Positions 1 through 64,000 of a DNA stretch of 64,000 nucleotides are shown in pieces. The notes under the pieces are model-generated. The model was not told the DNA's origin, ran no database searches, and worked only from the letters and a program-made list of their open reading frames with translations. Source of the stretch: an uncultured delta proteobacterium. Lineage in GTDB: Bacteria; Desulfobacterota; Binatia; Binatales; Binataceae. The DNA is taken from contig CAVQAG010000017.1 in NCBI GenBank assembly GCA_963710455.1, forward strand, positions 68,064 to 132,063, in the 5' to 3' direction. Made by a program: the position numbers and the translations under genes. Numbering within the stretch: the first letter of the stretch is position 1; each line of letters opens with the position of its first letter.

Positions 1-271
1 GCTGCGCAGATGGACCGGCGGTTGCGACGTGATCGAACTGCCGCTCGCGGCCGAGAGGCGGATGACGGCCGCGGAAGTTATTGACGCTATCGCGCGCGAA
101 CATCCGGGAATCCGCGACCGCGTGCTCGACGAGCAGGGCGAGCTTCGCCGTCACGTGAACATTTTCATCGACGGCGAAAACGCGCGCTTTGCGGGTGGGC
201 TCAAAGCCCAGGTCGGAGCCACCTCCGAGATGTGGATTCATCCAGCACTGTCGGGCGGCGCGCACGACTGA
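1..271 (+). CDS. MoaD/ThiS-family ubiquitin-like sulfur carrier (5' end outside window)
   Basis: Frame open from window start (LRRWTGG...). Motifs HPGIRDRVLDEQGELRRHVNIFIDGE and C-terminal PALSGG followed by AHD-stop. Confidence 0.85.
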   Translation, partial: LRRWTGGCDVIELPLAAERRMTAAEVIDAIAREHPGIRDRVLDEQGELRRHVNIFIDGENARFAGGLKAQVGATSEMWIHPALSGGAHD

Positions 272-280
272 CGCGCCCGG

Positions 281-1480
281 TCACATCAGCCTGTAGGCAC
301 GGGCGACGTTTTCGCCGAGGATCCCGCGCCGGCCCGTCTCGGTCATGGGCGCCACCATCCCGCGCAGCTCTTCAAGATAGTTGCCGGGATGGTCGGGATG
401 CGGGTAGTCGCTGGCCCAGAAAAATTTGTCTTCACCTACGTTGCGCATCATCCCGGCGATCGTGCGCTCGTCAGGATCCGCCGAGATGAAGCATCGCTCC
501 TTGAAATAGTGTGAAGGCTTTTCCTTAAGGCGCACGGTGCCGCCCAAAGACGTGCCGCTGTAAATTGCATCCGCGCGGTCGAAGAAATAGCCGATCCATC
601 CGGCGCCCGACTCCAGCACCACCGCCCGCAGGCCCGGAAAACGATCGAACGTGCCGCACTGGAAGAAAGTCGCGAAGGCGTGCTGTACGCCTTGGCCGGC
701 GAACAGGTCGTAGTACCAGACCGCCCAGCGGAAATTGTCGAAGCGATGGTGCACCGCGAAATCGGTCGGCTCAAAAGTCGGATGAACCGCGAGCGGAACG
801 TCGAGGTCCTGCGCCGCGGCGAACACGCGGTCGTGCGCCTTGTCGCCATGCGCGACCTTGGTGATCGTAAACGGTGCGACGAACGCGCCCTTGCATCCGT
901 CCTTCACCGCGCGCTCCAGTTCCGCCGCGGCGGCCGCGGGATCGCCGAGCGAGAGATGCGCGATCGGAATCAGGCGCCCGTCCGAATCGCGGCAGAAATC
1001 CGCGATCCAGCGGTTGTAGGCGCGGCAGTAGGCGGTCGAGATTTCCGCGTCGAAGCTCTCGGCTTCCCACATCAGGCCGAGCGTCGGATAGAGCACCGCC
1101 TTGGCCATCCCTTCGCGGTCGAGCAGGGCGACGCGCTCCTTCATGTCCATCGTGCCGAACGCCGCGCCCGTCAGGTACGTGTCGCCCGGACCCGGCGTCT
1201 GGTAGCGCAACTCCTCGGGCGAAAGCTCGCCGCTCATCGCGCGCTCGCGCATCCGCGCCGCGTCGGCGACCTTCTTGCCCATACCACCTAACGTGGCGAG
1301 CTGACCGCGGCGGCAGAGGCGCGAAATCTGGCGATCGATCTCCAGGTACTCGTAGCCGTCCTGACCGACGACGATCCGGATCGCGCGTTCGCGGTACTTG
1401 GGCTCGAGGTAACGCTCCCACAGATCGGGTGGTTCAAGAATATGCCCGTCGGCGTCGATGACTGTGACTTCGGAAGGCAT
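281..1480 (-). CDS. Amidohydrolase_2-family metal-dependent hydrolase/decarboxylase
   Basis: N-terminal IDADGH metal motif, AYNRW, LESGAGW, C-terminal SDYPHPD. Confidence 0.85.
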   Translation of the reverse strand: MPSEVTVIDADGHILEPPDLWERYLEPKYRERAIRIVVGQDGYEYLEIDRQISRLCRRGQLATLGGMGKKVADAARMRERAMSGELSPEELRYQTPGPGDTYLTGAAFGTMDMKERVALLDREGMAKAVLYPTLGLMWEAESFDAEISTAYCRAYNRWIADFCRDSDGRLIPIAHLSLGDPAAAAAELERAVKDGCKGAFVAPFTITKVAHGDKAHDRVFAAAQDLDVPLAVHPTFEPTDFAVHHRFDNFRWAVWYYDLFAGQGVQHAFATFFQCGTFDRFPGLRAVVLESGAGWIGYFFDRADAIYSGTSLGGTVRLKEKPSHYFKERCFISADPDERTIAGMMRNVGEDKFFWASDYPHPDHPGNYLEELRGMVAPMTETGRRGILGENVARAYRLM

Positions 1481-1499
1481 GTCTCTCTCCTTCTTTCCG

Positions 1500-2423
1500 T
1501 CAGAAAATCGCCACCGGATTTACCGGCGACGCGGTGCCTCGCTCGAGGATGAGCGGCAGCATCGTGAACATGAATTCGTAACGCTCCAGGCGTGCGCAGG
1601 CGGCGCCGAGCGCGTCCAGGTCGGCGTTGTCGATCAGATGCACGCCCATAGCCACCAGCATCCCGACGTGGATCGGAAATATCAGCTCGTTGCCGTAGCC
1701 GGTCGGGAGCACGTCGCTCACCCCATCGCACCCAAGCACCGCGATCTGCCGCTCGTGGAGCCAGGGCAGGCAACTCGGATCGAGGCCCGCCATCCCCTCG
1801 TTGCGGCTGTCCCACGGGCCGAGCTTCTTCTGCCGCGCCATCCGCCCCGTCCGTATCAGCAGCACATCACCTTCCTCGACGCGCACGCGAGCCGCTCGTT
1901 CTGCAGCGTCGAGGTCCTCGGGAAAGACGCGCTCGCTCAGCTCCATCCACTCGACGTGCTTAAGGCGCGCGATATCGAGCAGGATCCCGCGGCTCACGAT
2001 CCCCTCGCGCGCGACGTCGATCCCGCACTTGCGTGTGCCCCACCGTCCGACCTCGCTGGAACTGAAGCCGTTGTACATCTTGCGCTCCCAGAACACGTGG
2101 CAAAGCGCGTCGAGATGAGTAAACGCCATCCCATGCGGCGCGATCGCGAAGTAGTCCAGCGCGGCGGCGAGGCCGGGTCCTGAGTAAAGCATCACGTGCG
2201 TGACCGGCGTGGGATTGTCGGGGCCCGAAGTGGTCGCGAGTGGTAGCGCCATCGAGACCGTCTCGCCGCTTTGCACCAGGCGGCCGGCAGCGGCGCGCTT
2301 TTGCGGTGTGATGAAGTTGAGCGCGCCGCGCTCGTCGTCCTTGCCCCAGCGGCCCCAGTTGCTGAGCTTCTCGAACAGGCCCTTCACTTCGGCGGCGCTT
2401 AGCCTGGGTGTAGTAGTGCCCAT
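1500..2423 (-). CDS. Cyclase-family (kynurenine formamidase-like) metallohydrolase
   Basis: SNWGRWGKDDERGALN, HGxxxTHLDALCH, GDVLLIRTG, GTASPVNP. Lies 19 bp upstream of the amidohydrolase on the same strand. Confidence 0.85.
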   Translation of the reverse strand: MGTTTPRLSAAEVKGLFEKLSNWGRWGKDDERGALNFITPQKRAAAGRLVQSGETVSMALPLATTSGPDNPTPVTHVMLYSGPGLAAALDYFAIAPHGMAFTHLDALCHVFWERKMYNGFSSSEVGRWGTRKCGIDVAREGIVSRGILLDIARLKHVEWMELSERVFPEDLDAAERAARVRVEEGDVLLIRTGRMARQKKLGPWDSRNEGMAGLDPSCLPWLHERQIAVLGCDGVSDVLPTGYGNELIFPIHVGMLVAMGVHLIDNADLDALGAACARLERYEFMFTMLPLILERGTASPVNPVAIF

Positions 2424-2520
2424 CGGCTTCTCCCGTGTTCGGCTCTCCCGTGATCGGTTTGCCCAAGTCCGTCCAATAGCATGTCACGGCTGATACCGAC
2501 TAGCCGCCACTCCAGGTGAT

Positions 2521-4101
2521 ATGATCCAAGCAACGGCGATAAAGCTACGGGCGAGTTTAGCACCGCAGGAGTTTCAGCAATTGGGCAATCGCGATATCGA
2601 AGCGGCCCGCACCTATCACGCGGTGACCAAGCATTCGTACACCAGCGTGCGGACGGACGGGCATTTCCTGGACTGGCAGAACCGTCCGATGCCGTACAAG
2701 CTCTACCCTGAAGTGTCGGGACTCGCGTTGCCACGCGACTTGAGCCTCGCGCGAGTCCCGGTGCTAGAGGCGACTGCGGCTGGCGATCCGCCCGGCGGTG
2801 ACGCCGAACTTACGCTCGAGGCGCTCACGCGAATTCTGTTTTGCGCGGACGGGCTGACGCGACGCACCAGGATCGGCGGCCAGGACTATCACTTCCGTGC
2901 CGCCCCATCTGCGGGCGCGCTTTACCCGGTCGAAATTTATGCCGCGGTTGCCGAAATAGGCGAACTGGAGCGGGGGCTCTATCATTTTTCGCCCGCCGAC
3001 TTGCGCCTGCGCGGATTGCGCCGCGGGGACTGGCGCGGGCTGATAGCGCGAGCGGCGGCGGGACGTCCCTCACTACTTCGAGCGCGCGCAGTGATCGCGC
3101 TGAGCGCGATTTTCTGGCGCAGCACGTGGAAGTATCGCGCACGCGCCTATCGCTACTGCTTCTGGGACACCGGTACGATACTCGCCAACCTGCTCGCCGC
3201 CGCTGGGGCCGAGGGCCTGTCCACCGAACTGATCACTGCCTTTGCGGACCCAGAGATCGAGGCGCTGCTCGGGATCGATGGCGTACGCGAGGGCGCACTA
3301 TGCCTCGTCGCGCTCGGTGATGGTACCGACGCGCCCAGCGCCGAGCCGGAATTGCGGGCGCTCGATCTCGAGACGATTCCACTCTCGCGCGAGGAAGTCG
3401 GCTATCCGGACTTGGTGCGGATGCATCAGGCGTCCCGCTTGCTCAGTCCCGACGAAGTGGCCGCCCTGGTCGACGCGAGATTCGATTCGGCACCGCCGCC
3501 CACCTCGCCGGGGAGCGTTGTAAAGCCACCGTTCCTTGATACGAGCGCGGGGCTGGGTCTCGGCGAGACGATTTTAAGACGCGGATCGACGCGCGTTTTC
3601 GCGCACCAGGCGATCACGGCCGAGGAACTGGCGACGATCATGGCCGCCTCGAGCCGCCATCCGCGTGCCGACTTCCCGCCGCTCAGCGATGCCTATTTGA
3701 TCGTGAACGCGGTCGACGGGATTGAGCCGGGGGCATACTACTACCGGCGGCAAAGCGGCGAGTTTGAATTACTGAGAGCCGGCAATTTCCGCCGCGAGGC
3801 CGGTTATCTCTGTCTCGAGCAGCCCCTCGGTGCCGATTGCTCCGCACTCATCTGCTATATGGCCGACTTCGAGCGCGTTCTCGGCGCATTCGGCAATCGG
3901 GGGTACCGCGATGCTCACCTGGAGGCCGGATTACACGGCGGCCGCGCCTATCTGGCGGCCTATGCGTTGGGACGCGGAGCGACCGGGCTGACCTTTTATG
4001 ATGACGACACTGCGAAGTTTTTCGCACCGCACGCCGCCGGGAAGAGCCCGCTCCTGATGGTCGCAATCGGCGTGCCGCGCTCGTCCGACGACGAAACCTG
4101 A
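2521..4101 (+). CDS. SagB/ThcOx-family FMN dehydrogenase with two nitroreductase domains (true start may be ~2581)
   Basis: YHxxTKH, RAAPSAGALYP, WKYRARAYRY in domain 1; RRGSTR, RGYRDAHLEAG, GATGLTFYDD in domain 2. Confidence 0.85.
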   Translation: MIQATAIKLRASLAPQEFQQLGNRDIEAARTYHAVTKHSYTSVRTDGHFLDWQNRPMPYKLYPEVSGLALPRDLSLARVPVLEATAAGDPPGGDAELTLEALTRILFCADGLTRRTRIGGQDYHFRAAPSAGALYPVEIYAAVAEIGELERGLYHFSPADLRLRGLRRGDWRGLIARAAAGRPSLLRARAVIALSAIFWRSTWKYRARAYRYCFWDTGTILANLLAAAGAEGLSTELITAFADPEIEALLGIDGVREGALCLVALGDGTDAPSAEPELRALDLETIPLSREEVGYPDLVRMHQASRLLSPDEVAALVDARFDSAPPPTSPGSVVKPPFLDTSAGLGLGETILRRGSTRVFAHQAITAEELATIMAASSRHPRADFPPLSDAYLIVNAVDGIEPGAYYYRRQSGEFELLRAGNFRREAGYLCLEQPLGADCSALICYMADFERVLGAFGNRGYRDAHLEAGLHGGRAYLAAYALGRGATGLTFYDDDTAKFFAPHAAGKSPLLMVAIGVPRSSDDET

Positions 4102-4123
4102 CGCGGGCGGCTCGCCTGCAGCC

Positions 4124-4834
4124 CTAGCCTCGACTGCGCGATGCCCGCGGCGCGCGCTCCGTCGTCTGAGCCGTTACGCGAACAGCCGTCACGGCAACGG
4201 CCGCTTCGACCGCCGCTGTCATCATCTCCAAGGTCATGCTCGGCGCTTGGCGATGGCGCACCGCCTGGCGTGCGGCATACGGCAGATGGATGAACCCGGC
4301 GGGAATCTCTGGCCAGGCGCGTAACGTGTATAGGGTCGCGTACATCACCGAGTTGCACACGTATGCGCCTGCGCTGAGCGAGAGCGCTGCGGGGATTCCG
4401 CGGCGTTCGAGTGTGCGGAATATCGCGTGCAACGGAAGCCGCGCGAAAAGCGCATCTGCTCCGCCACGCACGACAGGCGTTCCGGCAAGACCGCCATCGC
4501 TCTCGCGCCGGGCTCGCCGCTCAACCAGGTTGATTGCGACCTTCTCCAGCGAAACCGCGGGTCGACCGCCCGCCTGCCCGAGGCCGAGCACGGCGCGCGG
4601 GCGAAATCGACGGATCGCCGCCGTAATCGCGCGCACCGCACGCGGCGTGCTGACCGGCAGCCTTACCGCTTTGACGACGAGCCCGCCGATCTCGCGCCCG
4701 TCGAGTTGCGCGGCGACCTCCCAGGACGGATTGCTACGCTCGCCGCCGAACGGCTCGAAACCGCTCAGCAGCAGCACGCCGCGCACCCGGTCGGCTTGAA
4801 CACGCTGCGCTTGCGAGCGCTTCACACGTTTCAT
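4124..4834 (-). CDS. pcp: Pyroglutamyl-peptidase I
   Basis: GFEPFGGERSNPS, GQAGGR, catalytic E (SLEKVAIN), C (AYVCN), H (FIHLP). ATG overlaps upstream stop (ATGA, 4831-4834). Confidence 0.9.
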   Translation of the reverse strand: MKRVKRSQAQRVQADRVRGVLLLSGFEPFGGERSNPSWEVAAQLDGREIGGLVVKAVRLPVSTPRAVRAITAAIRRFRPRAVLGLGQAGGRPAVSLEKVAINLVERRARRESDGGLAGTPVVRGGADALFARLPLHAIFRTLERRGIPAALSLSAGAYVCNSVMYATLYTLRAWPEIPAGFIHLPYAARQAVRHRQAPSMTLEMMTAAVEAAVAVTAVRVTAQTTERAPRASRSRG

Positions 4835-5658
4835 TTGCGGCGCGGACGCTCGATCGGCAGGTCTTCGCGATTGCCCCATTCGCCCCACGACCCGATGTAG
4901 TTGCGGACGCGATCGAACCCCGCGATCCTGAGCGCGTAGTACGCATTGGCCGAGCGATAGCCGCCCTGACAATACGGAACGATTTCGGCTTCTGGACGGA
5001 GCCCCAACTGCTCGAAGGCGGCGCGCAACTCGGCGGACGGCTTGAATGCGCCTGTTGCGGCTACATTGTTGACCCAATCCAGATGGACCGCGCCGGGCAA
5101 TGCTCCCGCCCGCCGCGCGCGTACGCGCTCGCCAAAGTATTCCTCGTCGGTGCGAACATCAAAAATTCGCACGTCAGCATGGCCGAGCCGTTCGACGAGG
5201 TATTCGTTGGAGGCAAAAATCTCCTCGCGGGGCACCGCCACAAACGCGCTTGGCATGATCGGCTCGACCGCGGTAGTCAGTTCCGCGCGCGCGAGTTTCA
5301 AGCCGCCGTCGAGAATACGCACGCGCCGATGGCCCATGTACTCGGCGAGCCACGCCACACGCGTCGCGCGCATCCCGGAGTCGTTTTCATAGCACACCAG
5401 CGTTTCGTCACTGGTGATACCGAGTGCCGAAAAGATCCATTCGAGCTGCGCGCGCAATTCGCGCATCCCGGACTCGCCGGTATCCACGTGGTGAAACGGA
5501 AACGGATCGAAATGCCGCGCGCGAGGCAAATGGCCGGCGCGAAAGTCGGCCGCCGGGCGCGTATCAACCAGCACCACCCTTGCATCCGTGCGATGTTCAG
5601 CGAGCCAGCGCGCGTCGACCAAGATCTCGTTTTGATTTCGCTCTTGTCCAGCCATCAT
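4831..5658 (-). CDS. Two-domain sulfurtransferase (rhodanese/SseA-like)
   Basis: GHLPRA, ILDGG, DVRTDEEY, active-site YCQGGYRS, YIGSWGEW. Confidence 0.9.
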   Translation of the reverse strand: MMAGQERNQNEILVDARWLAEHRTDARVVLVDTRPAADFRAGHLPRARHFDPFPFHHVDTGESGMRELRAQLEWIFSALGITSDETLVCYENDSGMRATRVAWLAEYMGHRRVRILDGGLKLARAELTTAVEPIMPSAFVAVPREEIFASNEYLVERLGHADVRIFDVRTDEEYFGERVRARRAGALPGAVHLDWVNNVAATGAFKPSAELRAAFEQLGLRPEAEIVPYCQGGYRSANAYYALRIAGFDRVRNYIGSWGEWGNREDLPIERPRRK

Positions 5659-5698
5659 GTTCCTCTCATTATCAATATGTGCGGACTGGGAGCATGCA

Positions 5699-6796
5699 TT
5701 ACGACGGTTCGCGCTCTTTGGTTGACGGAGCGCTGCCGACTGCCTGGGCTATCGAATTCAGCCCATCGCGTTGCAGCAATTCCAGTAAGCCTTGCTTGAT
5801 TTGTCGCACCACGTCGGGTCCCTCATAAACCAGCCCCGTGTATAACTCGACCAGGCTCGCGCCAGCGCAAATCAGACCATAGGCGTCCTCAGCGGCGAAA
5901 ACTCCGCCGACGCCAATTATTGGCATCCTGCTGCCGGTGCGGCGGCGAATCTCCGCAACCATCGCGCGCGCTCGCGTCCTAAGCGGCGCTCCGCTTAGCC
6001 CACCCTCGTGCTCCGTCCGCACGCCGACCGCCTCGCGCGCGGTCGTGGTGTTGCAAGCGACCAGACCGTCGACACCGTTTACGGAGACCGCCTCACATAC
6101 TGAGGCGAGCACCGGCGCGTTAAGATCGGGCCCAAGCTTTACCAGCACGGGTCTTCGCGGAGTTAGCTTCACGGCCTCGGCCAGAATTGGACGCATCAGG
6201 GGTGCAAGGCGCGCCGCAGATTGCCAATCGCGCAATCCCGGCGTATTCGGTGAACTCACATTGATCACGATAAAGTCGGCCAGCGGGCCCAGCCGCGTGA
6301 CCAGCGTCGCGTAATCTTCCGCCACGCGCTCCTGCGGCGTGTCCTTGTTGGGCCCAAGGTTCAATCCCAACCGAATATTCAAGCCGCCAGAGCGTAGACG
6401 TTGAAGCTGGCGCACCGCTGCTTCCATCCCCGCGCTTGGAAAGCCCAGGCGATTCACCAGGGCGCGATGCTCGGGCAAACGCCATAAGCGCGGGCGGGGA
6501 TTGCCGGGCTGCGCCAGCGGCGTCACCGTACCTAACTCGGCGAAACCGAAACCCACTGCCTGCCATCCGGCGACCGCGCGTATATCCTTGTCCATCCCGG
6601 CCGCGAGTCCGATCGGATTGGAAAACCGTATGCCCCATGCCGCGACGGCGAGCGCGGGCGGATCGGGCGCCGGCTTGCGCAGCATCGCGAGCGGCCTCAT
6701 CATCGCGATTGTCAATCGATGCGCGCGCTCGGGGTCGAGTTGAAACAGCAGCGGCCGCAGGATGCGGTGGTAGGAGGTCTCGAGGGGCGGCGTCAT
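5699..6796 (-). CDS. pyrD: Quinone-dependent dihydroorotate dehydrogenase (class 2)
   Basis: GLAAGMDK, QPGNPRPRL, NRLGF, NVSSPNTPGLR, GGLSG, IIGVGG. Start taken at the ATG of MTPPLETSY. Confidence 0.93.
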   Translation of the reverse strand: MTPPLETSYHRILRPLLFQLDPERAHRLTIAMMRPLAMLRKPAPDPPALAVAAWGIRFSNPIGLAAGMDKDIRAVAGWQAVGFGFAELGTVTPLAQPGNPRPRLWRLPEHRALVNRLGFPSAGMEAAVRQLQRLRSGGLNIRLGLNLGPNKDTPQERVAEDYATLVTRLGPLADFIVINVSSPNTPGLRDWQSAARLAPLMRPILAEAVKLTPRRPVLVKLGPDLNAPVLASVCEAVSVNGVDGLVACNTTTAREAVGVRTEHEGGLSGAPLRTRARAMVAEIRRRTGSRMPIIGVGGVFAAEDAYGLICAGASLVELYTGLVYEGPDVVRQIKQGLLELLQRDGLNSIAQAVGSAPSTKEREPS

Positions 6797-6932
6797 GACC
6801 GGGAATCTAGGAGTCTCGGCGGCGATCCGCAATGGCAGCGGTAACCGTCTGTTGATGGAGTTGATAATGGCGCCTGCGGCGATTACCTTCCCCGCGCGTG
6901 TGAAATAGACTGTGCATGAGGATGCCAGTGCG

Positions 6933-7772
6933 ATGACGACGACGAATAACGGCCGGGCCGAGATGCAGGTCAAGCTTGTCGACTACGCGAGCGACCCGCT
7001 GGAGAAACTCTATGCGGCGTTCCGCACCTGCTACTCGTCTGATTCGCCGATCGAGGTGTGGGAGAAGATCAGGACGGAAAAGATCAGCCACGAGCGGATT
7101 CGCGAGTTCATCGCGGAGCGTCTCAAGACCGGTCACGCCTCGCCGCTGGAGCAGATCGTGTTCTGGTTCGCGATCTCCGGCGTCTCGCGCTCGCTCTCGC
7201 ATCAGTTCGTCCGCCATCGTATCGGCATCAGCTTTGAGCAGCAGAGTCAGCGCTACGTCAAGTTCAAGCAGGATCGGCTGGCCTTCGTGATGCCCGAATC
7301 GTGGCGCCGCGCCGGAATGGCGGAAGAGTTCGCCGGGTTGCTCGAACGCACCTCGGAGCTCTACGCTCGCGCGCTCAAGGCGGGGATTCCCGCCGAGGAC
7401 GCGCGTTTCGTGCTGCCCAACGCGGCGCCGACGAACTTTCACGTGATGGTGAATTTCGCCGAGATGCTGCATATCTGTGACCTACGTCTGTGCGTGCGCG
7501 CCCAGTGGGAGATCCGGCGGATGGTGGCGATGATGCGGGCGCAGATAAAACACGTGCTGCCGGAGATCGCCGTGTTCCTGCAGCCCAAGTGCGGCGAGAA
7601 CCGAATGGGCTATTGCGACGAGTCGCTTGAGGACTGGCAGAAATGTCCCCTGGGCCGCGTGCGCCCGCACAAGTCCAGCCTGTTTGAACTTTACGAACGC
7701 CACGGCACTCGCAAGGCCGAAGCTCTGGGCGAGACGGAATTCCGCGCAGTGGAAGAGAAGGAACTTCTTTAG
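6933..7772 (+). CDS. thyX: FAD-dependent thymidylate synthase
   Basis: GHASPLEQ, ThyX signature RHRIGISFEQQSQRY, EDARFVLPNA, RAQWEIR. Confidence 0.93.
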   Translation: MTTTNNGRAEMQVKLVDYASDPLEKLYAAFRTCYSSDSPIEVWEKIRTEKISHERIREFIAERLKTGHASPLEQIVFWFAISGVSRSLSHQFVRHRIGISFEQQSQRYVKFKQDRLAFVMPESWRRAGMAEEFAGLLERTSELYARALKAGIPAEDARFVLPNAAPTNFHVMVNFAEMLHICDLRLCVRAQWEIRRMVAMMRAQIKHVLPEIAVFLQPKCGENRMGYCDESLEDWQKCPLGRVRPHKSSLFELYERHGTRKAEALGETEFRAVEEKELL

Positions 7773-7830
7773 TCGAACCCTCTTCACACTCGTGCAACCG
7801 GCGGATAAACCCGCTGGAATCGGAAACTTG

Positions 7831-7855
7831 GCGAATATATTTGAAATATATTTGC
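7831..7855. promoter_or_regulatory. AT-rich near-perfect palindrome upstream of the UDG gene (candidate operator)
   Basis: GCGAATATATTT-G-AAATATATTTGC: 12 bp arms, one mismatch, 1 nt spacer. Confidence 0.4.
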
Positions 7856-7890
7856 GACTAGGTTCGTAACCAAATCCGGAGCCGGGTCGA

Positions 7891-8598
7891 TTGAACGAGG
7901 AATTCGATACGGCATCGAACCGTTTGCGCGTGTTGCGGGCCGCGATGCTCGGCTGTGTGCGATGCGACGCGCTGGTCAGATGCCGCTCGCAAGTGGTGCC
8001 GGGCCACGGCGCAGCGCCGGCGACGGTGGCATTCGTGGGGTTGGCGCCTGGACGCCTCGGCGGCGACCGCACGGGAATTCCATTTAATGGAGACCGTTCG
8101 GGAGAACTCCTGCGCCTGATGATCGCCGGAGCCGATCTGGGCCGCGTCTTCATTACCAATCTGGTTCGGTGCAACCCGCGTGACGAGCGCGGCCGCAACC
8201 GCGATCCCAGCCCGCCCGAGGTAGCCAATTGCCGTGACCACCTGGCGGCCGAGCTTGCCGTGGTCCGTCCGCGAGTCGTCGTCTGTTTGGGGACCGTGGC
8301 CTGGCGCGAGATGGCAGGGCGCAAGGTGCCGTTTCAGCCGCGCCGTCCTGCCCCAGTGAGCGATGGAGGGATACTGCTATATCCTATGTATCATCCGGCT
8401 TATGTCGTGCGCGGCGCTTACCGGACACGGGCATACGCTCGTGATTTTGCGCGGCTCGCAGAGCTGATTCGCTGGTTGGTAGGCTCTCGCAGACAGACTG
8501 GCGCACGATGGGCGAGCGATCTACTCGTTCCAACCGCATTGCGACTTGGGGATGATTTGAAGTCTTCACCATCCTTTTTGACCGGGCTCCGGTCATAA
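7891..8598 (+). CDS. Uracil-DNA glycosylase, Fe-S type (family 5-like GLAP motif)
   Basis: CVRC, GLAPGRLGGDRTGIPF, TNLVRCNP, NC, YHPAY. Confidence 0.85.
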   Translation: MNEEFDTASNRLRVLRAAMLGCVRCDALVRCRSQVVPGHGAAPATVAFVGLAPGRLGGDRTGIPFNGDRSGELLRLMIAGADLGRVFITNLVRCNPRDERGRNRDPSPPEVANCRDHLAAELAVVRPRVVVCLGTVAWREMAGRKVPFQPRRPAPVSDGGILLYPMYHPAYVVRGAYRTRAYARDFARLAELIRWLVGSRRQTGARWASDLLVPTALRLGDDLKSSPSFLTGLRS

Positions 8599-8746
8599 CG
8601 GCCGAATGGTTGAAGCAGTCAGTTTTCGCCGTCCAGCCCGTGCAGTTTGGGCCGGGCGAGATCGGCATCGATGTGCAGTCCGGGCAGGGGTGACGAATGC
8701 GGCGGGCTTAGCCATTCGCCGCAAGTGCGTCCACCTGGCCGGAGCC

Positions 8747-9055
8747 CTAGCGGTCGCGGCCTCCGCCGCCGCCCCCGCCTCCTGGGCGCCGCTCGCGATC
8801 GTTACCACTGCGAGCTTGAGCCTCATTGACGCGAATGGGGCGTCCCTTGATATCTCTGCCGTTGAGCTTTTTGATCGCCGCCTCCGCGGCATCGTCCGAG
8901 GCCATCTCGACGAAGCCAAAGCCGCGGGACCGATTGGTCGCGCGATCGATGATGACCTGGGAACTGTCTACCTTACCCGCCTCCGAGAACGCGTCCTGCA
9001 GATCCTGGTCGGTGACAGTCCAAGCTAAGTTCCCCACATACAGTCTACGGCCCAT
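8747..9055 (-). CDS. RRM RNA-binding protein with Gly-rich tail
   Basis: RNP2 LYVGNL, RNP1 RGFGFVEM, GRPIRVNEA, GGGGGGG tail. Confidence 0.95.
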   Translation of the reverse strand: MGRRLYVGNLAWTVTDQDLQDAFSEAGKVDSSQVIIDRATNRSRGFGFVEMASDDAAEAAIKKLNGRDIKGRPIRVNEAQARSGNDRERRPGGGGGGGGRDR

Positions 9056-9816
9056 TCAGAACTCTCCTACTCACCCTTGCCACCAGATGCTCAGGCGCAT
9101 CGCGCAATTCTGCGCGCCTTCCCTGAGCAAAACGATCGTCGGAATTCTCCAGCGAACCATCCAATCTCAAAAGCGACTATCGCAACGCGCCCGCGTCCAA
9201 AATAGCGTATTTTTTATAGCACCGAGTCAAATCTAAACATAGCGTTACCACAACATGGCGCATTATAGCAGATTGATGTTTTAAGATGCTTTACCGTTTG
9301 CGCGATCGAGCGCTGCGAAGCGTGCGGCCTCGCGACCCGTCACATTCATCGAGCACCGACGGAGAAATGGGTGCGCCTCTTAAGTTGTTCATTCATATCG
9401 CTGTTATCGATCTCGATGAGCGGTGCTACTTCGTATTCCACTAAGCTTGCAGGTGAAGTACTTGGCAGTTTCTTTTCTGGAACGACAGATTCGAATAGCT
9501 CAATCGGAAAGCTCAGAGATCGTACGAGACACTACGACGACGCGACAGTCGCGTTAATAAAGTTTAGCGAAAATCCGCATCGCTCATCGGTCCGAGCTGG
9601 AGCCTGAGTTTCACTTCATTATTCATGCTATTTATGCGACTAAGGTGCGCGCGGATGTATCGTGGCACTCGATATATTGCCGATAGCCATGAACTACTAA
9701 ACGCTGTAGTATGAATGCATATGTTCGGCAAAATGCTTGTGAATCGGATGCCCGTTGTGTAGCGTGATACGGCTTTACGTTTTGCCGAAACGCATTTCGT
9801 TCAAGGAGACTATTGG

Positions 9817-10236
9817 ATGCCACGAAGGAAAGGCTCCGCATCGACTGCGTCCGCTATGCGCCAGGTTCAGCGCCAGGCCGGCGCGGTGCTCGCCAAGTTG
9901 CGCAAAGATATCCGCGCCATGGAAACTGAGCTCGCACGGCTCAAGCATGATGAAGAACTGTGGGGCCGGCTCACCGGACGCGGTAGTGCCGGCCGCGGTG
10001 TTGCACGTGCGCCGCGGGCTGCAAGCGGCGGCGGTGGTGGCGGGGGCGGAGGTGGAGGGCGGATCAATTGGCGCAACGTGCTCGCGCAATTGCCCAAACA
10101 GTTCAAGGCCTCCAATGTTCGCCAGGTGCGCGGACTTAAGGATAAGCGTCCATCGGAAATCTTCGCCGCGATCACTCGCTGGATCGAATCCGGGCTGGCC
10201 AAGCGCAAAACTCGCGGGCTTTACGAAAAATCCTAG
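9817..10236 (+). CDS. Hypothetical basic protein: coiled coil + poly-Gly linker + putative winged-helix DNA-binding domain
   Basis: AAGGAG RBS upstream of ATG. Heptad segment LAKLRKDIRAMETELARLK, long Gly run, C-terminal domain ending KRKTRGLYEK. Confidence 0.7.
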   Translation: MPRRKGSASTASAMRQVQRQAGAVLAKLRKDIRAMETELARLKHDEELWGRLTGRGSAGRGVARAPRAASGGGGGGGGGGGRINWRNVLAQLPKQFKASNVRQVRGLKDKRPSEIFAAITRWIESGLAKRKTRGLYEKS

Positions 10237-10376
10237 CGCGCTTAGCGCGTCAACGGATTCGCATCGCCATTCTCGCGGCAGTGCCGGTGCATGTGCCATC
10301 GCACAACGACACGGTACTGCCGCGGCCTACCCAAGGCGTATCGCACGCAGAAAATATATACTTTTGCTGCGCTGCT

Positions 10377-10405
10377 GCATTCGTGTGAGCAGCTCACACG
10401 GATGC
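10377..10405. promoter_or_regulatory. 29 bp near-perfect inverted repeat upstream of mtnA
   Basis: GCATTCGTGTGAGC-A-GCTCACACGGATGC: 14 bp arms with one mismatch. Confidence 0.5.
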
Positions 10406-10468
10406 GTTCAAAAATTGCCCCAAGGGGAGATGTTCGTCACTGACGTTCCCTGATTCGACTGGTTAGAA

Positions 10469-11506
10469 ATGTCTGTAAATACCATCGAATGGCGCAATGA
10501 CGCGGTCCGCATGATCGACCAGCGCCTGCTGCCGGCTCGCGAGGTCATCCGCGTCTACCGCGATTGGCGGGGCGTCGCCGGGGCGATCCGCACGATGGTG
10601 ATTCGTGGCGCACCTGCGATCGGAGTGGCGGCCGCGATGGGCGTGGCGCTGGGAATTCGCGGATCGAGCGGCGCACGTGCTCGTACGCGCTTCGCCCAAG
10701 TAGCCAAGGGACTCCGCGCGACGCGGCCGACCGCAGTTAACCTGGCTTGGGCGGTCGAGCGGATGGGCCAGGTGGTCGAACGCGGGCTCGGGCTCGACGC
10801 GGCACATCTTTTCCGGCGCCTTCGTGATGAGGCGCTGGCCATTTATGAGGAAGATCTTGCTGCCAACCGTTCGTTGGGCCGCTTCGGCGCGACGCTGCTT
10901 GCGGACCCCGCAACCGTGCTCACGCATTGCAATGCCGGCGCGCTCGCCACCGCGGGCTACGGCACCGCGCTAGGAGTGGTACGCGCCGCGCGAGAGGCGG
11001 GCAAGAAGGTCGTCGTTATCGCGGACGAGACGCGGCCCTTTTTGCAGGGCGCGCGTCTGACCGCATGGGAGCTGCATAAGGACCACATCCCGGTAACGGT
11101 CATTGCCGACAACATGGCGGCTAGCGTAATCCGAAGCGGAGGCGTGAGCTGCGTAGTCGTCGGGACGGATCGTACGGCGGCCAACGGCGACGTCGCTAAC
11201 AAGATCGGGACCTATCCGCTGGCCGTGATGGCCAGGCGCCACGGCGTGCCGTTTTACGTGGCCGCACCGCTCTCTTCAATTGATCTCGAATGCTCGAGCG
11301 GAGCTGAAATTCCGATCGAGGAAAGATCCGCGGACGAAATAACTCATCTCGGAGGCAGGCGGATCACGCCCAAGGGCGTCAAAGTCTTCAATCCGGCTTT
11401 CGACGTAACTCCGGCCGAACTGGTCACTGCGATCATAACCGAACGCGGGATCGCCTATCCGCCATACCAGGAAACCCTGGCTGCGCTCAAAAAACGCACA
11501 GTCTGA
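10469..11506 (+). CDS. mtnA: S-methyl-5-thioribose-1-phosphate isomerase
   Basis: IDQRLLP, IRGAPAIG, RPTAVNL, THCNAGALAT, DETRPFLQGARLT, NKIGT, NPAFDVTP. Confidence 0.95.
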   Translation: MSVNTIEWRNDAVRMIDQRLLPAREVIRVYRDWRGVAGAIRTMVIRGAPAIGVAAAMGVALGIRGSSGARARTRFAQVAKGLRATRPTAVNLAWAVERMGQVVERGLGLDAAHLFRRLRDEALAIYEEDLAANRSLGRFGATLLADPATVLTHCNAGALATAGYGTALGVVRAAREAGKKVVVIADETRPFLQGARLTAWELHKDHIPVTVIADNMAASVIRSGGVSCVVVGTDRTAANGDVANKIGTYPLAVMARRHGVPFYVAAPLSSIDLECSSGAEIPIEERSADEITHLGGRRITPKGVKVFNPAFDVTPAELVTAIITERGIAYPPYQETLAALKKRTV

Positions 11507-11631
11507 GAAAACACCCGCTCGCACATTTTCGTTTGCTCACAAAGATTAGCTACTCTCGGCAGTGAACAGCATGCGGGCTAGTGTAGGCGTCAGATCGTCC
11601 AAATCGTCACTACTCGCGTCAGCTATTCTCG

Positions 11632-12438
11632 TTAGTTGCGCCGGCCAACCGCTCGCGCGAGCCCATCGCCGAGCAGGTTGAAACCCAGCACCGAAGCGCC
11701 GATCGCGACGGCCGGCGCGGTAGTCAGATGCGGCGCCACCAGCAGGAACGTACGCCCGGTGTCGAGCATGTTGCCCCAGCTCGGCGCGGGCGGAAGCACT
11801 CCAAGACCGAGGAAGGACAGCGCGGCTTCGGCTATGATGATTCCGCCGACGCCGAAAGTCGCCTGAACCGCGACCGGGCCAGCCAAGCCGGGCAGCAGAT
11901 GGCGAAAAAGCAAACGGCCGGGCGACGCACCAAGCGCGCGCGCGGCCTCCACGTATTCGCGCTCGCGCAGCGACAACACTTCGCCGCGGACCAGTCTCGC
12001 ATAGCCGGTCCATCCCATCGCGCTCAGCGCTACCACAAGGTCGAGTAGGCCCGGACCCAGAATCGCGGCGAGCGCGATCGCAAGTAGAAAGCCGGGAAAC
12101 GCCAACACGACATCGACCAGGCGCATCACCACCGAGTCGACGCGTCCACCGGCCAGTGCCGAAGCGCCGCCGATGAGGCTGCCGGCGGCGAGCGAGAGCA
12201 TCACCACCGCGGTCGCGACCATCAGCGAAAGACGCGCACCCCACAGGGTGCGAGCAAGCATGTCACGCCCGAGCGCGTCGCATCCTAGCCAGTGGCTCCG
12301 GCCCGGCGGCGCAAGCACTTGGGTGAGATCGATAGCGAGCGGATCGGCATGCACCACGAGCGGCCCCAACGCGGCAGTCAACGCGAGGATCGCGACGATC
12401 GCAGCACCCGCGACGAGTGACAGATTACGCCGCGCCAC
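11632..12438 (-). CDS. Peptide/nickel ABC transporter permease (DppC/OppC-like)
   Basis: HWLGCDALGRD, ARLVRG, EAA loop YVEAARALG, LSFLGLG, PSWG. Confidence 0.9.
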   Translation of the reverse strand: MARRNLSLVAGAAIVAILALTAALGPLVVHADPLAIDLTQVLAPPGRSHWLGCDALGRDMLARTLWGARLSLMVATAVVMLSLAAGSLIGGASALAGGRVDSVVMRLVDVVLAFPGFLLAIALAAILGPGLLDLVVALSAMGWTGYARLVRGEVLSLREREYVEAARALGASPGRLLFRHLLPGLAGPVAVQATFGVGGIIIAEAALSFLGLGVLPPAPSWGNMLDTGRTFLLVAPHLTTAPAVAIGASVLGFNLLGDGLARAVGRRN

Positions 12439-12492
12439 TATCTATTTCCTAAAGCTCGCCGATGTGTCGCAATCAGCATTGCGGGCGTCGGG

Positions 12493-13419
12493 TCAATTGC
12501 GCACGAGGCGAATCCGCGGGTCAACCATGCCGTAGACCAAATCGGTGGCCATGTTGACCGTTACGTAGCTGAGCGCGAAGGTAAGCACGCATCCTTCGAC
12601 CAGCGGATAATCGCGCGCGCTGATCGCGGCGATCAGCAGCCGCCCTATTCCGGGCCACGAAAAGATCATCTCGGTAACGATCGCGCCGGTCAGCAGCGCG
12701 CCAGCCTCGAGACCGAGCAGAGTAATCACCGGCGTCAGCGCGTTGCGCAATCCGTGACGAATCAACGCGTCGAACGCACCAAGCCCCTTGCTGCGCGCGG
12801 TCCGGATATAGTCCGCCTCGCGCACCTGGACGAGACTCTGACGCAGCATCCGCGCCAGGATCGCCGCGAGCGCCGTTCCCAGCGTCACCGCGGGCAGCAC
12901 CAGATGCTCCAAGCCGCCGCGCCCGGTCAGCGGAAACCATCCGAGGTCGAGTGAGAAGACGATCATCATTAACGGGCCGAGGCAAAGATGCGGCACGGAG
13001 ATGCCAAGGATCGCAAAGCTCATCGCACCGACGTCGGCGACGCCGCCGGGATTGGCGCCGGCGATAAGGCCGAGCGGGAAGGCGATGACCATCGCGACCA
13101 GCAGTGCGGCGCCCGCCAACTCCAGCGTGGCGGGGAACCGTTCCGCGATTAACCGCGCCACAGGCTCTTTCATCGAAATCGACTGGCCCAGGTCGCCGCG
13201 CGCAAGTCCCCATAAGAAGCCCGCGTATTGATCCGCGATCGGACGGTCGAGCCCGAGCCCGTGGCGCATCCCAGCGATATCCGCGGGCCCCGCAGTGTCG
13301 CCGAGCATGGCGACCACCGGATCGCCCGGCACGAGATGGATGAGCGCGAAGGTCAGCGTCGCGACGCCCAGCGCGACCGGAACGAGCGCCGCGAGGCGGT
13401 GGACGAAGTAGCCAATCAC
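12493..13419 (-). CDS. Peptide/nickel ABC transporter permease (DppB/OppB-like)
   Basis: PGDPV, GDLGQS, DYIRTARSKGL, RDYPLV, DPRIR. GTG start overlaps the SBP stop. Confidence 0.9.
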   Translation of the reverse strand: MIGYFVHRLAALVPVALGVATLTFALIHLVPGDPVVAMLGDTAGPADIAGMRHGLGLDRPIADQYAGFLWGLARGDLGQSISMKEPVARLIAERFPATLELAGAALLVAMVIAFPLGLIAGANPGGVADVGAMSFAILGISVPHLCLGPLMMIVFSLDLGWFPLTGRGGLEHLVLPAVTLGTALAAILARMLRQSLVQVREADYIRTARSKGLGAFDALIRHGLRNALTPVITLLGLEAGALLTGAIVTEMIFSWPGIGRLLIAAISARDYPLVEGCVLTFALSYVTVNMATDLVYGMVDPRIRLVRN

Positions 13420-15020
13420 CTGCGCGCGCTCCCCGACTCGGGCGTCAGCGACACGGTTGCGAGCGAGCGCAAGCTGCCGTTGGGAAGCGGTATGAAACCA
13501 TTGACGCGGCGATTCATCACTACCACGTTGTCCATCCACCACAACGAGACGTACGGCAGATCCGTGGCGGCGATCTTTTGCACCTCGCCGTAGATCTTGC
13601 GGCGCGCGACGGGATCGAGCGTCACTTCACCCTGCTCCAGCAGACGGTCCATCGCGGGATTCGAGTAGTTACCGCGGTTGGAGCCGTTGGGCGGCGTCAT
13701 TTTCGAATCGAATACCATGAAGTACTGGTGCGTAAGGTCGGTTGCGACCCAATCGAGCGAGGTCAAATCGAAGTTGCCCTTCTGTATATCGCTATAGAAG
13801 GTCGCGAACTCATTGGTCCGTATGTCGAGCGTGATGCCGATGCGCCGCAGCATCGCCTGGATTGCCTCACCAAGCCGCCGTCCCTCCGGCGTGGTTTTGT
13901 ATACGAACTTCAAATCTCGCATCCCGGTTGGGCCGATAGGATAACCGGCCTCGTCGAGCAGCCTGGAGGCCTTGAACGGATCGTATGGATAACGCGTCAC
14001 GTCGCCGCTGTAGGCCCAGTTCTCGGGCGCGAGCATTCCACTCGCGACGCGGGCGGTGCCTTTGTATAACGAGCCGACGATTGCTTCGCGGCTGATCGCG
14101 TAGGCAATTGCCTGGCGCACGCGAAGGTCGCGCAGATGCGGATCGCGGAAGTTGAATTCCAGGTAATAGTATTCGCTTCCCGGCGACTGGTCGATCACGA
14201 GGTCGGGCCGCATTCCGAGATAGCCGAGCAGATCGGGTTGAATATTGTTCTCGGCCAGATCGCAGACGCCCTCGGCAAGCTCCAGCGCGCGAACCGTCGG
14301 ATCGGGAACCACTTTGAAAACAATTCCGGGGATGCCCCCCGGCGTGTTCGCGCGGGCGGGATTGCGCGCGAGGACCAACGACTCGTCATGTGCGAAACTA
14401 ACAATCTCAAACGCGCCGCTGGCCGCCGGCCATCGCGAAGCACCCTTACCGGGCAGCGGCGTTCCGTCTGGCACTACGCCCATCGTCGCCATCTCCAGCG
14501 CCGGCGCATATGGTCCTTTGGTCGTCATCACGACGGTTGCGTCGTCGGGCGCGGCGATAGCAGCGAGCTTCCGCAGCCCGATTCGCTTGGGTGAGACGCT
14601 GGCAGGGTCGAGAATCGAATTGTAGGTATAGATGACGTCGCGAGCGGTGAGCGGCCGCCTGTCGCTGAAGCGCAAGCCGCGGCGCAGATGGAAAACCAGC
14701 CTGGTGGGCGATGGCCGCTCGAAGCTCTCGGCCAGGTCGCCGAAGAAATGTCCGTGCGCGTCGACTCTGACCAGCGAATCGTAGACCAGCTCACCGGTGC
14801 GCGAGGAAATCGCATCAGTTGCGAACCGTGGGTCGAGCGCGATCGGCGACGTTTCGAGGTCAACCTGGAGATAGCCCGATGGAGCGGCTGGCGCCGCGCG
14901 ATGGTGGCCACCGACGGTCCAGACGAACGCTGCGGCGACGAGCGCGATTACCACGGCCACGCGGCCAAGGGCGAAGATCGCACCCGGCCAGGATGCCTGC
15001 CTGCTCGTCGTCTCGCTCAT
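13416..15020 (-). CDS. ABC transporter substrate-binding protein, family 5
   Basis: LDPRFATD, LRRGLRFSDxxPLTARDV, DLRVRQAIAYAI; N-terminal membrane anchor. No ATPase gene adjacent. Confidence 0.9.
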   Translation of the reverse strand: MSETTSRQASWPGAIFALGRVAVVIALVAAAFVWTVGGHHRAAPAAPSGYLQVDLETSPIALDPRFATDAISSRTGELVYDSLVRVDAHGHFFGDLAESFERPSPTRLVFHLRRGLRFSDRRPLTARDVIYTYNSILDPASVSPKRIGLRKLAAIAAPDDATVVMTTKGPYAPALEMATMGVVPDGTPLPGKGASRWPAASGAFEIVSFAHDESLVLARNPARANTPGGIPGIVFKVVPDPTVRALELAEGVCDLAENNIQPDLLGYLGMRPDLVIDQSPGSEYYYLEFNFRDPHLRDLRVRQAIAYAISREAIVGSLYKGTARVASGMLAPENWAYSGDVTRYPYDPFKASRLLDEAGYPIGPTGMRDLKFVYKTTPEGRRLGEAIQAMLRRIGITLDIRTNEFATFYSDIQKGNFDLTSLDWVATDLTHQYFMVFDSKMTPPNGSNRGNYSNPAMDRLLEQGEVTLDPVARRKIYGEVQKIAATDLPYVSLWWMDNVVVMNRRVNGFIPLPNGSLRSLATVSLTPESGSARR

Positions 15021-15108
15021 TGGGGGCGGCGTGATAATAGCACACGCATGCGGCGCATCAGTCTGCTATCAGGCTGCGATGTATGAATCCGGCGTGGAGG
15101 ACGCACTA

Positions 15109-15633
15109 ATGGACCAGGGCTGGCACTCGAAAATCATCCTCCGTAAGGGCGACCTGACCGAAGCCGCGGTGGACGCGATCGTCAACGCGGCCAACAATGA
15201 TCTGATCCTGGGCGGCGGCGTGGCCGGAGCAATTCGCGCAAAAGGGGGGCCCTCGATCCAGGCCGAATGCGACAAGCTCGGGCCGATCCCGATCGGTGAG
15301 GCTGCGATCACGTGCGCCGGCAAGTTGCGCGCGCGCTACGTGATCCACGCGGCCTCGATGCGGCTTGGCGGACGCACGAGCGAGACGGCGCTGCGCGATT
15401 CCACCCGCAATTCGCTAAAGCGCGCGGCTGAAGAAAAGCTCAAGTCGATCGCCTTTCCGGCGATCGGCACCGGGATCGCCGGCTTTCCGATCGAGCGATG
15501 CGCGGCGGTGATGCTGGAGGAAATTCGCAACCATCTGCGTGCAGGTACAACGCTTGAGCGAATCGAACTGGTGCTGTTTGACGAGCATGCACTCCACGCA
15601 TTTCAGGACGCACTCGCGCACACGGTCGACTGA
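15109..15633 (+). CDS. Macro-domain (O-acetyl-ADP-ribose deacetylase-like) protein
   Basis: GDLT, DAIVNAAN, GGGVAGAI, FPAIGTGIAGF; GGAGG RBS. Confidence 0.92.
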   Translation: MDQGWHSKIILRKGDLTEAAVDAIVNAANNDLILGGGVAGAIRAKGGPSIQAECDKLGPIPIGEAAITCAGKLRARYVIHAASMRLGGRTSETALRDSTRNSLKRAAEEKLKSIAFPAIGTGIAGFPIERCAAVMLEEIRNHLRAGTTLERIELVLFDEHALHAFQDALAHTVD

Positions 15634-15655
15634 GACATCGTCGGCGAAAGTCGGC

Positions 15656-17257
15656 CTAATGCGCGGCGGAAGGGCCGCCTGAGCGTTGGCCTCTGCGCAA
15701 CAGTAGAAAGCCCGGGATCATCAGCGCCATCACGACCGCGAGGATCCGGTAGATGTCGTTGAAAGAAAGAATCGCGGCCTGCGCCTGGATCGCGTTGTAG
15801 ATAATCCCGAACCCCTGATGCTGCCCAGTTATCATCTGCGGCAGGTAATTGAAGGACGGCGCGCCCGGCATTCGCGGCGCGCGCTCGCTGAGCTTCCAGG
15901 CGTCGAAGATCGAGAGATGCTCGGCCAGGCGCGACTGATGAATCTGCTCATGGTCGACCAGCATCGTAGTCATGTAGGCGATTCCAATTGCGGCGCCCGT
16001 GTTGCGCATCATGTTGTAAAGGCTCGCGGCGTAGCCAATCTTCTCGCGTGCGACGACCGACAACGAACTCGCCGAAAGTGTCGGAAAGATCATTCCCATG
16101 CCGAGGCCCATCACAACGCTCGGGATGACGACCACCAACAGGCTGACGTCGAGGTCCCAGCCCGACATGGTCCAGAGGCCCATCGTCATCAGGATGAAGC
16201 CTGCGCCGACCAGCGGACGCGTGTCGAAACCGCGGCGCGCAATCTGCCCGACCACTACCATCGACAGCATCGTCGCAAGGCCGCGCGGCGCAAGCACCAG
16301 CCCCGCCTTCCACGCCGTGTAGCCCATGAACTCCTGCAGGAAAATCGGCATCAGCAGGCCAGTGCCATAAAGCACGGAACTCATTGCAACGATCAGGACC
16401 AATCCAACGCTGAATACTTTTATTTTGAGGATGCGCAGATCGAGAATCGGGTCGGCAATGCGTAGCTCGTTGATCGCGAGGATGATCAGCGCGGCGGCGC
16501 TCAACAAACTGGTCCATACCACCCAGGCCGAGGCGAACCAGTCGGCGCGCTGACCGCGGTCGAGCACGATTTGCATCGCGCCCAGCCCGACCACCAGGCA
16601 GGCGATGCCCACGTAGTCGACCTTGGCGCCGCGCGCACGATGCTGGCGCAGGAAGGGAGGATCGTGCACAAACGCCGAGACCATCAGGAATGCGATGATG
16701 CCGATGGGCACGTTGATGTAGAAATTCCAGCGCCAGTTCCAGTTGTCGGTGATCCAGCCGCCTAACGTCGGTCCCATGATCGGCGCGACCATCAGGCCGA
16801 CGCCCCACGTCGCCATCGCGAGCTGTTGCTCGGCGGGCGGAAAGGTCTCCATCAGGATGGCTTGCGACGAGGGCACCATCGCGGCGCCCGCCGCACCCTG
16901 GATCAGGCGAAAGACCACCATCTGGTCGAGCGAGCCGGCCGCGCCGCAGAGTGCCGAAGCGATCACGAAGACCGACACCGAGGTCATGAAGTAGCGCTTG
17001 CGGCCGAAGCGCGACGAGATCCAGCCGGTCATCGGGATCATGATGCCGTTGGCGACCAGGTAGCTGGTCAGCACCCACGCGATTTCGTCGACGCTGGCCG
17101 AGAAGCTGCCCTGCATGTGCGGCAGCGAGACGTTGACGATCGAAGTATCGAGCACTTCGAGCGTAGTGCCGAGCATCACGGCCAGCGCGACCAGCCACTT
17201 GTGCGAAGCCGTGGCAGGCTCGGCGTGCGCCGCCGTGATCGGTACTGCTGCTTCCAT
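15656..17257 (-). CDS. DHA2/EmrB-family MFS efflux permease (paralog 2)
   Basis: LDTSIVNVSLP, WVLTSYL, RFGRKR, GPTLGGWITDNWNWRWNFYINVP. Confidence 0.92.
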   Translation of the reverse strand: MEAAVPITAAHAEPATASHKWLVALAVMLGTTLEVLDTSIVNVSLPHMQGSFSASVDEIAWVLTSYLVANGIMIPMTGWISSRFGRKRYFMTSVSVFVIASALCGAAGSLDQMVVFRLIQGAAGAAMVPSSQAILMETFPPAEQQLAMATWGVGLMVAPIMGPTLGGWITDNWNWRWNFYINVPIGIIAFLMVSAFVHDPPFLRQHRARGAKVDYVGIACLVVGLGAMQIVLDRGQRADWFASAWVVWTSLLSAAALIILAINELRIADPILDLRILKIKVFSVGLVLIVAMSSVLYGTGLLMPIFLQEFMGYTAWKAGLVLAPRGLATMLSMVVVGQIARRGFDTRPLVGAGFILMTMGLWTMSGWDLDVSLLVVVIPSVVMGLGMGMIFPTLSASSLSVVAREKIGYAASLYNMMRNTGAAIGIAYMTTMLVDHEQIHQSRLAEHLSIFDAWKLSERAPRMPGAPSFNYLPQMITGQHQGFGIIYNAIQAQAAILSFNDIYRILAVVMALMIPGFLLLRRGQRSGGPSAAH

Positions 17258-17267
17258 CCAGCGGGCG

Positions 17268-18878
17268 TTATTCGGCGAGAGCGGTCATGACCTGGGCCTG
17301 CGGCTGGCGCCGGGCGCGCCTAAGCCCGATAAACGCGGGCACCATCACGAGCATCAACACGGCCATGATCCGGTACAGGTCGTCGAAGGACAAAATTGCG
17401 GCTTGCGCCGTCACCATCTCGTACACTCTGCCAAGGCCCTGCTTCTGACCCGTCACCAACTGTCCCATGAAATGAAACGGCGGGCTGCCCGGCATGAGCG
17501 AGCCCCGCTGGCTGAGGCGCCACGCGTCGAACACCGATAGATGCTCGACCAGCCTCGACTGGTGAACCTGCTCATAGTTTACCAGCATGTTGGTGAGATA
17601 CGAGATGCCCATCGCCGCCCCGGTGTTGCGCATCAGATTGAACAGGCTTGCCGCATCGCCCATTCGGTCGCGTGGGATGTTCGCAAATCCCACCGCCGCG
17701 AGTACCGGGAACAGCATTCCCAGACCCGCGCCGAGCACGAGGCTGTCGATCACGACCACGCGCATGCTCACGTCGAGGCTCCATTGCGCCATCCACCAGA
17801 GCCCGATCGCGGAGAGCAGGAACCCCAGCCCGACCATCGGGCGCGTATCGACCCTCAGCCGCGCCACCTGTCCCACCGCGAACATCGAAAACATTGCGGC
17901 CGCCGCACGCGGCACCATCATCAGTCCCGCTCGCCACGCCGTGTAGCCCATCAGCTCCTGCAGAAAAATCGGCATCAGCAAGCCCGTGCCCCACAGCGTC
18001 GCGCTCAACACCACCATCAAGAGCACGGTCAGCGCGAAGACCCGGTCCTTGAGGATCCGCAGATCGATAATCGGCTGCGGAAACAGCAGCTCGTTGACCA
18101 CCAGGGTCAGAATCGCGAGCGCTGCGCACACGGTCGCCGACACCACCCAGGTCGAAGCAAACCAGTCGGCGCGTTGGCCACGATCGAGTACGATTTGCGT
18201 CAATCCCAGTCCGATGACGAGGCACGCTATGCCGAGATAATCGACGCGTCCTCCTTTCGAGCGCCGCTGGCGCAAGTACGGCGGGTCATGCACGAACGCG
18301 TAGACCATCGCGATGGCAACGATTCCGATCGGGATGTTGATATAGAAGTTCCAACGCCAGTTCCAATTGTCCGTAATCCAGCCACCAAGCGTAGGTCCGA
18401 GGATCGGCGCGATCATCAGGCCCACGCCCCAGGTCGCCATCGCCATCTGCTGCTCTTCGGGCGCAAACGTCTCCATCAGGATCGCTTGCGAGGACGGGAG
18501 CATCGCCGCACCTGCCGCACCCTGCGCGAGCCTGAATAGAACCATCTGCCCCAGCGATTGCGCCGCGCCGCATGCCGCCGAGGCGGCGACGAATGTCGCT
18601 ACCGAAGTCAGGAAGTAGCGCTTGCGGCCGAAGCGCGCGGAGATCCAGCCGGTCATCGGGATCATGATGCCGTTGGCGACCAGGTAGCTGGTGACCACCC
18701 AGGCGATTTCATCCACGCTGGCCGAGAAGCTGCCCTGCATGTGTGGCAGCGAGACGTTGACGATCGAAGTATCGAGCACCTCGAGCACGGTGCCCAACAT
18801 CACCGCGAGCGCTATCAGCCACTTGTGCGCGGCGACAGGGCGCTCATCGGCGAGAGGAATCGCGCTTGCGCTGGCCAC
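17268..18878 (-). CDS. DHA2/EmrB-family MFS efflux permease (paralog 1)
   Basis: Same motif set as the neighbour; 10 bp gap between the two genes. Confidence 0.92.
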   Translation of the reverse strand: MASASAIPLADERPVAAHKWLIALAVMLGTVLEVLDTSIVNVSLPHMQGSFSASVDEIAWVVTSYLVANGIMIPMTGWISARFGRKRYFLTSVATFVAASAACGAAQSLGQMVLFRLAQGAAGAAMLPSSQAILMETFAPEEQQMAMATWGVGLMIAPILGPTLGGWITDNWNWRWNFYINIPIGIVAIAMVYAFVHDPPYLRQRRSKGGRVDYLGIACLVIGLGLTQIVLDRGQRADWFASTWVVSATVCAALAILTLVVNELLFPQPIIDLRILKDRVFALTVLLMVVLSATLWGTGLLMPIFLQELMGYTAWRAGLMMVPRAAAAMFSMFAVGQVARLRVDTRPMVGLGFLLSAIGLWWMAQWSLDVSMRVVVIDSLVLGAGLGMLFPVLAAVGFANIPRDRMGDAASLFNLMRNTGAAMGISYLTNMLVNYEQVHQSRLVEHLSVFDAWRLSQRGSLMPGSPPFHFMGQLVTGQKQGLGRVYEMVTAQAAILSFDDLYRIMAVLMLVMVPAFIGLRRARRQPQAQVMTALAE

Positions 18879-19147
18879 GCGAGACTACCCGGCCGTGAGC
18901 CGCTTCCAGCTGGCTCGGCCACGTGCAAGCGAGATCGCGACGGTGCCGGTCTTCCCCATCGACGGCCCTGTCCCTCCCCTGAGTCCGTGGTCCCAGGATG
19001 CCCAACTATGCTCCAGCAATCGGGACTTGAAAAGGCAGCAGTGGGAACGGTGTGCTCTCCACAACCTCGCCCGCCACGCCGCCAAGCTGTGAAGTGATCA
19101 GGCGATGCGATGCTGACAACGTCGCGCGCGCAAAGTACGCTTTCATT

Positions 19148-20719
19148 ATGCGTCTGGCCGCGATCGATGTCGGTTCGAACTCGGTCCACATGGTGATCGC
19201 AGACGTACGGCGCGACGGGCACTTCGAGGTCATCGATCGGGTCAAGGAGATGGTGCGGCTCGGCCGCAACGCGTTCACCAGCGGTAAGCTGGCGCGCGAG
19301 CCGATGGAACTGGCGGTGCGTGCGCTCAAGAATTTCGCGCGCCTAGCCAAGGTGCGCCGGGTCGATCGGATTCGCGCAGTCGCTACCAGCGCTGTGCGCG
19401 AGGCGCAAAACCGCGAAACCTTCATCGCGCGCATCCGTCGCGAGACCAGCCTCAAGGTCGAAATCATCTCGGGGGCCGAAGAGGCCCAGTTCATTTTCAG
19501 CGCCGCCCGCCATGCGCTCGGGCTGGAGGGCGGCCCCTACCTGTTGATCGACGTCGGCGGCGGCAGCGTAGAGCTGGTGCTGGTGCGCGACGGCCAGGCG
19601 CTTTGGATGGAGAGTCTGCCGCTGGGCGTCGCGCGGCTGACCGAACGGTTTCTCACCTCCGATCCGCCCAACACGGCCGAAGTGCGAAGACTCGAAGACC
19701 ATCTGCACCGAAAGCTCGATGCGCTCCTGCGCAAGGCGCGGCGGGCCGAGGTGGTGCAAGCGATTGGCACCTCGGGAACTATAAACGCCCTGGTCGCGAT
19801 GGCGCGGGTGGCGCGCGACGGCGAGCAGGATAGGCTTCACGGCCTGAGCATCCCCGCAACCGACGTCACCTGGCTGCGCAACCGGTTGCTCAAGTTATCC
19901 GCCGACGAGCGCGCCGAACTTCCGGGCGCGGACCCCAAGCGGGCCGATTTGATGCCGGCCGCTGCGGTGCTGGCGGACTTCGTGCTGGAGCACGCAGGGG
20001 CGCCGGAGCTGGTCGCCTGCACCTGGGCGCTCCGCGAGGGCATCCTGCTAAGCATGGTCAAGGCGGGTGCGCGGGGACGCGGCACGATCGAGGCGCGCCG
20101 GCGTTCGGTAAGCGCGCTGGCGCGGCGATTCGGAGCGCTCAACGGACATGGGCCGCAGGTGGCGCGCCTGGCGCTAAAGATTTTCGACGCGGCCGCGCCG
20201 GTGCTCAAAGCTGGCTCGCAGGCGCGCGAGCTGCTCGAACACGCCGCGCTGCTCCACGACATCGGCCGCGTGATCGACCACGATCGTCACAACCGTCACA
20301 CCTACTATCTGGTCAAGAACGCCGAGCTATTGGGCTTCGATCCGCTCGAGATCGAGATCATCGCCCAGGGCGCACGCGGCCATCGCAAACCCTCGGCCCG
20401 GCTCGATTCGCCGGAGTTCCGCGCGCTGAGCCCGGCAAAACGCCATCTGGTTCGCTCCATCGCCGCGGTTCTGCGGATGGCCGATGCGCTGGACCGAAGT
20501 CACTTCAGTGTGGTTAAAGATATACGCATCCGACGTTCACCAGACCGATTCACCATCACAGTCGATGCTGCCGGTGGACAGGCAGACCTTGAGCTATGGA
20601 CTTGCGAGAGAAGATCGGACCTGCTGTCGAGGTTGCTGAGCCGTTCAGTAACGGTGAGGCGCCGGGCACCGCGGGTAACGGCGCGTCCGAAGCGGGCGGC
20701 GGCACGGGGCGGGCGCTAA
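19148..20719 (+). CDS. ppx: Ppx/GppA exopolyphosphatase with C-terminal HD domain
   Basis: AAIDVGSNS, ATSAVREAQN, ISGAEEA, DVGGGSVE, LREGIL, LLHDIG, LRMADALD. Confidence 0.92.
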   Translation: MRLAAIDVGSNSVHMVIADVRRDGHFEVIDRVKEMVRLGRNAFTSGKLAREPMELAVRALKNFARLAKVRRVDRIRAVATSAVREAQNRETFIARIRRETSLKVEIISGAEEAQFIFSAARHALGLEGGPYLLIDVGGGSVELVLVRDGQALWMESLPLGVARLTERFLTSDPPNTAEVRRLEDHLHRKLDALLRKARRAEVVQAIGTSGTINALVAMARVARDGEQDRLHGLSIPATDVTWLRNRLLKLSADERAELPGADPKRADLMPAAAVLADFVLEHAGAPELVACTWALREGILLSMVKAGARGRGTIEARRRSVSALARRFGALNGHGPQVARLALKIFDAAAPVLKAGSQARELLEHAALLHDIGRVIDHDRHNRHTYYLVKNAELLGFDPLEIEIIAQGARGHRKPSARLDSPEFRALSPAKRHLVRSIAAVLRMADALDRSHFSVVKDIRIRRSPDRFTITVDAAGGQADLELWTCERRSDLLSRLLSRSVTVRRRAPRVTARPKRAAARGGR

Positions 20720-20736
20720 ACGGCCATCGCCGGACA

Positions 20737-21444
20737 GTGCTCAGCTCGCCCCATCCTTACCCGGGCCGGCTCATCGCCGTCGAGGGGATCGACGGGTCGG
20801 GCAAATCCACCCAGGTGAAACTGCTCGAGCGATGGCTGCGCGCGCGCGGCTATCCGGTGCACTTCACCGAGTGGAACTCGTCGCGGCTGGTGCGTAACTC
20901 GATGCGCCGCGGCAAGCGGCGCGACCTGCTCACGCCGAGCACCTTCAGCCTGCTGCACGCGGTCGACTTTGCCGACCGCTTCATCTACCAGATCCTGCCG
21001 CCCCTGCGCGCCGGGATGATCGTGCTGGCCGACCGTTACGTTTATACCGCTTTTGCGCGCGACGTCGCCCGCGGGGTACATCCCGACTGGGTGCGCGGCG
21101 TCTATCGCTTCGCGCCGCGTCCTGACCTCACTTTCTTTTTCCGCGTACCCATCGAAGTCTCGCTCGAGCGGCTACTGGCTGGCCGGGCCAAGCTCAAGTA
21201 TTACGAGGCCGGGATGGACCTGGGCCTGTCGACTGATCTGGTCGAGAGTTTTCGTCTGTTCCAGGGACGCGTGCTGGAGATTTATGACCAGCTTGCCGAG
21301 GAATTCGATCTCAGGGTCATCGACGCCAGCCATGACATCGCTGGCCAGCAAAAAGTCGTCCGCCGAATGACCGGCGAAATCCTGCGCGAGTACGATCGCC
21401 AGCGCGCCCGCAACCATCATGGCAACTCAGCCGCCGCACGCTAA
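20737..21444 (+). CDS. Thymidylate-kinase-like P-loop protein 1 (start uncertain)
   Basis: P-loop EGIDGSGKST, ADRYVYTAFARD, PRPDL. Confidence 0.85.
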   Translation: MLSSPHPYPGRLIAVEGIDGSGKSTQVKLLERWLRARGYPVHFTEWNSSRLVRNSMRRGKRRDLLTPSTFSLLHAVDFADRFIYQILPPLRAGMIVLADRYVYTAFARDVARGVHPDWVRGVYRFAPRPDLTFFFRVPIEVSLERLLAGRAKLKYYEAGMDLGLSTDLVESFRLFQGRVLEIYDQLAEEFDLRVIDASHDIAGQQKVVRRMTGEILREYDRQRARNHHGNSAAAR

Positions 21445-22201
21445 ACGCTGGCACGGCCACGGCCTGCCCTATCTCGATGAGAAGCCGCTGCCCGGCCATC
21501 TAATCGTGATCGAGGGTACCGACGGCGTAGGACGCTCGACCCAGGTCGAACTTTTGCGCGGCTGGCTCGAGTTAGAGGGCTACGCGGTCAGCAACACCGG
21601 ATGGACGCGCTCGCCGTTGCTCTCCGCAACTATCGCCGAGGCCAAGGCCGGCCATCAGCTCACCCCCATAACCTTCAGCCTGCTCTACGCCGCCGATTTT
21701 GCCGACCGCCTGGAACACGAAATCCTGCCCGCTCTGCAGGCCGGCTTCGTGGTAATTGCCGACCGGTACATGTACACCGCCTTTGCGCGCAACGCGGTAA
21801 TGGGAGCCGATCCGGAGTGGACCCACGAAGTGTTCGGGATGGCGTTGGTGCCGGACCTCGTCTTGTATCTCGAGATCGACGTGGACACACTGGTGCCGCG
21901 CGTGGTGCGCGGCAAAGGGATGGATTACTGGGAGTCCGGGATGCATCTGGCGCTCTCCAGCGATATCTTCGACTCCTTCCAGAACTACCAGCAGCGCATC
22001 ATCGCCGAATACAATCGCCTCGCGCATGATTTCGGCTTCATCACCATCGACGCCCGCGAATCGATCAACAAGATCCAGGCCGAGCTCCGCGCACACGTCG
22101 CGGACTACCTGCGGCGCGCGCAGGGCAGCATCCTGCCGCAAGTTGAAAGTCCGTCGTCACTGTCACCGGCCCAACCTGCGGGTCACCCGCGCAAGGTATA
22201 G
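21419..22201 (+). CDS. Thymidylate-kinase-like P-loop protein 2 (Walker A Lys->Arg)
   Basis: EGTDGVGRST, ADRYMYTAFAR, VPDL; overlaps protein 1 by 26 bp. Confidence 0.85.
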   Translation: MATQPPHAKRWHGHGLPYLDEKPLPGHLIVIEGTDGVGRSTQVELLRGWLELEGYAVSNTGWTRSPLLSATIAEAKAGHQLTPITFSLLYAADFADRLEHEILPALQAGFVVIADRYMYTAFARNAVMGADPEWTHEVFGMALVPDLVLYLEIDVDTLVPRVVRGKGMDYWESGMHLALSSDIFDSFQNYQQRIIAEYNRLAHDFGFITIDARESINKIQAELRAHVADYLRRAQGSILPQVESPSSLSPAQPAGHPRKV

Positions 22202-22227
22202 GCCGAACGGGTAGGCCAAATTAAACG

Positions 22228-23211
22228 ATGACTCCCGCAAGTCCGGCGCGTTCGCAGGCCGCCATAGCATCGCCGTCCGATCCCGCGGTCCAGGCGGCAG
22301 CGGTCGCGATAGCCGTTCAACTACGCGCGATGACTGCCGAGCACGACAAGGCCATGACCGGCGACGCCGAAGCGATCCATCGGCTTCGCGTGGCAACGCG
22401 GCGCCTGCGCGCCGCCCTACGGATGCTGCGCGAGGTTGCTCCGGACGCCGAAGCGGAAGGCGCGGCAGACGAGTTGGGATGGCTCTGCGGCGCGATTGGC
22501 GCGGTGCGCGATCTCGACGTGCTCGCCCAGTTGCTCCAGGATCGTGCAACGCGTCTGGAGTCCGGCTTCATTCGCGCGCTTGCCCCGCTCTCCGACACTA
22601 TTCGCGGTCAGCGCGCGATCGAGCAGGAGCGCCTGGTGGCGGCGCTCGATTCGGAGCGTTACGGCGGTCTGGTCCAGCGCTTGGGCGCGATCGCGCCCAA
22701 GCCGGCGGCGGATAGCGCCACGCTCGGCGCGGTGGCGGCGCGGTTGGTCCGCCCCCAGTTGCGCGCGATGCTGCGTGCGGGCGCGGGACTCGACGAGGCG
22801 GCGCCGCCCGAAACCTTGCATCGCCTGCGCGTGCGCGTGAAGAAGCTGCGCTACGCTATCGAACTGTTGCGCATGGTCGGCGGCAAGCCTGCGCGCAAGA
22901 TCCTGCGCCGTCTCGAGCGCGTGCAGGAGCGCGTCGGCATGTATCATGACGCGGTGACCGCGGCCGCGTGGCTGCGCGGATGGGCCGCCGAATCGCGCGA
23001 CGCGTCGGCTTTGATGGCGGCCGGCGCGCTGATTCACTCCTTCGAGCGTCGCATCCGCCGCTTGCGTACCCGCAGTCTCAAGGCCTGGCGTCGCGCGGAT
23101 ATGGACCAACTCGCCCGTGCAGTGCTCCAGCAACTCAACCGCGCCGCCGCTCAGGCGCGGCGCGCGGCGAGGCCGCCGCTCGTCCTCGTCCCGGTAGCCC
23201 GCGCCTCATGA
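22228..23211 (+). CDS. CHAD-domain (polyphosphate-binding) protein
   Basis: IHRLRVATRRLR, GAVRDLDV, LHRLRVRVKKLRY, QERVGMYHD. Confidence 0.92.
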   Translation: MTPASPARSQAAIASPSDPAVQAAAVAIAVQLRAMTAEHDKAMTGDAEAIHRLRVATRRLRAALRMLREVAPDAEAEGAADELGWLCGAIGAVRDLDVLAQLLQDRATRLESGFIRALAPLSDTIRGQRAIEQERLVAALDSERYGGLVQRLGAIAPKPAADSATLGAVAARLVRPQLRAMLRAGAGLDEAAPPETLHRLRVRVKKLRYAIELLRMVGGKPARKILRRLERVQERVGMYHDAVTAAAWLRGWAAESRDASALMAAGALIHSFERRIRRLRTRSLKAWRRADMDQLARAVLQQLNRAAAQARRAARPPLVLVPVARAS

Positions 23212-23711
23212 CGCTGTACATTTTGCGTCATGGAGTAGCCGAGAACGAACCGCCGCCGGGCGGCGACGACGGCGCACGCCGGCTGACCGCCCGGGGTCGC
23301 GAGAAAGTGCGCGCCGCGGCGGCCGGGATGCGCGCCTTGGGGCTCAAGCTCGACGCCATTCTCGCCAGCCCCTTGCCGCGAGCCGCTGAAACCGCGGATC
23401 TGGTCGCCGCCGTTTACGCCGCGGGCCTGGTCCCCGAGGTCTTTGCCGCGCTATCGACCGGGGTCACGCCCGCCGATACGGTAGCGGCGCTCAAACCTTA
23501 TGAACGTCATGACCATCTGATGGTCGTTGGACACGAACCGGGACTGAGCGGGCTCGCTTCATTGCTCCTGACCGGTTCGGCCAACAGCGTGAGCTTCGAA
23601 TTCAAGAAATCGGGAATGATCGCGCTCGAATTGCACGACGGAATCGAGCGTGGCGGCGCGCAACTGCTGTGGATGCTGACGTCGCGCCAGTTGCGCCGCC
23701 TGGGCAAGTGA
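23208..23711 (+). CDS. sixA: Phosphohistidine phosphatase SixA
   Basis: LYILRHG, RRLT, SPLPRAAETA, VGHEP; ATGA overlap with the CHAD stop. Confidence 0.88.
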   Translation: MTLYILRHGVAENEPPPGGDDGARRLTARGREKVRAAAAGMRALGLKLDAILASPLPRAAETADLVAAVYAAGLVPEVFAALSTGVTPADTVAALKPYERHDHLMVVGHEPGLSGLASLLLTGSANSVSFEFKKSGMIALELHDGIERGGAQLLWMLTSRQLRRLGK

Positions 23712-23762
23712 CGGCGCCGCATTTCGTTATATTACTGGCTATTCGGTTAAACCGCCTCTTCA

Positions 23763-23951
23763 GCCATCCTGCGCGAAAGCTGCCGGAGTCGAAGGATCTC
23801 GCGCGGCCTCCGCGCCTAAATGCACAACTTTGGAATTTTGGCGATTAGTCAGATCGATCCATGTCGCGCACGGATTGCTCGCGGACTCGCTTCGCTCAGG
23901 ACGACCGAAGAGAAAAGCTTCGCCGAAGAAAGGGATTCGCTTCGCTGAGGA
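23763..23951. repeat. Degenerate REP-like inverted-repeat element between convergent genes
   Basis: GCCATCCTGCGCGAA...GAAGGATCTC left arm and TTCGCTCAGGACGAC right arm (ends 23905). TCGCTTCGCT(C/G)AGGA occurs twice (~23887 and ~23937). Confidence 0.45.
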
Positions 23952-23991
23952 AAATAAGCTCCGGGGCGCAATTGATTACTTAGTCGTTACG

Positions 23992-26824
23992 CTATTTGAC
24001 ATAGAACGCTTCGGCCGCGGGGCGATAGGCTCGCGCCAGCCACGTCGGGCGCCGAAGGCCGCCTGGCCCCGGCGCCGCGCGCGTCATCTCGAGCCATCGG
24101 CGATAGACCTCGTGCGATTTGCGCGTATCGACAAAGATGTCGCCGTAACGATCCTGCGGTCCCGCCGTGCTGACCGTCACTTTCTGATGCCAGCAGTGCT
24201 GGCCGCTTATCGGGTCGGGCTGCACCGGAAAAATCAGGTTCTGATGCACGCCGGCGTCCTGCCACCAGATACGGCCCGAGTCCGGATCGGCGCTCTCAAA
24301 CGGTTGCACGCCATGGACCTGCCGCATCATCCAGGTCCCCTCTTTTTTGTGGCTCAACTCGACCAGGCCGCTCGCCCATCGCTCGCCTCCGCTATCTTCC
24401 TTCAGGCGCCAGCGCCCCAGATGATGTGAACAGGCGATCACTCCCGGCCGGATCGATTCGGTTACCCATACCTTGTCGACGAAGTAGCCGATCTCGGTCG
24501 CGATCTTCAGCAGGCCGCCGGTGTCGACGCCGAAACGGCGCGCGTCTTCGGGATGCAGCCACAGCGGGTTGCGATTGGATATTTCATATAGCCATTTGGC
24601 GTTGCCCGATCGAGTATGTACCAGGGTAGGAAGGCGAAAAGTCGGCAGCAGCAGCATCTCGCCGCGCTCCCGATCGATCTTGCTGAAGTGAACCTGGCTC
24701 CTGATATAAGCCGGAACTGAGTACTCGGGCCAATTCCAGTCTTTGAGCGTTTTCGAATAGAACTCGAGCTTGCGCGACGGCGTGGGAAAGCCGGCACAGG
24801 CTCGGCCGTCGATCTCGACCCCAATAGCGGTCCCGCGCTGAGTGATGACCTTGCTCTTAGGATCGATCGCCGCCCCCTTGAGGCCCTCCGCCGAGATTGT
24901 TTTTTCATGAACCCGGTAGGAGCCTTCCTCGATCAGGAAGGCTCCATACTTGCGCATGTACGCCAGCGGGGTGAGCCCTTCCTTCGCCGCCGCCGCGGGC
25001 AGGCCAGGCACGCTGTTCTCGAAAATCCATCGGTAGAAATCTTCGACCGTCAGCTTTCCTCCCGCTCGGTATGGCGACTCGAAGTACTTGCGGATGCCGA
25101 GTGCGCCGTCGGGATCGATTCTCCATGACAGCTCGATCCAGAACTCGTCCTCCTCCCACACCTCGCCGAGTCCGGCCTCGCGATGGGCCTCGTAGGTGAA
25201 CTCGAAGCGCTTGCCCGCGCGCTCCAGCGCGACGCGCGCGACCGGCTGGCGAAAACCGATCCAACGCGCGGCGTGCGTCTCCTGGCTCAGCAGGTCATGG
25301 CGTTCCGGCCCGTGCCCCATCGGCAGGACATAGTCGGCGAATTGCGCGGTCTCGCTCCAGATTGGCGTAAGACACGCGTGTCGCTCGATTTTACTTTCGT
25401 CGGTGAGCGCCTCGATCCAGCTCATCCCGTCGGGATTGGTCCACACCGGATTATAGACGCGGGTGAAGTACGCGCTTAGCTTGCCGCGGCCCTCTTTCAG
25501 AAAATGCGGAAGCAGGAAGCTCATTTCGAAAAACGCGAGGGGGAACTCGAGCGGCCACGTAAGTTTGTTCCAGACCTGGGGCGGCGGCGGCATCATCGGC
25601 GGCGCGGGCACGAACTTGTTAGCCGAGTTGGGCGCGGTGCCGCCAGGCGTGTCGACCGCACCCATCAGGACCACCAGCAGCTCGAGCGCACGCGCCACCT
25701 GCCATCCGCCCAGGTTACCCGCAGCGGCGTTGCGCCATACGTGAGTCGCGAGCGCCGAGCCGGCGCGCCCAATCTCGCGCGCGACCTCGACTATTACGCT
25801 GGCCGACGCGCCCGACTCGCGCTCGGCGAACTCGGGCGTGTATTGGGCGTAGATCTCCCCGAGAACATCCAGAAACGTGTCGAAGGTCTGCGCACGCCCG
25901 GGATGCTCTTCACGCAGGAACTCCTCCCAGTTGACCCAACGGCGCAGGAATTCGCGGTCATACAACTGCTCGCGCAGAATCACGTGGCACATCGCCAGAA
26001 GCACCGCTGCCTCGCTGCCGGGCCACGTCGAGAGCCACCAATCAGCCTTGGTCGCGGTGTTCGAAAGCCGCGTATCGATCACGCAGACCCGGGCTCCGCG
26101 TTGCTTGGCCTCGATAATCCGCTGTGCGTGCGGATTGAAATAGTGGCCGGCCTCGAGGTGCGAGCTGAGCAGGAGAATGAAGCGGGCGTTGGCGTGGTCG
26201 GGCGACGGCCGATCGGCGCCGTGCCAGAACGCGTAACCGGTGCGCGCACCCGCCGAGCACACATTGGTATGGCTGTTGTGCCCATCGATTCCCCAGGCGT
26301 GCAGGGTGCGCTGATTATAAATCAGTTCATGGCCGGGGCGGCCGACATGGTAGAGAATCTCGTTGTGGCGGCCTTCGACCAGCGCACGGCGAATTCGCCC
26401 GGCGAGATCATCGAGCGCGTCATCCCACGTAACACGCTCCCACTTGCCTTCGCCGCGCCGTCCCACCCGCCTCATCGGGTAGAGGATGCGCTCGGGATCG
26501 GTGACCTGGTTGATCGTAGCGGGACCCTTGGCGCAGTTGCGGCCAGCGGCTCCCCGGATGCATCGGGTTGCCTTCGAACTTGCGGATCGTGAAGTCGCGC
26601 TTATCGACGTATCCAAGCAGGCCGCATCCGGCCTCGCAGTTGAAGCAAACGGTGGGAACCAGCGTGTAGCGCTTCTCGACCTTGCGCGGCCACGCGGCTG
26701 GGTCGTACTCGACCCAGTCGTCCCATCGGTCGGCCGGCGGAAACGCGCTCAGCCCACCTGCGGGCGCCTCGAGTTCCGTCGCTGCCGGATTGAGCGGCCG
26801 CATCTGTTCCTTGGTTGGAGCCAT
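23992..26824 (-). pseudogene. Molybdopterin (bis-MGD) oxidoreductase catalytic subunit, split by a 1-nt insertion at ~26545 (pseudogene or sequencing error)
   Basis: Frame 1 has CFNCEAGC...EGNPMHPGSR; frame 2 continues GRNCAKGP...RILYPM...WDDA, HTNVCS, HTRS, LHPEDA. Removing one base restores PGSRGRNCAKG. Confidence 0.85.
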
Positions 26825-26832
26825 CGTTGCAT

Positions 26833-28368
26833 CTAACTCAGCGGGACCGCCTGGCCAGCCTCAATCCAGAGGTTCTCGAAGGTCCATAGGCCGACCAGTG
26901 CGAGAATCGCCGCGCTGGCTGCGGTCGCGCCACCAGCGCCTGTGCGCAGCGCCGCGCCCAGCAGAAGCAGCGGCACGATCGTGCCGAGCAAAACCACTCC
27001 GATCCAGAAGCGAAAGCTTAGCTCGCCGCGCGAGATGAGATCGGCGGCGCGCCCGAAATCCTCGCTTGTCGCGGGCAACGTCAGCTCGATAAGAATCATC
27101 GCCAGGCCGACTGTCAGCGCTGCGAGCAGAATGCGCGCGGTGGCGACAATTGTGGAGGCCCCGGCGCCGAAAACTATCGCGGCGATAATCAATGACGCCG
27201 CGCCGCCGATCAGCGCCTGCACCAGCAGATGCCAGATGAAGACCGGGCTTTGCCAAAGATCGCGCGCCTTGGCCTGCGCGAACAGAAAAGCGGAGTAGCA
27301 TGCGGAGCCAACTGCGAAGACCGCAGTCGCGGTAACCAATGCGACTGGAATTGAACTGATGAAGAAACCGCAGGCCAGCCAAGCCGTCGCAAGCGCGCCG
27401 TAAATCATTAGGATGTACGTGCCCCAGACCAGCCACGAACGAAAGTTGGGCCTGGTGATTAGATAGTAGAAACGCCACGGCTGTTTAAGGTCGGCGATCA
27501 GCAGGACGACGGTGATGCCGAGAAAGAATAGCGCCAGGATTGGACCGACGACTCCCAGCAGCGTCCCATCTTCGGCCCCGCGCCCCACTCCGAGCAGCAC
27601 CGCCGCAACCAGCACCACTCCCGCCGCGATCGATTTGGTCCACAGATATGCGGCCGGGATCGCGCCCCATGGCGCCGCATGCGGGACGTCGTAGACGATG
27701 CGCGCCGAGCCGGGCGCCGCGTCGGCGGCGTCGTCGCCGGTCGCAGGGCGCCGGCCGTCGAGAGGATTGTAATCGGCCCACATCGAGCTATGCTCCGGCC
27801 GCATCATCGAGGGGTGCAGCAGGTCGCCTTCAATACCGACGTAAAAGAGCTTGGGCTGCGTGCCCTTGTGCGCCTTGCGCGTGGCGACTTTTCCAGCCGC
27901 GACGATTCGGCTGACGCGGCTTTGCGAGTCGTCGAGGTCGCCGGTCATGATCGCCTGGGTCGGACATACGACAACGCAGGCCGGTTCGAGATTGGCCTCG
28001 ACACGATGCGCGCAGAAGTTGCATTTGGCGGCGGTGCTGGTAGCCGGGTCGATGTAAAGCGCGTCGTATGGACAGGCCTGCATGCAGGACTTGCATCCGA
28101 TGCATCGGCTGTTATCGAAATCGACGATGCCGTTGTCGCGTTTGAACAGCGCGCTGGTCGGGCAGATCTCAAGGCACGGCGCCTGGTCGCAATGATTGCA
28201 GCGCATCACGCCGAAATGGCGGCTGGTATTGGGGAAAGAACCTTTCTCGATGTACTTGACCCAGGTGCGGAAGACGCCCACCGGGACCTTGTGCTCGTCC
28301 TTGCAGGCAACCGTGCACGCATGGCATCCGATGCATCGGTCCTGATCGATCACGAAGCCGTAACGCAC
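26833..28368 (-). CDS. 4x[4Fe-4S] electron-transfer subunit fused to an NrfD/PsrC-type membrane anchor
   Basis: CIGCHACTVAC, CNHCDQAPCLEICP, CIGCKSCMQACP, KCNFC...PACVVVCP, followed by a multi-TM domain with DLKQPWRF and AGQ terminus. Confidence 0.9.
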   Translation of the reverse strand: MRYGFVIDQDRCIGCHACTVACKDEHKVPVGVFRTWVKYIEKGSFPNTSRHFGVMRCNHCDQAPCLEICPTSALFKRDNGIVDFDNSRCIGCKSCMQACPYDALYIDPATSTAAKCNFCAHRVEANLEPACVVVCPTQAIMTGDLDDSQSRVSRIVAAGKVATRKAHKGTQPKLFYVGIEGDLLHPSMMRPEHSSMWADYNPLDGRRPATGDDAADAAPGSARIVYDVPHAAPWGAIPAAYLWTKSIAAGVVLVAAVLLGVGRGAEDGTLLGVVGPILALFFLGITVVLLIADLKQPWRFYYLITRPNFRSWLVWGTYILMIYGALATAWLACGFFISSIPVALVTATAVFAVGSACYSAFLFAQAKARDLWQSPVFIWHLLVQALIGGAASLIIAAIVFGAGASTIVATARILLAALTVGLAMILIELTLPATSEDFGRAADLISRGELSFRFWIGVVLLGTIVPLLLLGAALRTGAGGATAASAAILALVGLWTFENLWIEAGQAVPLS

Positions 28369-28542
28369 ACGCGAGTCCTCTGCGCAGACTTAAGCACAGG
28401 GCTTTGCGCAAATCGATGACGAAACCAACTAAAAGATTCCCGCCCCGGGCGAACCCTGTCGCGAATCCGGCGCGGCTCCGTCTTACTACAGGACCGCTGA
28501 AGCAGTTAAACAGTCAAAGAAGTGCGGTCGGCGCGCGCGAGT

Positions 28543-29853
28543 CTACGGTTCCCAGAACGGCACTTCGGTGATCAGAGTCAGGCCGCGGTTGGTATGCGAG
28601 CGCGCGCTCACGGTGCCGCCGTTGGTCTCGGTCAGCGCGCGCGCGATGTACAGCTTCCATCCCATCGAGCCCATCCCCTGGCGATCCTGGATCTGCCGCT
28701 CGAAGAGATGCGAGAACTGCTCGGTGCTCAGTTGCGCGCCGGTATCCTGAACCTCGATTATAACCTTGCCGCCACTCAGGAAGGTGCGCAGCACCACTTC
28801 GCCGCTTTCGGTCCGCTGGATGCCGTTGCTTAGCAGATTGGCCACAATCCGCTCGAGGTGGAGCGGATCGAGGCTGCCACGCGGCATCCCGCCCAACTCG
28901 GTGCGCATCCGCAAGCCCTTTAGCCGCGCTTCGCGACCATAAACGTCGGCTACCTCCTGCACGATGACGTTGGGATCGATCACCCGCGGATGCGGCTGGA
29001 GGTTGTCCTCTTCGAGCAGGTACATATCGAGCACGTTTTTGACCAGCAGGTCCATCGCGCGCGAAGTCGAGCCGACGCGCGCCAATAGATGGGTAGTCTC
29101 CTTTTCGCTGAGCTCGTCCTCTTCAAGTAGCGTGACCAATCCGACCAGGGTAGCCAGCGGATTGCGGATGTCGTGGGTCATCGTGCCAATCTGGCGCTCA
29201 CGGAACTTGGCGGCGGCCGCCAGCTGCTCCATCTGCGCGCGTAGCTTGCCGCGGTAGCGGTCGAGAAATACCGCCGTGAACCACGACAGCACCAGAGCCG
29301 CGACAAAGCCCAGCCATCGAAAGACCGTGTACTGATCGTGCGAAGGTACAGCCAGCTGCGCGGCGCCGAATAGCGCCAGGCAACCCAGGTTCAGCATCCC
29401 CTGCCATCGCGGTCCCCACATCACGAAGGCCGCGGTGGCGAATGGACACAGGATGATCGCGATAAAGGCCAGTTCGGGGCTTTGCCCGAGCGAGGCGATT
29501 CTGATGAACAGCGCGATGATGGTGACGCAGGTAACGAGCGTCCAGGCCTTCCAGTAGCGTCGGAAAACGCTCAGCCAGGTTAACCCGAAGAACAGCGTGA
29601 TTATCGCGAAAGCGGCGTAGTGATACTGGGTCAGGCCATGCTGACCCACTTGCAGCACCACGACGATTCCATACGCGAGCAGAAAAAAAATCGCGATCGG
29701 CCCCGCGACCTTCAGCGTGCTGATGGCCTCGGCGTCGTGATCGATCTCGAGTAGAACGCGGCGGTCAGCCGCTACCGGGCGTCGCGGACTTAGTACGATC
29801 CCTGGCTGCTCGGCGCCGGCTTCCTCGACCGCTATGACCTGCGCTGTTGCCAT
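28543..29853 (-). CDS. Membrane sensor histidine kinase (orphan, atypical G boxes)
   Basis: About 6 TM segments, H-box THDIRNPL, N-box NLLSNG, G1 DTGAQ, G2 GMGSMGWKL. Confidence 0.85.
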   Translation of the reverse strand: MATAQVIAVEEAGAEQPGIVLSPRRPVAADRRVLLEIDHDAEAISTLKVAGPIAIFFLLAYGIVVVLQVGQHGLTQYHYAAFAIITLFFGLTWLSVFRRYWKAWTLVTCVTIIALFIRIASLGQSPELAFIAIILCPFATAAFVMWGPRWQGMLNLGCLALFGAAQLAVPSHDQYTVFRWLGFVAALVLSWFTAVFLDRYRGKLRAQMEQLAAAAKFRERQIGTMTHDIRNPLATLVGLVTLLEEDELSEKETTHLLARVGSTSRAMDLLVKNVLDMYLLEEDNLQPHPRVIDPNVIVQEVADVYGREARLKGLRMRTELGGMPRGSLDPLHLERIVANLLSNGIQRTESGEVVLRTFLSGGKVIIEVQDTGAQLSTEQFSHLFERQIQDRQGMGSMGWKLYIARALTETNGGTVSARSHTNRGLTLITEVPFWEP

Positions 29854-29870
29854 AACCCCCCTGGGGAAGC

Positions 29871-31088
29871 TCAGGCTATAGATTTGCCGATGGCGCGACT
29901 AGCTTCAAGCGCCTCAGCCATGATTTCCATGCCAAAATTCACGTCTTCGGGCTCCATGTTCAGAGGTGGTGCCAGTCTCACTACGCGCTCGGCATTAAGC
30001 GTCCAGTTGACGATCACGCCGCGACTCAACGCTTCGCGCACGAAGGTCTGGGCTGCCTCCCAGCTCCGAAACTCCAACCCTATAAGTGCTCCAACCACAC
30101 GCACTGCCGCAACCTCCGACGAACCCACTTGCAACAGCCGTTGGGCTAATTCGGCGCCAAGTGCGTTTGCTTGCTCCCAGAGTCGCTGGTTGACGATGAC
30201 CTCGAGCGCCGCAAGTCCCGCCGCACACGACAGGGGATGTCCGCCGAAGGTCGTGATATGCCCGAGCGGCGGATCGTGCGCGAGTTCTCCGATCAGCTGC
30301 TGGGAACCGCAAAACGCCCCCAATGGCAGTCCCCCGCCCAACGCCTTGGCCATCACGACAAGATCGGGCACCACTCCAAAATGTTCCATCGCGAACAGCC
30401 GCCCCGTGCGGCCCATCCCGGTCAATACTTCGTCATAGATCAATAGCGCGCCCATTTGGTCGCATCGCTGCCGAAGCCCGCGCATGAAGGCGGTGGACGG
30501 GACGCGCACTCCGCCCTCGGCTTGCACCGGCTCGACTACCACCGCGGCGACCGTCGAATCGATCGCTTTCAACGCGGCGGCGTCGTCGTATGGCAGATGG
30601 CTCACCGGGCCCGGCAACGGTTCGAACGGCGCGCGAAACACAGGGTTTCCCATCAGCGCCAGCGCGCTCATCGTGTCGCCGTGATACGCGCCGTCGAAGG
30701 CGACGAAGCGCGCGCGGCGGGTGTGCTTGCGCGCCGTCTTGAGCGCGCCCTCGATCGCTTCGGCGCCGCTGTTGGTGAAATAGACGCACTTAAGCGGGGG
30801 CGGCAATAATTCCGCCAGACGCTCGGCGAGCCGCACCTGCGCTTCAATAACGTATTCCCCGTAGACCATCACGTGCAGATGGCGGCGAGCCTGCGCGGCG
30901 ATTGCGTCGAGCACCGCGGGATGTCCGTGCCCTAGCGCCGACACGCCGATTCCGGCGATCAAATCGAGATAACGGCGCCCATCGGCGGTGTACAGCCACG
31001 AACCCTCGGCGCGTATGATCTCGAGACCGATTGGCGACGGAGAGGTCTGCGCGAGATGGCGCAGAAAGCTATCGCGCAGCGCGTTCAT
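29871..31088 (-). CDS. Class-III PLP aminotransferase (ArgD/omega-transaminase-like)
   Basis: LGHGHP, NSGAEAIEGALK, EPVQAEGG, DEVLTGMGRTG, MAKALGGG, TTFGG. Confidence 0.9.
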   Translation of the reverse strand: MNALRDSFLRHLAQTSPSPIGLEIIRAEGSWLYTADGRRYLDLIAGIGVSALGHGHPAVLDAIAAQARRHLHVMVYGEYVIEAQVRLAERLAELLPPPLKCVYFTNSGAEAIEGALKTARKHTRRARFVAFDGAYHGDTMSALALMGNPVFRAPFEPLPGPVSHLPYDDAAALKAIDSTVAAVVVEPVQAEGGVRVPSTAFMRGLRQRCDQMGALLIYDEVLTGMGRTGRLFAMEHFGVVPDLVVMAKALGGGLPLGAFCGSQQLIGELAHDPPLGHITTFGGHPLSCAAGLAALEVIVNQRLWEQANALGAELAQRLLQVGSSEVAAVRVVGALIGLEFRSWEAAQTFVREALSRGVIVNWTLNAERVVRLAPPLNMEPEDVNFGMEIMAEALEASRAIGKSIA

Positions 31089-32398
31089 CGTGCCGCACCG
31101 CGCAGCAGTTCAAGCATCGCGCCGCCCCCGTGGGGCCAGTCCAGTGGCGGCGATTGCATCCGCCCCGGCTCGCATACGTACGAGACTCCGAGCAGACGCA
31201 AGCCGGCCTCGAGGCCGGGACGAACCCCAGCCGGGGCCGATAAGGCGAAGGCTTCCAGTCGTCCGGCGGCCGCGCCCAGGCGCTCGCCGAGTTCGTCCGC
31301 GCTTTGAAGCGCACTGACGAACACGGTGCGATAGCCGGGAGAAGCAGAAAAGTCCGCGGCGCCATCGTAAATGACCGTCCATGTCATAGATGTGGTCATG
31401 GATGCGGTTATGGGTTCGCCCTCCCAAAGCGCGACGTCATAGCCGCGACCGCCACCCGCATCCTGTGCAAGCGCCCGCCATCGCACCCGCTCGCGCAACG
31501 CCCGGATTGCCGCGGCGGCCTCCAGTGGAAGCCGCGGTGGCGCCGGCAAGCGGCCCGCCAAGTGCGCCAGTGCGCTGGCAAGGCGCGCGGCAGAGCTGCG
31601 CGCCTCGCTCGCGGCGCCCACCACGAAGACGTGATGCGCCGAGAGACATCCGCGCTGCTCGAAGAGGGTCACGTCACGGGCGAGTCCGTTCGCGGCCGCC
31701 TCGGTGGCGGAAGGACTTGCCCCGGGCGCGACCAGCGCACCGCTTAGCTGGCTGCCGAAGCCAACAAATGGGCGCGCGCCGCGCCCTGCGGCAGCCGCGC
31801 TCAGCGCTGCGATGGAGGCGTCATCGCCATAGGCGACAACGCCTCCATCGCAGGCAGCCCACAACTCACGCATCGCGGCATCGTCGCCGCGGGCGAAATT
31901 AACTACCGCGACGCGCGCCGCAACGGTCGCATCGACTTCAGCAAGCGTGCGCACGAAATTGGCGAAAAACAACTGCTCGCTGCTCGCAGTTTTGATTAGC
32001 AATCCGGCTCCGGCCAGCAGCGCCGCACAGACTTCGTGGATGCCGGCTCCCGGAACATTGCCCGGCATGAGAAAGCCGAACAGGCGATTTGCGCGGGGCA
32101 CTGTCGCGGCAAGTGACTTGAGGGACGTGACCGTGATGGGATCGAGCAACGCATCGAGCGATTCGTCCAGCAACGCGGTCGCCATTCCCAGGGCCGACGC
32201 CAGTCGCGCGACCGTCTCGTGGCGTCGCGCGAACTCGCGTCGGCCCCAAAGTTCGGCTGTCTGGCCGAGCGCCGCAACCGTGCGCTCGCTAATGCATCGC
32301 TCGGCGCTTCGGATGCGCCTTGCGGACTGCGTTATCGAGGCGATCGTGGAAACCGATGCCGGCGCATCGGTGGTACCCGGTATGGTAGCGGGATTCAT
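31085..32398 (-). CDS. LuxC-like acyl-CoA/acyl-protein reductase
   Basis: PGNVP, K-x-A-S-S, VAYGDD, catalytic EQRGCLSAH, GRMQSPPLDWPHGG. Confidence 0.8.
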   Translation of the reverse strand: MNPATIPGTTDAPASVSTIASITQSARRIRSAERCISERTVAALGQTAELWGRREFARRHETVARLASALGMATALLDESLDALLDPITVTSLKSLAATVPRANRLFGFLMPGNVPGAGIHEVCAALLAGAGLLIKTASSEQLFFANFVRTLAEVDATVAARVAVVNFARGDDAAMRELWAACDGGVVAYGDDASIAALSAAAAGRGARPFVGFGSQLSGALVAPGASPSATEAAANGLARDVTLFEQRGCLSAHHVFVVGAASEARSSAARLASALAHLAGRLPAPPRLPLEAAAAIRALRERVRWRALAQDAGGGRGYDVALWEGEPITASMTTSMTWTVIYDGAADFSASPGYRTVFVSALQSADELGERLGAAAGRLEAFALSAPAGVRPGLEAGLRLLGVSYVCEPGRMQSPPLDWPHGGGAMLELLRGAAR

Positions 32399-32422
32399 CT
32401 GGGGCAGAAGATTCGCCGCTTG

Positions 32423-33568
32423 CTACCGCGCGTCTCTGCTCTCTCGCGCGGCAAACTGCTCAATCGCGAGAGCGCAACCGCGCGCGTCACTGTCTTCCGC
32501 CCGGCCGAGCACTGTGACCGTTCCGTCCTTTACGATTCCTAGGTCTCCGGTCAGGATCGCCGACACCGACCCGACGTTGGCCAGGTCGAAAAACCGCAGC
32601 AGGCCGGGATTACCATCCGGAACGCGCTTGAGAGTGGATGGATCGACCGCCGCGACATCGAGCCAGGGCGGTCCCAGTTTGGGGTGCTGATCCAGACGAT
32701 TGTCGGACGAATCGATGCGCCGTGAGTCGCTCGAGCCGCGAAGATGCGGAGCGTTGAACGATGTCGCATCGTAAAGTTGCGAGCACATCTCTGTCATTCC
32801 GTATTCGTTGATCGCCATCGTGGGATCTAGCCCGAGTAGCGCCTGCGCCTGCTCGACCACTTCGCCGGGACGGAGCGGGATGGCTTGTCCCTTGGCGCCG
32901 CCGGTGTCCATCAGACGCGAACCCGGCGCAAGCGCAAGCCTCGAGCGCTGCGAACGCAATTGCTCGAACAACGCTGCAAGCGCAGCCGTGGTTGCCATCA
33001 CACAGACCGGCTGGCACTGGCGCTCGGCCGTGCGCAAAAATTCCAGCGCCGAGCCGATTTCGACGCCCTTGCGATCGGCCACGCAAAGCACGTCGTTGCC
33101 ACCAAACTCCTCGATCATCCAGCTTATCATTTGCGCCAGCGAGGACTCCGGCATCCGTTCGGCGGTCGGATGAAGGCTGAGCATCCGCGTCCTAACGCCA
33201 TCGGGGAAGAGCATCGTTCTTAGATGGCCCAGGGCTGAGGCACGGTAGACGTCGAGGCGAGGCACGCGATGGCGCCCACGTTCGTCACGGCCCGCGGTCG
33301 TGCCGCTGGTCATGAACACGCGAGCGTCCTGGGGCTTTCCGGGTGTAACCGTATCGGTCAGCTCAGCGTATTTGAACGCGGCAGTGCTCAAAGCCGGAAT
33401 CTGGTCCAGCGAGCACACGTCGTCCGAATGGACCCCGCGAGCCAGGCAATAAAGTCGGTAGGGCGCGATCGAGCCGAACTGATGGCGAAAAACGTCGAGC
33501 GTAAGGCTCTCAAAGCGTGTCTGTTCAGGTGTATGGATAAAGGCGAGGACTTGCTCGTAGATCGCCAT
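32423..33568 (-). CDS. LuxE-like acyl-protein synthetase
   Basis: FMTSGTT adenylation loop, DTGGAKG, NEYGMTEMCSQ, DLANVGS, TGDLG, C-terminal RGC. Confidence 0.82.
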   Translation of the reverse strand: MAIYEQVLAFIHTPEQTRFESLTLDVFRHQFGSIAPYRLYCLARGVHSDDVCSLDQIPALSTAAFKYAELTDTVTPGKPQDARVFMTSGTTAGRDERGRHRVPRLDVYRASALGHLRTMLFPDGVRTRMLSLHPTAERMPESSLAQMISWMIEEFGGNDVLCVADRKGVEIGSALEFLRTAERQCQPVCVMATTAALAALFEQLRSQRSRLALAPGSRLMDTGGAKGQAIPLRPGEVVEQAQALLGLDPTMAINEYGMTEMCSQLYDATSFNAPHLRGSSDSRRIDSSDNRLDQHPKLGPPWLDVAAVDPSTLKRVPDGNPGLLRFFDLANVGSVSAILTGDLGIVKDGTVTVLGRAEDSDARGCALAIEQFAARESRDAR

Positions 33569-33700
33569 GGGCGTGCACGGAAGCAGTGCAGATGATTGCA
33601 TCTGGCGGCGAGGGTATTCAATCCCGCGTCGCGACCTGCTAAGAGAATGTGGGTTGGTGTGGATGTGGTGGTGTGCTTCAGCCGGTATTACGGGACATCG

Positions 33701-34108
33701 ATGAAAAAATTTATCGCGGGTGTGGTGGTAGGCTTCGTGCTGAGCTGCGCGGGAGTGTTTGCCGCGCCGAGCTTCGATCACAACGGTTCGTACTGGAACC
33801 AGCTAAACTCGTCGGCCAAAAGCGGCTACGTCAATGGTTATAGCGATGCGATGGAGGTCAGCGTCGGCAAGCTGAATGTTCTGACGACAGCGGCCGATCT
33901 CTTCCATTGGAAGGGCGCCGACAGGATCATCCATCAGTTGTCGCACGAGCTGGCGATGTCGGAGTTGAAACCGGCCGAAGCGGTGCGGCGCCTCGACACG
34001 TTATATGCCAATCGCAAATACTCCGAACTCGATCTCGGAACTGCGCTGCAGGTGCTCGCGATTGACAGCACCGACCAGGGCGCGGCGCGCGTGACCGAGA
34101 AAAAGTAA
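33701..34108 (+). CDS. Hypothetical exported protein
   Basis: Signal peptide MKKFIAGVVVGFVLSCAGVFAA; genome-like codon usage. Confidence 0.7.
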   Translation: MKKFIAGVVVGFVLSCAGVFAAPSFDHNGSYWNQLNSSAKSGYVNGYSDAMEVSVGKLNVLTTAADLFHWKGADRIIHQLSHELAMSELKPAEAVRRLDTLYANRKYSELDLGTALQVLAIDSTDQGAARVTEKK

Positions 34109-34300
34109 TTTCATTCACTTCGCCAGTATCGAATCAGAGCGGCTGCGGTTAGCGCCGCCGCTTACGATATGGGACTTTGCGAAGTCTTCCGCTCTTGCCG
34201 GCGGACGCCGCACTCGTGTTAGCATCGCTGCGCGCGCGCTGACCGCAGGTAGTCTCGGTCGCAATGCCCCGTGCAACTGCGAGCGCGCCCGGCTACGTCG

Positions 34301-34909
34301 ATGACGCAAGAGGTCAAATTATATTTCGCGTACACCAGCCCCGTTTCGTATCTTGCCAGCGACCCGGCTTACGCACTTGAGCGCTCGCATGATGTGCGTC
34401 TGCGTTACATTCCTTATGGTGTGGACATCCGGGGCGTTTATGGCGACGTGCCCACCCGCGGCGAGCGCGACCGGCGCAAGCTGCGCTATCTGTACCATGA
34501 CGCGCGCCGGATGGCCCGTGAGCGCGGCGTGGTGATCTATCCGCCCAGACAGATTTTCAGCGCTCGGCGCGCGTTCTACGGCGGCTTCTGCTCCGAGGAC
34601 CAGGGCCTGTTCCGCCCTTACTCCGACCGCGTCTACCAGCGCTTCTGGAAACACGAACTCGAAGTCGAAAATCCCGAAGCGCTGGCCGCCATCCTGGAGG
34701 AAGTCGGCGCAGACACTGCCACTTTCCGCCGCTGGATCGAAGACGAGGAGAGCGAAGCCAAGCCGCGGCTTAAGCGGGCCTTCGCGGAAGCGGCAACGGA
34801 CCATGTCTTCGGCGTGCCAACGTTCGTGGCCGATGGCGAGATTTTCTGGGGCTACGACCGGATGCCGTGGCTGATCAAGAAGTTGGACGCGATGGGTCTG
34901 CGCCGCTGA
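34301..34909 (+). CDS. DsbA-fold 2-hydroxychromene-2-carboxylate isomerase / kappa-GST-like protein
   Basis: YFAYTSPVSY, DARRMA, VFGVPTF, FWGYDR. Confidence 0.82.
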   Translation: MTQEVKLYFAYTSPVSYLASDPAYALERSHDVRLRYIPYGVDIRGVYGDVPTRGERDRRKLRYLYHDARRMARERGVVIYPPRQIFSARRAFYGGFCSEDQGLFRPYSDRVYQRFWKHELEVENPEALAAILEEVGADTATFRRWIEDEESEAKPRLKRAFAEAATDHVFGVPTFVADGEIFWGYDRMPWLIKKLDAMGLRR

Positions 34910-34946
34910 AAAGGGCCCTTCGCAGAGGCCCGTTTTGATCTTTTTC
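34909..34946. terminator. Probable bidirectional intrinsic terminator
   Basis: AAAAGGGCC...GGCCCGTTTT hairpin with A and T tracts, between convergent genes. Confidence 0.55.
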
Positions 34947-34966
34947 TCCGGATAATCGGCCAGCTA

Positions 34967-35830
34967 CTATTCCGATCGCGCTCGGAGCGATTCGACCGTC
35001 TGCGTCAGGAAACCTTTGACATCCGTCGTTCGCAGCCCGTCGATCGCGACGCGGCTAAGCCACGCCATCGCGCGCACGTCGGCAGTGACGAACGTGTCCG
35101 CCGCCGCCGCGCCGCTTACCGCGTGCGTGATCTCGTTCGCGTCCTCGGCACGAGCGGGCCGGGCCTCAACGCTAAGCGTAAAAGCAAGCGACAACGCCGT
35201 GCCTACCCACATCCTGACGCTTTTCAGCGCAAGTAGCGCATCGATGCCGCGCCGCCTGAGGTCCGCGCCGACGCCTGCGTGTTCCGCGAGCGCCGCCGCC
35301 GCCTCCGGAGCATTGCGTTCGTAATACTCCTGAAAGGCGCTTGCGGAGGAGGGCGGCGCGAACCGCGTATTGCACTCCGCGAGGAACTCGCCGAGCCCGG
35401 CGACGAATGTTTCCCGGTTGCGTCGCACCTCGTCGAGCGCCTGTGCGAAGTCCTCGTTCAATTCCTCGCCGTCGCTCTCGAGCAGCTCGGAAATTCCCGT
35501 AGTCACCGCGTTCTGCATCGCGCCATGCAGCAAGGGACGTGCGGGCGCAGCGTCCGCGGCAAATGCGCGGAGCTCGTCGCCGAGCAACTGATTGCAGGGT
35601 TTCAGCAGCGTGCGCCAGTTGCTGATCGAAAGCATCAGGCGGATCTGCGCGGCCATCGCTTGCGGCGAGGCCTGGCGTGCCAGCACGATCTCTTCGAGAT
35701 TGTGCACTCCTAACGGAATCGAAACCGCGCGGCTGTAGATGGCCTTGCGCAGGGTACCGAGATCGGCGGCCGTGCAATCGATTTTGCGGTAAAGGTGGCC
35801 GAAGGCGCTGCTGGCGAGATACGCGACCAT
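34967..35830 (-). CDS. Hypothetical protein with degenerate PIN-like motifs
   Basis: Starts 6 bp after the nuoN stop. VAYLASS, NLEEI, EDANEITHA, DTFVTAD. Confidence 0.65.
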   Translation of the reverse strand: MVAYLASSAFGHLYRKIDCTAADLGTLRKAIYSRAVSIPLGVHNLEEIVLARQASPQAMAAQIRLMLSISNWRTLLKPCNQLLGDELRAFAADAAPARPLLHGAMQNAVTTGISELLESDGEELNEDFAQALDEVRRNRETFVAGLGEFLAECNTRFAPPSSASAFQEYYERNAPEAAAALAEHAGVGADLRRRGIDALLALKSVRMWVGTALSLAFTLSVEARPARAEDANEITHAVSGAAAADTFVTADVRAMAWLSRVAIDGLRTTDVKGFLTQTVESLRARSE

Positions 35831-35836
35831 CGCGAG

Positions 35837-37339
35837 TCAGCGGCCCAGTACGATATGACGATGCGGCGCGTTGCTGAGCGCCGAAGCAAAAGCGTCGGCG
35901 GCGCTGCTGACGTAAGGCTGCGGGAATAGTCCCACTGCGACCGTACCAACAGCAGCGATCACCAGCGCCGCTACGAGAGCGGGCCGCGCGCTCAGTGCCA
36001 CCGGCTCCACGCCGCCCTCGCGCGCATAGATCGCGATCAGCACCGACAGATAGTAGTAGGCAGACACGACGCTGTTGAGGACGGCGATGATCGTCAGCCA
36101 TGTCAGATGAGCTTCGACCGCGGCGGAGAAGATGTAGAACTTGCCGAAAAAGCCGGCCAGTGGCGGCACGCCGGTCAGCGAGAGCATGAACAGAGCCATC
36201 GCAGCGGAGAGCCATGGATGGCGCGTTGCGAGACCGCGGTAGTCGGCGATATCGTCATGGGCGGCGCCGCGCCGCTCGAGCGCGACCACCACGGCGAAAG
36301 CGCCCAGGTTGGTGAAGGCGTAACCGAGCAGGTAGTAGAGGATCGCGCCGCCGGCGCGGGGCGAGGCGACTGCGGTCATCCCGACCAGGATGTAACCGGC
36401 GTGTGCGATCGCCGAGTAGGCGAGCATCCGCTTGATATTGGTCTGCACCAGCGCGGCCAGGTTGCCCGCCGTCATCGTCAACACCGCTATCACCCACAGC
36501 ACCATCGTCCACTGCAGGCTGAGCGGCCCAAGGTGGACCATGAAAACGCGGATGAAGCCGGCAAACGCGGCGGCCTTCACGCCCACCGCCATGAAAGCCG
36601 TCACCGGCGTAGGCGCGCCCTCGTAAGCGTCAGGCGTCCACATGTGGAAGGGCACCGCGGCGACCTTGAAGCCGAAGCCGATCAGCATCAGGCCGACGCC
36701 AGCCAGGAGCAGTGCATTATCGGTCGCCGGACGGGAGAGCGCCGCTTCGATCGGTTCCAGCTTCACTGAACCGGTCGCGCCATAGACAAGCGCGATCCCA
36801 TAGAGCAGGAAGCCGGTAGAAAATGCGCCGAGCAGGAAATACTTGAGCGCGGCCTCATTGGAGCGCGGGTCGCGGCGCAGGAAGCCCGCCAGCGCATAAA
36901 CCGCGATCGACATCGTCTCGAGGCCTAAAAAGATCACGATCAGGTCGTCGCCCGCCGCCATCAGCATCATGCCCAGCGCGGCGAACATTATAAGCGCGTA
37001 ATACTCCGCTCCGGCGAGCCCCTGGTCGGCAGCATACTCGACCGACATCAAGGCGGTCATCGCGGCGGCGAAGAGCACCAGCAATTCGAAATAGGCGCTG
37101 AAGTTGCTCACCGAAAGCGCGCCCGAAAAGCTCAAAGAGGGGCGCCCGCCGAAGAGCAACAGCGCCAGGATGGCGGCGAAGACGAACAGCGCGATCGACA
37201 GGATACCCAAGCCGCCGCTATCTTCGTCGTCAATCCGCACGCCGACCAGCAGCACGCCCATCGCGCCCGCCGCCACCACGATGAGCGGCAGGATCGGCAC
37301 CCAGGTGAAGTTGATCACGCTCCAGTTGAACTGCGTCAT
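35837..37339 (-). CDS. nuoN: NADH-quinone oxidoreductase subunit N
   Basis: SNEAALKYFLLG, GFKVAAVPFHMWTPDAYEGAPTP, KRMLAYS, PPLAGFFGK. Confidence 0.95.
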   Translation of the reverse strand: MTQFNWSVINFTWVPILPLIVVAAGAMGVLLVGVRIDDEDSGGLGILSIALFVFAAILALLLFGGRPSLSFSGALSVSNFSAYFELLVLFAAAMTALMSVEYAADQGLAGAEYYALIMFAALGMMLMAAGDDLIVIFLGLETMSIAVYALAGFLRRDPRSNEAALKYFLLGAFSTGFLLYGIALVYGATGSVKLEPIEAALSRPATDNALLLAGVGLMLIGFGFKVAAVPFHMWTPDAYEGAPTPVTAFMAVGVKAAAFAGFIRVFMVHLGPLSLQWTMVLWVIAVLTMTAGNLAALVQTNIKRMLAYSAIAHAGYILVGMTAVASPRAGGAILYYLLGYAFTNLGAFAVVVALERRGAAHDDIADYRGLATRHPWLSAAMALFMLSLTGVPPLAGFFGKFYIFSAAVEAHLTWLTIIAVLNSVVSAYYYLSVLIAIYAREGGVEPVALSARPALVAALVIAAVGTVAVGLFPQPYVSSAADAFASALSNAPHRHIVLGR

Positions 37340-38895
37340 TTGGCTGCCACGGATTTGGAGTCGAGCAACGCGGCGAGGGCGCGCGCGTCATGCTGGCGGC
37401 GATCGATACGCGCCTGGGCGGCGTGGACGCGGCCGAGCAACGCGCCCACCGACGGCTCCATCCGGCTCAGCAGCGGCCGCGGATAGAGCCCCATGAACAG
37501 CATCAACACCACCAGCGGCGCCATCACCGCAATCTCGCGCGCGCTCAGGTCGGCGATCGTTTCGTTGACGGCCTTGGTGATCGGACCGAACCACACGCGC
37601 TCGTACGCATAGAGCATATAGAGCGCACTGAGGATGAGGCCCACGACCGCGATTTCGGCGGCCAGCGATTTGCTCAGGTAGGTCCCGACGAGGATCAGGA
37701 ACTCGCCGACAAAGCCGTTGAGCCCGGGCAATCCGATCGACGAGAGCATCACCACCATAAAGACAGCGGCGAAGATCGGAACGCTCTTCCAGAGTCCGCC
37801 GAACTCGGCGATCTCGCGCGTGTGGCGGCGCAGATAGATCATCCCGATCAGCAAAAACAGCCCGCCGGTCGAAATTCCGTGATTCAGCATCTGGTAAATC
37901 GCGCCCTCCATCCCCTGCGGGTCGAGCGCGAAGATGCCGAGCATCACAAAACCCAGGTGACTGACCGAGGAGTAGGCAACGAGGCGTTTCAAGTCCGGCT
38001 GCACCATCGCGACCAGCGCGCCATAAATGATTCCGACCACCGCGAGCGCCAGGAACAGCGGCGCGGCTTCGATCGCGATCTCCGGAAAGAGCGGGATCGC
38101 GAAACGCAGGAAGCCGTACGTCCCCATCTTCAGCATCACGCCGGCCAGGATGACCGAACCGGCGGTGGGCGCCTCGGTATGCGCGTCGGGCAGCCAGGTA
38201 TGCACCGGCCACATCGGCACCTTGATCGCAAAGGCGAGCGCGAAGGCGGCGAAGAGCCAGGTGGCCTCGCGATGGCTCAGCGGCACGCTGTAGAGCGCCG
38301 GCAGATCGAAAGTCAGATGACCCAGATGAGCGCGCGCGGCGCCCACCAGGTAGAGAATGGCGACGAGCATCAGGATCGAGCCGAGCATCGTGTACAGGAT
38401 GAACTTGAAAGCGGCGTAGTATTTGCGCCCGTGCCCCCAAATTCCGATCAGGAAGTACATCGGAATCAGCATCAGTTCCCAGAAGGTGTAGAACAGAAAC
38501 AGGTCGACCGCGAGCAGCGTGCCCAGCAGCCCCATCTCCAGCACCAGCATGAAGAAGCAGAACTCGCGCGGCCGCGTCTCAATATCGCCACCGCCCGAGT
38601 AGAGCATCGAGAGCGAGAACAGCACCGTCGTCAGCAGCACCAGAAAGAGGCTGATCCCGTCGATCCCGACGTGATACGAGATGCCGAACTGCGGAATCCA
38701 CGAGTATTGTTCGACGAACTGGTAGCCGGCCTGCGCCGGGTCGAACGCCGCGAAGAGATAGATCGAGATGGCGAGCGGGATGAGCGAGAAGATGAAGCCG
38801 GCGCGCCAGGTCGCGCGCGCCTCGGGCTGCGCCAGGACGAACAGCGCGCCCAGTAGCGGAGTGAAGATCAGAGCAGTCAGCCAGGAGACGCCCAT
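37336..38895 (-). CDS. nuoM: NADH-quinone oxidoreductase subunit M
   Basis: GIDGIS, FWELMLIP, HTWLPDAHTEAPT, LKMGTYG, GLNGFVGE. Confidence 0.95.
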   Translation of the reverse strand: MGVSWLTALIFTPLLGALFVLAQPEARATWRAGFIFSLIPLAISIYLFAAFDPAQAGYQFVEQYSWIPQFGISYHVGIDGISLFLVLLTTVLFSLSMLYSGGGDIETRPREFCFFMLVLEMGLLGTLLAVDLFLFYTFWELMLIPMYFLIGIWGHGRKYYAAFKFILYTMLGSILMLVAILYLVGAARAHLGHLTFDLPALYSVPLSHREATWLFAAFALAFAIKVPMWPVHTWLPDAHTEAPTAGSVILAGVMLKMGTYGFLRFAIPLFPEIAIEAAPLFLALAVVGIIYGALVAMVQPDLKRLVAYSSVSHLGFVMLGIFALDPQGMEGAIYQMLNHGISTGGLFLLIGMIYLRRHTREIAEFGGLWKSVPIFAAVFMVVMLSSIGLPGLNGFVGEFLILVGTYLSKSLAAEIAVVGLILSALYMLYAYERVWFGPITKAVNETIADLSAREIAVMAPLVVLMLFMGLYPRPLLSRMEPSVGALLGRVHAAQARIDRRQHDARALAALLDSKSVAAK

Positions 38896-40817
38896 CAGCG
38901 CACCATCACCAGGTAAACGTAATACGCGACGATCCCCACCGCGCCGAGCAGGTACACAAACGCGTACACCTGGACGTTTCCGGTTTCCGAGCGCCGTGTG
39001 ACCTCGCCCGCCTCTTCCATCCCAAGCCCGGCGCCATTGACGATTCCGTCGATCACACCGTTGTCGACGCCGCGGTTCAGCACGTTTTCCGAGCCCCAGA
39101 ACAGGAAGCGCCCGAATACCAGGTTGTAGAGTTCGTCGACGTAGTACTTGCGCACCAGCAACCGGTAGAACGCGCTAGCACCGGCTGCGATCCTTTCGGG
39201 CAACTCGGGCCGACTGATGTAAAAAAGCTGGGCCAAGAGGAAACCGATTAGCGTCGCCAGAAGCGCGGCCAGCCCGATCGCCATAGTGAAGATGCCGTGC
39301 GCGGCTTCGGTATGGAACGGACCGAAGACGGGCCCGAGAAAGCGTGTGAACGCGCCGCCCCAGAGCCATCCGTTAGGCAGCTCAACCCATCCGCCGATCA
39401 CCGAGAGTACCCCCAGAACGATTAGCGGCACGGTCATCACTGGCGGAGATTCATGCACGTGCTTGTCGGGCGCGACCCGCGATGTTCCATGAAAGGTAAG
39501 GAACAGCAGGCGAAACATATAAAACGCCGTCAGGCCGGCGGTGACGACACCGAGGAACCACAGGCCCCCAAAACCCGCGTCAAGCGTGCGCTCCAGGATG
39601 AGATCCTTGGAGAAGTAGCCCGAAAATCCGGGTACGGCGCTGATCGCGAGCGTCGCCGCGAGCATCGTGGCGTAAGTTACCGGCATCCGGCGCCAGAGTG
39701 CGCCCATCCGCGTCATGTCCTGTTCGCCGTCGAGCGCATGGATGATCGAGCCCGAGCAGAGGAATAGCAGGCCCTTGAAAAACGCGTGCGTCATCACGTG
39801 AAAGATTCCGGCCGCGAACGCGCCCGCGCCCACGCCCATGAACATGTAGCCGAGCTGGCTGATAGTCGAGTAGGCGAGCACGCGCTTGATGTCAGTTTGG
39901 ACTACCGCGATGGTGGCGGCGAAGAACGCAGTCACCGCGCCGATGACCGCGACCACGTACATTGCATCGGGCGTGAGCGTGTAAAGAAAATGCATCCGCG
40001 CAATCATGTAAACGCCGGCGGTCACCATCGTGGCGGCATGAATAAGCGCGCTCACCGGAGTCGGACCGACCATCGCGTCGGGCAGCCACACGTAGAGCGG
40101 AATCTGCGCGGACTTGCCGGTCGCACCCAGCAGCAACAACAGCCCGGCGATCGTCGCCACTGGAGCGAGCATCGCGCGATGAGCCTGCAATTCGGCAAAA
40201 TTGAGCGACCACACTCCATGCGCAGCCAGCGCGGAGAGGATCGTCAGGATGCCCAGGATGAAGCCGGCGTCGCCGACGCGGTTCGCCACGAAAGCCTTGC
40301 GCCCGTTGTAGGCGAACTGCGGATTGTCGTACCAGAATGCAATCAGCAGGTACGAGCACAGGCCCACGCCCTCCCAGCCGACGAACATCAGCAGCAGGTT
40401 GTCCGCCAACACCAGTATCAGCATCGAGAGCGCGAACAGGTTCATGTACGCGAAGTAGCGCGCGAAGCCCCGGTCATGGGCCATGTAGCCGACGGAGTAG
40501 AGATGGATTATCGCGCCGACCCCGCTGACGATCAGAGTCATCACGGCGGAGAGCGCGTCGAAGCGTAGCGCGATCGCGGTATGGAATTGGCCCGCGACTA
40601 TCCACGGCCACAGCGTCACCTCGAGCACCGCGCCCGCCGGCGTCGCCAGCAGCCGCGCGAACGCCCATAGCGCGATCGCAAACGCGAGGAACATCACTCC
40701 CGGGCCGACGAGATTGACCGCGCCGCGCCCGGCGCGATCGCCATAGAAGAGGTTGAAGAGGAAGCCCAGCGCCGGGAACAGCAGGATCAGCGCGAGCGCG
40801 GGAAATTGAGCCGTCAT
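38895..40817 (-). CDS. nuoL: NADH-quinone oxidoreductase subunit L
   Basis: GWEGVGLCSY, NRVGD, KSAQIPLYVWLPDAMVGPTPVSALIHAATMV, THAFFK. Confidence 0.95.
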   Translation of the reverse strand: MTAQFPALALILLFPALGFLFNLFYGDRAGRGAVNLVGPGVMFLAFAIALWAFARLLATPAGAVLEVTLWPWIVAGQFHTAIALRFDALSAVMTLIVSGVGAIIHLYSVGYMAHDRGFARYFAYMNLFALSMLILVLADNLLLMFVGWEGVGLCSYLLIAFWYDNPQFAYNGRKAFVANRVGDAGFILGILTILSALAAHGVWSLNFAELQAHRAMLAPVATIAGLLLLLGATGKSAQIPLYVWLPDAMVGPTPVSALIHAATMVTAGVYMIARMHFLYTLTPDAMYVVAVIGAVTAFFAATIAVVQTDIKRVLAYSTISQLGYMFMGVGAGAFAAGIFHVMTHAFFKGLLFLCSGSIIHALDGEQDMTRMGALWRRMPVTYATMLAATLAISAVPGFSGYFSKDLILERTLDAGFGGLWFLGVVTAGLTAFYMFRLLFLTFHGTSRVAPDKHVHESPPVMTVPLIVLGVLSVIGGWVELPNGWLWGGAFTRFLGPVFGPFHTEAAHGIFTMAIGLAALLATLIGFLLAQLFYISRPELPERIAAGASAFYRLLVRKYYVDELYNLVFGRFLFWGSENVLNRGVDNGVIDGIVNGAGLGMEEAGEVTRRSETGNVQVYAFVYLLGAVGIVAYYVYLVMVR

Positions 40818-40885
40818 GATATAGCCGTCAGGTTGGAGTCGTCAGATTCCGCCGTTGTCCGGTTTGCCGCCGCGCTTTTTGTTCT

Positions 40886-41188
40886 TCACCACCGCATCAG
40901 GTTGAGCTCGTCCGCATTGACGGTCTCACGGTTGCGGAAAACCGAGATGATAATCGCAAGTCCGACCGCGGCCTCGGCCGCCGCCACCGTCATCACGAAA
41001 AACACGATCACCTGCCCGTCCATCGAGCCCAGCCGACGCCCGAGCGCGACGAAAGCCAGGTTGACCGCGTTCAGCATGATCTCGATCGACATGAAGATCA
41101 CGATGGTGTTGCGGCGCAGAAGTACGCCCGCCACGCCGATCGTGAACAATACGGCGCTCAGACCCACCAGGTAGCTCATAGGAACCAT
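40886..41188 (-). CDS. nuoK: NADH-quinone oxidoreductase subunit K
   Basis: [21 protein letters not shown]. Confidence 0.95.
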
Positions 41189-41190
41189 CG

Positions 41191-41826
41191 TCAGGCACCC
41201 TCGTGATGGGCCGTGGCTCCGGCCTCGGCAGCTCGAGCTTGCGCGCGGGCGGCGGCCGCCTGGGATTCAACCTCAGGCGTTCCGGCGATTCCTTGCCCGG
41301 TTGCCCTCAAGGCGCCGGCTTGCGGCGACGGCTCGCGGCGGCCGAGCGCAACCGCGCCAACGATCGCGGCCAACAGCAGCACCGAGGTTATTTCGAAGGA
41401 AATCAGATGGTCTGAAAAAAGCGTCGTCGCGAGTTTGTCGATCGATCCGTACCCAGCCGGTGCAAGATCCCGGGCGCCGGCGGCGGTGGGTGCGTGCCAC
41501 AGGAGCCCGAAGAGCTCGGCAATCAGCGCCGCGAACAGCAGGCCCGAAACAGCCTTGAGCGCCAGATGTCCCGGCGCGGTGCGCACTTCGGCTTGCAGAT
41601 TGAGCAACCAGATCACGAACAGGAACAGCACCATGATCGCGCCGGCGTAAACAATTATTTGCAAAAAGCCGACCGCCGTCGCGTCGAGCCCGATGAAGAG
41701 CACCGCGATCGTCAGTAGCGTCACCACCAGCGCGAGCAGGCAGTGCACCGGATTGCGCTGCGCCACCGTACCGATCGCCGAGAGGACCGACAACACGGCG
41801 AGAAAGATGAACACTCCGAGCGTCAT
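41191..41826 (-). CDS. nuoJ: NADH-quinone oxidoreductase subunit J
   Basis: [36 protein letters not shown]. Confidence 0.95.
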
Positions 41827-41849
41827 CTCAATTCAACGCCCTCGTCAAT

Positions 41850-42986
41850 TCAATGCGCCCCCGAAACCAGCACCACGACGATCGCGGTGACGACGACATT
41901 CGCAAGCCCGAGCGGGACCAGCCCCTTCCATCCCAGGCGCATCAACTGGTCGTAGCGTAAGCGCGGAAGCGTCCAGCGGATCAGGATCTGCAGCCAGCAG
42001 AATACGATGGTCTTGATCATGAAGGAGACCAGTCCAAGGATCGCGACCAGCAATTGCGGCAACCCGAAATGGGCGCCGCCGGGAAAGTGAAAACCGTCGC
42101 GATAGAGCCACGGCACCTGCCATCCGCCGAAAAAGAACACCGTGATCAGCACCGCCACCAGCACAATTTCGGCGAAATCGGTCATCATGAAGACCGCCTG
42201 CTTGCCGCCCGAGTACTCGGTGAAGTATCCCGCGACCAGCTCGGACTCGCCCTCGGGCAAATCGAACGGCACGCGCTTGGACTCGGCCATCCCGGCCGTG
42301 AGCAGCATCAGGAACGCCACGGGCTGCAGGCAGATTCCCCAGCGCGGCAAAAACCCGAACCATACTCCGCCTTGTGCATGGCACATCGCCTGCAAGTCGA
42401 GCGTCCCATAGGTCATCACCACCGAGATGATCGCCAGGCCGAGGCCAATTTCATAGGAAATCATCTGCGCGGAGGCGCGGATACCGCCGAGCAACGCCCA
42501 GCGGTTATTGGAGGCCCATCCGCCGAGCGCGACGCCGTAAACGCCGATTCCGATCGTCGCCAGGATATACAGCGCGGCGGCGTTGATATTGGCCGCCTGC
42601 AGCGTGATCGTGCGCGATCCGATTTGCACCACGTCGCCGAATGGCACCACCGCGAAGGTGATTATCACGGGAAACAGCGCGAGGAACGGTGCGAGCGCGT
42701 GAAGGAATTTGTCCGCGCCGTCGGGCACGAAGTCTTCCTTGGTAAAAAGCTTTAACGGATCCGCGAGCAAGGTATTGACCACGCCGAAGTTAGGCAGGCC
42801 CATCCGCTTCCCGAGCCCGGTTATCGACGCGCGATTGGCGCCGATACGGTCTTGGATAAGCGCGCTGCCCTTGCGCTCGACCCACAACAGGACGCCCGCC
42901 AGGTTCAGCACCATGACCACGACGATAATCGCCTTGATCGCTTCTATTAAGAGGTCAATCAGCACAGGGGTAAAGCTCGTCGACAA
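41850..42986 (-). CDS. nuoH: NADH-quinone oxidoreductase subunit H (start uncertain, may be GTG at 42965)
   Basis: ERK...QDRIGANR, ADPLKLFTKED, AQMISYE, PFDLPEGESELVAGY, PRLRYDQLM. Confidence 0.95.
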   Translation of the reverse strand: MSTSFTPVLIDLLIEAIKAIIVVVMVLNLAGVLLWVERKGSALIQDRIGANRASITGLGKRMGLPNFGVVNTLLADPLKLFTKEDFVPDGADKFLHALAPFLALFPVIITFAVVPFGDVVQIGSRTITLQAANINAAALYILATIGIGVYGVALGGWASNNRWALLGGIRASAQMISYEIGLGLAIISVVMTYGTLDLQAMCHAQGGVWFGFLPRWGICLQPVAFLMLLTAGMAESKRVPFDLPEGESELVAGYFTEYSGGKQAVFMMTDFAEIVLVAVLITVFFFGGWQVPWLYRDGFHFPGGAHFGLPQLLVAILGLVSFMIKTIVFCWLQILIRWTLPRLRYDQLMRLGWKGLVPLGLANVVVTAIVVVLVSGAH

Positions 42987-43363
42987 GTTCTTCCATAAGT
43001 TGGGCGGTAGAAGCCGAGCAACGCGCAGGATTGTCGAGCGCGGCAGGAGAGGAGCGCATTTCAGAGCTGGTCGCGGCCGACTGCACTATAACCTGACCTT
43101 CAAAAGGAGAATTTTCCGTGTTCTGAGAGCTAATGGCCAATCGAGAAATCTTAAAATAGGTAACTCAAATCGGCGGGCCGCGCCAGAGCGCCGGCGTGAA
43201 GCGGGACGGCAGGCGCAAACTTGCGGCAATCGGGAGACTGGGCTATGGTCCGCCCGTCGGCCCGGGGACGCCGAAAGATTTAATCGTTGCGACACCGATT
43301 CGTCATACGGTCAAGCGCCGCATGCTCCCGAGCAAGCCGCGGCGGAGGGGGATCGCGCGCGCG

Positions 43364-43927
43364 ATGAGAGTTATCGCCGGCGACGCTCATGGACGTCGGC
43401 TCCGCGCGCCACGCGGATTGACCACGCGACCGGCAACCGCGCGCGTGCGCGCTTCCATTTTCTCGCGGCTGGCCGCGCGCACGGACCTTAGCGGCGCGCG
43501 CGTGCTCGATCTCTTCGCGGGCAGCGGCTCGCTGGGGCTGGAGGCGCTCTCGCGCGGCGCGGCACGGGCGGTTTTCGTCGATTCCTCGCGCGCGGCGGCC
43601 AGTGCGATACGCGACAACCTGCGCGTGCTTGGTCTGGAGGAACGGGCGGAAGTGATGGTAGCCGGGGTCGAGCGCGCGATCGCCGCTTTGCAAGCGCGCG
43701 GCGACCGCTTCGAGCTGGTGTTCGTCGACGCGCCGTATCGCGACGATACGAGCGCCGCGGTGCTCCGGGCGCTTGCGGAGGGGGGATTGCTTGGCGTGGA
43801 CGCCTACGTGGTCGTGCGGCAGGCCGGCCGCGCGCCGGAGATTTCACCGGCGGGACTCGAGGCGATCAATTGTGCAACCCTGGGCGATCATCGGATCGCC
43901 CTTTACCGCGCGCCGGCGGCGCGCTAG
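43364..43927 (+). CDS. rsmD: 16S rRNA (guanine966-N2)-methyltransferase
   Basis: MRVIAG, TRP, LDLFAGSGSLGLEALSRGA, DAPY. Confidence 0.9.
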   Translation: MRVIAGDAHGRRLRAPRGLTTRPATARVRASIFSRLAARTDLSGARVLDLFAGSGSLGLEALSRGAARAVFVDSSRAAASAIRDNLRVLGLEERAEVMVAGVERAIAALQARGDRFELVFVDAPYRDDTSAAVLRALAEGGLLGVDAYVVVRQAGRAPEISPAGLEAINCATLGDHRIALYRAPAAR

Positions 43928-43941
43928 CTCAACGGCGTGGC

Positions 43942-44457
43942 ATGGTGAACAAAGGCAAGGATTCGAAACCCAAGTGCGCGATCTACCCGGGGACGTTTGA
44001 CCCGATTCACAACGGGCACATCGACGTCATCCGCCGCTGCGTCGCCATCTTCGACGAGGTGATCGTCGCGGTGGCCTACAATCCGCACAAGGATCCCGCG
44101 CTGTTCTCGCCCGACGAACGGGTCGAGATGATCCGCGAGACCATCCGCGACCTCGAGCCTCGGGCCCGGGTCGACAAGTTCAGCGGCCTCTCGGTCGATT
44201 ACGCCCAGCGCATCGGCGCGCATATCATCATCCGCAGCCTCCGCGCCGTGACCGACTTCGACTACGAGCTGCAGATGGCGCACATGAACAACCAGATGTG
44301 GCCACAGGTCGAAACCGTGTTCCTGTTTGCCAACCCCAAGCTGTTCTTCTCGGCCTCGCGGCTGATCAAGGAGGTCGCGAGCCACGGCAAGCGTCTTCCG
44401 GAGCTGGTGCCCGAGCTGGTGATGAACCGGCTGCGCGCCAAACTCAAAATCGACTGA
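43942..44457 (+). CDS. coaD: Pantetheine-phosphate adenylyltransferase
   Basis: YPGTFDPIHNGH, RSLRAVTDFDYE; conserved rsmD-coaD order. Confidence 0.93.
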   Translation: MVNKGKDSKPKCAIYPGTFDPIHNGHIDVIRRCVAIFDEVIVAVAYNPHKDPALFSPDERVEMIRETIRDLEPRARVDKFSGLSVDYAQRIGAHIIIRSLRAVTDFDYELQMAHMNNQMWPQVETVFLFANPKLFFSASRLIKEVASHGKRLPELVPELVMNRLRAKLKID

Positions 44458-44533
44458 GCCCGCCGCGTCTGCTAGGCTTGGCTGTCTCGCGCGCCGCTGA
44501 TGGCGCGCCATTTTGTCCAGCCAGGAACATGAG

Positions 44534-45736
44534 ATGCTCAAGCTCAACCGCAGAGTAGCCGCGATCAAGTCGTCGGCCACGTTGGCGGCCGACGCGCGCG
44601 CGACCGAATTGCGGGCGGCGGGCGTCGACGTCATCCCGCTGGCCGCCGGCGAGCCCGATTTCGACACCCCCGAACGCATCAAGGAAGCCGCGCGTCGTGC
44701 GCTCAGCGCGGGCAAGACCAAGTACACGCCGGTGGGCGGAACGCGCGAGCTTAAGGACGCGATCCGCCTCAAGCTCAAACGCGACAACCATCTCGAGTAC
44801 GAGCCGGCCGAAATAATGGCCTCGGCCGGAAGCAAGCCGGCCGAGTACAACATTATCGCGAGTCTCTTCGACGAGGGCGACGAAGTGATCGTGCCGACGC
44901 CGGCGTGGGTCAGCTTCGTCGCGATGATCCAGCTAAGCGGCGCCGAGCCCAAACTGGTCGCCTGCCCGGAGAGCAATGGCTTCCTGCTCGACCCGGAGCG
45001 GCTGCGTAAGGCGATCGGACCGCGCACCCGCGGCATCATGCTCAATTCGCCCTCCAATCCGACCGGTGCGGTTTTCAGCGCAGAGCAACTCGGCGCGATC
45101 GCGCGCGTGCTGGCGGAGTTCCCCGAAGTATGGGTGATGTCGGACGACGCCTACGAGCACATCGGTTACGTCGGCCGCATTCCGCACATCTTCGAGATCG
45201 AGCCGCGCCTGAAACAGCATGGGATCGTGTTCAACACGCTGTCGAAAGCCTACGCGATGACCGGATGGCGCATCGGCTTCGCGGCCGGACCGCGCGAGGC
45301 AATCGGCGCGGCAACGCGTCTGCAAAGCCAGAACAGTGGCAATCCGAATTCGATCGCGCAGGCCGCCGCGGTGGAAGCGCTGACCGGACCGCAGGACGAA
45401 ATCGCCACGATGGCGGCCGAGTTCCAGGCGCGGCGCGACCTGGTGGTTGAGCGGATGCGCCGGGTTCCCGGCTTCGGCCTGCCCAACGTGCCCGAGGGCG
45501 CGTTCTACGCGTTTCCCAACGTGTCGGCGATGCTCGAGCGCGAATATAAAGGCGCGCTGATCGGCGACGGCGACCGGCTGGCCTCGATCATCCTCGACGA
45601 CGCGCAGGTCGCGATCGTCGGCGGCAATGACTTCGACGCGCCGAATCACGTGCGCCTGTCGTACGCGACCTCGCGCGAAAAGATCAATGAGGCCTTCGAT
45701 CGAATGGAACGCCTGGCGCGCGAGATCATGCGCTAG
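44534..45736 (+). CDS. Class I/II PLP aminotransferase (aspartate aminotransferase-like)
   Basis: GEPDFDTP, NSPSNPTG, DDAY, SKAYAMTGWRIG. Confidence 0.9.
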   Translation: MLKLNRRVAAIKSSATLAADARATELRAAGVDVIPLAAGEPDFDTPERIKEAARRALSAGKTKYTPVGGTRELKDAIRLKLKRDNHLEYEPAEIMASAGSKPAEYNIIASLFDEGDEVIVPTPAWVSFVAMIQLSGAEPKLVACPESNGFLLDPERLRKAIGPRTRGIMLNSPSNPTGAVFSAEQLGAIARVLAEFPEVWVMSDDAYEHIGYVGRIPHIFEIEPRLKQHGIVFNTLSKAYAMTGWRIGFAAGPREAIGAATRLQSQNSGNPNSIAQAAAVEALTGPQDEIATMAAEFQARRDLVVERMRRVPGFGLPNVPEGAFYAFPNVSAMLEREYKGALIGDGDRLASIILDDAQVAIVGGNDFDAPNHVRLSYATSREKINEAFDRMERLAREIMR

Positions 45737-45769
45737 AGATCGCGCGAGGAAGCGGGCGGTGGCGCGCCG

Positions 45770-46198
45770 CTAACGGCGCCAGGGCGCGGGCAACTCGCCG
45801 GTGCGGATGAAGCGCAAATAGTCCATAAGAATCTCGGCGTGGTCAAACGCCAGCGGGGCGGGCGGCGCGTCGGGCGCGAACAATCCAATGCCCTTGGCGT
45901 CGTCGGCAGCGCGCGGCTCACCATGCGCGCGTCCCACGTAAACCACGCTAACCGTCTGACCGCGCGGATCGCGGTCGGGACGCGAGTACACGCCGAGCAG
46001 CGCGCGCAACTCGACTTCGAGCGTGGTCTCTTCGCGCAGTTCGCGCACGGCGGCATCTTCCACCGTCTCGCCGACATCGACGAAGCCGCCGGGAATCGCC
46101 CATCCGAAGGGGAAGTTGCGCCGCTCGATCAGCACGATATTGGTGCCGATCTCCGCGATCACGTCAGCCGCGATTGGTGGGCATATTGGCCTCGGCAT
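45770..46198 (-). CDS. NUDIX hydrolase (ADP-ribose pyrophosphatase-like)
   Basis: Nudix box GGFVDVGETVEDAAVRELREET, RDPR, LAFDH. Confidence 0.92.
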   Translation of the reverse strand: MPRPICPPIAADVIAEIGTNIVLIERRNFPFGWAIPGGFVDVGETVEDAAVRELREETTLEVELRALLGVYSRPDRDPRGQTVSVVYVGRAHGEPRAADDAKGIGLFAPDAPPAPLAFDHAEILMDYLRFIRTGELPAPWRR

Positions 46199-46319
46199 GG
46201 TCAAAGTTTAACACTCCGCGCCTCGCGACGCATCGGACGCATTGAGCGCTGGCGCGGCGCGGAAGAAGGCTCTCGCCGTTTGACAATGGATCGCGCGAAC
46301 CACAAAGTTCTTGACTGAG

Positions 46320-47342
46320 ATGCAAGTCGCACGGCTTTACGATTTCGGCGATATTCGTGTCGAGCAGGATCCGCGCCCCGCGCCTGGCCCCGACGAAATC
46401 CTGGTGCGCGCCCGCGCCTGTGGCATTTGCTCGGGCGACATCATGCCCTGGTATATCCGGCGCAAGGCGCCGCTGGTGCTGGGCCACGAACCGGTTGGCG
46501 TGGTCGAGGAGGTTGGAGCCGCGGTGCGCGAGTTTCGCCGCGGCGAGCGCGTTTTCGTCCATCATCACGCGCCCTGTTTTGAGTGCGCGTCGTGCCGGCG
46601 CGGGCAGTATGTGCAGTGCGCGACCTGGCGCGCGACCAAAATCGTGCCCGGCGGAATGGCCGAGTACTTCGTGGTGGGCGCGCATAACCAGCGCGACACG
46701 CTGCGCCTGCCCGACGCGATTGGCGATGCCGACGGAGTGCTGATCGAACCCGCGGCATGCGTGGTCAAGTCGCTCCGGCGCTCGGGCTTCAAGCGCGACG
46801 AAAGCATTCTGATCATCGGTCTCGGGATCATGGGGATGATGCACGTCGTGCTCGCGCGCCATCTCGGAGCGGGGCGCATAATCGGCGCTGACCTGTTCGA
46901 GACCCGCGCGCGCCGCGCCGTCGCGCTGGGCGCGGACACGGGTCTGGTAGTTTCGAGCGATGACCTGGTCGAGCAGGTGCGCGAGGTAACCGGCGGTACG
47001 ATGGCCGACGTGGTTATCGTCGGTCCCGGAAACGCCAAAGCGATCGCGCAGGGTATTGCGGCGGCCGGCAAGGGCGCGACGGTGGTGCAGTTTACCGCCA
47101 CGCCACCCGAGGACGAGATGACGCTTAAGCCGCACGACCTCTATTTCAACGAGACGCGGCTGGTGCCGAGCTATTCCTGCGGGCCCGAGGACACGCGCGA
47201 GGCGATGGCGCTGGTGGAGCGCGCAGTGCTACGCGCCGCTGACCTGGTGACGCATAGCTTTCCGCTTGAGCGCGTGACCGAAGCCTACGCGATGGCGCAA
47301 AAGCCCGAATCACTCAAGGTGATCGTCACCTTCCCGGAGTAG
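46320..47342 (+). CDS. Zinc-dependent medium-chain dehydrogenase
   Basis: CGICSGD, GHE, CFECASC...C structural Zn site, GLGIMG Rossmann motif. Confidence 0.9.
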   Translation: MQVARLYDFGDIRVEQDPRPAPGPDEILVRARACGICSGDIMPWYIRRKAPLVLGHEPVGVVEEVGAAVREFRRGERVFVHHHAPCFECASCRRGQYVQCATWRATKIVPGGMAEYFVVGAHNQRDTLRLPDAIGDADGVLIEPAACVVKSLRRSGFKRDESILIIGLGIMGMMHVVLARHLGAGRIIGADLFETRARRAVALGADTGLVVSSDDLVEQVREVTGGTMADVVIVGPGNAKAIAQGIAAAGKGATVVQFTATPPEDEMTLKPHDLYFNETRLVPSYSCGPEDTREAMALVERAVLRAADLVTHSFPLERVTEAYAMAQKPESLKVIVTFPE

Positions 47343-47462
47343 TGAGAGAAATCACACTCGGCGAATTCCGCCAGACGCCGCCAGACAGCACGCGAACCAG
47401 CACGAAGCCGGACTGCCCCGTCGTCCCGTGGACCGCGACGGCAGTAGCCGGGACCACGCACA

Positions 47463-47496
47463 AGGAAAGGGGCGGTTGTGAAGCCGCCCTCTTCCT
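47463..47496. terminator. Hairpin between convergent genes (probable terminator)
   Basis: AGGAAAGGGGCGG-TTGTGAAG-CCGCCCTCTTCCT. Confidence 0.55.
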
Positions 47497-47512
47497 ATGC
47501 GCGGGTTGAAAA

Positions 47513-47941
47513 CTACGGAGTCGACGGCGCTGGCGCCGCAGGAGCCGGCGCTGGAGCAGCAGCGCCGCTGTCGGCCGGCGCAGGTGCCGGAGCTGAGGTC
47601 GTGTGCATCACATGGTGATGAACATGGTGCATCACGTGATGATGCACGTGATGACCGCCACCGCCCTCAGTTTTCATCGCTATCGCCTCAGCGCGATCTG
47701 CAGCGGCCTTCGCATCAGCCGCGGCCTGCTCGGTGCGTGTGGCGGCGGCCTGCGCAGCAGCGGCCGACTGCTGCGCCGAATTGGCGGCAGCTTCAGCGCT
47801 CTGTGCCGAGGAAGCGGCCTGCGTAGCTGCCGCTTGAGCCTTCTGCGCGGCGTCCTGCCCACCGCATCCAACCGCAACTAGTGCGAGAGCCAATGCAGCC
47901 CCGGCACATGCGATCATCTTCGAAGTTTTTAACCCTTCCAT
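47513..47941 (-). CDS. Alanine-zipper lipoprotein with His-rich repeat and Pro/Ala tail
   Basis: AGGAGG RBS, lipobox AVGC, Ala/Gln-rich coil, (HHVHHHVM)2 repeat. Confidence 0.78.
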   Translation of the reverse strand: MEGLKTSKMIACAGAALALALVAVGCGGQDAAQKAQAAATQAASSAQSAEAAANSAQQSAAAAQAAATRTEQAAADAKAAADRAEAIAMKTEGGGGHHVHHHVMHHVHHHVMHTTSAPAPAPADSGAAAPAPAPAAPAPSTP

Positions 47942-48183
47942 CCTGATTCCTTCCCTCCTTACAAGTGGCCGACGAACCGCTACCTGGGGTCGTCTCAACA
48001 GTTAGTCACATCCCCAACCGAACTTCCATGCCGGGTCGGTTACGAGGATAACAAATTTTCCACAAGTTGGAAGCCGTTGCCGTCAAGCAATTCTTATATC
48101 TCGAGCTGCTCCAACTCCAGTTCAGCTTGTAGCTAATCCCAAAAGCAGCCGTCGGTCCAATTCGAACCGTGCAAGTGGGCGAA

Positions 48184-49914
<1,731 letters not shown>

Positions 49915-50031
49915 CAGAAAAAATCTCCGTAAAAAAGTTTGGGACTATATGCGCACCAACACGCCAGGCCGAATCGCTGTGGCCGGCTTAAACATAAGCA
50001 TGCTCGCGCGTAATACAACTGGTATCACGCT

Positions 50032-50592
50032 TTGTGCCCGATCAACGAGCGTGCAAGGATATGGTTAGTGACAACGGCTTACTCAAACCTTGGGCCTACG
50101 GTCTCGAACAGGACACAAGATTCATCGGGACCGACGGTACGCCGCACATCCGCGGGGCTGGCGACGCTCCTTGGCGTGGCGATGCTAGCTCCTCTAGTCC
50201 CCGGAACCGGGTCCGCTGGCCTAAGCCCGGTTCACGGAGCGGCGGCTCCGCACGTGGTCCGCGCCGCGCGTGAACATGCGCCGATCACCCGATTAGCCGC
50301 TCTCATCCAGCCGACTCTCGCTCAGGATCAAGATGACGATGACGACGTTGGCGACAGCACCGGCCCCAAGGGCGCATCACCCGACGAAATTCAAAAATAC
50401 GTCGCAGTCTATCGTGCGATGCAGCGCAACCACAGCATCACAGTCGAACAAGCCGCCGCGACTCAGGGAATGAGCTTGGCAGCTTTCCGCGACCTCGAGC
50501 AGCGCATCGAGAACGACGACCTCGCGCGCGACGACGCTCGTCGGGCACTCGCCGGCGAAGCTACGCCCGCAGCGACCCCGAAGGCACGCTAA
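50032..50592 (+). CDS. Hypothetical exported protein (start uncertain; C-terminus loosely DUF4168-like)
   Basis: Hydrophobic segment, acidic DQDDDDD stretch, helical C-terminus QGMSLAAFRDLEQRI. Confidence 0.55.
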   Translation: MCPINERARIWLVTTAYSNLGPTVSNRTQDSSGPTVRRTSAGLATLLGVAMLAPLVPGTGSAGLSPVHGAAAPHVVRAAREHAPITRLAALIQPTLAQDQDDDDDVGDSTGPKGASPDEIQKYVAVYRAMQRNHSITVEQAAATQGMSLAAFRDLEQRIENDDLARDDARRALAGEATPAATPKAR

Positions 50593-50626
50593 GCTAATAC
50601 CTTCGGCAATCGTGCTGATCCAAGCG

Positions 50627-50658
50627 CGGCGGAAGAGGCGCGAGATCCTCCTCCGCCG
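50627..50658. terminator. Hairpin between convergent genes
   Basis: CGGCGGAAGAGG-N8-CCTCCTCCGCCG. Confidence 0.45.
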
Positions 50659-50682
50659 GGCACTGATCGCGATTTCCTATCG

Positions 50683-50964
50683 TTACTTCGTAACCGAAGA
50701 GGCGAATTCCGCTTCGAGGCGAGCCACCGCGTCGTTGGCGCGCTTGACTGAGTCCTCTGCGCCAGCAGCAGCTTCCTGGGCGCCCTTAGCCGACTGGGCC
50801 GCCTGGTTGGCCGAGTTCTGCGCGTTGGTCGCCGCAGTGGAAGCCTGCTGGGCACTGCTCTCAGCCTGCGAAGTCGCTTGATCGATCTGCGTCTGGTAAC
50901 TGCATCCGGCGGCAAATATCCCACCGAGCGCTAACATCCCGAGCACACTCGCCAACTTCTTCAT
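50683..50964 (-). CDS. Lpp/OprI-like alanine-zipper lipoprotein
   Basis: AGGAGG RBS, lipobox AAGC, Ala-rich coiled coil, RAN motif, C-terminal Lys. Confidence 0.8.
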   Translation of the reverse strand: MKKLASVLGMLALGGIFAAGCSYQTQIDQATSQAESSAQQASTAATNAQNSANQAAQSAKGAQEAAAGAEDSVKRANDAVARLEAEFASSVTK

Positions 50965-51173
50965 CCGAACCACCTCCTGCTAAACCGGTAAATCGGTTCC
51001 AATATGTAAGAGCAATCTGACCGCCGCGCGCGTCGGCGCGGATCCTCTTTCCACCGCAAAATTGCGCTCATCGTTACAAATCAATCTGGTCAAGGCAAGC
51101 CGCAATCTGTCGAGGGAGGACGCGCGAGGCAGGATAATCCGTTTGCGACGACCAGCCGGTTGACATCCAAAAC

Positions 51174-52010
51174 TTGCGATGGGTATCGTTCAGTTCGAAT
51201 TCCTGGTCCATTTTCAGCAAACACTTTTGGCCGACTCCGCCCACGTTCGTGTCGACAGATAGCATTAGCGAAGAAAAAAGCCGGGTTGAGACGGCAAAAG
51301 CGGCAATTGACGCGAACGCCGCAGACGCCCCTCCCGCTCGCGGACCGGCCACACCTGATCGGGGACCCTTGATGATGACCTCGATTCCGGGTGGCGGCGA
51401 GACTGCCTTGCCCGGACCGCTGGAGGAAAAACACTTCGCCGGCGAGATGGAGGGCAACTTCGAAGAAGCGCTCATAAGGGTCGAGCCGAGCGGCCCCGCG
51501 GGCCGGCGGCGCAGTCATCGCAGCATCTGGGGATCGCTTGTCAGACTCGTCGGGCTCGACCGTCTGCGCGGCCCGGCCACCCGTGCCGACAGGCACGTCG
51601 CCTTCGACGGCTTCAGCAATCCTATGCACGATGAAAAAATCGAGCGCGACCGCCGTTACGGCACCGTCTATACGGTCGTCGAACACGCCAACGCGTACCT
51701 GGTCGCGATCGAGATGCCACGGCGAATCCCGAACTCCTCGCTCAAGGAACTATGGAAGCTGCCCGACGAGATGCCCGATTACGATTACACCGTCACCCTG
51801 CATGAGAGGGTACTCTCCGTGCGGGCGGGAGTGCGCGGGGAAGCGATGCGGCGGCTGTCGTATATATCGGCGTCGTTTCCCTCGGACTTCCTGACCCGGA
51901 TAGAATTCGACCAGCCGGTCGCGTCTTTTAAGCATCGCCTGTACAACAAGGTGCTCGAGATAGTCGTCTTCAAGACCGCCTGCTCCGATACCATCAGCCG
52001 GGTTGCCTAG
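51174..52010 (+). CDS. Hypothetical protein with Hsp20/alpha-crystallin-like C-terminal pattern (start uncertain, possibly ~51372)
   Basis: EHANAYLVAIEMP...YTVTLHERVLSVRA...FLTRIEF...YNKVLEIVVFK. Confidence 0.55.
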   Translation: MRWVSFSSNSWSIFSKHFWPTPPTFVSTDSISEEKSRVETAKAAIDANAADAPPARGPATPDRGPLMMTSIPGGGETALPGPLEEKHFAGEMEGNFEEALIRVEPSGPAGRRRSHRSIWGSLVRLVGLDRLRGPATRADRHVAFDGFSNPMHDEKIERDRRYGTVYTVVEHANAYLVAIEMPRRIPNSSLKELWKLPDEMPDYDYTVTLHERVLSVRAGVRGEAMRRLSYISASFPSDFLTRIEFDQPVASFKHRLYNKVLEIVVFKTACSDTISRVA

Positions 52011-52067
52011 GTCGACTGGGGAACGGCCTTGGTGGAGAATATGCGGGCCGACGCGCAAAGGCGGCCA

Positions 52068-52562
52068 ATGAGAACCAACTTGAGAGAAGCCACCGTGCGC
52101 GATTTGCCGCGCATCCTGGAGATCGAGCGGCTGGCGTTCCCGGAGCCGTGGAGCCTCGAATCCTTCAAGCGCGAACTGATGCTGCCGTTTTCGCGGCTCG
52201 TAGTGGCGGCGGAAGCGGAGGCTGTACAGTGTTCGCGCGCCGACCCCTCAGGTCAACCCGCGGGCTTTCTTTGCCGATGGCTCGTCGCGGACGAGTGCCA
52301 TGTCCTCAATGTCGCGGTACATCCAACGCTCCGGCGCGGAGGAATCGGGATGGCGTTGATGGCGGAAACGATAGACGAAGCAAAGGCGAAAAAAAGTCGC
52401 CTGGTGACGCTTGAAGTGCGTCGCTCGAACGTCGCCGCCCGAAGTCTGTACCGCAAATTGAGCTTTGAAGAACGACGTTTGAGAACTAACTACTATGGAC
52501 CTGGCGAAGACGCCATCGTGATGGAACTGCATCTGGACAGCGCCCGCCGTCTCCATCAATAG
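52068..52562 (+). CDS. rimI: Ribosomal-protein-alanine N-acetyltransferase (GNAT)
   Basis: IERLAFPEPWS, HVLNVAVHP, RRGGIG, LEVRRSN, NYY, EDAIVM. Confidence 0.88.
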   Translation: MRTNLREATVRDLPRILEIERLAFPEPWSLESFKRELMLPFSRLVVAAEAEAVQCSRADPSGQPAGFLCRWLVADECHVLNVAVHPTLRRGGIGMALMAETIDEAKAKKSRLVTLEVRRSNVAARSLYRKLSFEERRLRTNYYGPGEDAIVMELHLDSARRLHQ

Positions 52563-52621
52563 CCCTCGATTGTACCCGGAACTGGGAATTATCCGCCGAT
52601 TAACGATGGGATTCGGCGGGG

Positions 52622-52650
52622 TTACAAAACCCTACTGATTGTGTCATAAT
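52622..52650 (+). promoter_or_regulatory. Candidate sigma70 promoter for carD
   Basis: TTACAA-N17-CATAAT with TGn extended -10. Confidence 0.4.
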
Positions 52651-52746
52651 GTTTTTGTTGAGCCAGCGCTGATCGGCCTGTAGTGAACCGTCGTCACTAA
52701 CCGGGACCGAAATCCATAACGCCTAGCGGCTCGTGAAAGTGCATAC

Positions 52747-53244
52747 ATGATGAATCTGCCGTTCAAAAAGGGCGAAAAGGTGGTCTATCCGGCCCATGGT
52801 GTTGCGGTCATCGAGGATATCCAGAGCCGCGTCATTTCCGGAACTGAACGCCGGTTTTACATGCTTAAAATTCTGGGAACCGAGAAGATGACCATCATGA
52901 TCCCGACCGAGAATGTAACCCAGGTCGGGCTGCGCCGCGTGATCGGAAAGGACGTGGTCGACAAAATCTACCGGATTTTGCGCACGCGCAAAGTCGATGC
53001 TGACACGCAGACCTGGAATCGTCGCTATCGCGAGTACACCGAGAAGATTAAGACCGGTTCGCCGCTGGAGATCGCCAAGGTCCTGCGCGATCTGTTGGTG
53101 CTCAAGGGCGACAAGGAGTTGTCGTTCGGTGAGCGCAAGATGCTCGATACGGCGCGCAGCTTGCTGGTCAAGGAACTCTCGATCGCCAAGGCTCATCCAG
53201 AAGAGAAGATCATGGAAGAGCTGAAGGTCATGTTTGCCAATTAG
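52747..53244 (+). CDS. carD: CarD/CdnL RNA-polymerase-binding regulator
   Basis: VVYPAHGVAVI, VGLR, WNRRYR, KELSFGERKML. Confidence 0.93.
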   Translation: MMNLPFKKGEKVVYPAHGVAVIEDIQSRVISGTERRFYMLKILGTEKMTIMIPTENVTQVGLRRVIGKDVVDKIYRILRTRKVDADTQTWNRRYREYTEKIKTGSPLEIAKVLRDLLVLKGDKELSFGERKMLDTARSLLVKELSIAKAHPEEKIMEELKVMFAN

Positions 53245-53283
53245 ATCCGCCCGCCAGATCGCCAAACGCTAATGGAACGCGGA

Positions 53284-53314
53284 GGGATCGGAAGCAATTC
53301 CGGTCCCTTTTTTT
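53284..53314 (+). terminator. Intrinsic terminator after carD
   Basis: GGGATCGGAA-GCAA-TTCCGGTCCC followed by a T7 tract. Confidence 0.8.
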
Positions 53315-53334
53315 CTTTTCTGCTTTCTTGCTCC

Positions 53335-54744
53335 GGGATTGCCCACTCCGCTGTTGATTTTGAGTGGCGGCTCGATAGTCATTTAGGCTGCCTGGGTTCG
53401 ATTATCAACTCCAGGTGCACGATCGATCACGGCGTCGCGCTTATGAAGCGCGGCGGCCAGTCTCGGCAATGCGCGATACCCGGCGACCTTGCGGAAGTGA
53501 CGCTCGGCTTCGAGCACACCTGCGGCGATCCAGCGCAGGATCATGGTTCCGCCCTGCCAGCATTTGACCCGCCGCGCAACCTCGCGGACCCGGCTGAACA
53601 AGTTTTCGATCAAGTTGGTCGAGGACAGTACCCGTTCCAGCGTCTCGGATAGGTGCAGCGCCATCACTGTCAGGGTCTCGTCCACTCCTTCCCGCAACGA
53701 AGCTGCTGCGCCCGGATGAGCCGATTCCAACTTGTGCGCAAGATTCTCGAGCAGTCGGCGGGCGCGCTTCGGATCGCCAGTCGCATACGCCTGGTTCATC
53801 GCGGTCCGAACCGAAGCTCGCATCCTTTCGGGCAGCGCGTCGGTGACGTTGCGCTTCTTGTGCGCCTGGCAGCGCTGGATCAGCGCGCGCTCGCCGAAGG
53901 TGTCGAGGGCCGCCCGGCGCAAGGCCTTGGCTCCGTCGATCACCACCAGCAGGGCACGATTGGGGTTGAGCCCTCGTTCGATCAGATCTTCCAGCAGCGC
54001 CTTGCAGGCAGCCGCGTTCTCGGTCGCGCCTTCGCGCAGTCCCAGCGGATGTTTTTCGCCATCGACATCGATGCCGACTGCAGCCAGCACCACATGGTCG
54101 GCGAAGTGCACTCCGTCGATCAGCAACGCCACCAGCCTGAGTCTACTCAGATCGCGTTGCATCAGTTCGGCCAGCCGACGTTGGGTACCGACCACGAACC
54201 GCCCGCTGACCGCGCTCTTGCTGATGCCGCGAACCTCAACCTCCTGCGGTAACGGTTCCAGCGAGCGCGCGTAACGTCGGGTCGAGACTCCCAGGACCAT
54301 CTGCTCGTATGCACGTTCATCGAGCGGATCGTGCGAACTCCACGCCTGCCAGCTCGGCAAGCGCAGTTCGTGGCCATCGGTACTGCGAGCACGCGGACGC
54401 CGCAGCTCGACTCGCCGCCCGCCCAGCACCAGCGAGCTCGGCACGTGGCCGGCGCGCACTGCTTGCCGATGCTCCTGATGCGCATAGCGCTCACCACACA
54501 ACGCCGTCCGCTCCGCTTCCAGTTCATCCTGCACGAAGCCGAACCCCGACAGGATAACGCTATCCCACAGCGCCTCGCGCGCGAACCCGCGAAACGGAAA
54601 CCGCATCTGTCCCGCTGCGCTTTGCTCTTCGTCCCGCTTCTTGCCAGTCTTTCTCACGGCGGCTTTCCTCCTTACTGCAACCCGATCTTTCGATCGGGCG
54701 AGGTCTGCCGCCACTCAAAAATCAACAACCCTCAGGACATCTCC
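53335..54744 (-). mobile_element. IS256-family insertion sequence (1410 bp)
   Basis: Imperfect 37-38 bp terminal IRs sharing TGTTGATTTT(T)GAGTGGCGGC, both starting GG. 9 bp direct repeat TCTTGCTCC at 53326-53334 and 54745-54753. Confidence 0.92.
53383..54657 (-). CDS. IS256-family (Mutator-like) DDE transposase
   Basis: GVSTR, SKSAVS, LIDG, VIDG, RCQAHKKRN, STNLIE. AAGGAGG RBS before GTG at 54657. Confidence 0.93.
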   Translation of the reverse strand: MRKTGKKRDEEQSAAGQMRFPFRGFAREALWDSVILSGFGFVQDELEAERTALCGERYAHQEHRQAVRAGHVPSSLVLGGRRVELRRPRARSTDGHELRLPSWQAWSSHDPLDERAYEQMVLGVSTRRYARSLEPLPQEVEVRGISKSAVSGRFVVGTQRRLAELMQRDLSRLRLVALLIDGVHFADHVVLAAVGIDVDGEKHPLGLREGATENAAACKALLEDLIERGLNPNRALLVVIDGAKALRRAALDTFGERALIQRCQAHKKRNVTDALPERMRASVRTAMNQAYATGDPKRARRLLENLAHKLESAHPGAAASLREGVDETLTVMALHLSETLERVLSSTNLIENLFSRVREVARRVKCWQGGTMILRWIAAGVLEAERHFRKVAGYRALPRLAAALHKRDAVIDRAPGVDNRTQAA

Positions 54745-54872
54745 TCTTGCTCCCCTGAATTTGGCCCTGATATTTTGACCGCGCGCTTTGCCCCCGCTCC
54801 CGGCGCCCGATACGCTCGACAATGCCGGCGGCAACCGGCTTCCCCCCTTGGCCGCCGCGGAATCCTGATGCG

Positions 54873-55562
54873 ATGTTATCCTCGGCCATTATAGTCGCCG
54901 CCGGGAGCGGGATACGGCTTAAGCTGGATGCGCCGAAGGCGTTCGTGCCACTGGGCGGAAAGCCTTTGCTTCATTACTCGCTGCGCGCGATCGCGGCCCT
55001 CGAGCAGATCGGTGAGGCGATAGTGACGGTGCCGGCCGGGATGGAGCGGCGGGCGCGCGCGGAAGTCGATCGCGCGGGGCTCGAAATTCCGGTCAAGCTG
55101 GTCGTGGGTGGCGCCAAGCGTCAGGATTCGGTGCGGATCGCGCTGAGGTTTACCAGCGCGGAGAGCGAAGTCGTAGTGGTGCACGACGCGGCGCGCCCGT
55201 TCGCGAGTTCAGCGTTGTTCGCCGCCTGTATCGACGGAGCGCGGCGGGCCGGGGGAGCAATCGCCGCGATTGCGGTCGCCGATACGCTCAAGCGCGTCGG
55301 GAGCCGCACGATCACGGCGACGGTTGCGCGCGAGGGATTGTGGCAGGCGCAAACGCCGCAGGCGTTTCGGCGCGCGATGCTGGTGGAGGCGCATGATCGC
55401 GCGACGCGCGAGCGATGGGCCGCGACCGACGACGCCGAATTGATCGAGCGATGCGGCGGGCGGGTCGAGGTGGTCGAAGGCTCGGCCACCAATCTGAAGA
55501 TCACCACGCCGGCCGACCTCGAAATCGCCGAAGCGCTCGCCACACGAATCTTTGGCGGCTAG
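54873..55562 (+). CDS. ispD: 2-C-methyl-D-erythritol 4-phosphate cytidylyltransferase
   Basis: AAGSGIR, PKAF, GGAKRQDSV, HDAARP, QTPQ, TDD, NLKITT. Confidence 0.93.
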   Translation: MLSSAIIVAAGSGIRLKLDAPKAFVPLGGKPLLHYSLRAIAALEQIGEAIVTVPAGMERRARAEVDRAGLEIPVKLVVGGAKRQDSVRIALRFTSAESEVVVVHDAARPFASSALFAACIDGARRAGGAIAAIAVADTLKRVGSRTITATVAREGLWQAQTPQAFRRAMLVEAHDRATRERWAATDDAELIERCGGRVEVVEGSATNLKITTPADLEIAEALATRIFGG

Positions 55563-55611
55563 AAAAACTTGGCCTGCTAGTGCGGGCTAAGGCTGTTGGT
55601 GAACGACCTTC

Positions 55612-56475
55612 TCAGCGAGCGCCGGGAGATGCGGCTGAAGCAGCGGGAGCCGCCGCGGCAACGCCCTCATTGAGCGAGCCCGAACGAAAGCCCTTCAGAT
55701 CGACCGTCACGAAACGAAAGCCGAGCTTGCGCAGCTCGCGGTCGATGCGCTCGCGCATTGCCGGCTCGAGCAGCCGCGCGATCTCCGCCTGCTCGACCTC
55801 CAGCCGCGCGACCTCGCCATGATAGCGCACGCGCGCGACCCGAAAGCCCATCGCGTGCAACAGCCGCTCGCCGCGCTCGACCTGTTCGAGCCCCTCAAGC
55901 GTGATCCGCGTCCCGTAAGGAAACCGCGACGATAGACAAGGCGAGGCCGGCAGATCCCAGGTCGGCAGCCCCAGCGCGTGCGACAGTTCGCGAATTTCGG
56001 CCTTGGTCAAATCGGCCTCGACCAGCGGATGGCGCACCCGCTTTTCGCCGGCGGCTTTGATTCCGGGACGATAGTCATGCAGGTCGTCCAGGTTGAGCCC
56101 GTCGACGATCTCCTCAATTCCGAGTTCCGAGGCTTTAGCCTCGCAGACCGAGAACAGGTTGTGCTTGCACAGGTAGCATCGGTTGAGCGGGTTCTCAGCG
56201 TAACCGGGAACATCGAGCTCGTTGGAATCGACGACCAGGTGGCGCGCACCGAGCGCTTGCGCCATCTCCAGCGCCGAGCGCCGGTCGTCATCGGGCATCG
56301 TCGGCGAAGTGGTGGTGAGCGCGAGCACCCGTTCGTATAGAGTGTCATGGGCGACTCGCAGGACGAAAGTCGAATCGACTCCGCCCGAGAAGGCGACCAT
56401 CACCGAGCGCATCGGCGCGAAAATCCCACGCAGCCGTTCGAGCTTGAGCGAAAGCCCCGAGTCCAGCGCGCTCAT
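55612..56475 (-). CDS. larE: LarE-family ATP-dependent sulfur transferase (PP-loop)
   Basis: [32 protein letters not shown]; ATGA overlap with the cysK stop. Confidence 0.85.
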
Positions 56476-57407
56476 ATACCCTCGGCCTGGAAGAGATCCG
56501 TCGTCAGGTAGCGCTCTCCGGTGTCGCAGAAAACCGTGGCGACTACCTTGCCGCGGCCCAGACGCTTTGCGATCTGCAACGCCGCGCAGCACGCCGCACC
56601 CGAGGAAATTCCAACCAGCAGACCCTCTTCGCGGGCAAGGCGGCGCGAATGAAGCGTCGCCTCCTCGTCGCTCACCGCGATGATTTCATCGTAAACGCTG
56701 GTGTCGAGATTTTCCGGCACGAAGCCGGCGCCGATTCCCTGGATTTTGTGAAAGCCGGCCTCGCCGCCTGAGAGCACCGGAGAATTTTTCGGCTCGACTG
56801 CCACGATCAGCGGGCGGCCGCCGCAATGCTCGCGCAAATAGCGCCCGACGCCGGTGATCGTGCCGCCCGTGCCGACCCCGGCTACGAATGCGTCGATACG
56901 CTCGAGCTGGCCGGCCAATTCGGGGCCAGTCGTCGCGTAATGAACCTCGGGATTGGCGTGGTTTCTGAACTGCTGCGGCATGAAGTAGCCCGGGTTGTCT
57001 CGGACGAGCTCCTGCGCCTTGGCGATCGCGCCATGCATCCCGCGCGTGTCTGGAGTGAGCACCAGGCGGGCGCCATACGCCGCCAGCAGCGAGCGCCGCT
57101 CCTCGCTCATCGTATCGGGCATCGTCAGGATCAACTGGTAACCCTTCACGGCGGCTACCAGCGCGAGCCCGATCCCCGTGTTGCCCGAGGTCGGTTCCAC
57201 GATAGTTTCACCGGGTTTGAGCCGGCCCTCGCGCTCCGCCGCCTCGACCATCGCGACGCAGATTCGGTCTTTGACGCTGCCGCCGGGGTTAAAACTCTCG
57301 AGCTTGGCCCATATTTCGGCGTCATCCTTACCCGGCAGGCGATTGAGCCGCACCACGGGGGTGTGACCGATAAGTTCGAGCGGAGAGCGCGCCACGCTGT
57401 TCGGCAT
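56472..57407 (-). CDS. cysK: Cysteine synthase A
   Basis: [46 protein letters not shown]. Confidence 0.92.
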
Positions 57408-57465
57408 GAAGTAATTTTAGCCGTATTGGCTCCCGTTTTGCGACCACTTATGTGATACGTACGCG

Positions 57466-58437
57466 ATGCTGTCGGCGACACCGGACCGAGTCGCGCGAAG
57501 TGAGTGCGTGCTGGTGATTTTTCCGGGCGCACTCGGCGACCTTATATGTCTTGGGCCGGCGCTGCGCGCGCTCGCACGGCGCCATCGTAACGCGGCGCTC
57601 GAGCTGATGGCGCGCGAGGAACTGGCGCGCTTCGCCGTAGATCGTATTGGTATTTCGCGTAACCGCATCGCGCGCAGCCACTCTATCGACCGGCGCGAGG
57701 TCGCCGCGCTATTCGCAGAAAATCCCGATAAAACTCAGGCTGGGCGTTTTTTTCGTCCATTCACGCACATCTATTCGTTCTTCGCCTCCGACGACGCCCG
57801 CTTTCGCCGCGCGCTCGAAGCTGCCGCCCCATCCGCAGTCGTCAGCTTCCACGCCTTTCGTCCCGCGTTCCCGGGCCACGTTGCCGCCGGCTATCTCGAC
57901 CAGATTGGAGAGGGCGGCGAGCCGCTCCAGGAACATCTCGATGCGCATATAGAAGTGCTCGCGGGCGACATCGCTGAAGCGAAGCAGGCACTGGTCCGAC
58001 TCGGCCTTGGTGATACGCGGGTCGTGCTGCTTTTTCCGGGGAGCGGGAGCCGGGACAAGAATTGGCCGGCGGAGAATTTCGCCGCGCTGGCGGACGCACT
58101 CCCGCCGCCGTTGCGAGCGCTCGTGGTGCTGGGGCCTGCGGAGAACGCGCTTGAGCCGCTGTTCATCACGCGCGGGATTGCGCGGCTCCGCGATCAACCG
58201 CTTAGTATAGTGGCAGGGCTGGCGCGTCTCGCGACAGGCTTCGTCGGCAACGATTCCGGTGTATCTCACCTAGCAGCCGCCGCCGGAGCGCCCGGGGTCG
58301 TGATCTTCGGGCCCACAGAGCCGGATCGATGGCGTCCGCTGGGGCGGGTCAGCGTTGTTCGGGTTGCTAAGCTCGGCGAGCTGACGCCTGCAGAGGTAGC
58401 CGCGGCAGTTAAGTACAGGTTAAGCGGGACATCGTAA
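57466..58437 (+). CDS. Glycosyltransferase family 9 (heptosyltransferase-like)
   Basis: GALGD, PGSGSxxKNWP, GNDSGVSHLAAA, FGPT. Confidence 0.88.
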   Translation: MLSATPDRVARSECVLVIFPGALGDLICLGPALRALARRHRNAALELMAREELARFAVDRIGISRNRIARSHSIDRREVAALFAENPDKTQAGRFFRPFTHIYSFFASDDARFRRALEAAAPSAVVSFHAFRPAFPGHVAAGYLDQIGEGGEPLQEHLDAHIEVLAGDIAEAKQALVRLGLGDTRVVLLFPGSGSRDKNWPAENFAALADALPPPLRALVVLGPAENALEPLFITRGIARLRDQPLSIVAGLARLATGFVGNDSGVSHLAAAAGAPGVVIFGPTEPDRWRPLGRVSVVRVAKLGELTPAEVAAAVKYRLSGTS

Positions 58438-58586
58438 ACAAACGGCTATCGGACTTACCTGCTCTTCGCCCGCCCAAGTCGATGGGGTATCTTTCACCGA
58501 GCGGCGTCGGGCACACGATGAGTTGTCCCTCGGAAGATTCAATGGATATCGTCGCTAAACATTAAACACCCAAATGGTTAGATTCG

Positions 58587-59222
58587 ATGCATCTTGTTTT
58601 TGGACATCAGACTGGAAGAGTTCTGCAGAAGCTGGATAATCTCCTGTGGGAGCGCCGACTTCGGATCACGACTAGAGCAACGTACAAGACCAGAGACGGC
58701 ATACAATCCGTTCCTGCGGAACGCCACTATTATGGGACGGTATCGTATCGCGCGATTTTTAAAATACTGAGTTTCTTATCGCTGAAGCCCACCGATGTAT
58801 TCGTGGATCTCGGCTGCGGCAAAGGCCGTGTAGTCTGTTGCGCCGCAACTTACGACATAGCCGAAGCAATTGGAATAGAATACCTAGATACCCTTTGCGA
58901 CCAGGCGCGCCACAATGCAGAACAGATGCGCGGAAGGCGGACTCCGGTATCGATAGTGTGCTCCAAGGCTGAGGAGTTCCATTTCACGCGCGGCAATGTA
59001 TTTTACTTATTCAACCCCTTCGGGCCCGCAACGTTGAAGCAGGTCCTCGACAAGATTCAGGATGGAATAAAGACCCAGCCGCGCGAAGTTACTATTACAT
59101 ACGTCAATCCCGTTCACGAAAACGTTCTGGCCGGTATGTCCTGGCTGAGGTGCCGCGCAAGGTTGCCTGATCCGGACTTATCAGAATTCGGAGCGACGTC
59201 CTTCTGGAGCCCGTGCCGATAA
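58587..59222 (+). CDS. Class I SAM-dependent methyltransferase (DOT1-like motif set)
   Basis: FVDLGCGKGR, GIE, YLFNPF, YVNP; visibly lower GC. Confidence 0.8.
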   Translation: MHLVFGHQTGRVLQKLDNLLWERRLRITTRATYKTRDGIQSVPAERHYYGTVSYRAIFKILSFLSLKPTDVFVDLGCGKGRVVCCAATYDIAEAIGIEYLDTLCDQARHNAEQMRGRRTPVSIVCSKAEEFHFTRGNVFYLFNPFGPATLKQVLDKIQDGIKTQPREVTITYVNPVHENVLAGMSWLRCRARLPDPDLSEFGATSFWSPCR

Positions 59223-59489
59223 AGGCATTCCTACGTCTTTCAAGCGGAACGTCAATCGTCTCCAAACCGTTATTTATTCCGTAGCGGATGGATTCCGTTG
59301 CCGCAGGCTACCGCAAGGACCATCGGTCGGAAGTTGCCTGGCCTCCGCAAAATCGATCCGCTTGGCGTATATGGCCAGTTGCATTTGAAAACTAAAACCG
59401 GAACTCTCCAAAGCAACGATTCGTAGGCCGATTCGGGCGGTGGAAGGAGCGTTTGATGCTTCCCCGAAGGCGGAGCTGGATGGGGAGGG

Positions 59490-61136
59490 GTGGAAATGGG
59501 ATGGAAGCTCGCGTTGAAGTCGGGCAACGCGCTCTATGCATGTGCAGTATTCATGGCGCTAGTCCTCCTGACCGCCGGGTGTGGTGGAGAAAGTGGAAGC
59601 AGGGATGACGCGTCCGCCCCGATCGCGTCGCCAACTCAGACCTTGAATCCGGCACCTACTGGCACTCCCACTCCGTCACCCGCCGCAGCATGCGTATCGC
59701 CGTCAGCTTCGCCGAGTGCGGCGATCAGCGCGATCGATTTCACACCAACCAATCCGGTAATCGACAATCCGCTCTCTCCGGATTCCGCCGGCGCACCATC
59801 GACGATCACGGTGAACCTGGCGCCCCATGACGATCAGGGTAAGCCGATGACCCCGACGCCGGGAAATCCTCTCCAGGTCGAGATCTTCGGGGCGCCTGAC
59901 GGCGCAATCTCCCCGACGACGAAACCGCTGATTTCGGGCACCGCTTTTACGTTCACATACAGTGGACAGTACCTGGCGAACGACCTTCTGCTGGAGGCCT
60001 GGATTGCCAATCCGAACGGCACACCGACGCTGGGCCAATACTCAATTGGGACGACGCTGATACTGCGCAAAAATCGTCGGTCGCCAAACAAGTGCCTCTA
60101 CCAAACGACCAGTTTCGACCTGGGCACTGATTGCGCGCCCGGAACCCTGCCCGGAAACTGCGCCAACATGACGTCAAGCGCCGGTATCCAGATCCAGGCC
60201 GCGATCGGCGCATCGCCGGGCACCTTCCATCAGTACACGGTCGACACGGGATCGCTCGGGGTGCTGGTTCCACAGAGCCAGGTGCCGGCAGCGAATCCGA
60301 CACCGGGCGAAACCCAAATCATCGGTCCAGCCGGACCTGGGGTTAAATACTACGACAGTAACGGCGGGCATACTTTCAACGGCCAGTATTGGCTGGCACC
60401 GGTCACGTTTCTGCTGAGCGACGGCAAGACGACCGTTACCACACATCCGATCAAGGTTCTGGTTCTTCCCGATAGCGATCCGCTGGATTACATGGGGATC
60501 GGATTCGACCGCAATAGCACGAGGCGGGGTGACTACTTTAACTCTCCGGCCGATAACGCCTTTCTCAACGTCACCGATGGTAACGCGCACGGCTCTGACG
60601 TCAGTGCTGGCTATACGATAACTCCGAGCTTGATCATGCTAGGGGTTACCTCGACGCTGGGATTCCATACCACGCAGCTCTCATCCAATCGGTGTGTGGC
60701 GGGTGACTATACGGGAGCCGCTGGATGCTTCAGTTTCCCAGCACAGTCGGTAAGCTTTTGTGGCACGATGCTGATGGATACCGGGATCGGCGATATGTAT
60801 CTAAATCTGCGTCGTGATGCGCGGCCCGCCGGGCTTAACCAATGTACCAGCGGCAAAAACTGCGTCGTGCCCGACTTGACCGTAGTGCAAATCAACTCAG
60901 GCAAAAGCACAGCGGCTCCGCCGATGTGCTACCAGTTTGCTACCAACGCCACAAATTCGCCGCCGATCACACCGGAGCCGTCATCTGTCAACTGGAGTAC
61001 AAGTGCCTCAGACCCGACGATGAAGTTCGTCAACACCGGACGTCATCCGCTGGCCTGGTTTACCTACCTGTACGACTCCGCCTGCGGCCAGATCGGCTTC
61101 CAGCCCAACGGTGAGTACCAGCAGACGTGCAACTAG
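59490..61136 (+). CDS. Lipoprotein with putative pepsin-like aspartic protease domain (start uncertain)
   Basis: Lipobox LTAGC, Pro/Thr/Ser linker, two motifs VDTGS and MDTG, MGIGF. Confidence 0.6.
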   Translation: MEMGWKLALKSGNALYACAVFMALVLLTAGCGGESGSRDDASAPIASPTQTLNPAPTGTPTPSPAAACVSPSASPSAAISAIDFTPTNPVIDNPLSPDSAGAPSTITVNLAPHDDQGKPMTPTPGNPLQVEIFGAPDGAISPTTKPLISGTAFTFTYSGQYLANDLLLEAWIANPNGTPTLGQYSIGTTLILRKNRRSPNKCLYQTTSFDLGTDCAPGTLPGNCANMTSSAGIQIQAAIGASPGTFHQYTVDTGSLGVLVPQSQVPAANPTPGETQIIGPAGPGVKYYDSNGGHTFNGQYWLAPVTFLLSDGKTTVTTHPIKVLVLPDSDPLDYMGIGFDRNSTRRGDYFNSPADNAFLNVTDGNAHGSDVSAGYTITPSLIMLGVTSTLGFHTTQLSSNRCVAGDYTGAAGCFSFPAQSVSFCGTMLMDTGIGDMYLNLRRDARPAGLNQCTSGKNCVVPDLTVVQINSGKSTAAPPMCYQFATNATNSPPITPEPSSVNWSTSASDPTMKFVNTGRHPLAWFTYLYDSACGQIGFQPNGEYQQTCN

Positions 61137-61266
61137 GCGGTAGCGTCGGAGCGCCGCGCGCGGCAGGGACGACCTGCATCCCGTCGTATGGCAACGCGAG
61201 GCCGCCGGAGTGAAATTCTGTCGCGCGATTGCGGGCAAAGGAATTCGAATCAAAGTTAAGCTGAAA

Positions 61267-63748
61267 ATGAAGACCGCACCCAGGAATACGCCCTCTCTAA
61301 GTGTGCTGCTCGTCCTCGTCGCGATCGTCGAATTGCTGTTCAGCGCTGGCGCCGAGCCGCAAGAGCAGGTTGCCCTCGCCGGGAACCATCCCTTGGCGAA
61401 TATTCAAACCTGGGGGCCGGCTGCGGCCGAACGTCAGCTTCACCTGATGGCGATGCTCGGATTGCGCAATACCGACCGGCTCGAGCAACTGAAAACTCAA
61501 CTCCAGCAGCCGGGTTCTCCTTGGTACCATCGATGGCTGAGCAGTTCTGTCTTCGCGCGGCAGTTTGGACCCACCGGGGCTCAGTTGCAGGCGGTGACCG
61601 ATTGGCTCAAAGAGAGCGGCTTCACGATCGAGTCCGCCGACCTCGGCACGCGGGAAGTACGATTCAGCGGGTCGGTGGCGCAAATAGAGCAGGCGCTGAG
61701 CACCGCGATCGTAAGCAGCGGTCCGGAGTTCGCCAACCGGACCGATCCACAGATTCCGGCCAGCCTGGCGGGATCGATCGTAGCGCTGTTCGGCCTGAAC
61801 AATTTAAGTCCGCAGGCCGGCGCCGATGCCCACGCCGGCGGCCGCAGTGCTCGGAGTGGTTTCCCCGCTGGCGGCAGCTCCCGGCAACAAGCATTTCTCG
61901 CCGCAGGATTTCTGGCTCTTCTACAACGAGGCTCCGCCCACCAACCCGGGCGGCAATGGCGGCACCACGGCGCCCGATTGCATTGCGTTGCTGGAGAACG
62001 CCACCTTGCCGGCCGTCCCGGCACCATCTTCCTCGCCAACACCCTCGGTGCTCGATACCTTCACTACCCAGTTCAACCTTCCCCCCGTCCGAATCCAGAT
62101 CATTCCGACTGACCCGAATACCCCGCCGAGCCAGCCCACGGATAACGAGCCGCCGCTCGATGTAGAGTGGGCCCATGCGGTAGCGCCAACTACACCGATC
62201 CGCCTGTACGTCGCTACCATTCCGAATTCCACCACCAAGGCGTTCGATACGCTATCGCTGGCGGTCAGCCAGAATGTCTGCGGCGTGATCAGTTCGAGTA
62301 TCGACGACGAGAGCCCCTGTCCCGATTTGGCGCAGGTTAAGGCCTATGCCCTGGCTGATACGCAAGCGGTGATACAGGGCCAGACGTTATTTCACTCCTC
62401 CGGCGACTACGGCTCCTTCTATCCCTGCGGACAGCCTGCGAGCACGCCAGCCCAGACCGGCGTCCAGCCCAGTATCGAGGAAAGTTCGGCCAGCCCCGAC
62501 GTGACCGTGGCCGGCGGCACCCAGTTCAATCCGGTTTACGACGCCAACGGCAACACCTCGGTGCTGGCGCCGGGATTCGAAAACGTGTGGCAGTCTTTCA
62601 CTCCTGTGCCGTCGCCTACCCCCGCGGCACCGGCGAAAGGCACGAGCGGCGGCGGGATTAGTGTGATTTTCCCGGCTCCGTCATGGCAGGCCTCTATCGT
62701 TCCCTATGGACTCGGCGCACCACTCGCCATGCGCGGCGTGCCGGACGTTTCGGCCGGCGCCAGCTCGAGTCAACCGGGCTATTGGATTGCCACCACCGTC
62801 AAGTGTACGAAAGTGACACCCTGCTTTCTCGGCGACGGAGGAACCAGCGCCAGTTCGCCGATCTGGGCAGGAATTTCGCGGCTGATCGCGCAAAGTTCCA
62901 ATACCACGCGCCTGGGCAATATCAATCCGCAACTGTATCAGCTGGCGGCCAGCGGAAGTCCGGCCCTGGTTGACGTGTCGCAACTCGGCAATAACTGCAC
63001 ATTCGATATGTGCGATCTTTATCCGGGTTACGAAGTCGGTCCGGGTTATGATCTGGGCACTGGCCTCGGCAGCCCCAATATCCAAAACTTGATCGCGGCA
63101 TTCCAACCGGCTGCCGGCGCTGAGGCGAGCGCTTCCGACCTCGTTGCCAACGGGCGAAACGGCCAGACCGTGTTCGCGGGCAGCTTGAGCATTACCAACA
63201 TCACCAACTCTACCGAGACGATCACTTCGATAACCGTGGCATTGAGCAACCCGGGCTTGTTCTCCGGCCTGACCATGAGCGGCGCGGTGAACGGCGGAGC
63301 ATCGCAGACCGCCATCACCGGAACCCTGGGCAGTAGCACGGGCTTCACTTTCAATCCGCCGCTAAGCCTACCGGCCGGGGCCGTGGCGCAGTTCACGCTG
63401 GACGCCACGCTCTCACCGAACGCCGCGCGGGCCGAAACTTCGGGCAGGTATGCCGGTCTGCCGCCGGGAGGCGGATCGCGAAGCCACTTGCCGATCGGCG
63501 CAACCTTGGGATTGCTGGGAATCGGCCTGCTGGCGATCCCCGCCGGCAAGCGCCGCCGCGCGCTCGTAATCGCGGCGCTAATCACGGCGGTTTTTTGTCA
63601 GCCTGGCTGCGGCGGCGACAGTTCGCGCGCCATGAGTTCTTCGCAGCAGGAGGTGCCGGCGGGCGGTGTTGCCACCACCAACTCGTACGGAGCAGTGCGC
63701 GTGCAGGGCCTGCCCGCCACCATGAGCACGATCCGGTTGGTCAGCTAG
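61267..63748 (+). pseudogene. S53 sedolisin/kumamolisin-type protease with prodomain, frameshifted at ~61808-61890 (pseudogene or sequencing error)
   Basis: Frame A: signal peptide plus prodomain (PGSPWYHRWLS, FGP, WLKESGF, GLNN). Frame B: FSPQDF, EPPLDVEWAHAVAP, SSGDYG, RGVPDVS, GGTSASSP, GYDLGTGLGSP. Confidence 0.82.
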
Positions 63749-64000
63749 TCCGCTGTCAGAAGATGAACATCAGCGTCGCGAGGATGGTATCCATCCCATG
63801 ATAAGTCGAGGCGGTTGCCGCGCAGGTGCCGAGCCCCGGGCATGGGAAAAAGATCAACGGCTTGCTGCTCGGAAACGGTTTGCGGCTGGATTCGTCGTGA
63901 CGGTACTCGAACCTGCCGACGAGCCATTCTGCGAGCTTGAAATTGATTCCAGCCGTTATATCCCACAGCGTCTGGGGCAGGCCGGTATCGAAGCCGTCGA

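Follow-up and report, generated by a model that had tools for sequence, protein, structure and literature searches.

A probable bacterial PPK3 (family-3 polyphosphate kinase) operon with two thymidylate-kinase-fold paralogues in a soil Binataceae bacterium

Introduction

Family-3 polyphosphate kinase (PPK3) has been characterised in the archaeon Sulfolobus acidocaldarius (SaPPK3; Hofmann et al., J Biol Chem 2026, PMC12995831; preprint 10.1101/2024.08.28.610084). As described there, its two subunits, cPPK3 (Saci_2019) and rPPK3 (Saci_2020), once annotated as dTMP kinases, are encoded in an operon of the order sixA-ppx-cPPK3-rPPK3-CHAD and form an alpha2beta2 heteromeric reversible polyphosphate:ADP/ATP phosphotransferase, in which ATP formation is favoured. 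The paper states the replacement of the DRX arginine as the cause of the inactivity of rPPK3s, describes positively charged cleft residues whose conservation in cPPK3 has no parallel in rPPK3, and names STK_15430 (ST1543; PDB 5h70) as a cPPK3 homologue. By its account most PPK3 carriers possess neither PPK1 nor PPK2, and its abstract mentions "a few bacteria". It also deals with the better known polyphosphate kinases: PPK1 is said in its introduction to prefer synthesis, and in the two-domain class II PPK2 the degenerate module is reported to serve oligomerisation, polyphosphate being used for nucleotide phosphorylation (PMC12995831).

The locus considered here, ppx-tmkA-tmkB-CHAD-sixA, lies in a stretch of 64,000 nucleotides of a Binataceae genome (hereafter the window, meaning the whole stretch that was analysed; all gene positions are those of the window). 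Its first-pass annotation knew of no biochemical assignment for such a kinase pair, a statement that is out of date since the preprint of 2024 and the J Biol Chem paper of 2026.

Results

The five co-oriented, tightly packed genes that had been claimed for this part of the window were all found as ORFs, in the expected place and on the plus strand. The first of them, ppx (19148..20719, +), encodes an exopolyphosphatase with the Ppx/GppA N-terminal domains and domain III/HD (PF02541, 1.7e-65; PF21447, 2.9e-25; HD, 2.1e-07), which scores 288.1 bits against TIGR03706 (exo_poly_only), under the cut-off of 307. Its ORF opens with GTG at 19052; the start at ATG 19148 is favoured by the NCBIfam profile, which aligns from residue 2 of that start. 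The next gene, tmkA (20596..21444, +; Thymidylate_kin, 4.5e-22), overlaps ppx by 124 nt, given its start at ATG 20596; this start is conserved in two related loci (L016 and L044), both devoid of any later start codon, the alternative in the window being GTG 20737. It is followed, with an overlap of 26 nt, by tmkB (21419..22201, +; Thymidylate_kin, 4.2e-21) and, after a gap of 26 nt, by the gene of a CHAD-domain protein (22228..23211, +; PF05235, 6.8e-50, residues 27-250). The latter overlaps by 4 nt with sixA (23208..23711, +), which encodes a SixA-type phosphohistidine phosphatase (TIGR00249, 78.3 bits vs the cut-off of 74.5; His_Phos_1, 6.8e-09). CHAD proteins bind polyphosphate granules. 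The motifs attributed earlier to the two kinase-like proteins are present as well, i.e. GIDGSGKST in TmkA, GTDGVGRST in TmkB, DRY in both, and YYEAGMDL and YWESGMHL, respectively; in addition, TmkA has a basic RRGKRR stretch and TmkB an N-terminal G-x-G-L-P-Y.

TmkA is a catalytic-type PPK3 subunit, homologous to cPPK3. With S. tokodaii ST1543 (2plr/5h70) it aligns at 198 bits (E 1.9e-57), the best canonical Tmk reaching 63.6 bits. All 81 orthologues of TmkA retain the Walker-A lysine and the D-R of the DRX motif, the third residue of which is Tyr in 80 and Phe in one. Between Walker A and the DFADR helix, the 81 A-type proteins have a median net charge of +7, vs -1 in the 79 B-type ones; if charge is taken as a proxy for the residues meant in the paper, this matches the published conservation of cleft residues in cPPK3 and not in rPPK3 (PMC12995831). 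In the alignment the canonical HEPGGT and IAYQG stretches stand opposite EWNSS and AFARD of TmkA.

The genome contains three matches to PF02223, the third of which is a separate canonical tmk (contig C12, 161.4 bits in Pfam). This gene (G000 C12:25503-26075; locus L001:1459-2097, minus strand) adjoins a holB-like gene and not polyphosphate genes. Against TIGR00041, with its cut-off of 83.25, it scores 176.9 bits, TmkA 79.7 (below) and TmkB 86.5 (just above). The trees, which cover PPK3-like proteins and canonical Tmks, Saci_2019 and Saci_2020 being left out, place the pair outside the canonical dTMP kinases: a branch with SH-aLRT 100 separates the latter from the PPK3-like clade. Within this clade the A-type and B-type proteins fall into separate groups, the B clade with SH-aLRT 98 and the A clade as a whole with only 21.

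TmkB, the paralogue at the regulatory (rPPK3) position, is also closest to ST1543 (149.8 bits with 2plr; best canonical Tmk, 49.5), and its structure model (pLDDT 84.7) has ST1543 as all of its top 8 structural matches, with target-normalised TM-scores of 0.86-0.90. Among 79 TmkB-type orthologues, the Walker-A lysine is replaced by arginine in 78 and DRY is intact in 79, so that the replacement of the DRX arginine, which characterises the published rPPK3s, is found neither in TmkB nor in its orthologues. This combination of an arginine P-loop with an intact DRY is near-invariant in all phyla sampled. By its position and clade TmkB may thus be regarded as the counterpart of rPPK3, though in a different active-site state and not as a strict match to the published description.

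A heterodimer of TmkA and TmkB was predicted at ipSAE 0.77, against 0.44 for the best control; the prediction may, though, pass through likeness to Tmk homodimers, of which structures have been solved. In calibration, 58 of 80 solved complexes and 2 of 110 mismatched pairs attained the ipSAE mark, these counts being only rough because our own alignments were used. Three prediction runs share at least 94% of the contacts, with a partner pLDDT of at least 80. Natural fusions also occur: the A and B domains are joined in one chain in P0122 (the model of which has pTM 0.82), P0179 and P0225, and both are joined with the Ppx HD domain in P0140, P0152 and P0159.

The arrangement of the two genes is conserved far beyond chance. 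In 79 of 80 related loci the A-type gene is followed, at a distance of no more than 200 nt and on the same strand, by a B-type gene; in the sole exception (L088) the sequence ends 187 nt past the A gene. Near the pair, ppx is found in 68 of these loci, sixA in 55 and CHAD in 47 (the last two within 1.5 kb); at least one of the three is present in 76 of the 80, and all five genes in 39, so the expected linkage of such homologues to polyphosphate genes is borne out. A second set of 80 loci, mostly of Verrucomicrobiota, has two Tmk-like genes together in 79 cases, in 76 of them in the order Lys-type, then Arg-type. Two scans of species-representative genomes gave at least 456 and at least 318 relatives.

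Outside the locus the genome has a PPK1 gene and three intact PPK2 genes, the PPK2 matches lying on contigs C5, C9 and C11 (the window belongs to contig C17). Neither TmkA nor TmkB matches the PPK2 profile (PF03976) at E <= 0.01. PPK1 is present in 24 of 27 Binataceae that carry PPK3, and most Binataceae sampled have both PPK1 and PPK2.

Discussion

The ppx-tmkA-tmkB-CHAD-sixA locus of this soil Binataceae bacterium is, in our opinion, probably a bacterial PPK3 operon. Its tmkA and tmkB would encode the two subunits of PPK3, an enzyme type already characterised in the archaeon Sulfolobus. The first-pass annotation had proposed a heteromeric, polyphosphate-dependent nucleotide kinase or polyphosphate synthase instead of a housekeeping dTMP kinase, and this proposal is well supported, as such activity was demonstrated biochemically for the homologous Saci_2019/Saci_2020 (PMC12995831). 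Homology, clade membership, conservation of the operon, the active-site states and the predicted contact of the two proteins are established computationally; as to the activity of the bacterial TmkA and TmkB, its direction and stoichiometry, and the roles of CHAD and SixA, we infer all of them. Our literature search retrieved no paper reporting an assayed enzyme from this bacterial clade.

The system could operate as follows. TmkA, the putative catalytic subunit, would reversibly transfer the terminal phosphate, with ATP/ADP on one side and the end of the polyphosphate chain on the other, using its intact Walker-A lysine, the DRY arginine and a putative basic polyphosphate-binding surface. TmkB, itself non-catalytic, would bind TmkA and stimulate it, by analogy with the effect of Saci_2020 on Saci_2019. 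Ppx would trim polyphosphate, the CHAD protein would be located on the polymer, and SixA would be a co-expressed phosphatase. Considering that the genome also encodes the synthesis-preferring PPK1, its PPK3 most likely works mainly in the direction polyphosphate + ADP -> ATP, and may serve as an energy buffer.

The kinase pair was initially supposed to stand in the operon instead of a PPK. This is true of the locus itself, but not of the genome, where PPK1 and PPK2 are encoded elsewhere; nor does the pair fill the role usually taken by ppk1/ppk2, since with PPK1 and three intact PPK2 genes no such role is vacant. PPK3 therefore comes on top of the other kinases and is no substitute for them. 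Its presence beside PPK1 in Binataceae agrees with the two enzymes sharing the work, one for synthesis and one for ATP recovery, and its physiological role here may differ from that in the published carriers, because most of those have neither PPK1 nor PPK2.

The function of TmkB deserves separate consideration. As DRY is kept in TmkB and its B-type orthologues, the published cause of rPPK3 inactivity is inapplicable to them, and TmkB may not be inert. We tentatively suggest, as a possibility well short of even odds, that the second subunit of bacterial PPK3 is a distinct "Arg-P-loop" module and not an inert scaffold, which could bind a nucleotide or polyphosphate and could adjust the speed or direction of the reaction to the energy charge. 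A related reading, in which the same PPK3 enzyme has in the arginine-type P-loop and DRY of TmkB a working nucleotide/polyphosphate site, acting as an energy-charge sensor or in a second phosphotransfer, e.g. from NMP to NDP, seems unlikely to us. The site is indeed strongly constrained, the majority-residue share in the 79 orthologues being 0.99 for the Walker-A arginine and 1.00 for each of D, R and Y vs a mean of 0.68. In the wider B clade (n=32) the Walker-A position is occupied by Arg in 28 proteins, Cys in 3 and His in 1, the DRX arginine being present in all 32, and in the two-domain proteins P0179 and P0225, which carry a GRST domain, both domains are without the Walker-A lysine. However, this conservation may equally reflect folding or the subunit interface, and the B-type proteins, with their net charge of -1, lack the basic surface expected for polyphosphate. 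The substitution of arginine for the Walker-A lysine usually abolishes phosphotransfer in P-loop enzymes, which also counts against a working site in TmkB. Saci_2020 is described as inactive alone (PMC12995831).

Another reading retains the link to polyphosphate and assigns to the pair a main acceptor other than ADP, such as GDP, an NMP or a deoxynucleotide. SaPPK3 is reported to accept GDP too, with reduced activity, the acceptor varies between PPK2 classes (PMC12995831, introduction), and the bacterial A clade stands apart from the tested archaeal enzymes. Nevertheless we regard this as quite improbable, given that the closest match of TmkA is ST1543 in its ADP-bound structure 5h70, that the operon has no extra gene of nucleotide metabolism, and that the ATP/ADP-binding residues are stated to be conserved across the PPK3 family (PMC12995831).

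As for the idea that tmkA and tmkB are ordinary or specialised dTMP (dNMP) kinase paralogues which merely lie beside polyphosphate genes, it is hardly credible: it is favoured by the thymidylate kinase matches in Pfam and NCBIfam, including the TmkB score above the TIGR00041 equivalog cut-off, and by the name "dTMP kinase" given to the homologues in public sources, and it is opposed by the canonical tmk elsewhere in the genome, by the linkage to ppx, sixA or CHAD in nearly all related loci, and by the replacement in both proteins of the canonical E-P-G-G-T and A-Y-Q stretches, which we take to be dTMP-binding. For Saci_2019 and Saci_2020, moreover, the published account reports no dTMP kinase activity (PMC12995831).

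If the preferred assignment to PPK3 is correct, soil bacteria commonly have an operon that was published from an archaeon. Polyphosphate kinase counts would then be too low in Binataceae, Verrucomicrobiota, Nitrospirota and others, wherever they are based on "dTMP kinase" labels; TmkB itself scores above NCBI's dTMP kinase cut-off. If, in addition, the Arg-P-loop module is real, the widespread bacterial form is mechanistically unlike the only form studied. The conserved second subunit, with its Lys->Arg replacement and intact DRY, offers mutagenesis a well-defined and inexpensive target.

Comparison with Known Systems

Like SaPPK3, the Binataceae locus combines adjacent thymidylate-kinase-fold paralogues with ppx, sixA and CHAD (the same five families) in a genome that has a separate canonical tmk, and one of the paralogues is of the catalytic type, with intact Walker A, DRX and a basic surface, the second being devoid of this surface. 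The differences are as follows. The sixA gene is the last in the Binataceae locus and the first in Sulfolobus; TmkB keeps DRY and has the Walker-A Lys->Arg replacement, whereas in the published rPPK3s it is the DRX arginine that is replaced; TmkA and TmkB are 43% identical, vs the 22-38% reported (PMC12995831). Besides, the Binataceae host is bacterial and has PPK1 and PPK2 in addition, and TmkA is extended at its N-terminus by about 55 residues of low complexity.

Among proteins of solved structure, TmkA and TmkB are both best matched by ST1543 (STK_15430) of Sulfurisphaera tokodaii (PDB 2plr, 4nzy, 4rzx, 5h70), deposited as a dTMP kinase; it is archaeal, was solved without a partner subunit and, unlike TmkB, has the Walker-A lysine. 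The two-domain class II PPK2, e.g. PA3455 of P. aeruginosa (PMC12995831), resembles the pair in combining an active P-loop kinase module with a degenerate paralogous one, and also in the phosphorylation of nucleotides from polyphosphate that is proposed for the pair; however, it belongs to the PPK2 family (PF03976) and not to the dTMPK clade, and its modules are fused, not encoded by separate genes. Finally, the canonical Tmk, represented by the genome's own copy, shares with TmkA and TmkB the fold, the P-loop, DRY and the lid.

Operon structure and genomic surroundings

The five genes ppx, tmkA, tmkB, a CHAD gene and sixA, which the first-pass annotation had described as a co-oriented run at 19148-23711, are all present on the same strand and overlap or nearly touch each other. 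Profile searches assign ppx (19148-20719, plus strand) to Ppx-GppA (1.7e-65) with an additional domain III/HD match, tmkA (20596-21444, plus strand) and tmkB (21419-22201, plus strand) to Thymidylate_kin (4.5e-22 and 4.2e-21, respectively), the fourth gene (22228-23211, plus strand) to CHAD (6.8e-50), and the last one (23208-23711, plus strand) to the SixA equivalog (78.3 bits against a cut-off of 74.5). The overlap is 26 nt between tmkA and tmkB and 4 nt between the CHAD gene and sixA, and a 26-nt gap separates tmkB from the CHAD gene; the overlap of ppx and tmkA amounts to 124 nt, provided that tmkA starts at the ATG at 20596. This start is conserved in the relatives at loci L016 and L044, both of which are devoid of a later start codon; the alternative start in the window is a GTG at 20737, and remoter orthologues begin 10-13 codons ahead of the P-loop strand.

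No phosphate-related genes flank the operon on either side. Upstream of ppx and divergent from it are two tandem, visibly similar MFS transporter genes (15656-17257 and 17268-18878, both on the minus strand), while downstream of the operon there is a molybdopterin oxidoreductase gene (23992-26616, minus strand), preceded by an ORF in which an NrfD-type membrane anchor is fused to a four-cluster ferredoxin domain (Fer4_11) (26833-28368, minus strand). A search of window positions 18000-24500 matched no Rfam family, and neither the promoter and terminator scan nor the repeat scan of the region upstream of ppx gave a signal above chance.

Relation to canonical dTMP kinases

The best solved relative of TmkA is the Sulfurisphaera tokodaii protein ST1543 (STK_15430, PDB 2plr/5h70; 198 bits, E 1.9e-57), the best canonical Tmk scoring 63.6 bits; ST1543 (PDB 5h70) is named as a homologue of cPPK3, the catalytic subunit of PPK3, in the text of PMC12995831. 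TmkB, which is 43% identical to TmkA, shows the same preference (149.8 bits against ST1543 versus at most 49.5 bits against canonical Tmks). The model of TmkB (pLDDT 84.7, pTM 0.81) has chains of ST1543 as all of its top eight structural matches (E 3e-18 to 2e-16), canonical Tmks following from rank 9 (E 8e-12).

The view that the pair is not the housekeeping dTMP kinase holds up at the genome level as well. Three thymidylate-kinase matches are present in the genome, and the third of them, located on another contig and adjoining a holB-like gene, is the separate canonical tmk. It scores 176.9 bits on TIGR00041, where TmkA reaches 79.7 and TmkB 86.5. The latter value exceeds the NCBI dTMP kinase equivalog cut-off (83.25 bits), and the "dTMP kinase" label that TmkB homologues bear in public sources looks like a systematic misannotation. 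A cluster-atlas look-up returned thymidylate-kinase clusters only, Nitrososphaerota being the commonest phylum of one of them, which is no more than a hint.

In a tree of 92 rows, a branch with SH-aLRT support of 100 separates canonical Tmks from PPK3-like proteins, and TmkA falls within a 31-row group with the Walker-A Lys in every row. This tree included, under the canonical Tmk label, two rows (L099 and L100) which by eye are not Tmk-like and sit on a branch of 5.3. These and 14 further rows were left out of a second, mixture-model tree of 76 rows, where canonical Tmks are again outside the PPK3-like proteins, and TmkB lies inside a B-type clade (TmkB-like relatives) of 32 rows with support of 98. 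The A-type group (TmkA-like relatives) of this tree consists of 24 rows, all with Lys, and contains no B-type row of the loci or of the natural fusion P0122, its support being 21.

As for possible archaeal members among the retrieved proteins, P0170, P0215 and P0196 each score below TmkA against 2plr and, therefore, are not Sulfolobales proteins. Among candidates for an archaeal rPPK3 (the regulatory subunit), P0202 was rejected as coming from Margulisbacteria, P0170 because its search returned canonical Tmks only, and the P0160 subclade as being mostly of Verrucomicrobiota. A degenerate DNA pattern derived from a peptide of PDB 2plr had no match in the searched genome contigs.

Conservation of the pair

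The scan of species-representative genomes with TmkA yielded at least 456 relatives, the best 80 of which belong to Binatia, Nitrospirota, Planctomycetota, Bacteroidota, Verrucomicrobiota, Armatimonadota and others. At 79 of these 80 loci the A-type gene is followed within 200 nt by a B-type gene, and at the sole exception the sequence stops 187 nt past the A gene. Within 1.5 kb of the pair, ppx occurs at 68, sixA at 55 and CHAD at 47 of the same best 80 loci; 39 loci have the full five-gene set, and 76 have one or more of the polyphosphate genes. These neighbours were counted by tblastn with the window's own proteins (E <= 1e-5), and the counts are lower bounds, since contig ends cut many of the loci. 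A second set of 80 loci, collected via a different B-type subclade and mostly from Verrucomicrobiota, contains two Tmk-like genes in 79 cases; the order is Lys-type followed by Arg-type at 76 loci, with one gene of undefined type before an R-type gene at two, after a K-type gene at one, and a lone R-type gene at one.

An apparent TmkB-CHAD fusion in L086 was rejected, as the ORF extension had crossed an internal stop. The B-type gene of L065 (5796-6461) is interrupted by an in-frame stop codon in its P-loop region, and those of L036, L041 and L043 are divided between two frames; these may be sequencing errors of metagenome-assembled genomes or decaying copies.

Active-site states

The motifs reported by the first-pass annotation were all found: GIDGSGKST in TmkA, GTDGVGRST in TmkB, DRY in both proteins, and the segment YYEAGMDL or YWESGMHL. 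In MAFFT columns, the Walker-A Lys and D-R are retained in all 81 A-type rows, whereas Arg replaces this Lys in 78 of the 79 B-type rows, the remaining one being frameshifted, and DRY is kept in all 79. The altered site of the TmkB type ranks with the most highly conserved positions of the protein (conservation 0.99 for the Walker-A Arg and 1.00 for each of D, R and Y, with a protein mean of 0.68). In the broader B clade (n = 32) the residue at the Walker-A position is Arg in 28 cases, the others being three of Cys and one of His. From Walker A to the DFADR helix, the median net charge is +7 for A-type and -1 for B-type proteins.

Tandem pairs were also observed in Margulisbacteria (L091-L096, at about 3360-4650 in each locus), with no match to ppx, CHAD or sixA within 4 kb. 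Their second gene retains the Walker-A Lys and has NKY in place of DRY, which is the state described in the text of PMC12995831; P0184, with EQY at this position, shows it as well.

Predicted subunit binding and natural fusions

Complex prediction for TmkA and TmkB from our own alignments (24 rows each) gave an ipSAE of 0.77, the best of three controls reaching 0.44; of 80 solved complexes 58 attained this mark, as did 2 of 110 mismatched pairs, these counts being rough for self-made alignments. At least 94% of the contacts were common to three runs, with a partner pLDDT of at least 80. The predicted interface is formed by the post-P-loop helices of both chains and by TmkB residues 13-18, a G-x-G-L-P-Y motif that shows little or no variation among B-type proteins and is missing in TmkA. 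Tmk homodimers have solved structures, and the high score may for this reason come from likeness to them. The prediction lends support to a putative TmkA-TmkB heteromer and does not bear on an alpha2beta2 stoichiometry.

Independent support for the binding of TmkA and TmkB is provided by natural fusions. P0122 (Alicyclobacillaceae, 460 aa) carries an A-type and then a B-type domain in one chain, and its model has a pTM of 0.82 (an uncontrolled value) despite a disordered linker. P0179 and P0225 have two Tmk domains, neither with the Walker-A Lys, one being degenerate and one having GRST, and P0140, P0152 and P0159 (650-696 aa) combine two Tmk domains with a Ppx-type domain III/HD module.

Fusions that join PPK3-like Tmk domains to further modules related to phosphate occur in P0188, P0194, P0195, P0204, P0260, P0266, P0199, P0226, P0251 and P0253. 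The first of these, from the transcriptome of the eukaryote Ancoracysta twista, has the composition SPX, Tmk and DUF2252; the other types are long chains with MFS, Tmk and APH/DUF2252, giant chains with an inorganic pyrophosphatase domain and Tmk, and NUDIX with Tmk. P0200, a related fragment of 507 aa that bears the label Elusimicrobiota, is devoid of the MFS part.

PPK1 and PPK2 in the genome and its family

The check for ppk1 and ppk2 in the genome of the window (completeness 88.55%) revealed a full PPK1 (756 aa; TIGR03705, 763.7 bits) and three intact PPK2 genes. A fourth PPK2 (contig C9, 270897-271576; L007-L009) is broken over three frames, with stop codons in the middle piece, which points to a pseudogene or else to an error of the assembly. 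Among 41 genomes of the family, this one included, the PPK3 pair is present in 27, PPK1 in 35 and PPK2 in 27, and the 27 carriers of the pair have PPK1 in 24 and PPK2 in 17 cases; two (G011 and G028) possess neither. With the unpublished genome G017 excluded, the figures are 26, 34 and 26 of 40, and 23 and 16 of 26 carriers. PPK1 and the pair are located on one contig, about 11-22 kb apart, in G019, G020, G023 and G029, and on separate contigs in the genome of the window. Beyond the family, 2 of the 80 genomes sampled from the host phylum carry the pair; the distribution is therefore patchy, as is also reported in the text of PMC12995831.

Proposed functioning and comparison with the archaeal PPK3

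According to the text of Hofmann et al. (J Biol Chem 2026, PMC12995831; preprint 10.1101/2024.08.28.610084), PPK3 of Sulfolobus acidocaldarius is encoded by the operon sixA-ppx-saci_2019-saci_2020-CHAD. Saci_2019 (cPPK3) is the catalytic subunit, while Saci_2020 (rPPK3) is inactive alone and boosts the activity within an alpha2beta2 complex; the reaction is reversible, ATP production from ADP and polyphosphate being favoured, and neither of the two proteins is a dTMP kinase, this role belonging to a third gene, saci_0893. By analogy with this system, TmkA would shuttle phosphate from ATP to the end of the polyphosphate chain and back to ADP, and TmkB would bind TmkA and raise its activity, possibly with the same stoichiometry. 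Ppx, CHAD and SixA would act on or around the polymer, the roles of the latter two being suggested by the Sulfolobus work and by general knowledge of these families. The main direction is likely to be from polyphosphate and ADP to ATP, because PPK1 is there for synthesis.

The PPK3 system is thus already in print, and its bacterial members were predicted in the same paper from phylogeny and gene neighbourhoods. The carriers marked in its supplementary table include one Phycisphaerae and two Planctomycetia genomes, the examined part of this table having no "Binat" entry, and a literature search on PPK3, rPPK3 and cPPK3 gave, among the matches listed, only this paper and its preprint on the family, and no biochemical study of a PPK3 from bacteria. 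The Binataceae locus, quite probably a bacterial PPK3 operon, would be a further member of the system.

The comparison with the published descriptions reveals both agreement and differences. The charge contrast between A- and B-type proteins agrees with the statement in PMC12995831 that the basic residues of the cleft are a conserved feature of cPPK3 and not of rPPK3. However, DRY in all B-type rows conflicts with the statement of the same text that rPPK3s have another residue in place of the DRX arginine; TmkB is likened here to rPPK3, as a putative counterpart, via the description in the paper. Most carriers of PPK3 are described there as lacking PPK1 and PPK2, which is not so in the family of the window. 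What is worth retaining is the state of the second subunit, with Arg for Lys and DRY intact, the breadth of the PPK3 family in bacteria, and its coexistence with PPK1 and PPK2.

Follow-up and report, generated by a model that had tools for sequence, protein, structure and literature searches.

What is the function of LuxE- and LuxC-like proteins in a bacterium in which their genes are coupled to an aminotransferase gene? The question is raised by a stretch of 64,000 nucleotides (C17:68064-132063, here called the window) from a genome that is 88.55% complete. A sequence-only reading had described four consecutive genes with their motifs and gaps, all of which were confirmed by open reading frame and Pfam analysis (Table 1). 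It had also proposed the conversion of a fatty or other carboxylic acid via the aldehyde to an amine. Of this proposal, one pathway from acid to amine with a dedicated aminotransferase has held up; the fatty acid substrate has not, because gene distribution and clustering with que genes point to 7-carboxy-7-deazaguanine (CDG), the product of QueE. Judged from sequence, the three genes luxE, luxC and aminotransferase (the triad) likely convert CDG to preQ1, from which the tRNA base queuosine is made, and would thus replace QueC and QueF. To our knowledge, bacteria are the only producers of queuosine precursors.

Table 1. Features of the locus, with positions counted in the window.
Feature	Position	Strand	Properties
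LuxE-like adenylating acyl-protein synthetase	32423-33568	minus	381 aa; Pfam LuxE 51 bits; TSGTT, EYGMTE, RGC
LuxC-like thioester reductase	31085-32398	minus	437 aa; Pfam LuxC 149 bits; QRGCLS
Class III PLP aminotransferase	29871-31088	minus	405 aa; Aminotran_3 349 bits
Membrane histidine kinase	28543-29853	minus	436 aa; HisKA + HATPase_c
Terminator-like hairpin, weak, 3′ of kinase	28439-28453	minus	

Gene arrangement

The luxE-like and luxC-like genes are spaced by 24 bp, the luxC-like and aminotransferase genes overlap in an ATGA, and 17 bp lead to the kinase gene. Since the triad is contiguous in 32 of the 39 relatives whose loci were fetched, its linkage is not due to chance. Fusions of luxC to the aminotransferase gene were found in three genomes, as were fusions of luxE to luxC, one of which (L065) is truncated where the locus stops. 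The claim that luxA, luxB and luxD are absent from the window was borne out: the LuxD family (PF02273) has no match anywhere in the 88.55% complete genome, and none of the 91 genome matches to luciferase-like monooxygenases (PF00296) lies inside the window. At the Rfam gathering score no riboswitch was obtained in the window or in five loci. Selenocysteine in the luxE genes of relatives, considered on the basis of in-frame TGA flags in 26 loci, was rejected, as the TGA codons are normal stops and the Cys codon is plain.

In neighbour maps of the relatives' loci made by tblastn, 14 of 19 loci from the same family, but none of 21 loci (20 genomes) from other families, have the kinase gene next to the triad, and its proposed role as sensor of the product is not supported. 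The kinase is probably co-transcribed here but represents a lineage-limited passenger outside the pathway. With eight terminator-like sites found versus 4.8 ± 2.5 in shuffled sequences, the hairpin behind its gene is near chance level.

The three proteins

In the PDB, only LuxE of 7XC6 gave a credible sequence match to the LuxE-like protein (E 6e-16), and Arg356 and Cys365 are covered by the alignment. K226, R356 and C365 are invariant across 29 orthologues, the correspondence of K226 to LuxE Lys238 being based on the TGGxKG motif only. The structure model (pLDDT 89) gave PaaK-type adenylating enzymes as top fold matches; this search is silent on the substrate, because luminous LuxE has itself been likened to PaaK. 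The protein is predicted to activate CDG and to carry it on Cys365. For the LuxC-like protein, which is predicted to release 7-formyl-7-deazaguanine, Cys251 aligns to the catalytic Cys of 7XC6 LuxC, and N114 and C251 are invariant across 28 orthologues. The scores against the NCBIfam LuxE and LuxC equivalogs (66.2 and 43.1 bits) stay far below the cut-offs of 550 and 750 bits.

Compared with the parts of PMC9157457 that describe the homologous LuxC-LuxE fatty acid reductase of Photobacterium phosphoreum (7XC6), the acyl-carrying Cys of LuxE with its preceding Arg and the catalytic Cys of LuxC are kept. In contrast to that system, the triad comes without LuxD and linked luciferase, is coupled or fused to an aminotransferase, and has a predicted heteroaromatic substrate. 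Pfam and NCBIfam scans gave no homology of its three proteins to QueC (PP-loop/zinc) or QueF (T-fold). LuxE-like relatives with 32-37% identity also occur in a different module without the aminotransferase.

The aminotransferase represents a distinct class III subfamily with QTS, VYGE and GHxTTFGG motifs and is predicted to give preQ1. Its scores against the 25 best NCBIfam models all stay below the respective cut-offs, K248 and D219 are invariant across 20 orthologues, and a quick tree places the 23 subfamily rows together on one side of a branch (SH-aLRT 93), with the ArgD of the same genome on the other. That ArgD, encoded between argB and argF in a separate argB-argD-argF-argG run, scores 496 bits against TIGR00707 (cut-off 410) versus 352 bits for the aminotransferase of the window. 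By these sequence criteria the latter is not ArgD, in line with the dedicated enzyme presumed earlier. It has HGDT where the ArgD has HGRT. The Asp was tried as a family marker and dropped, as Bacteroidota members have HGS or HGN and phage members HGR; the phage HGR makes this residue non-diagnostic.

Distribution of the triad

Genome surveys, operons and phages show the triad where QueE is present and QueC/QueF are absent, and in clusters with que genes. Among 61 genomes of the same class, luxC occurs in 55, luxE in 54 and the aminotransferase gene in 56, with all three in 54 and no triad gene in five. Canonical QueC or QueF was found in none of the 56 carriers. Strong QueC (245-258 bits) together with strong QueF (110-123 bits) occurs in exactly four genomes, all devoid of the triad. 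One of them from the same family (G018) has a different QueE type. Weak QueF matches in carriers (21-28 bits) turned out to be FolE. QueE is present in 54 of the 56 carriers; the figures include other QueE types, a first search having missed 14 of the 61 genomes due to subfamily divergence.

The same pattern was observed in 201 genomes of Bacteroidota that are at least 90% complete. The 87 genomes with the LuxE-like protein are exactly those with the aminotransferase subfamily; the two are mostly unlinked, and all 87 contain the LuxC-like protein as well. QueF was found in 104 of the 201 and overlaps with the 87 only in G263, whose QueF-like match (66 bits) lacks the Cys after the EFT motif. 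The Fisher p of 3.5e-43 overstates the significance because the genomes are related. QueE is present in 86 of the 87 carriers, each of the 183 QueE-positive genomes is served by one of the two routes, and the 11 genomes with neither route are all without QueE. Seven genomes keep a luxC-like gene alongside QueC and QueF. Three QueC matches in carriers (84-118 bits) were discarded: they lie in island-like regions adjoining a sugar-kinase-like gene (recognised by eye), and the two that were scored lack YxQxHxxE. Among all genomes surveyed, G056 (93% complete) contains a QueE-like gene and neither route; in G009, G058 and G208 the triad is present and QueE was not found.

Clustering with queuosine genes is seen in the queD-queE-luxE-luxC operons of G082 and G156 and the queE-luxE pair of G192. 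In phages, queD, folE, a TGT/DpdA-like gene and an exonuclease gene are followed by queE-luxE-luxC-aminotransferase in tandem, a cluster shared by 11 contigs from two lineages. Among 50,697 annotated phage records, luxE had no match. As far as parts of PMC6884629 and PMC10516641 describe phage 7-deazaguanine DNA-modification clusters, dpdA-folE-queD-queE-queC(-queF), both arrangements combine folE, queD and queE with a TGT/DpdA-like gene, here located among replication genes. They differ in that luxE-luxC-aminotransferase follows queE here, while QueC/QueF gave no match in the 16-21 kb examined.

The check for tgt, queA and queG covered the genome of the window itself, which contains folE (recognised by translation), queE, queA-tgt and queG, as well as divergent QueC-like genes. 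Its Tgt keeps LDEC and GLAVGE, which correspond to the Cys/Val pair of preQ1-using enzymes. The queE gene is frameshifted by one extra base compared to a near-identical intact relative. The search for QueD, which within the class covered this genome, gave a single PTPS-family protein with ExxHGH, the folate-type motif (PMC5041015), instead of the QueD motif CxxxHGH. Motifs of the ExxHGH type occur in all 80 metagenomic relatives, and a que or folK match was found near none of the 80. FolB was not found in the genome at its completeness of 88.55%.

Proposed route to preQ1

In the proposed sequence the LuxE-like protein would adenylate CDG with ATP and hold it as thioester on Cys365. The LuxC-like protein would then take over the acyl group on Cys251 and, at the expense of NAD(P)H, reduce it to 7-formyl-7-deazaguanine, which the PLP enzyme would transaminate to preQ1 for use by Tgt, QueA and QueG. 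EhpF and EhpG of phenazine synthesis may be a precedent for the reduction of a heteroaromatic acid, a chemistry not described in parts of PMC3175449.

The predicted slot between QueE and Tgt is that of QueC and QueF, which lead from CDG via preQ0 to preQ1 (described in parts of PMC13329287 and PMC13740343). ATP activation of the CDG carboxylate and subsequent reduction to the aminomethyl group would be common to both. The triad, however, is non-homologous, and thioester and aldehyde intermediates are proposed in place of amide, nitrile and free ammonia, with the nitrogen coming from an amino donor via PLP. In the parts that deal with QueF, 7-formyl-7-deazaguanine is mentioned only as a breakdown product of mutants. 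A nitrile-free route to preQ1 was not found in the literature searched.

Alternative readings

A role in deazaguanine metabolism that differs in its details, with nucleic-acid-bound CDG or an intermediate made by a QueC-like protein as substrate, or with a product other than free preQ1, appears improbable. Substrate and product are not fixed by distribution data, the genome of the window lacks a canonical QueD, and 41 of the 56 carriers in the class have a divergent QueC-like protein that keeps the PP-loop and four Cys but, in all nine copies checked, lacks YxQxHxxE as well as the Tyr behind the first Cys. Yet at E 1e-10 a QueC-like match is missing from 15 of the 56 carriers. In G018 this protein accompanies canonical QueC and QueF, so that its function appears to be a separate one. 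The preQ1-type residues of the host Tgt also speak against such a variant, and the occurrence of the triad with both tRNA enzymes and the phage TGT/DpdA-like gene suits a free base.

Formation of an alkylamine lipid or signal from a fatty or other acyl acid, like the tambjamine tail, with the kinase sensing the product, is very unlikely. In its favour, according to parts of PMC9157457 and of bioRxiv 2025.08.11.669332, LuxE/LuxC act on long-chain acids, and TamA/TamH and TabE/TabA give dodecylamine by reduction and transamination. Also in its favour, 7 of 40 loci have an SDR/enoyl-reductase-like gene in the vicinity of the triad. According to the same part of bioRxiv 2025.08.11.669332, the tambjamine modules (TamA/TamH, TabQ/TabE/TabA) likewise proceed from acid or thioester to aldehyde and amine, and their reductase and transaminase can be joined in a single polypeptide, an arrangement also seen in three relatives here. 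These modules, however, use acyl carrier proteins and C12 chains and belong to antibiotic clusters. Neither an acyl carrier protein nor a pyrrole cluster was found among the neighbouring open reading frames of the window or the recurring neighbours of the 40 loci (17 proteins family-scanned). Unlike the tambjamine modules, the triad looks like a single-copy housekeeping function. The missing LuxD and the non-conserved kinase also argue against an alkylamine, which would not account for why QueC/QueF are excluded and QueE is required, nor for the phage queE-luxE-luxC-aminotransferase runs.

An amino-acid semialdehyde route (ornithine, lysine, polyamine), with the aminotransferase as ArgD or diamine transaminase, can practically be dismissed: the best NCBIfam and PDB sequence matches are indeed ArgD, LysJ and putrescine aminotransferase, but the separate arg run, the unreached cut-offs, HGDT in place of HGRT (non-diagnostic as this residue is) and a distribution that tracks que genes all oppose it.

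Significance

Conversion of CDG to preQ1 by the triad would represent a second, nitrile-free de novo route, and we consider it likely that most of the class, about four in ten of the sampled Bacteroidota and some phages, which would insert preQ1 into DNA, make use of it and that many supposed scavengers are producers. According to parts of PMC10570037, genomes with tgt, queA and queG/H but without queF count as salvagers of preQ1; they account for about 25% of species, and Bacteroidetes are listed as one of the main sinks. Should the triad make preQ1, some members of this published group would be producers. Three widespread families that are misannotated as long-chain acyl ligase, acyl-CoA reductase and acetylornithine aminotransferase would then gain a function, and luxCE-like genes without luciferase would be explained. 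Phage DNA modification would have an additional route, and a cascade that turns a heteroaryl acid into an amine without a carrier would be at hand.

Triad genes and their conservation

The four genes named by the sequence-only reading, luxE-like, luxC-like, class III aminotransferase and histidine kinase, were confirmed with matching coordinates and spacing (see table). Its statement that luxA, luxB and luxD are missing from the window also held: no luciferase-like gene was found within the window, and a search of the own genome revealed no member of the LuxD family. Across the whole genome the luciferase-like monooxygenase family gave 91 matches. LuxE-like and LuxC-like proteins occur as one copy each. 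Their sole credible solved relatives are LuxE and LuxC of PDB 7XC6, with which the acyl-carrying cysteines align; however, both score far under the cut-offs for the luminous proteins. Identity of the aminotransferase with ArgD is ruled out, as a separate argD (496 bits) lies elsewhere between argB and argF and the window gene clusters within a distinct subfamily that is also present in Bacteroidota.

The names of homologues assign the own genome to Candidatus Binataceae. A survey of 61 genomes of the class Binatia detected the aminotransferase in 56, luxC in 55 and luxE in 54; five genomes were devoid of all three. Two genomes show a partial triad, at contig ends or in incomplete assemblies. 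The expected synteny was borne out in 32 of the 39 carriers from which loci were fetched, where the triad is contiguous. All three genomes of one family exhibit a luxC-aminotransferase fusion (853, 824 and 824 aa), and three own-family genomes have luxE fused to luxC. Inclusion of the kinase in the unit could not be sustained: it follows the triad in 14 of 19 own-family loci, compared with 0 of the 21 loci that represent other families. The conserved unit thus comprises three genes, not four.

The window kinase carries a degenerate G2 box (GMGSMGW; usual form GxGLG), has no response-regulator gene beside it and shares its membrane region with two paralogues. In 12 of the 21 loci from other families a gene for a small TPR protein is located just upstream of luxE, often accompanied by a 90-aa uncharacterised gene and an SDR reductase.

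Mutual exclusion with QueC and QueF

Canonically, 7-carboxy-7-deazaguanine (CDG), the product of QueE, is converted to the queuosine precursor preQ1 by QueC and QueF. Within the class, strong QueC (245–258 bits) and strong QueF (110–123 bits) coincide in four genomes (G018, G038, G046, G054), all without the triad, and neither turned up in any of the 56 carriers. In the fifth triad-less genome (G056, 93% complete) neither QueC nor QueF was found. QueE of any of several types is present in 54 of the 56 carriers. Weak QueF matches in the class turned out to be FolE.

Of the 56 carriers, 41 encode a divergent QueC-like protein; G018 has it alongside canonical QueC. The family shows SGGxDS, four Cys and FPDA replacing YPDC; two scanned copies reached 82–84 bits against a cut-off of 150. 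The YxQxHxxE motif and a tyrosine of the zinc-binding region, tied to QueC function in PMC13329287, are absent from all nine copies checked.

The same switch, visible within the own family and within the class, recurs in 201 Bacteroidota genomes of at least 90% completeness. There, LuxE-like protein and aminotransferase subfamily mark an identical set of 87 genomes with mostly unlinked loci, and LuxC-like protein occurs in these and seven others. QueF was found in 104 genomes and QueC in 103; the overlap with the 87 is limited to a single weak QueF-like gene, in which no Cys follows the EFT motif, and to three QueC-like genes, likewise weak, in island-like regions. QueE is present in 86 of the 87. 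QueE-positive genomes number 183 and each carries one of these routes; the 11 genomes with neither have no QueE. Since these genomes are kin and not independent, the Fisher p-value overstates the association.

Clustering with que genes

Two genomes (G082, G156) contain queD-queE-luxE-luxC with gaps or overlaps of a few bases, and in G192 queE lies immediately upstream of luxE. Scanning viral contigs with the LuxE alignment revealed two loci from two lineages, one with a single contig and the other with ten near-identical contigs. Both have the order queD ... folE ... uncharacterised gene, exonuclease, queE, luxE, luxC, aminotransferase, surrounded by replication genes, and within 16–21 kb around the clusters no match to QueC or QueF was found. 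The uncharacterised gene matches DpdA below threshold, belongs to an Atlas cluster with DpdA in 17% of members, and its modest model (pLDDT 63) has TGT structures as best fold matches (TM about 0.4), making it a candidate divergent TGT/DpdA-like protein. The clusters are candidates for dPreQ1 DNA modification. An amidoligase-like gene also lies within the cluster of the second lineage.

Queuosine pathway of the host

The own genome encodes FolE, queA adjoining tgt, and queG; queA, tgt and queG exceed their cut-offs, and all four GUN-anticodon tRNAs are present. Tgt carries LDEC and GLAVGE, which, read by motif, would correspond to the Cys158/Val233 pair of preQ1-using enzymes described in PMC3660597. 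The queE gene has one extra base relative to an intact 217-codon relative; because it is also intact in four further relatives, the extra base is likely an assembly error. Searches of this genome gave no canonical QueD and no FolB, so its only PTPS-family protein, with a folate-type ExxHGH motif, could act in both pathways; alternatively, the assembly may lack a gene. Downstream of the operon the molybdopterin oxidoreductase gene is split over two frames; a relative has a single 947-aa frame, and the break is likely an assembly error as well.

Coordinates of the features (G000, own genome; other G numbers, compared genomes; C, contigs of G000; L, fetched loci)
Feature	Location	Strand	Remark
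luxE-like	window 32423-33568	minus	24 bp before luxC-like
luxC-like	window 31085-32398	minus	ATGA overlap into aminotransferase
Class III aminotransferase	window 29871-31088	minus	17 bp before histidine kinase
Histidine kinase	window 28543-29853	minus	last of four
Molybdopterin oxidoreductase	window 26420-26824, continuing 23992-26616		other frame in second part
queE	L098; G000:C10:207560 onward		
PTPS-family gene	L094:1417-1959 (G000:C11:294626-295168)		
Divergent QueC-like	G000:C13:772783-773385; G000:C17:987377-987979; also L076-L083		
Weak QueF-like	L241:6600-7037		Bacteroidota, G263
TPR protein	L045:17081-17740		also in 11 other loci of L032-L052
luxC-like kept alone	L260:5215-6273; L261:5867-6934; L262:5693-6775; L264:5412-6464		
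Sister luxE-luxC module	L272 (NC_016586.1) 8025-13866; L274 (NZ_CP137803.1) 6556-13819; L273 (NZ_CP102605.1) 7986-11378		
Phage clusters	L355 and L356-L365, about 1200-11300		viral contigs

Exceptions and sister modules

The seven other Bacteroidota keep luxC-like without luxE or aminotransferase and contain QueC and QueF; the one solitary copy inspected retains the catalytic Cys motif. In G067 the que genes form a single cassette, consistent with displacement leaving luxC behind, and a second role of LuxC-like protein is possible. A sister luxE-luxC module without aminotransferase resides on plasmids of Azospirillum, Pantoea and Priestia (28 matching plasmid records); it includes an SDR gene, and two of the three regions also contain an ABC transporter. 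Hence a LuxE-like gene on its own cannot serve as a marker. As a guess, the module possibly serves import of a heterocyclic acid and reduction to its alcohol. In Priestia it adjoins guaC, and in Azospirillum an NADPH-dependent F420 reductase is encoded close by.

Proposed route to preQ1

Class III PLP enzymes convert aldehydes to amines. TabA is an example of this step (bioRxiv 2025.08.11.669332), and LuxE/LuxC chemistry, as described in PMC9157457 and PMC12041015, comprises adenylation of an acid, transfer from Cys to Cys and reduction to the aldehyde. Genome context suggests CDG as substrate and preQ1 as product of the triad. In three steps, LuxE-like protein would adenylate CDG and pass the acyl group from its Cys to that of LuxC-like protein, the latter would reduce it to the aldehyde, and the aminotransferase would turn this into preQ1. 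We found no literature linking LuxE/LuxC or an aminotransferase to preQ1 synthesis; with supplements and most subscription journals outside the scope, a prior report is possible. The triad is real and conserved, and we consider it very likely that it provides these organisms with a route to preQ1 independent of QueC and QueF.
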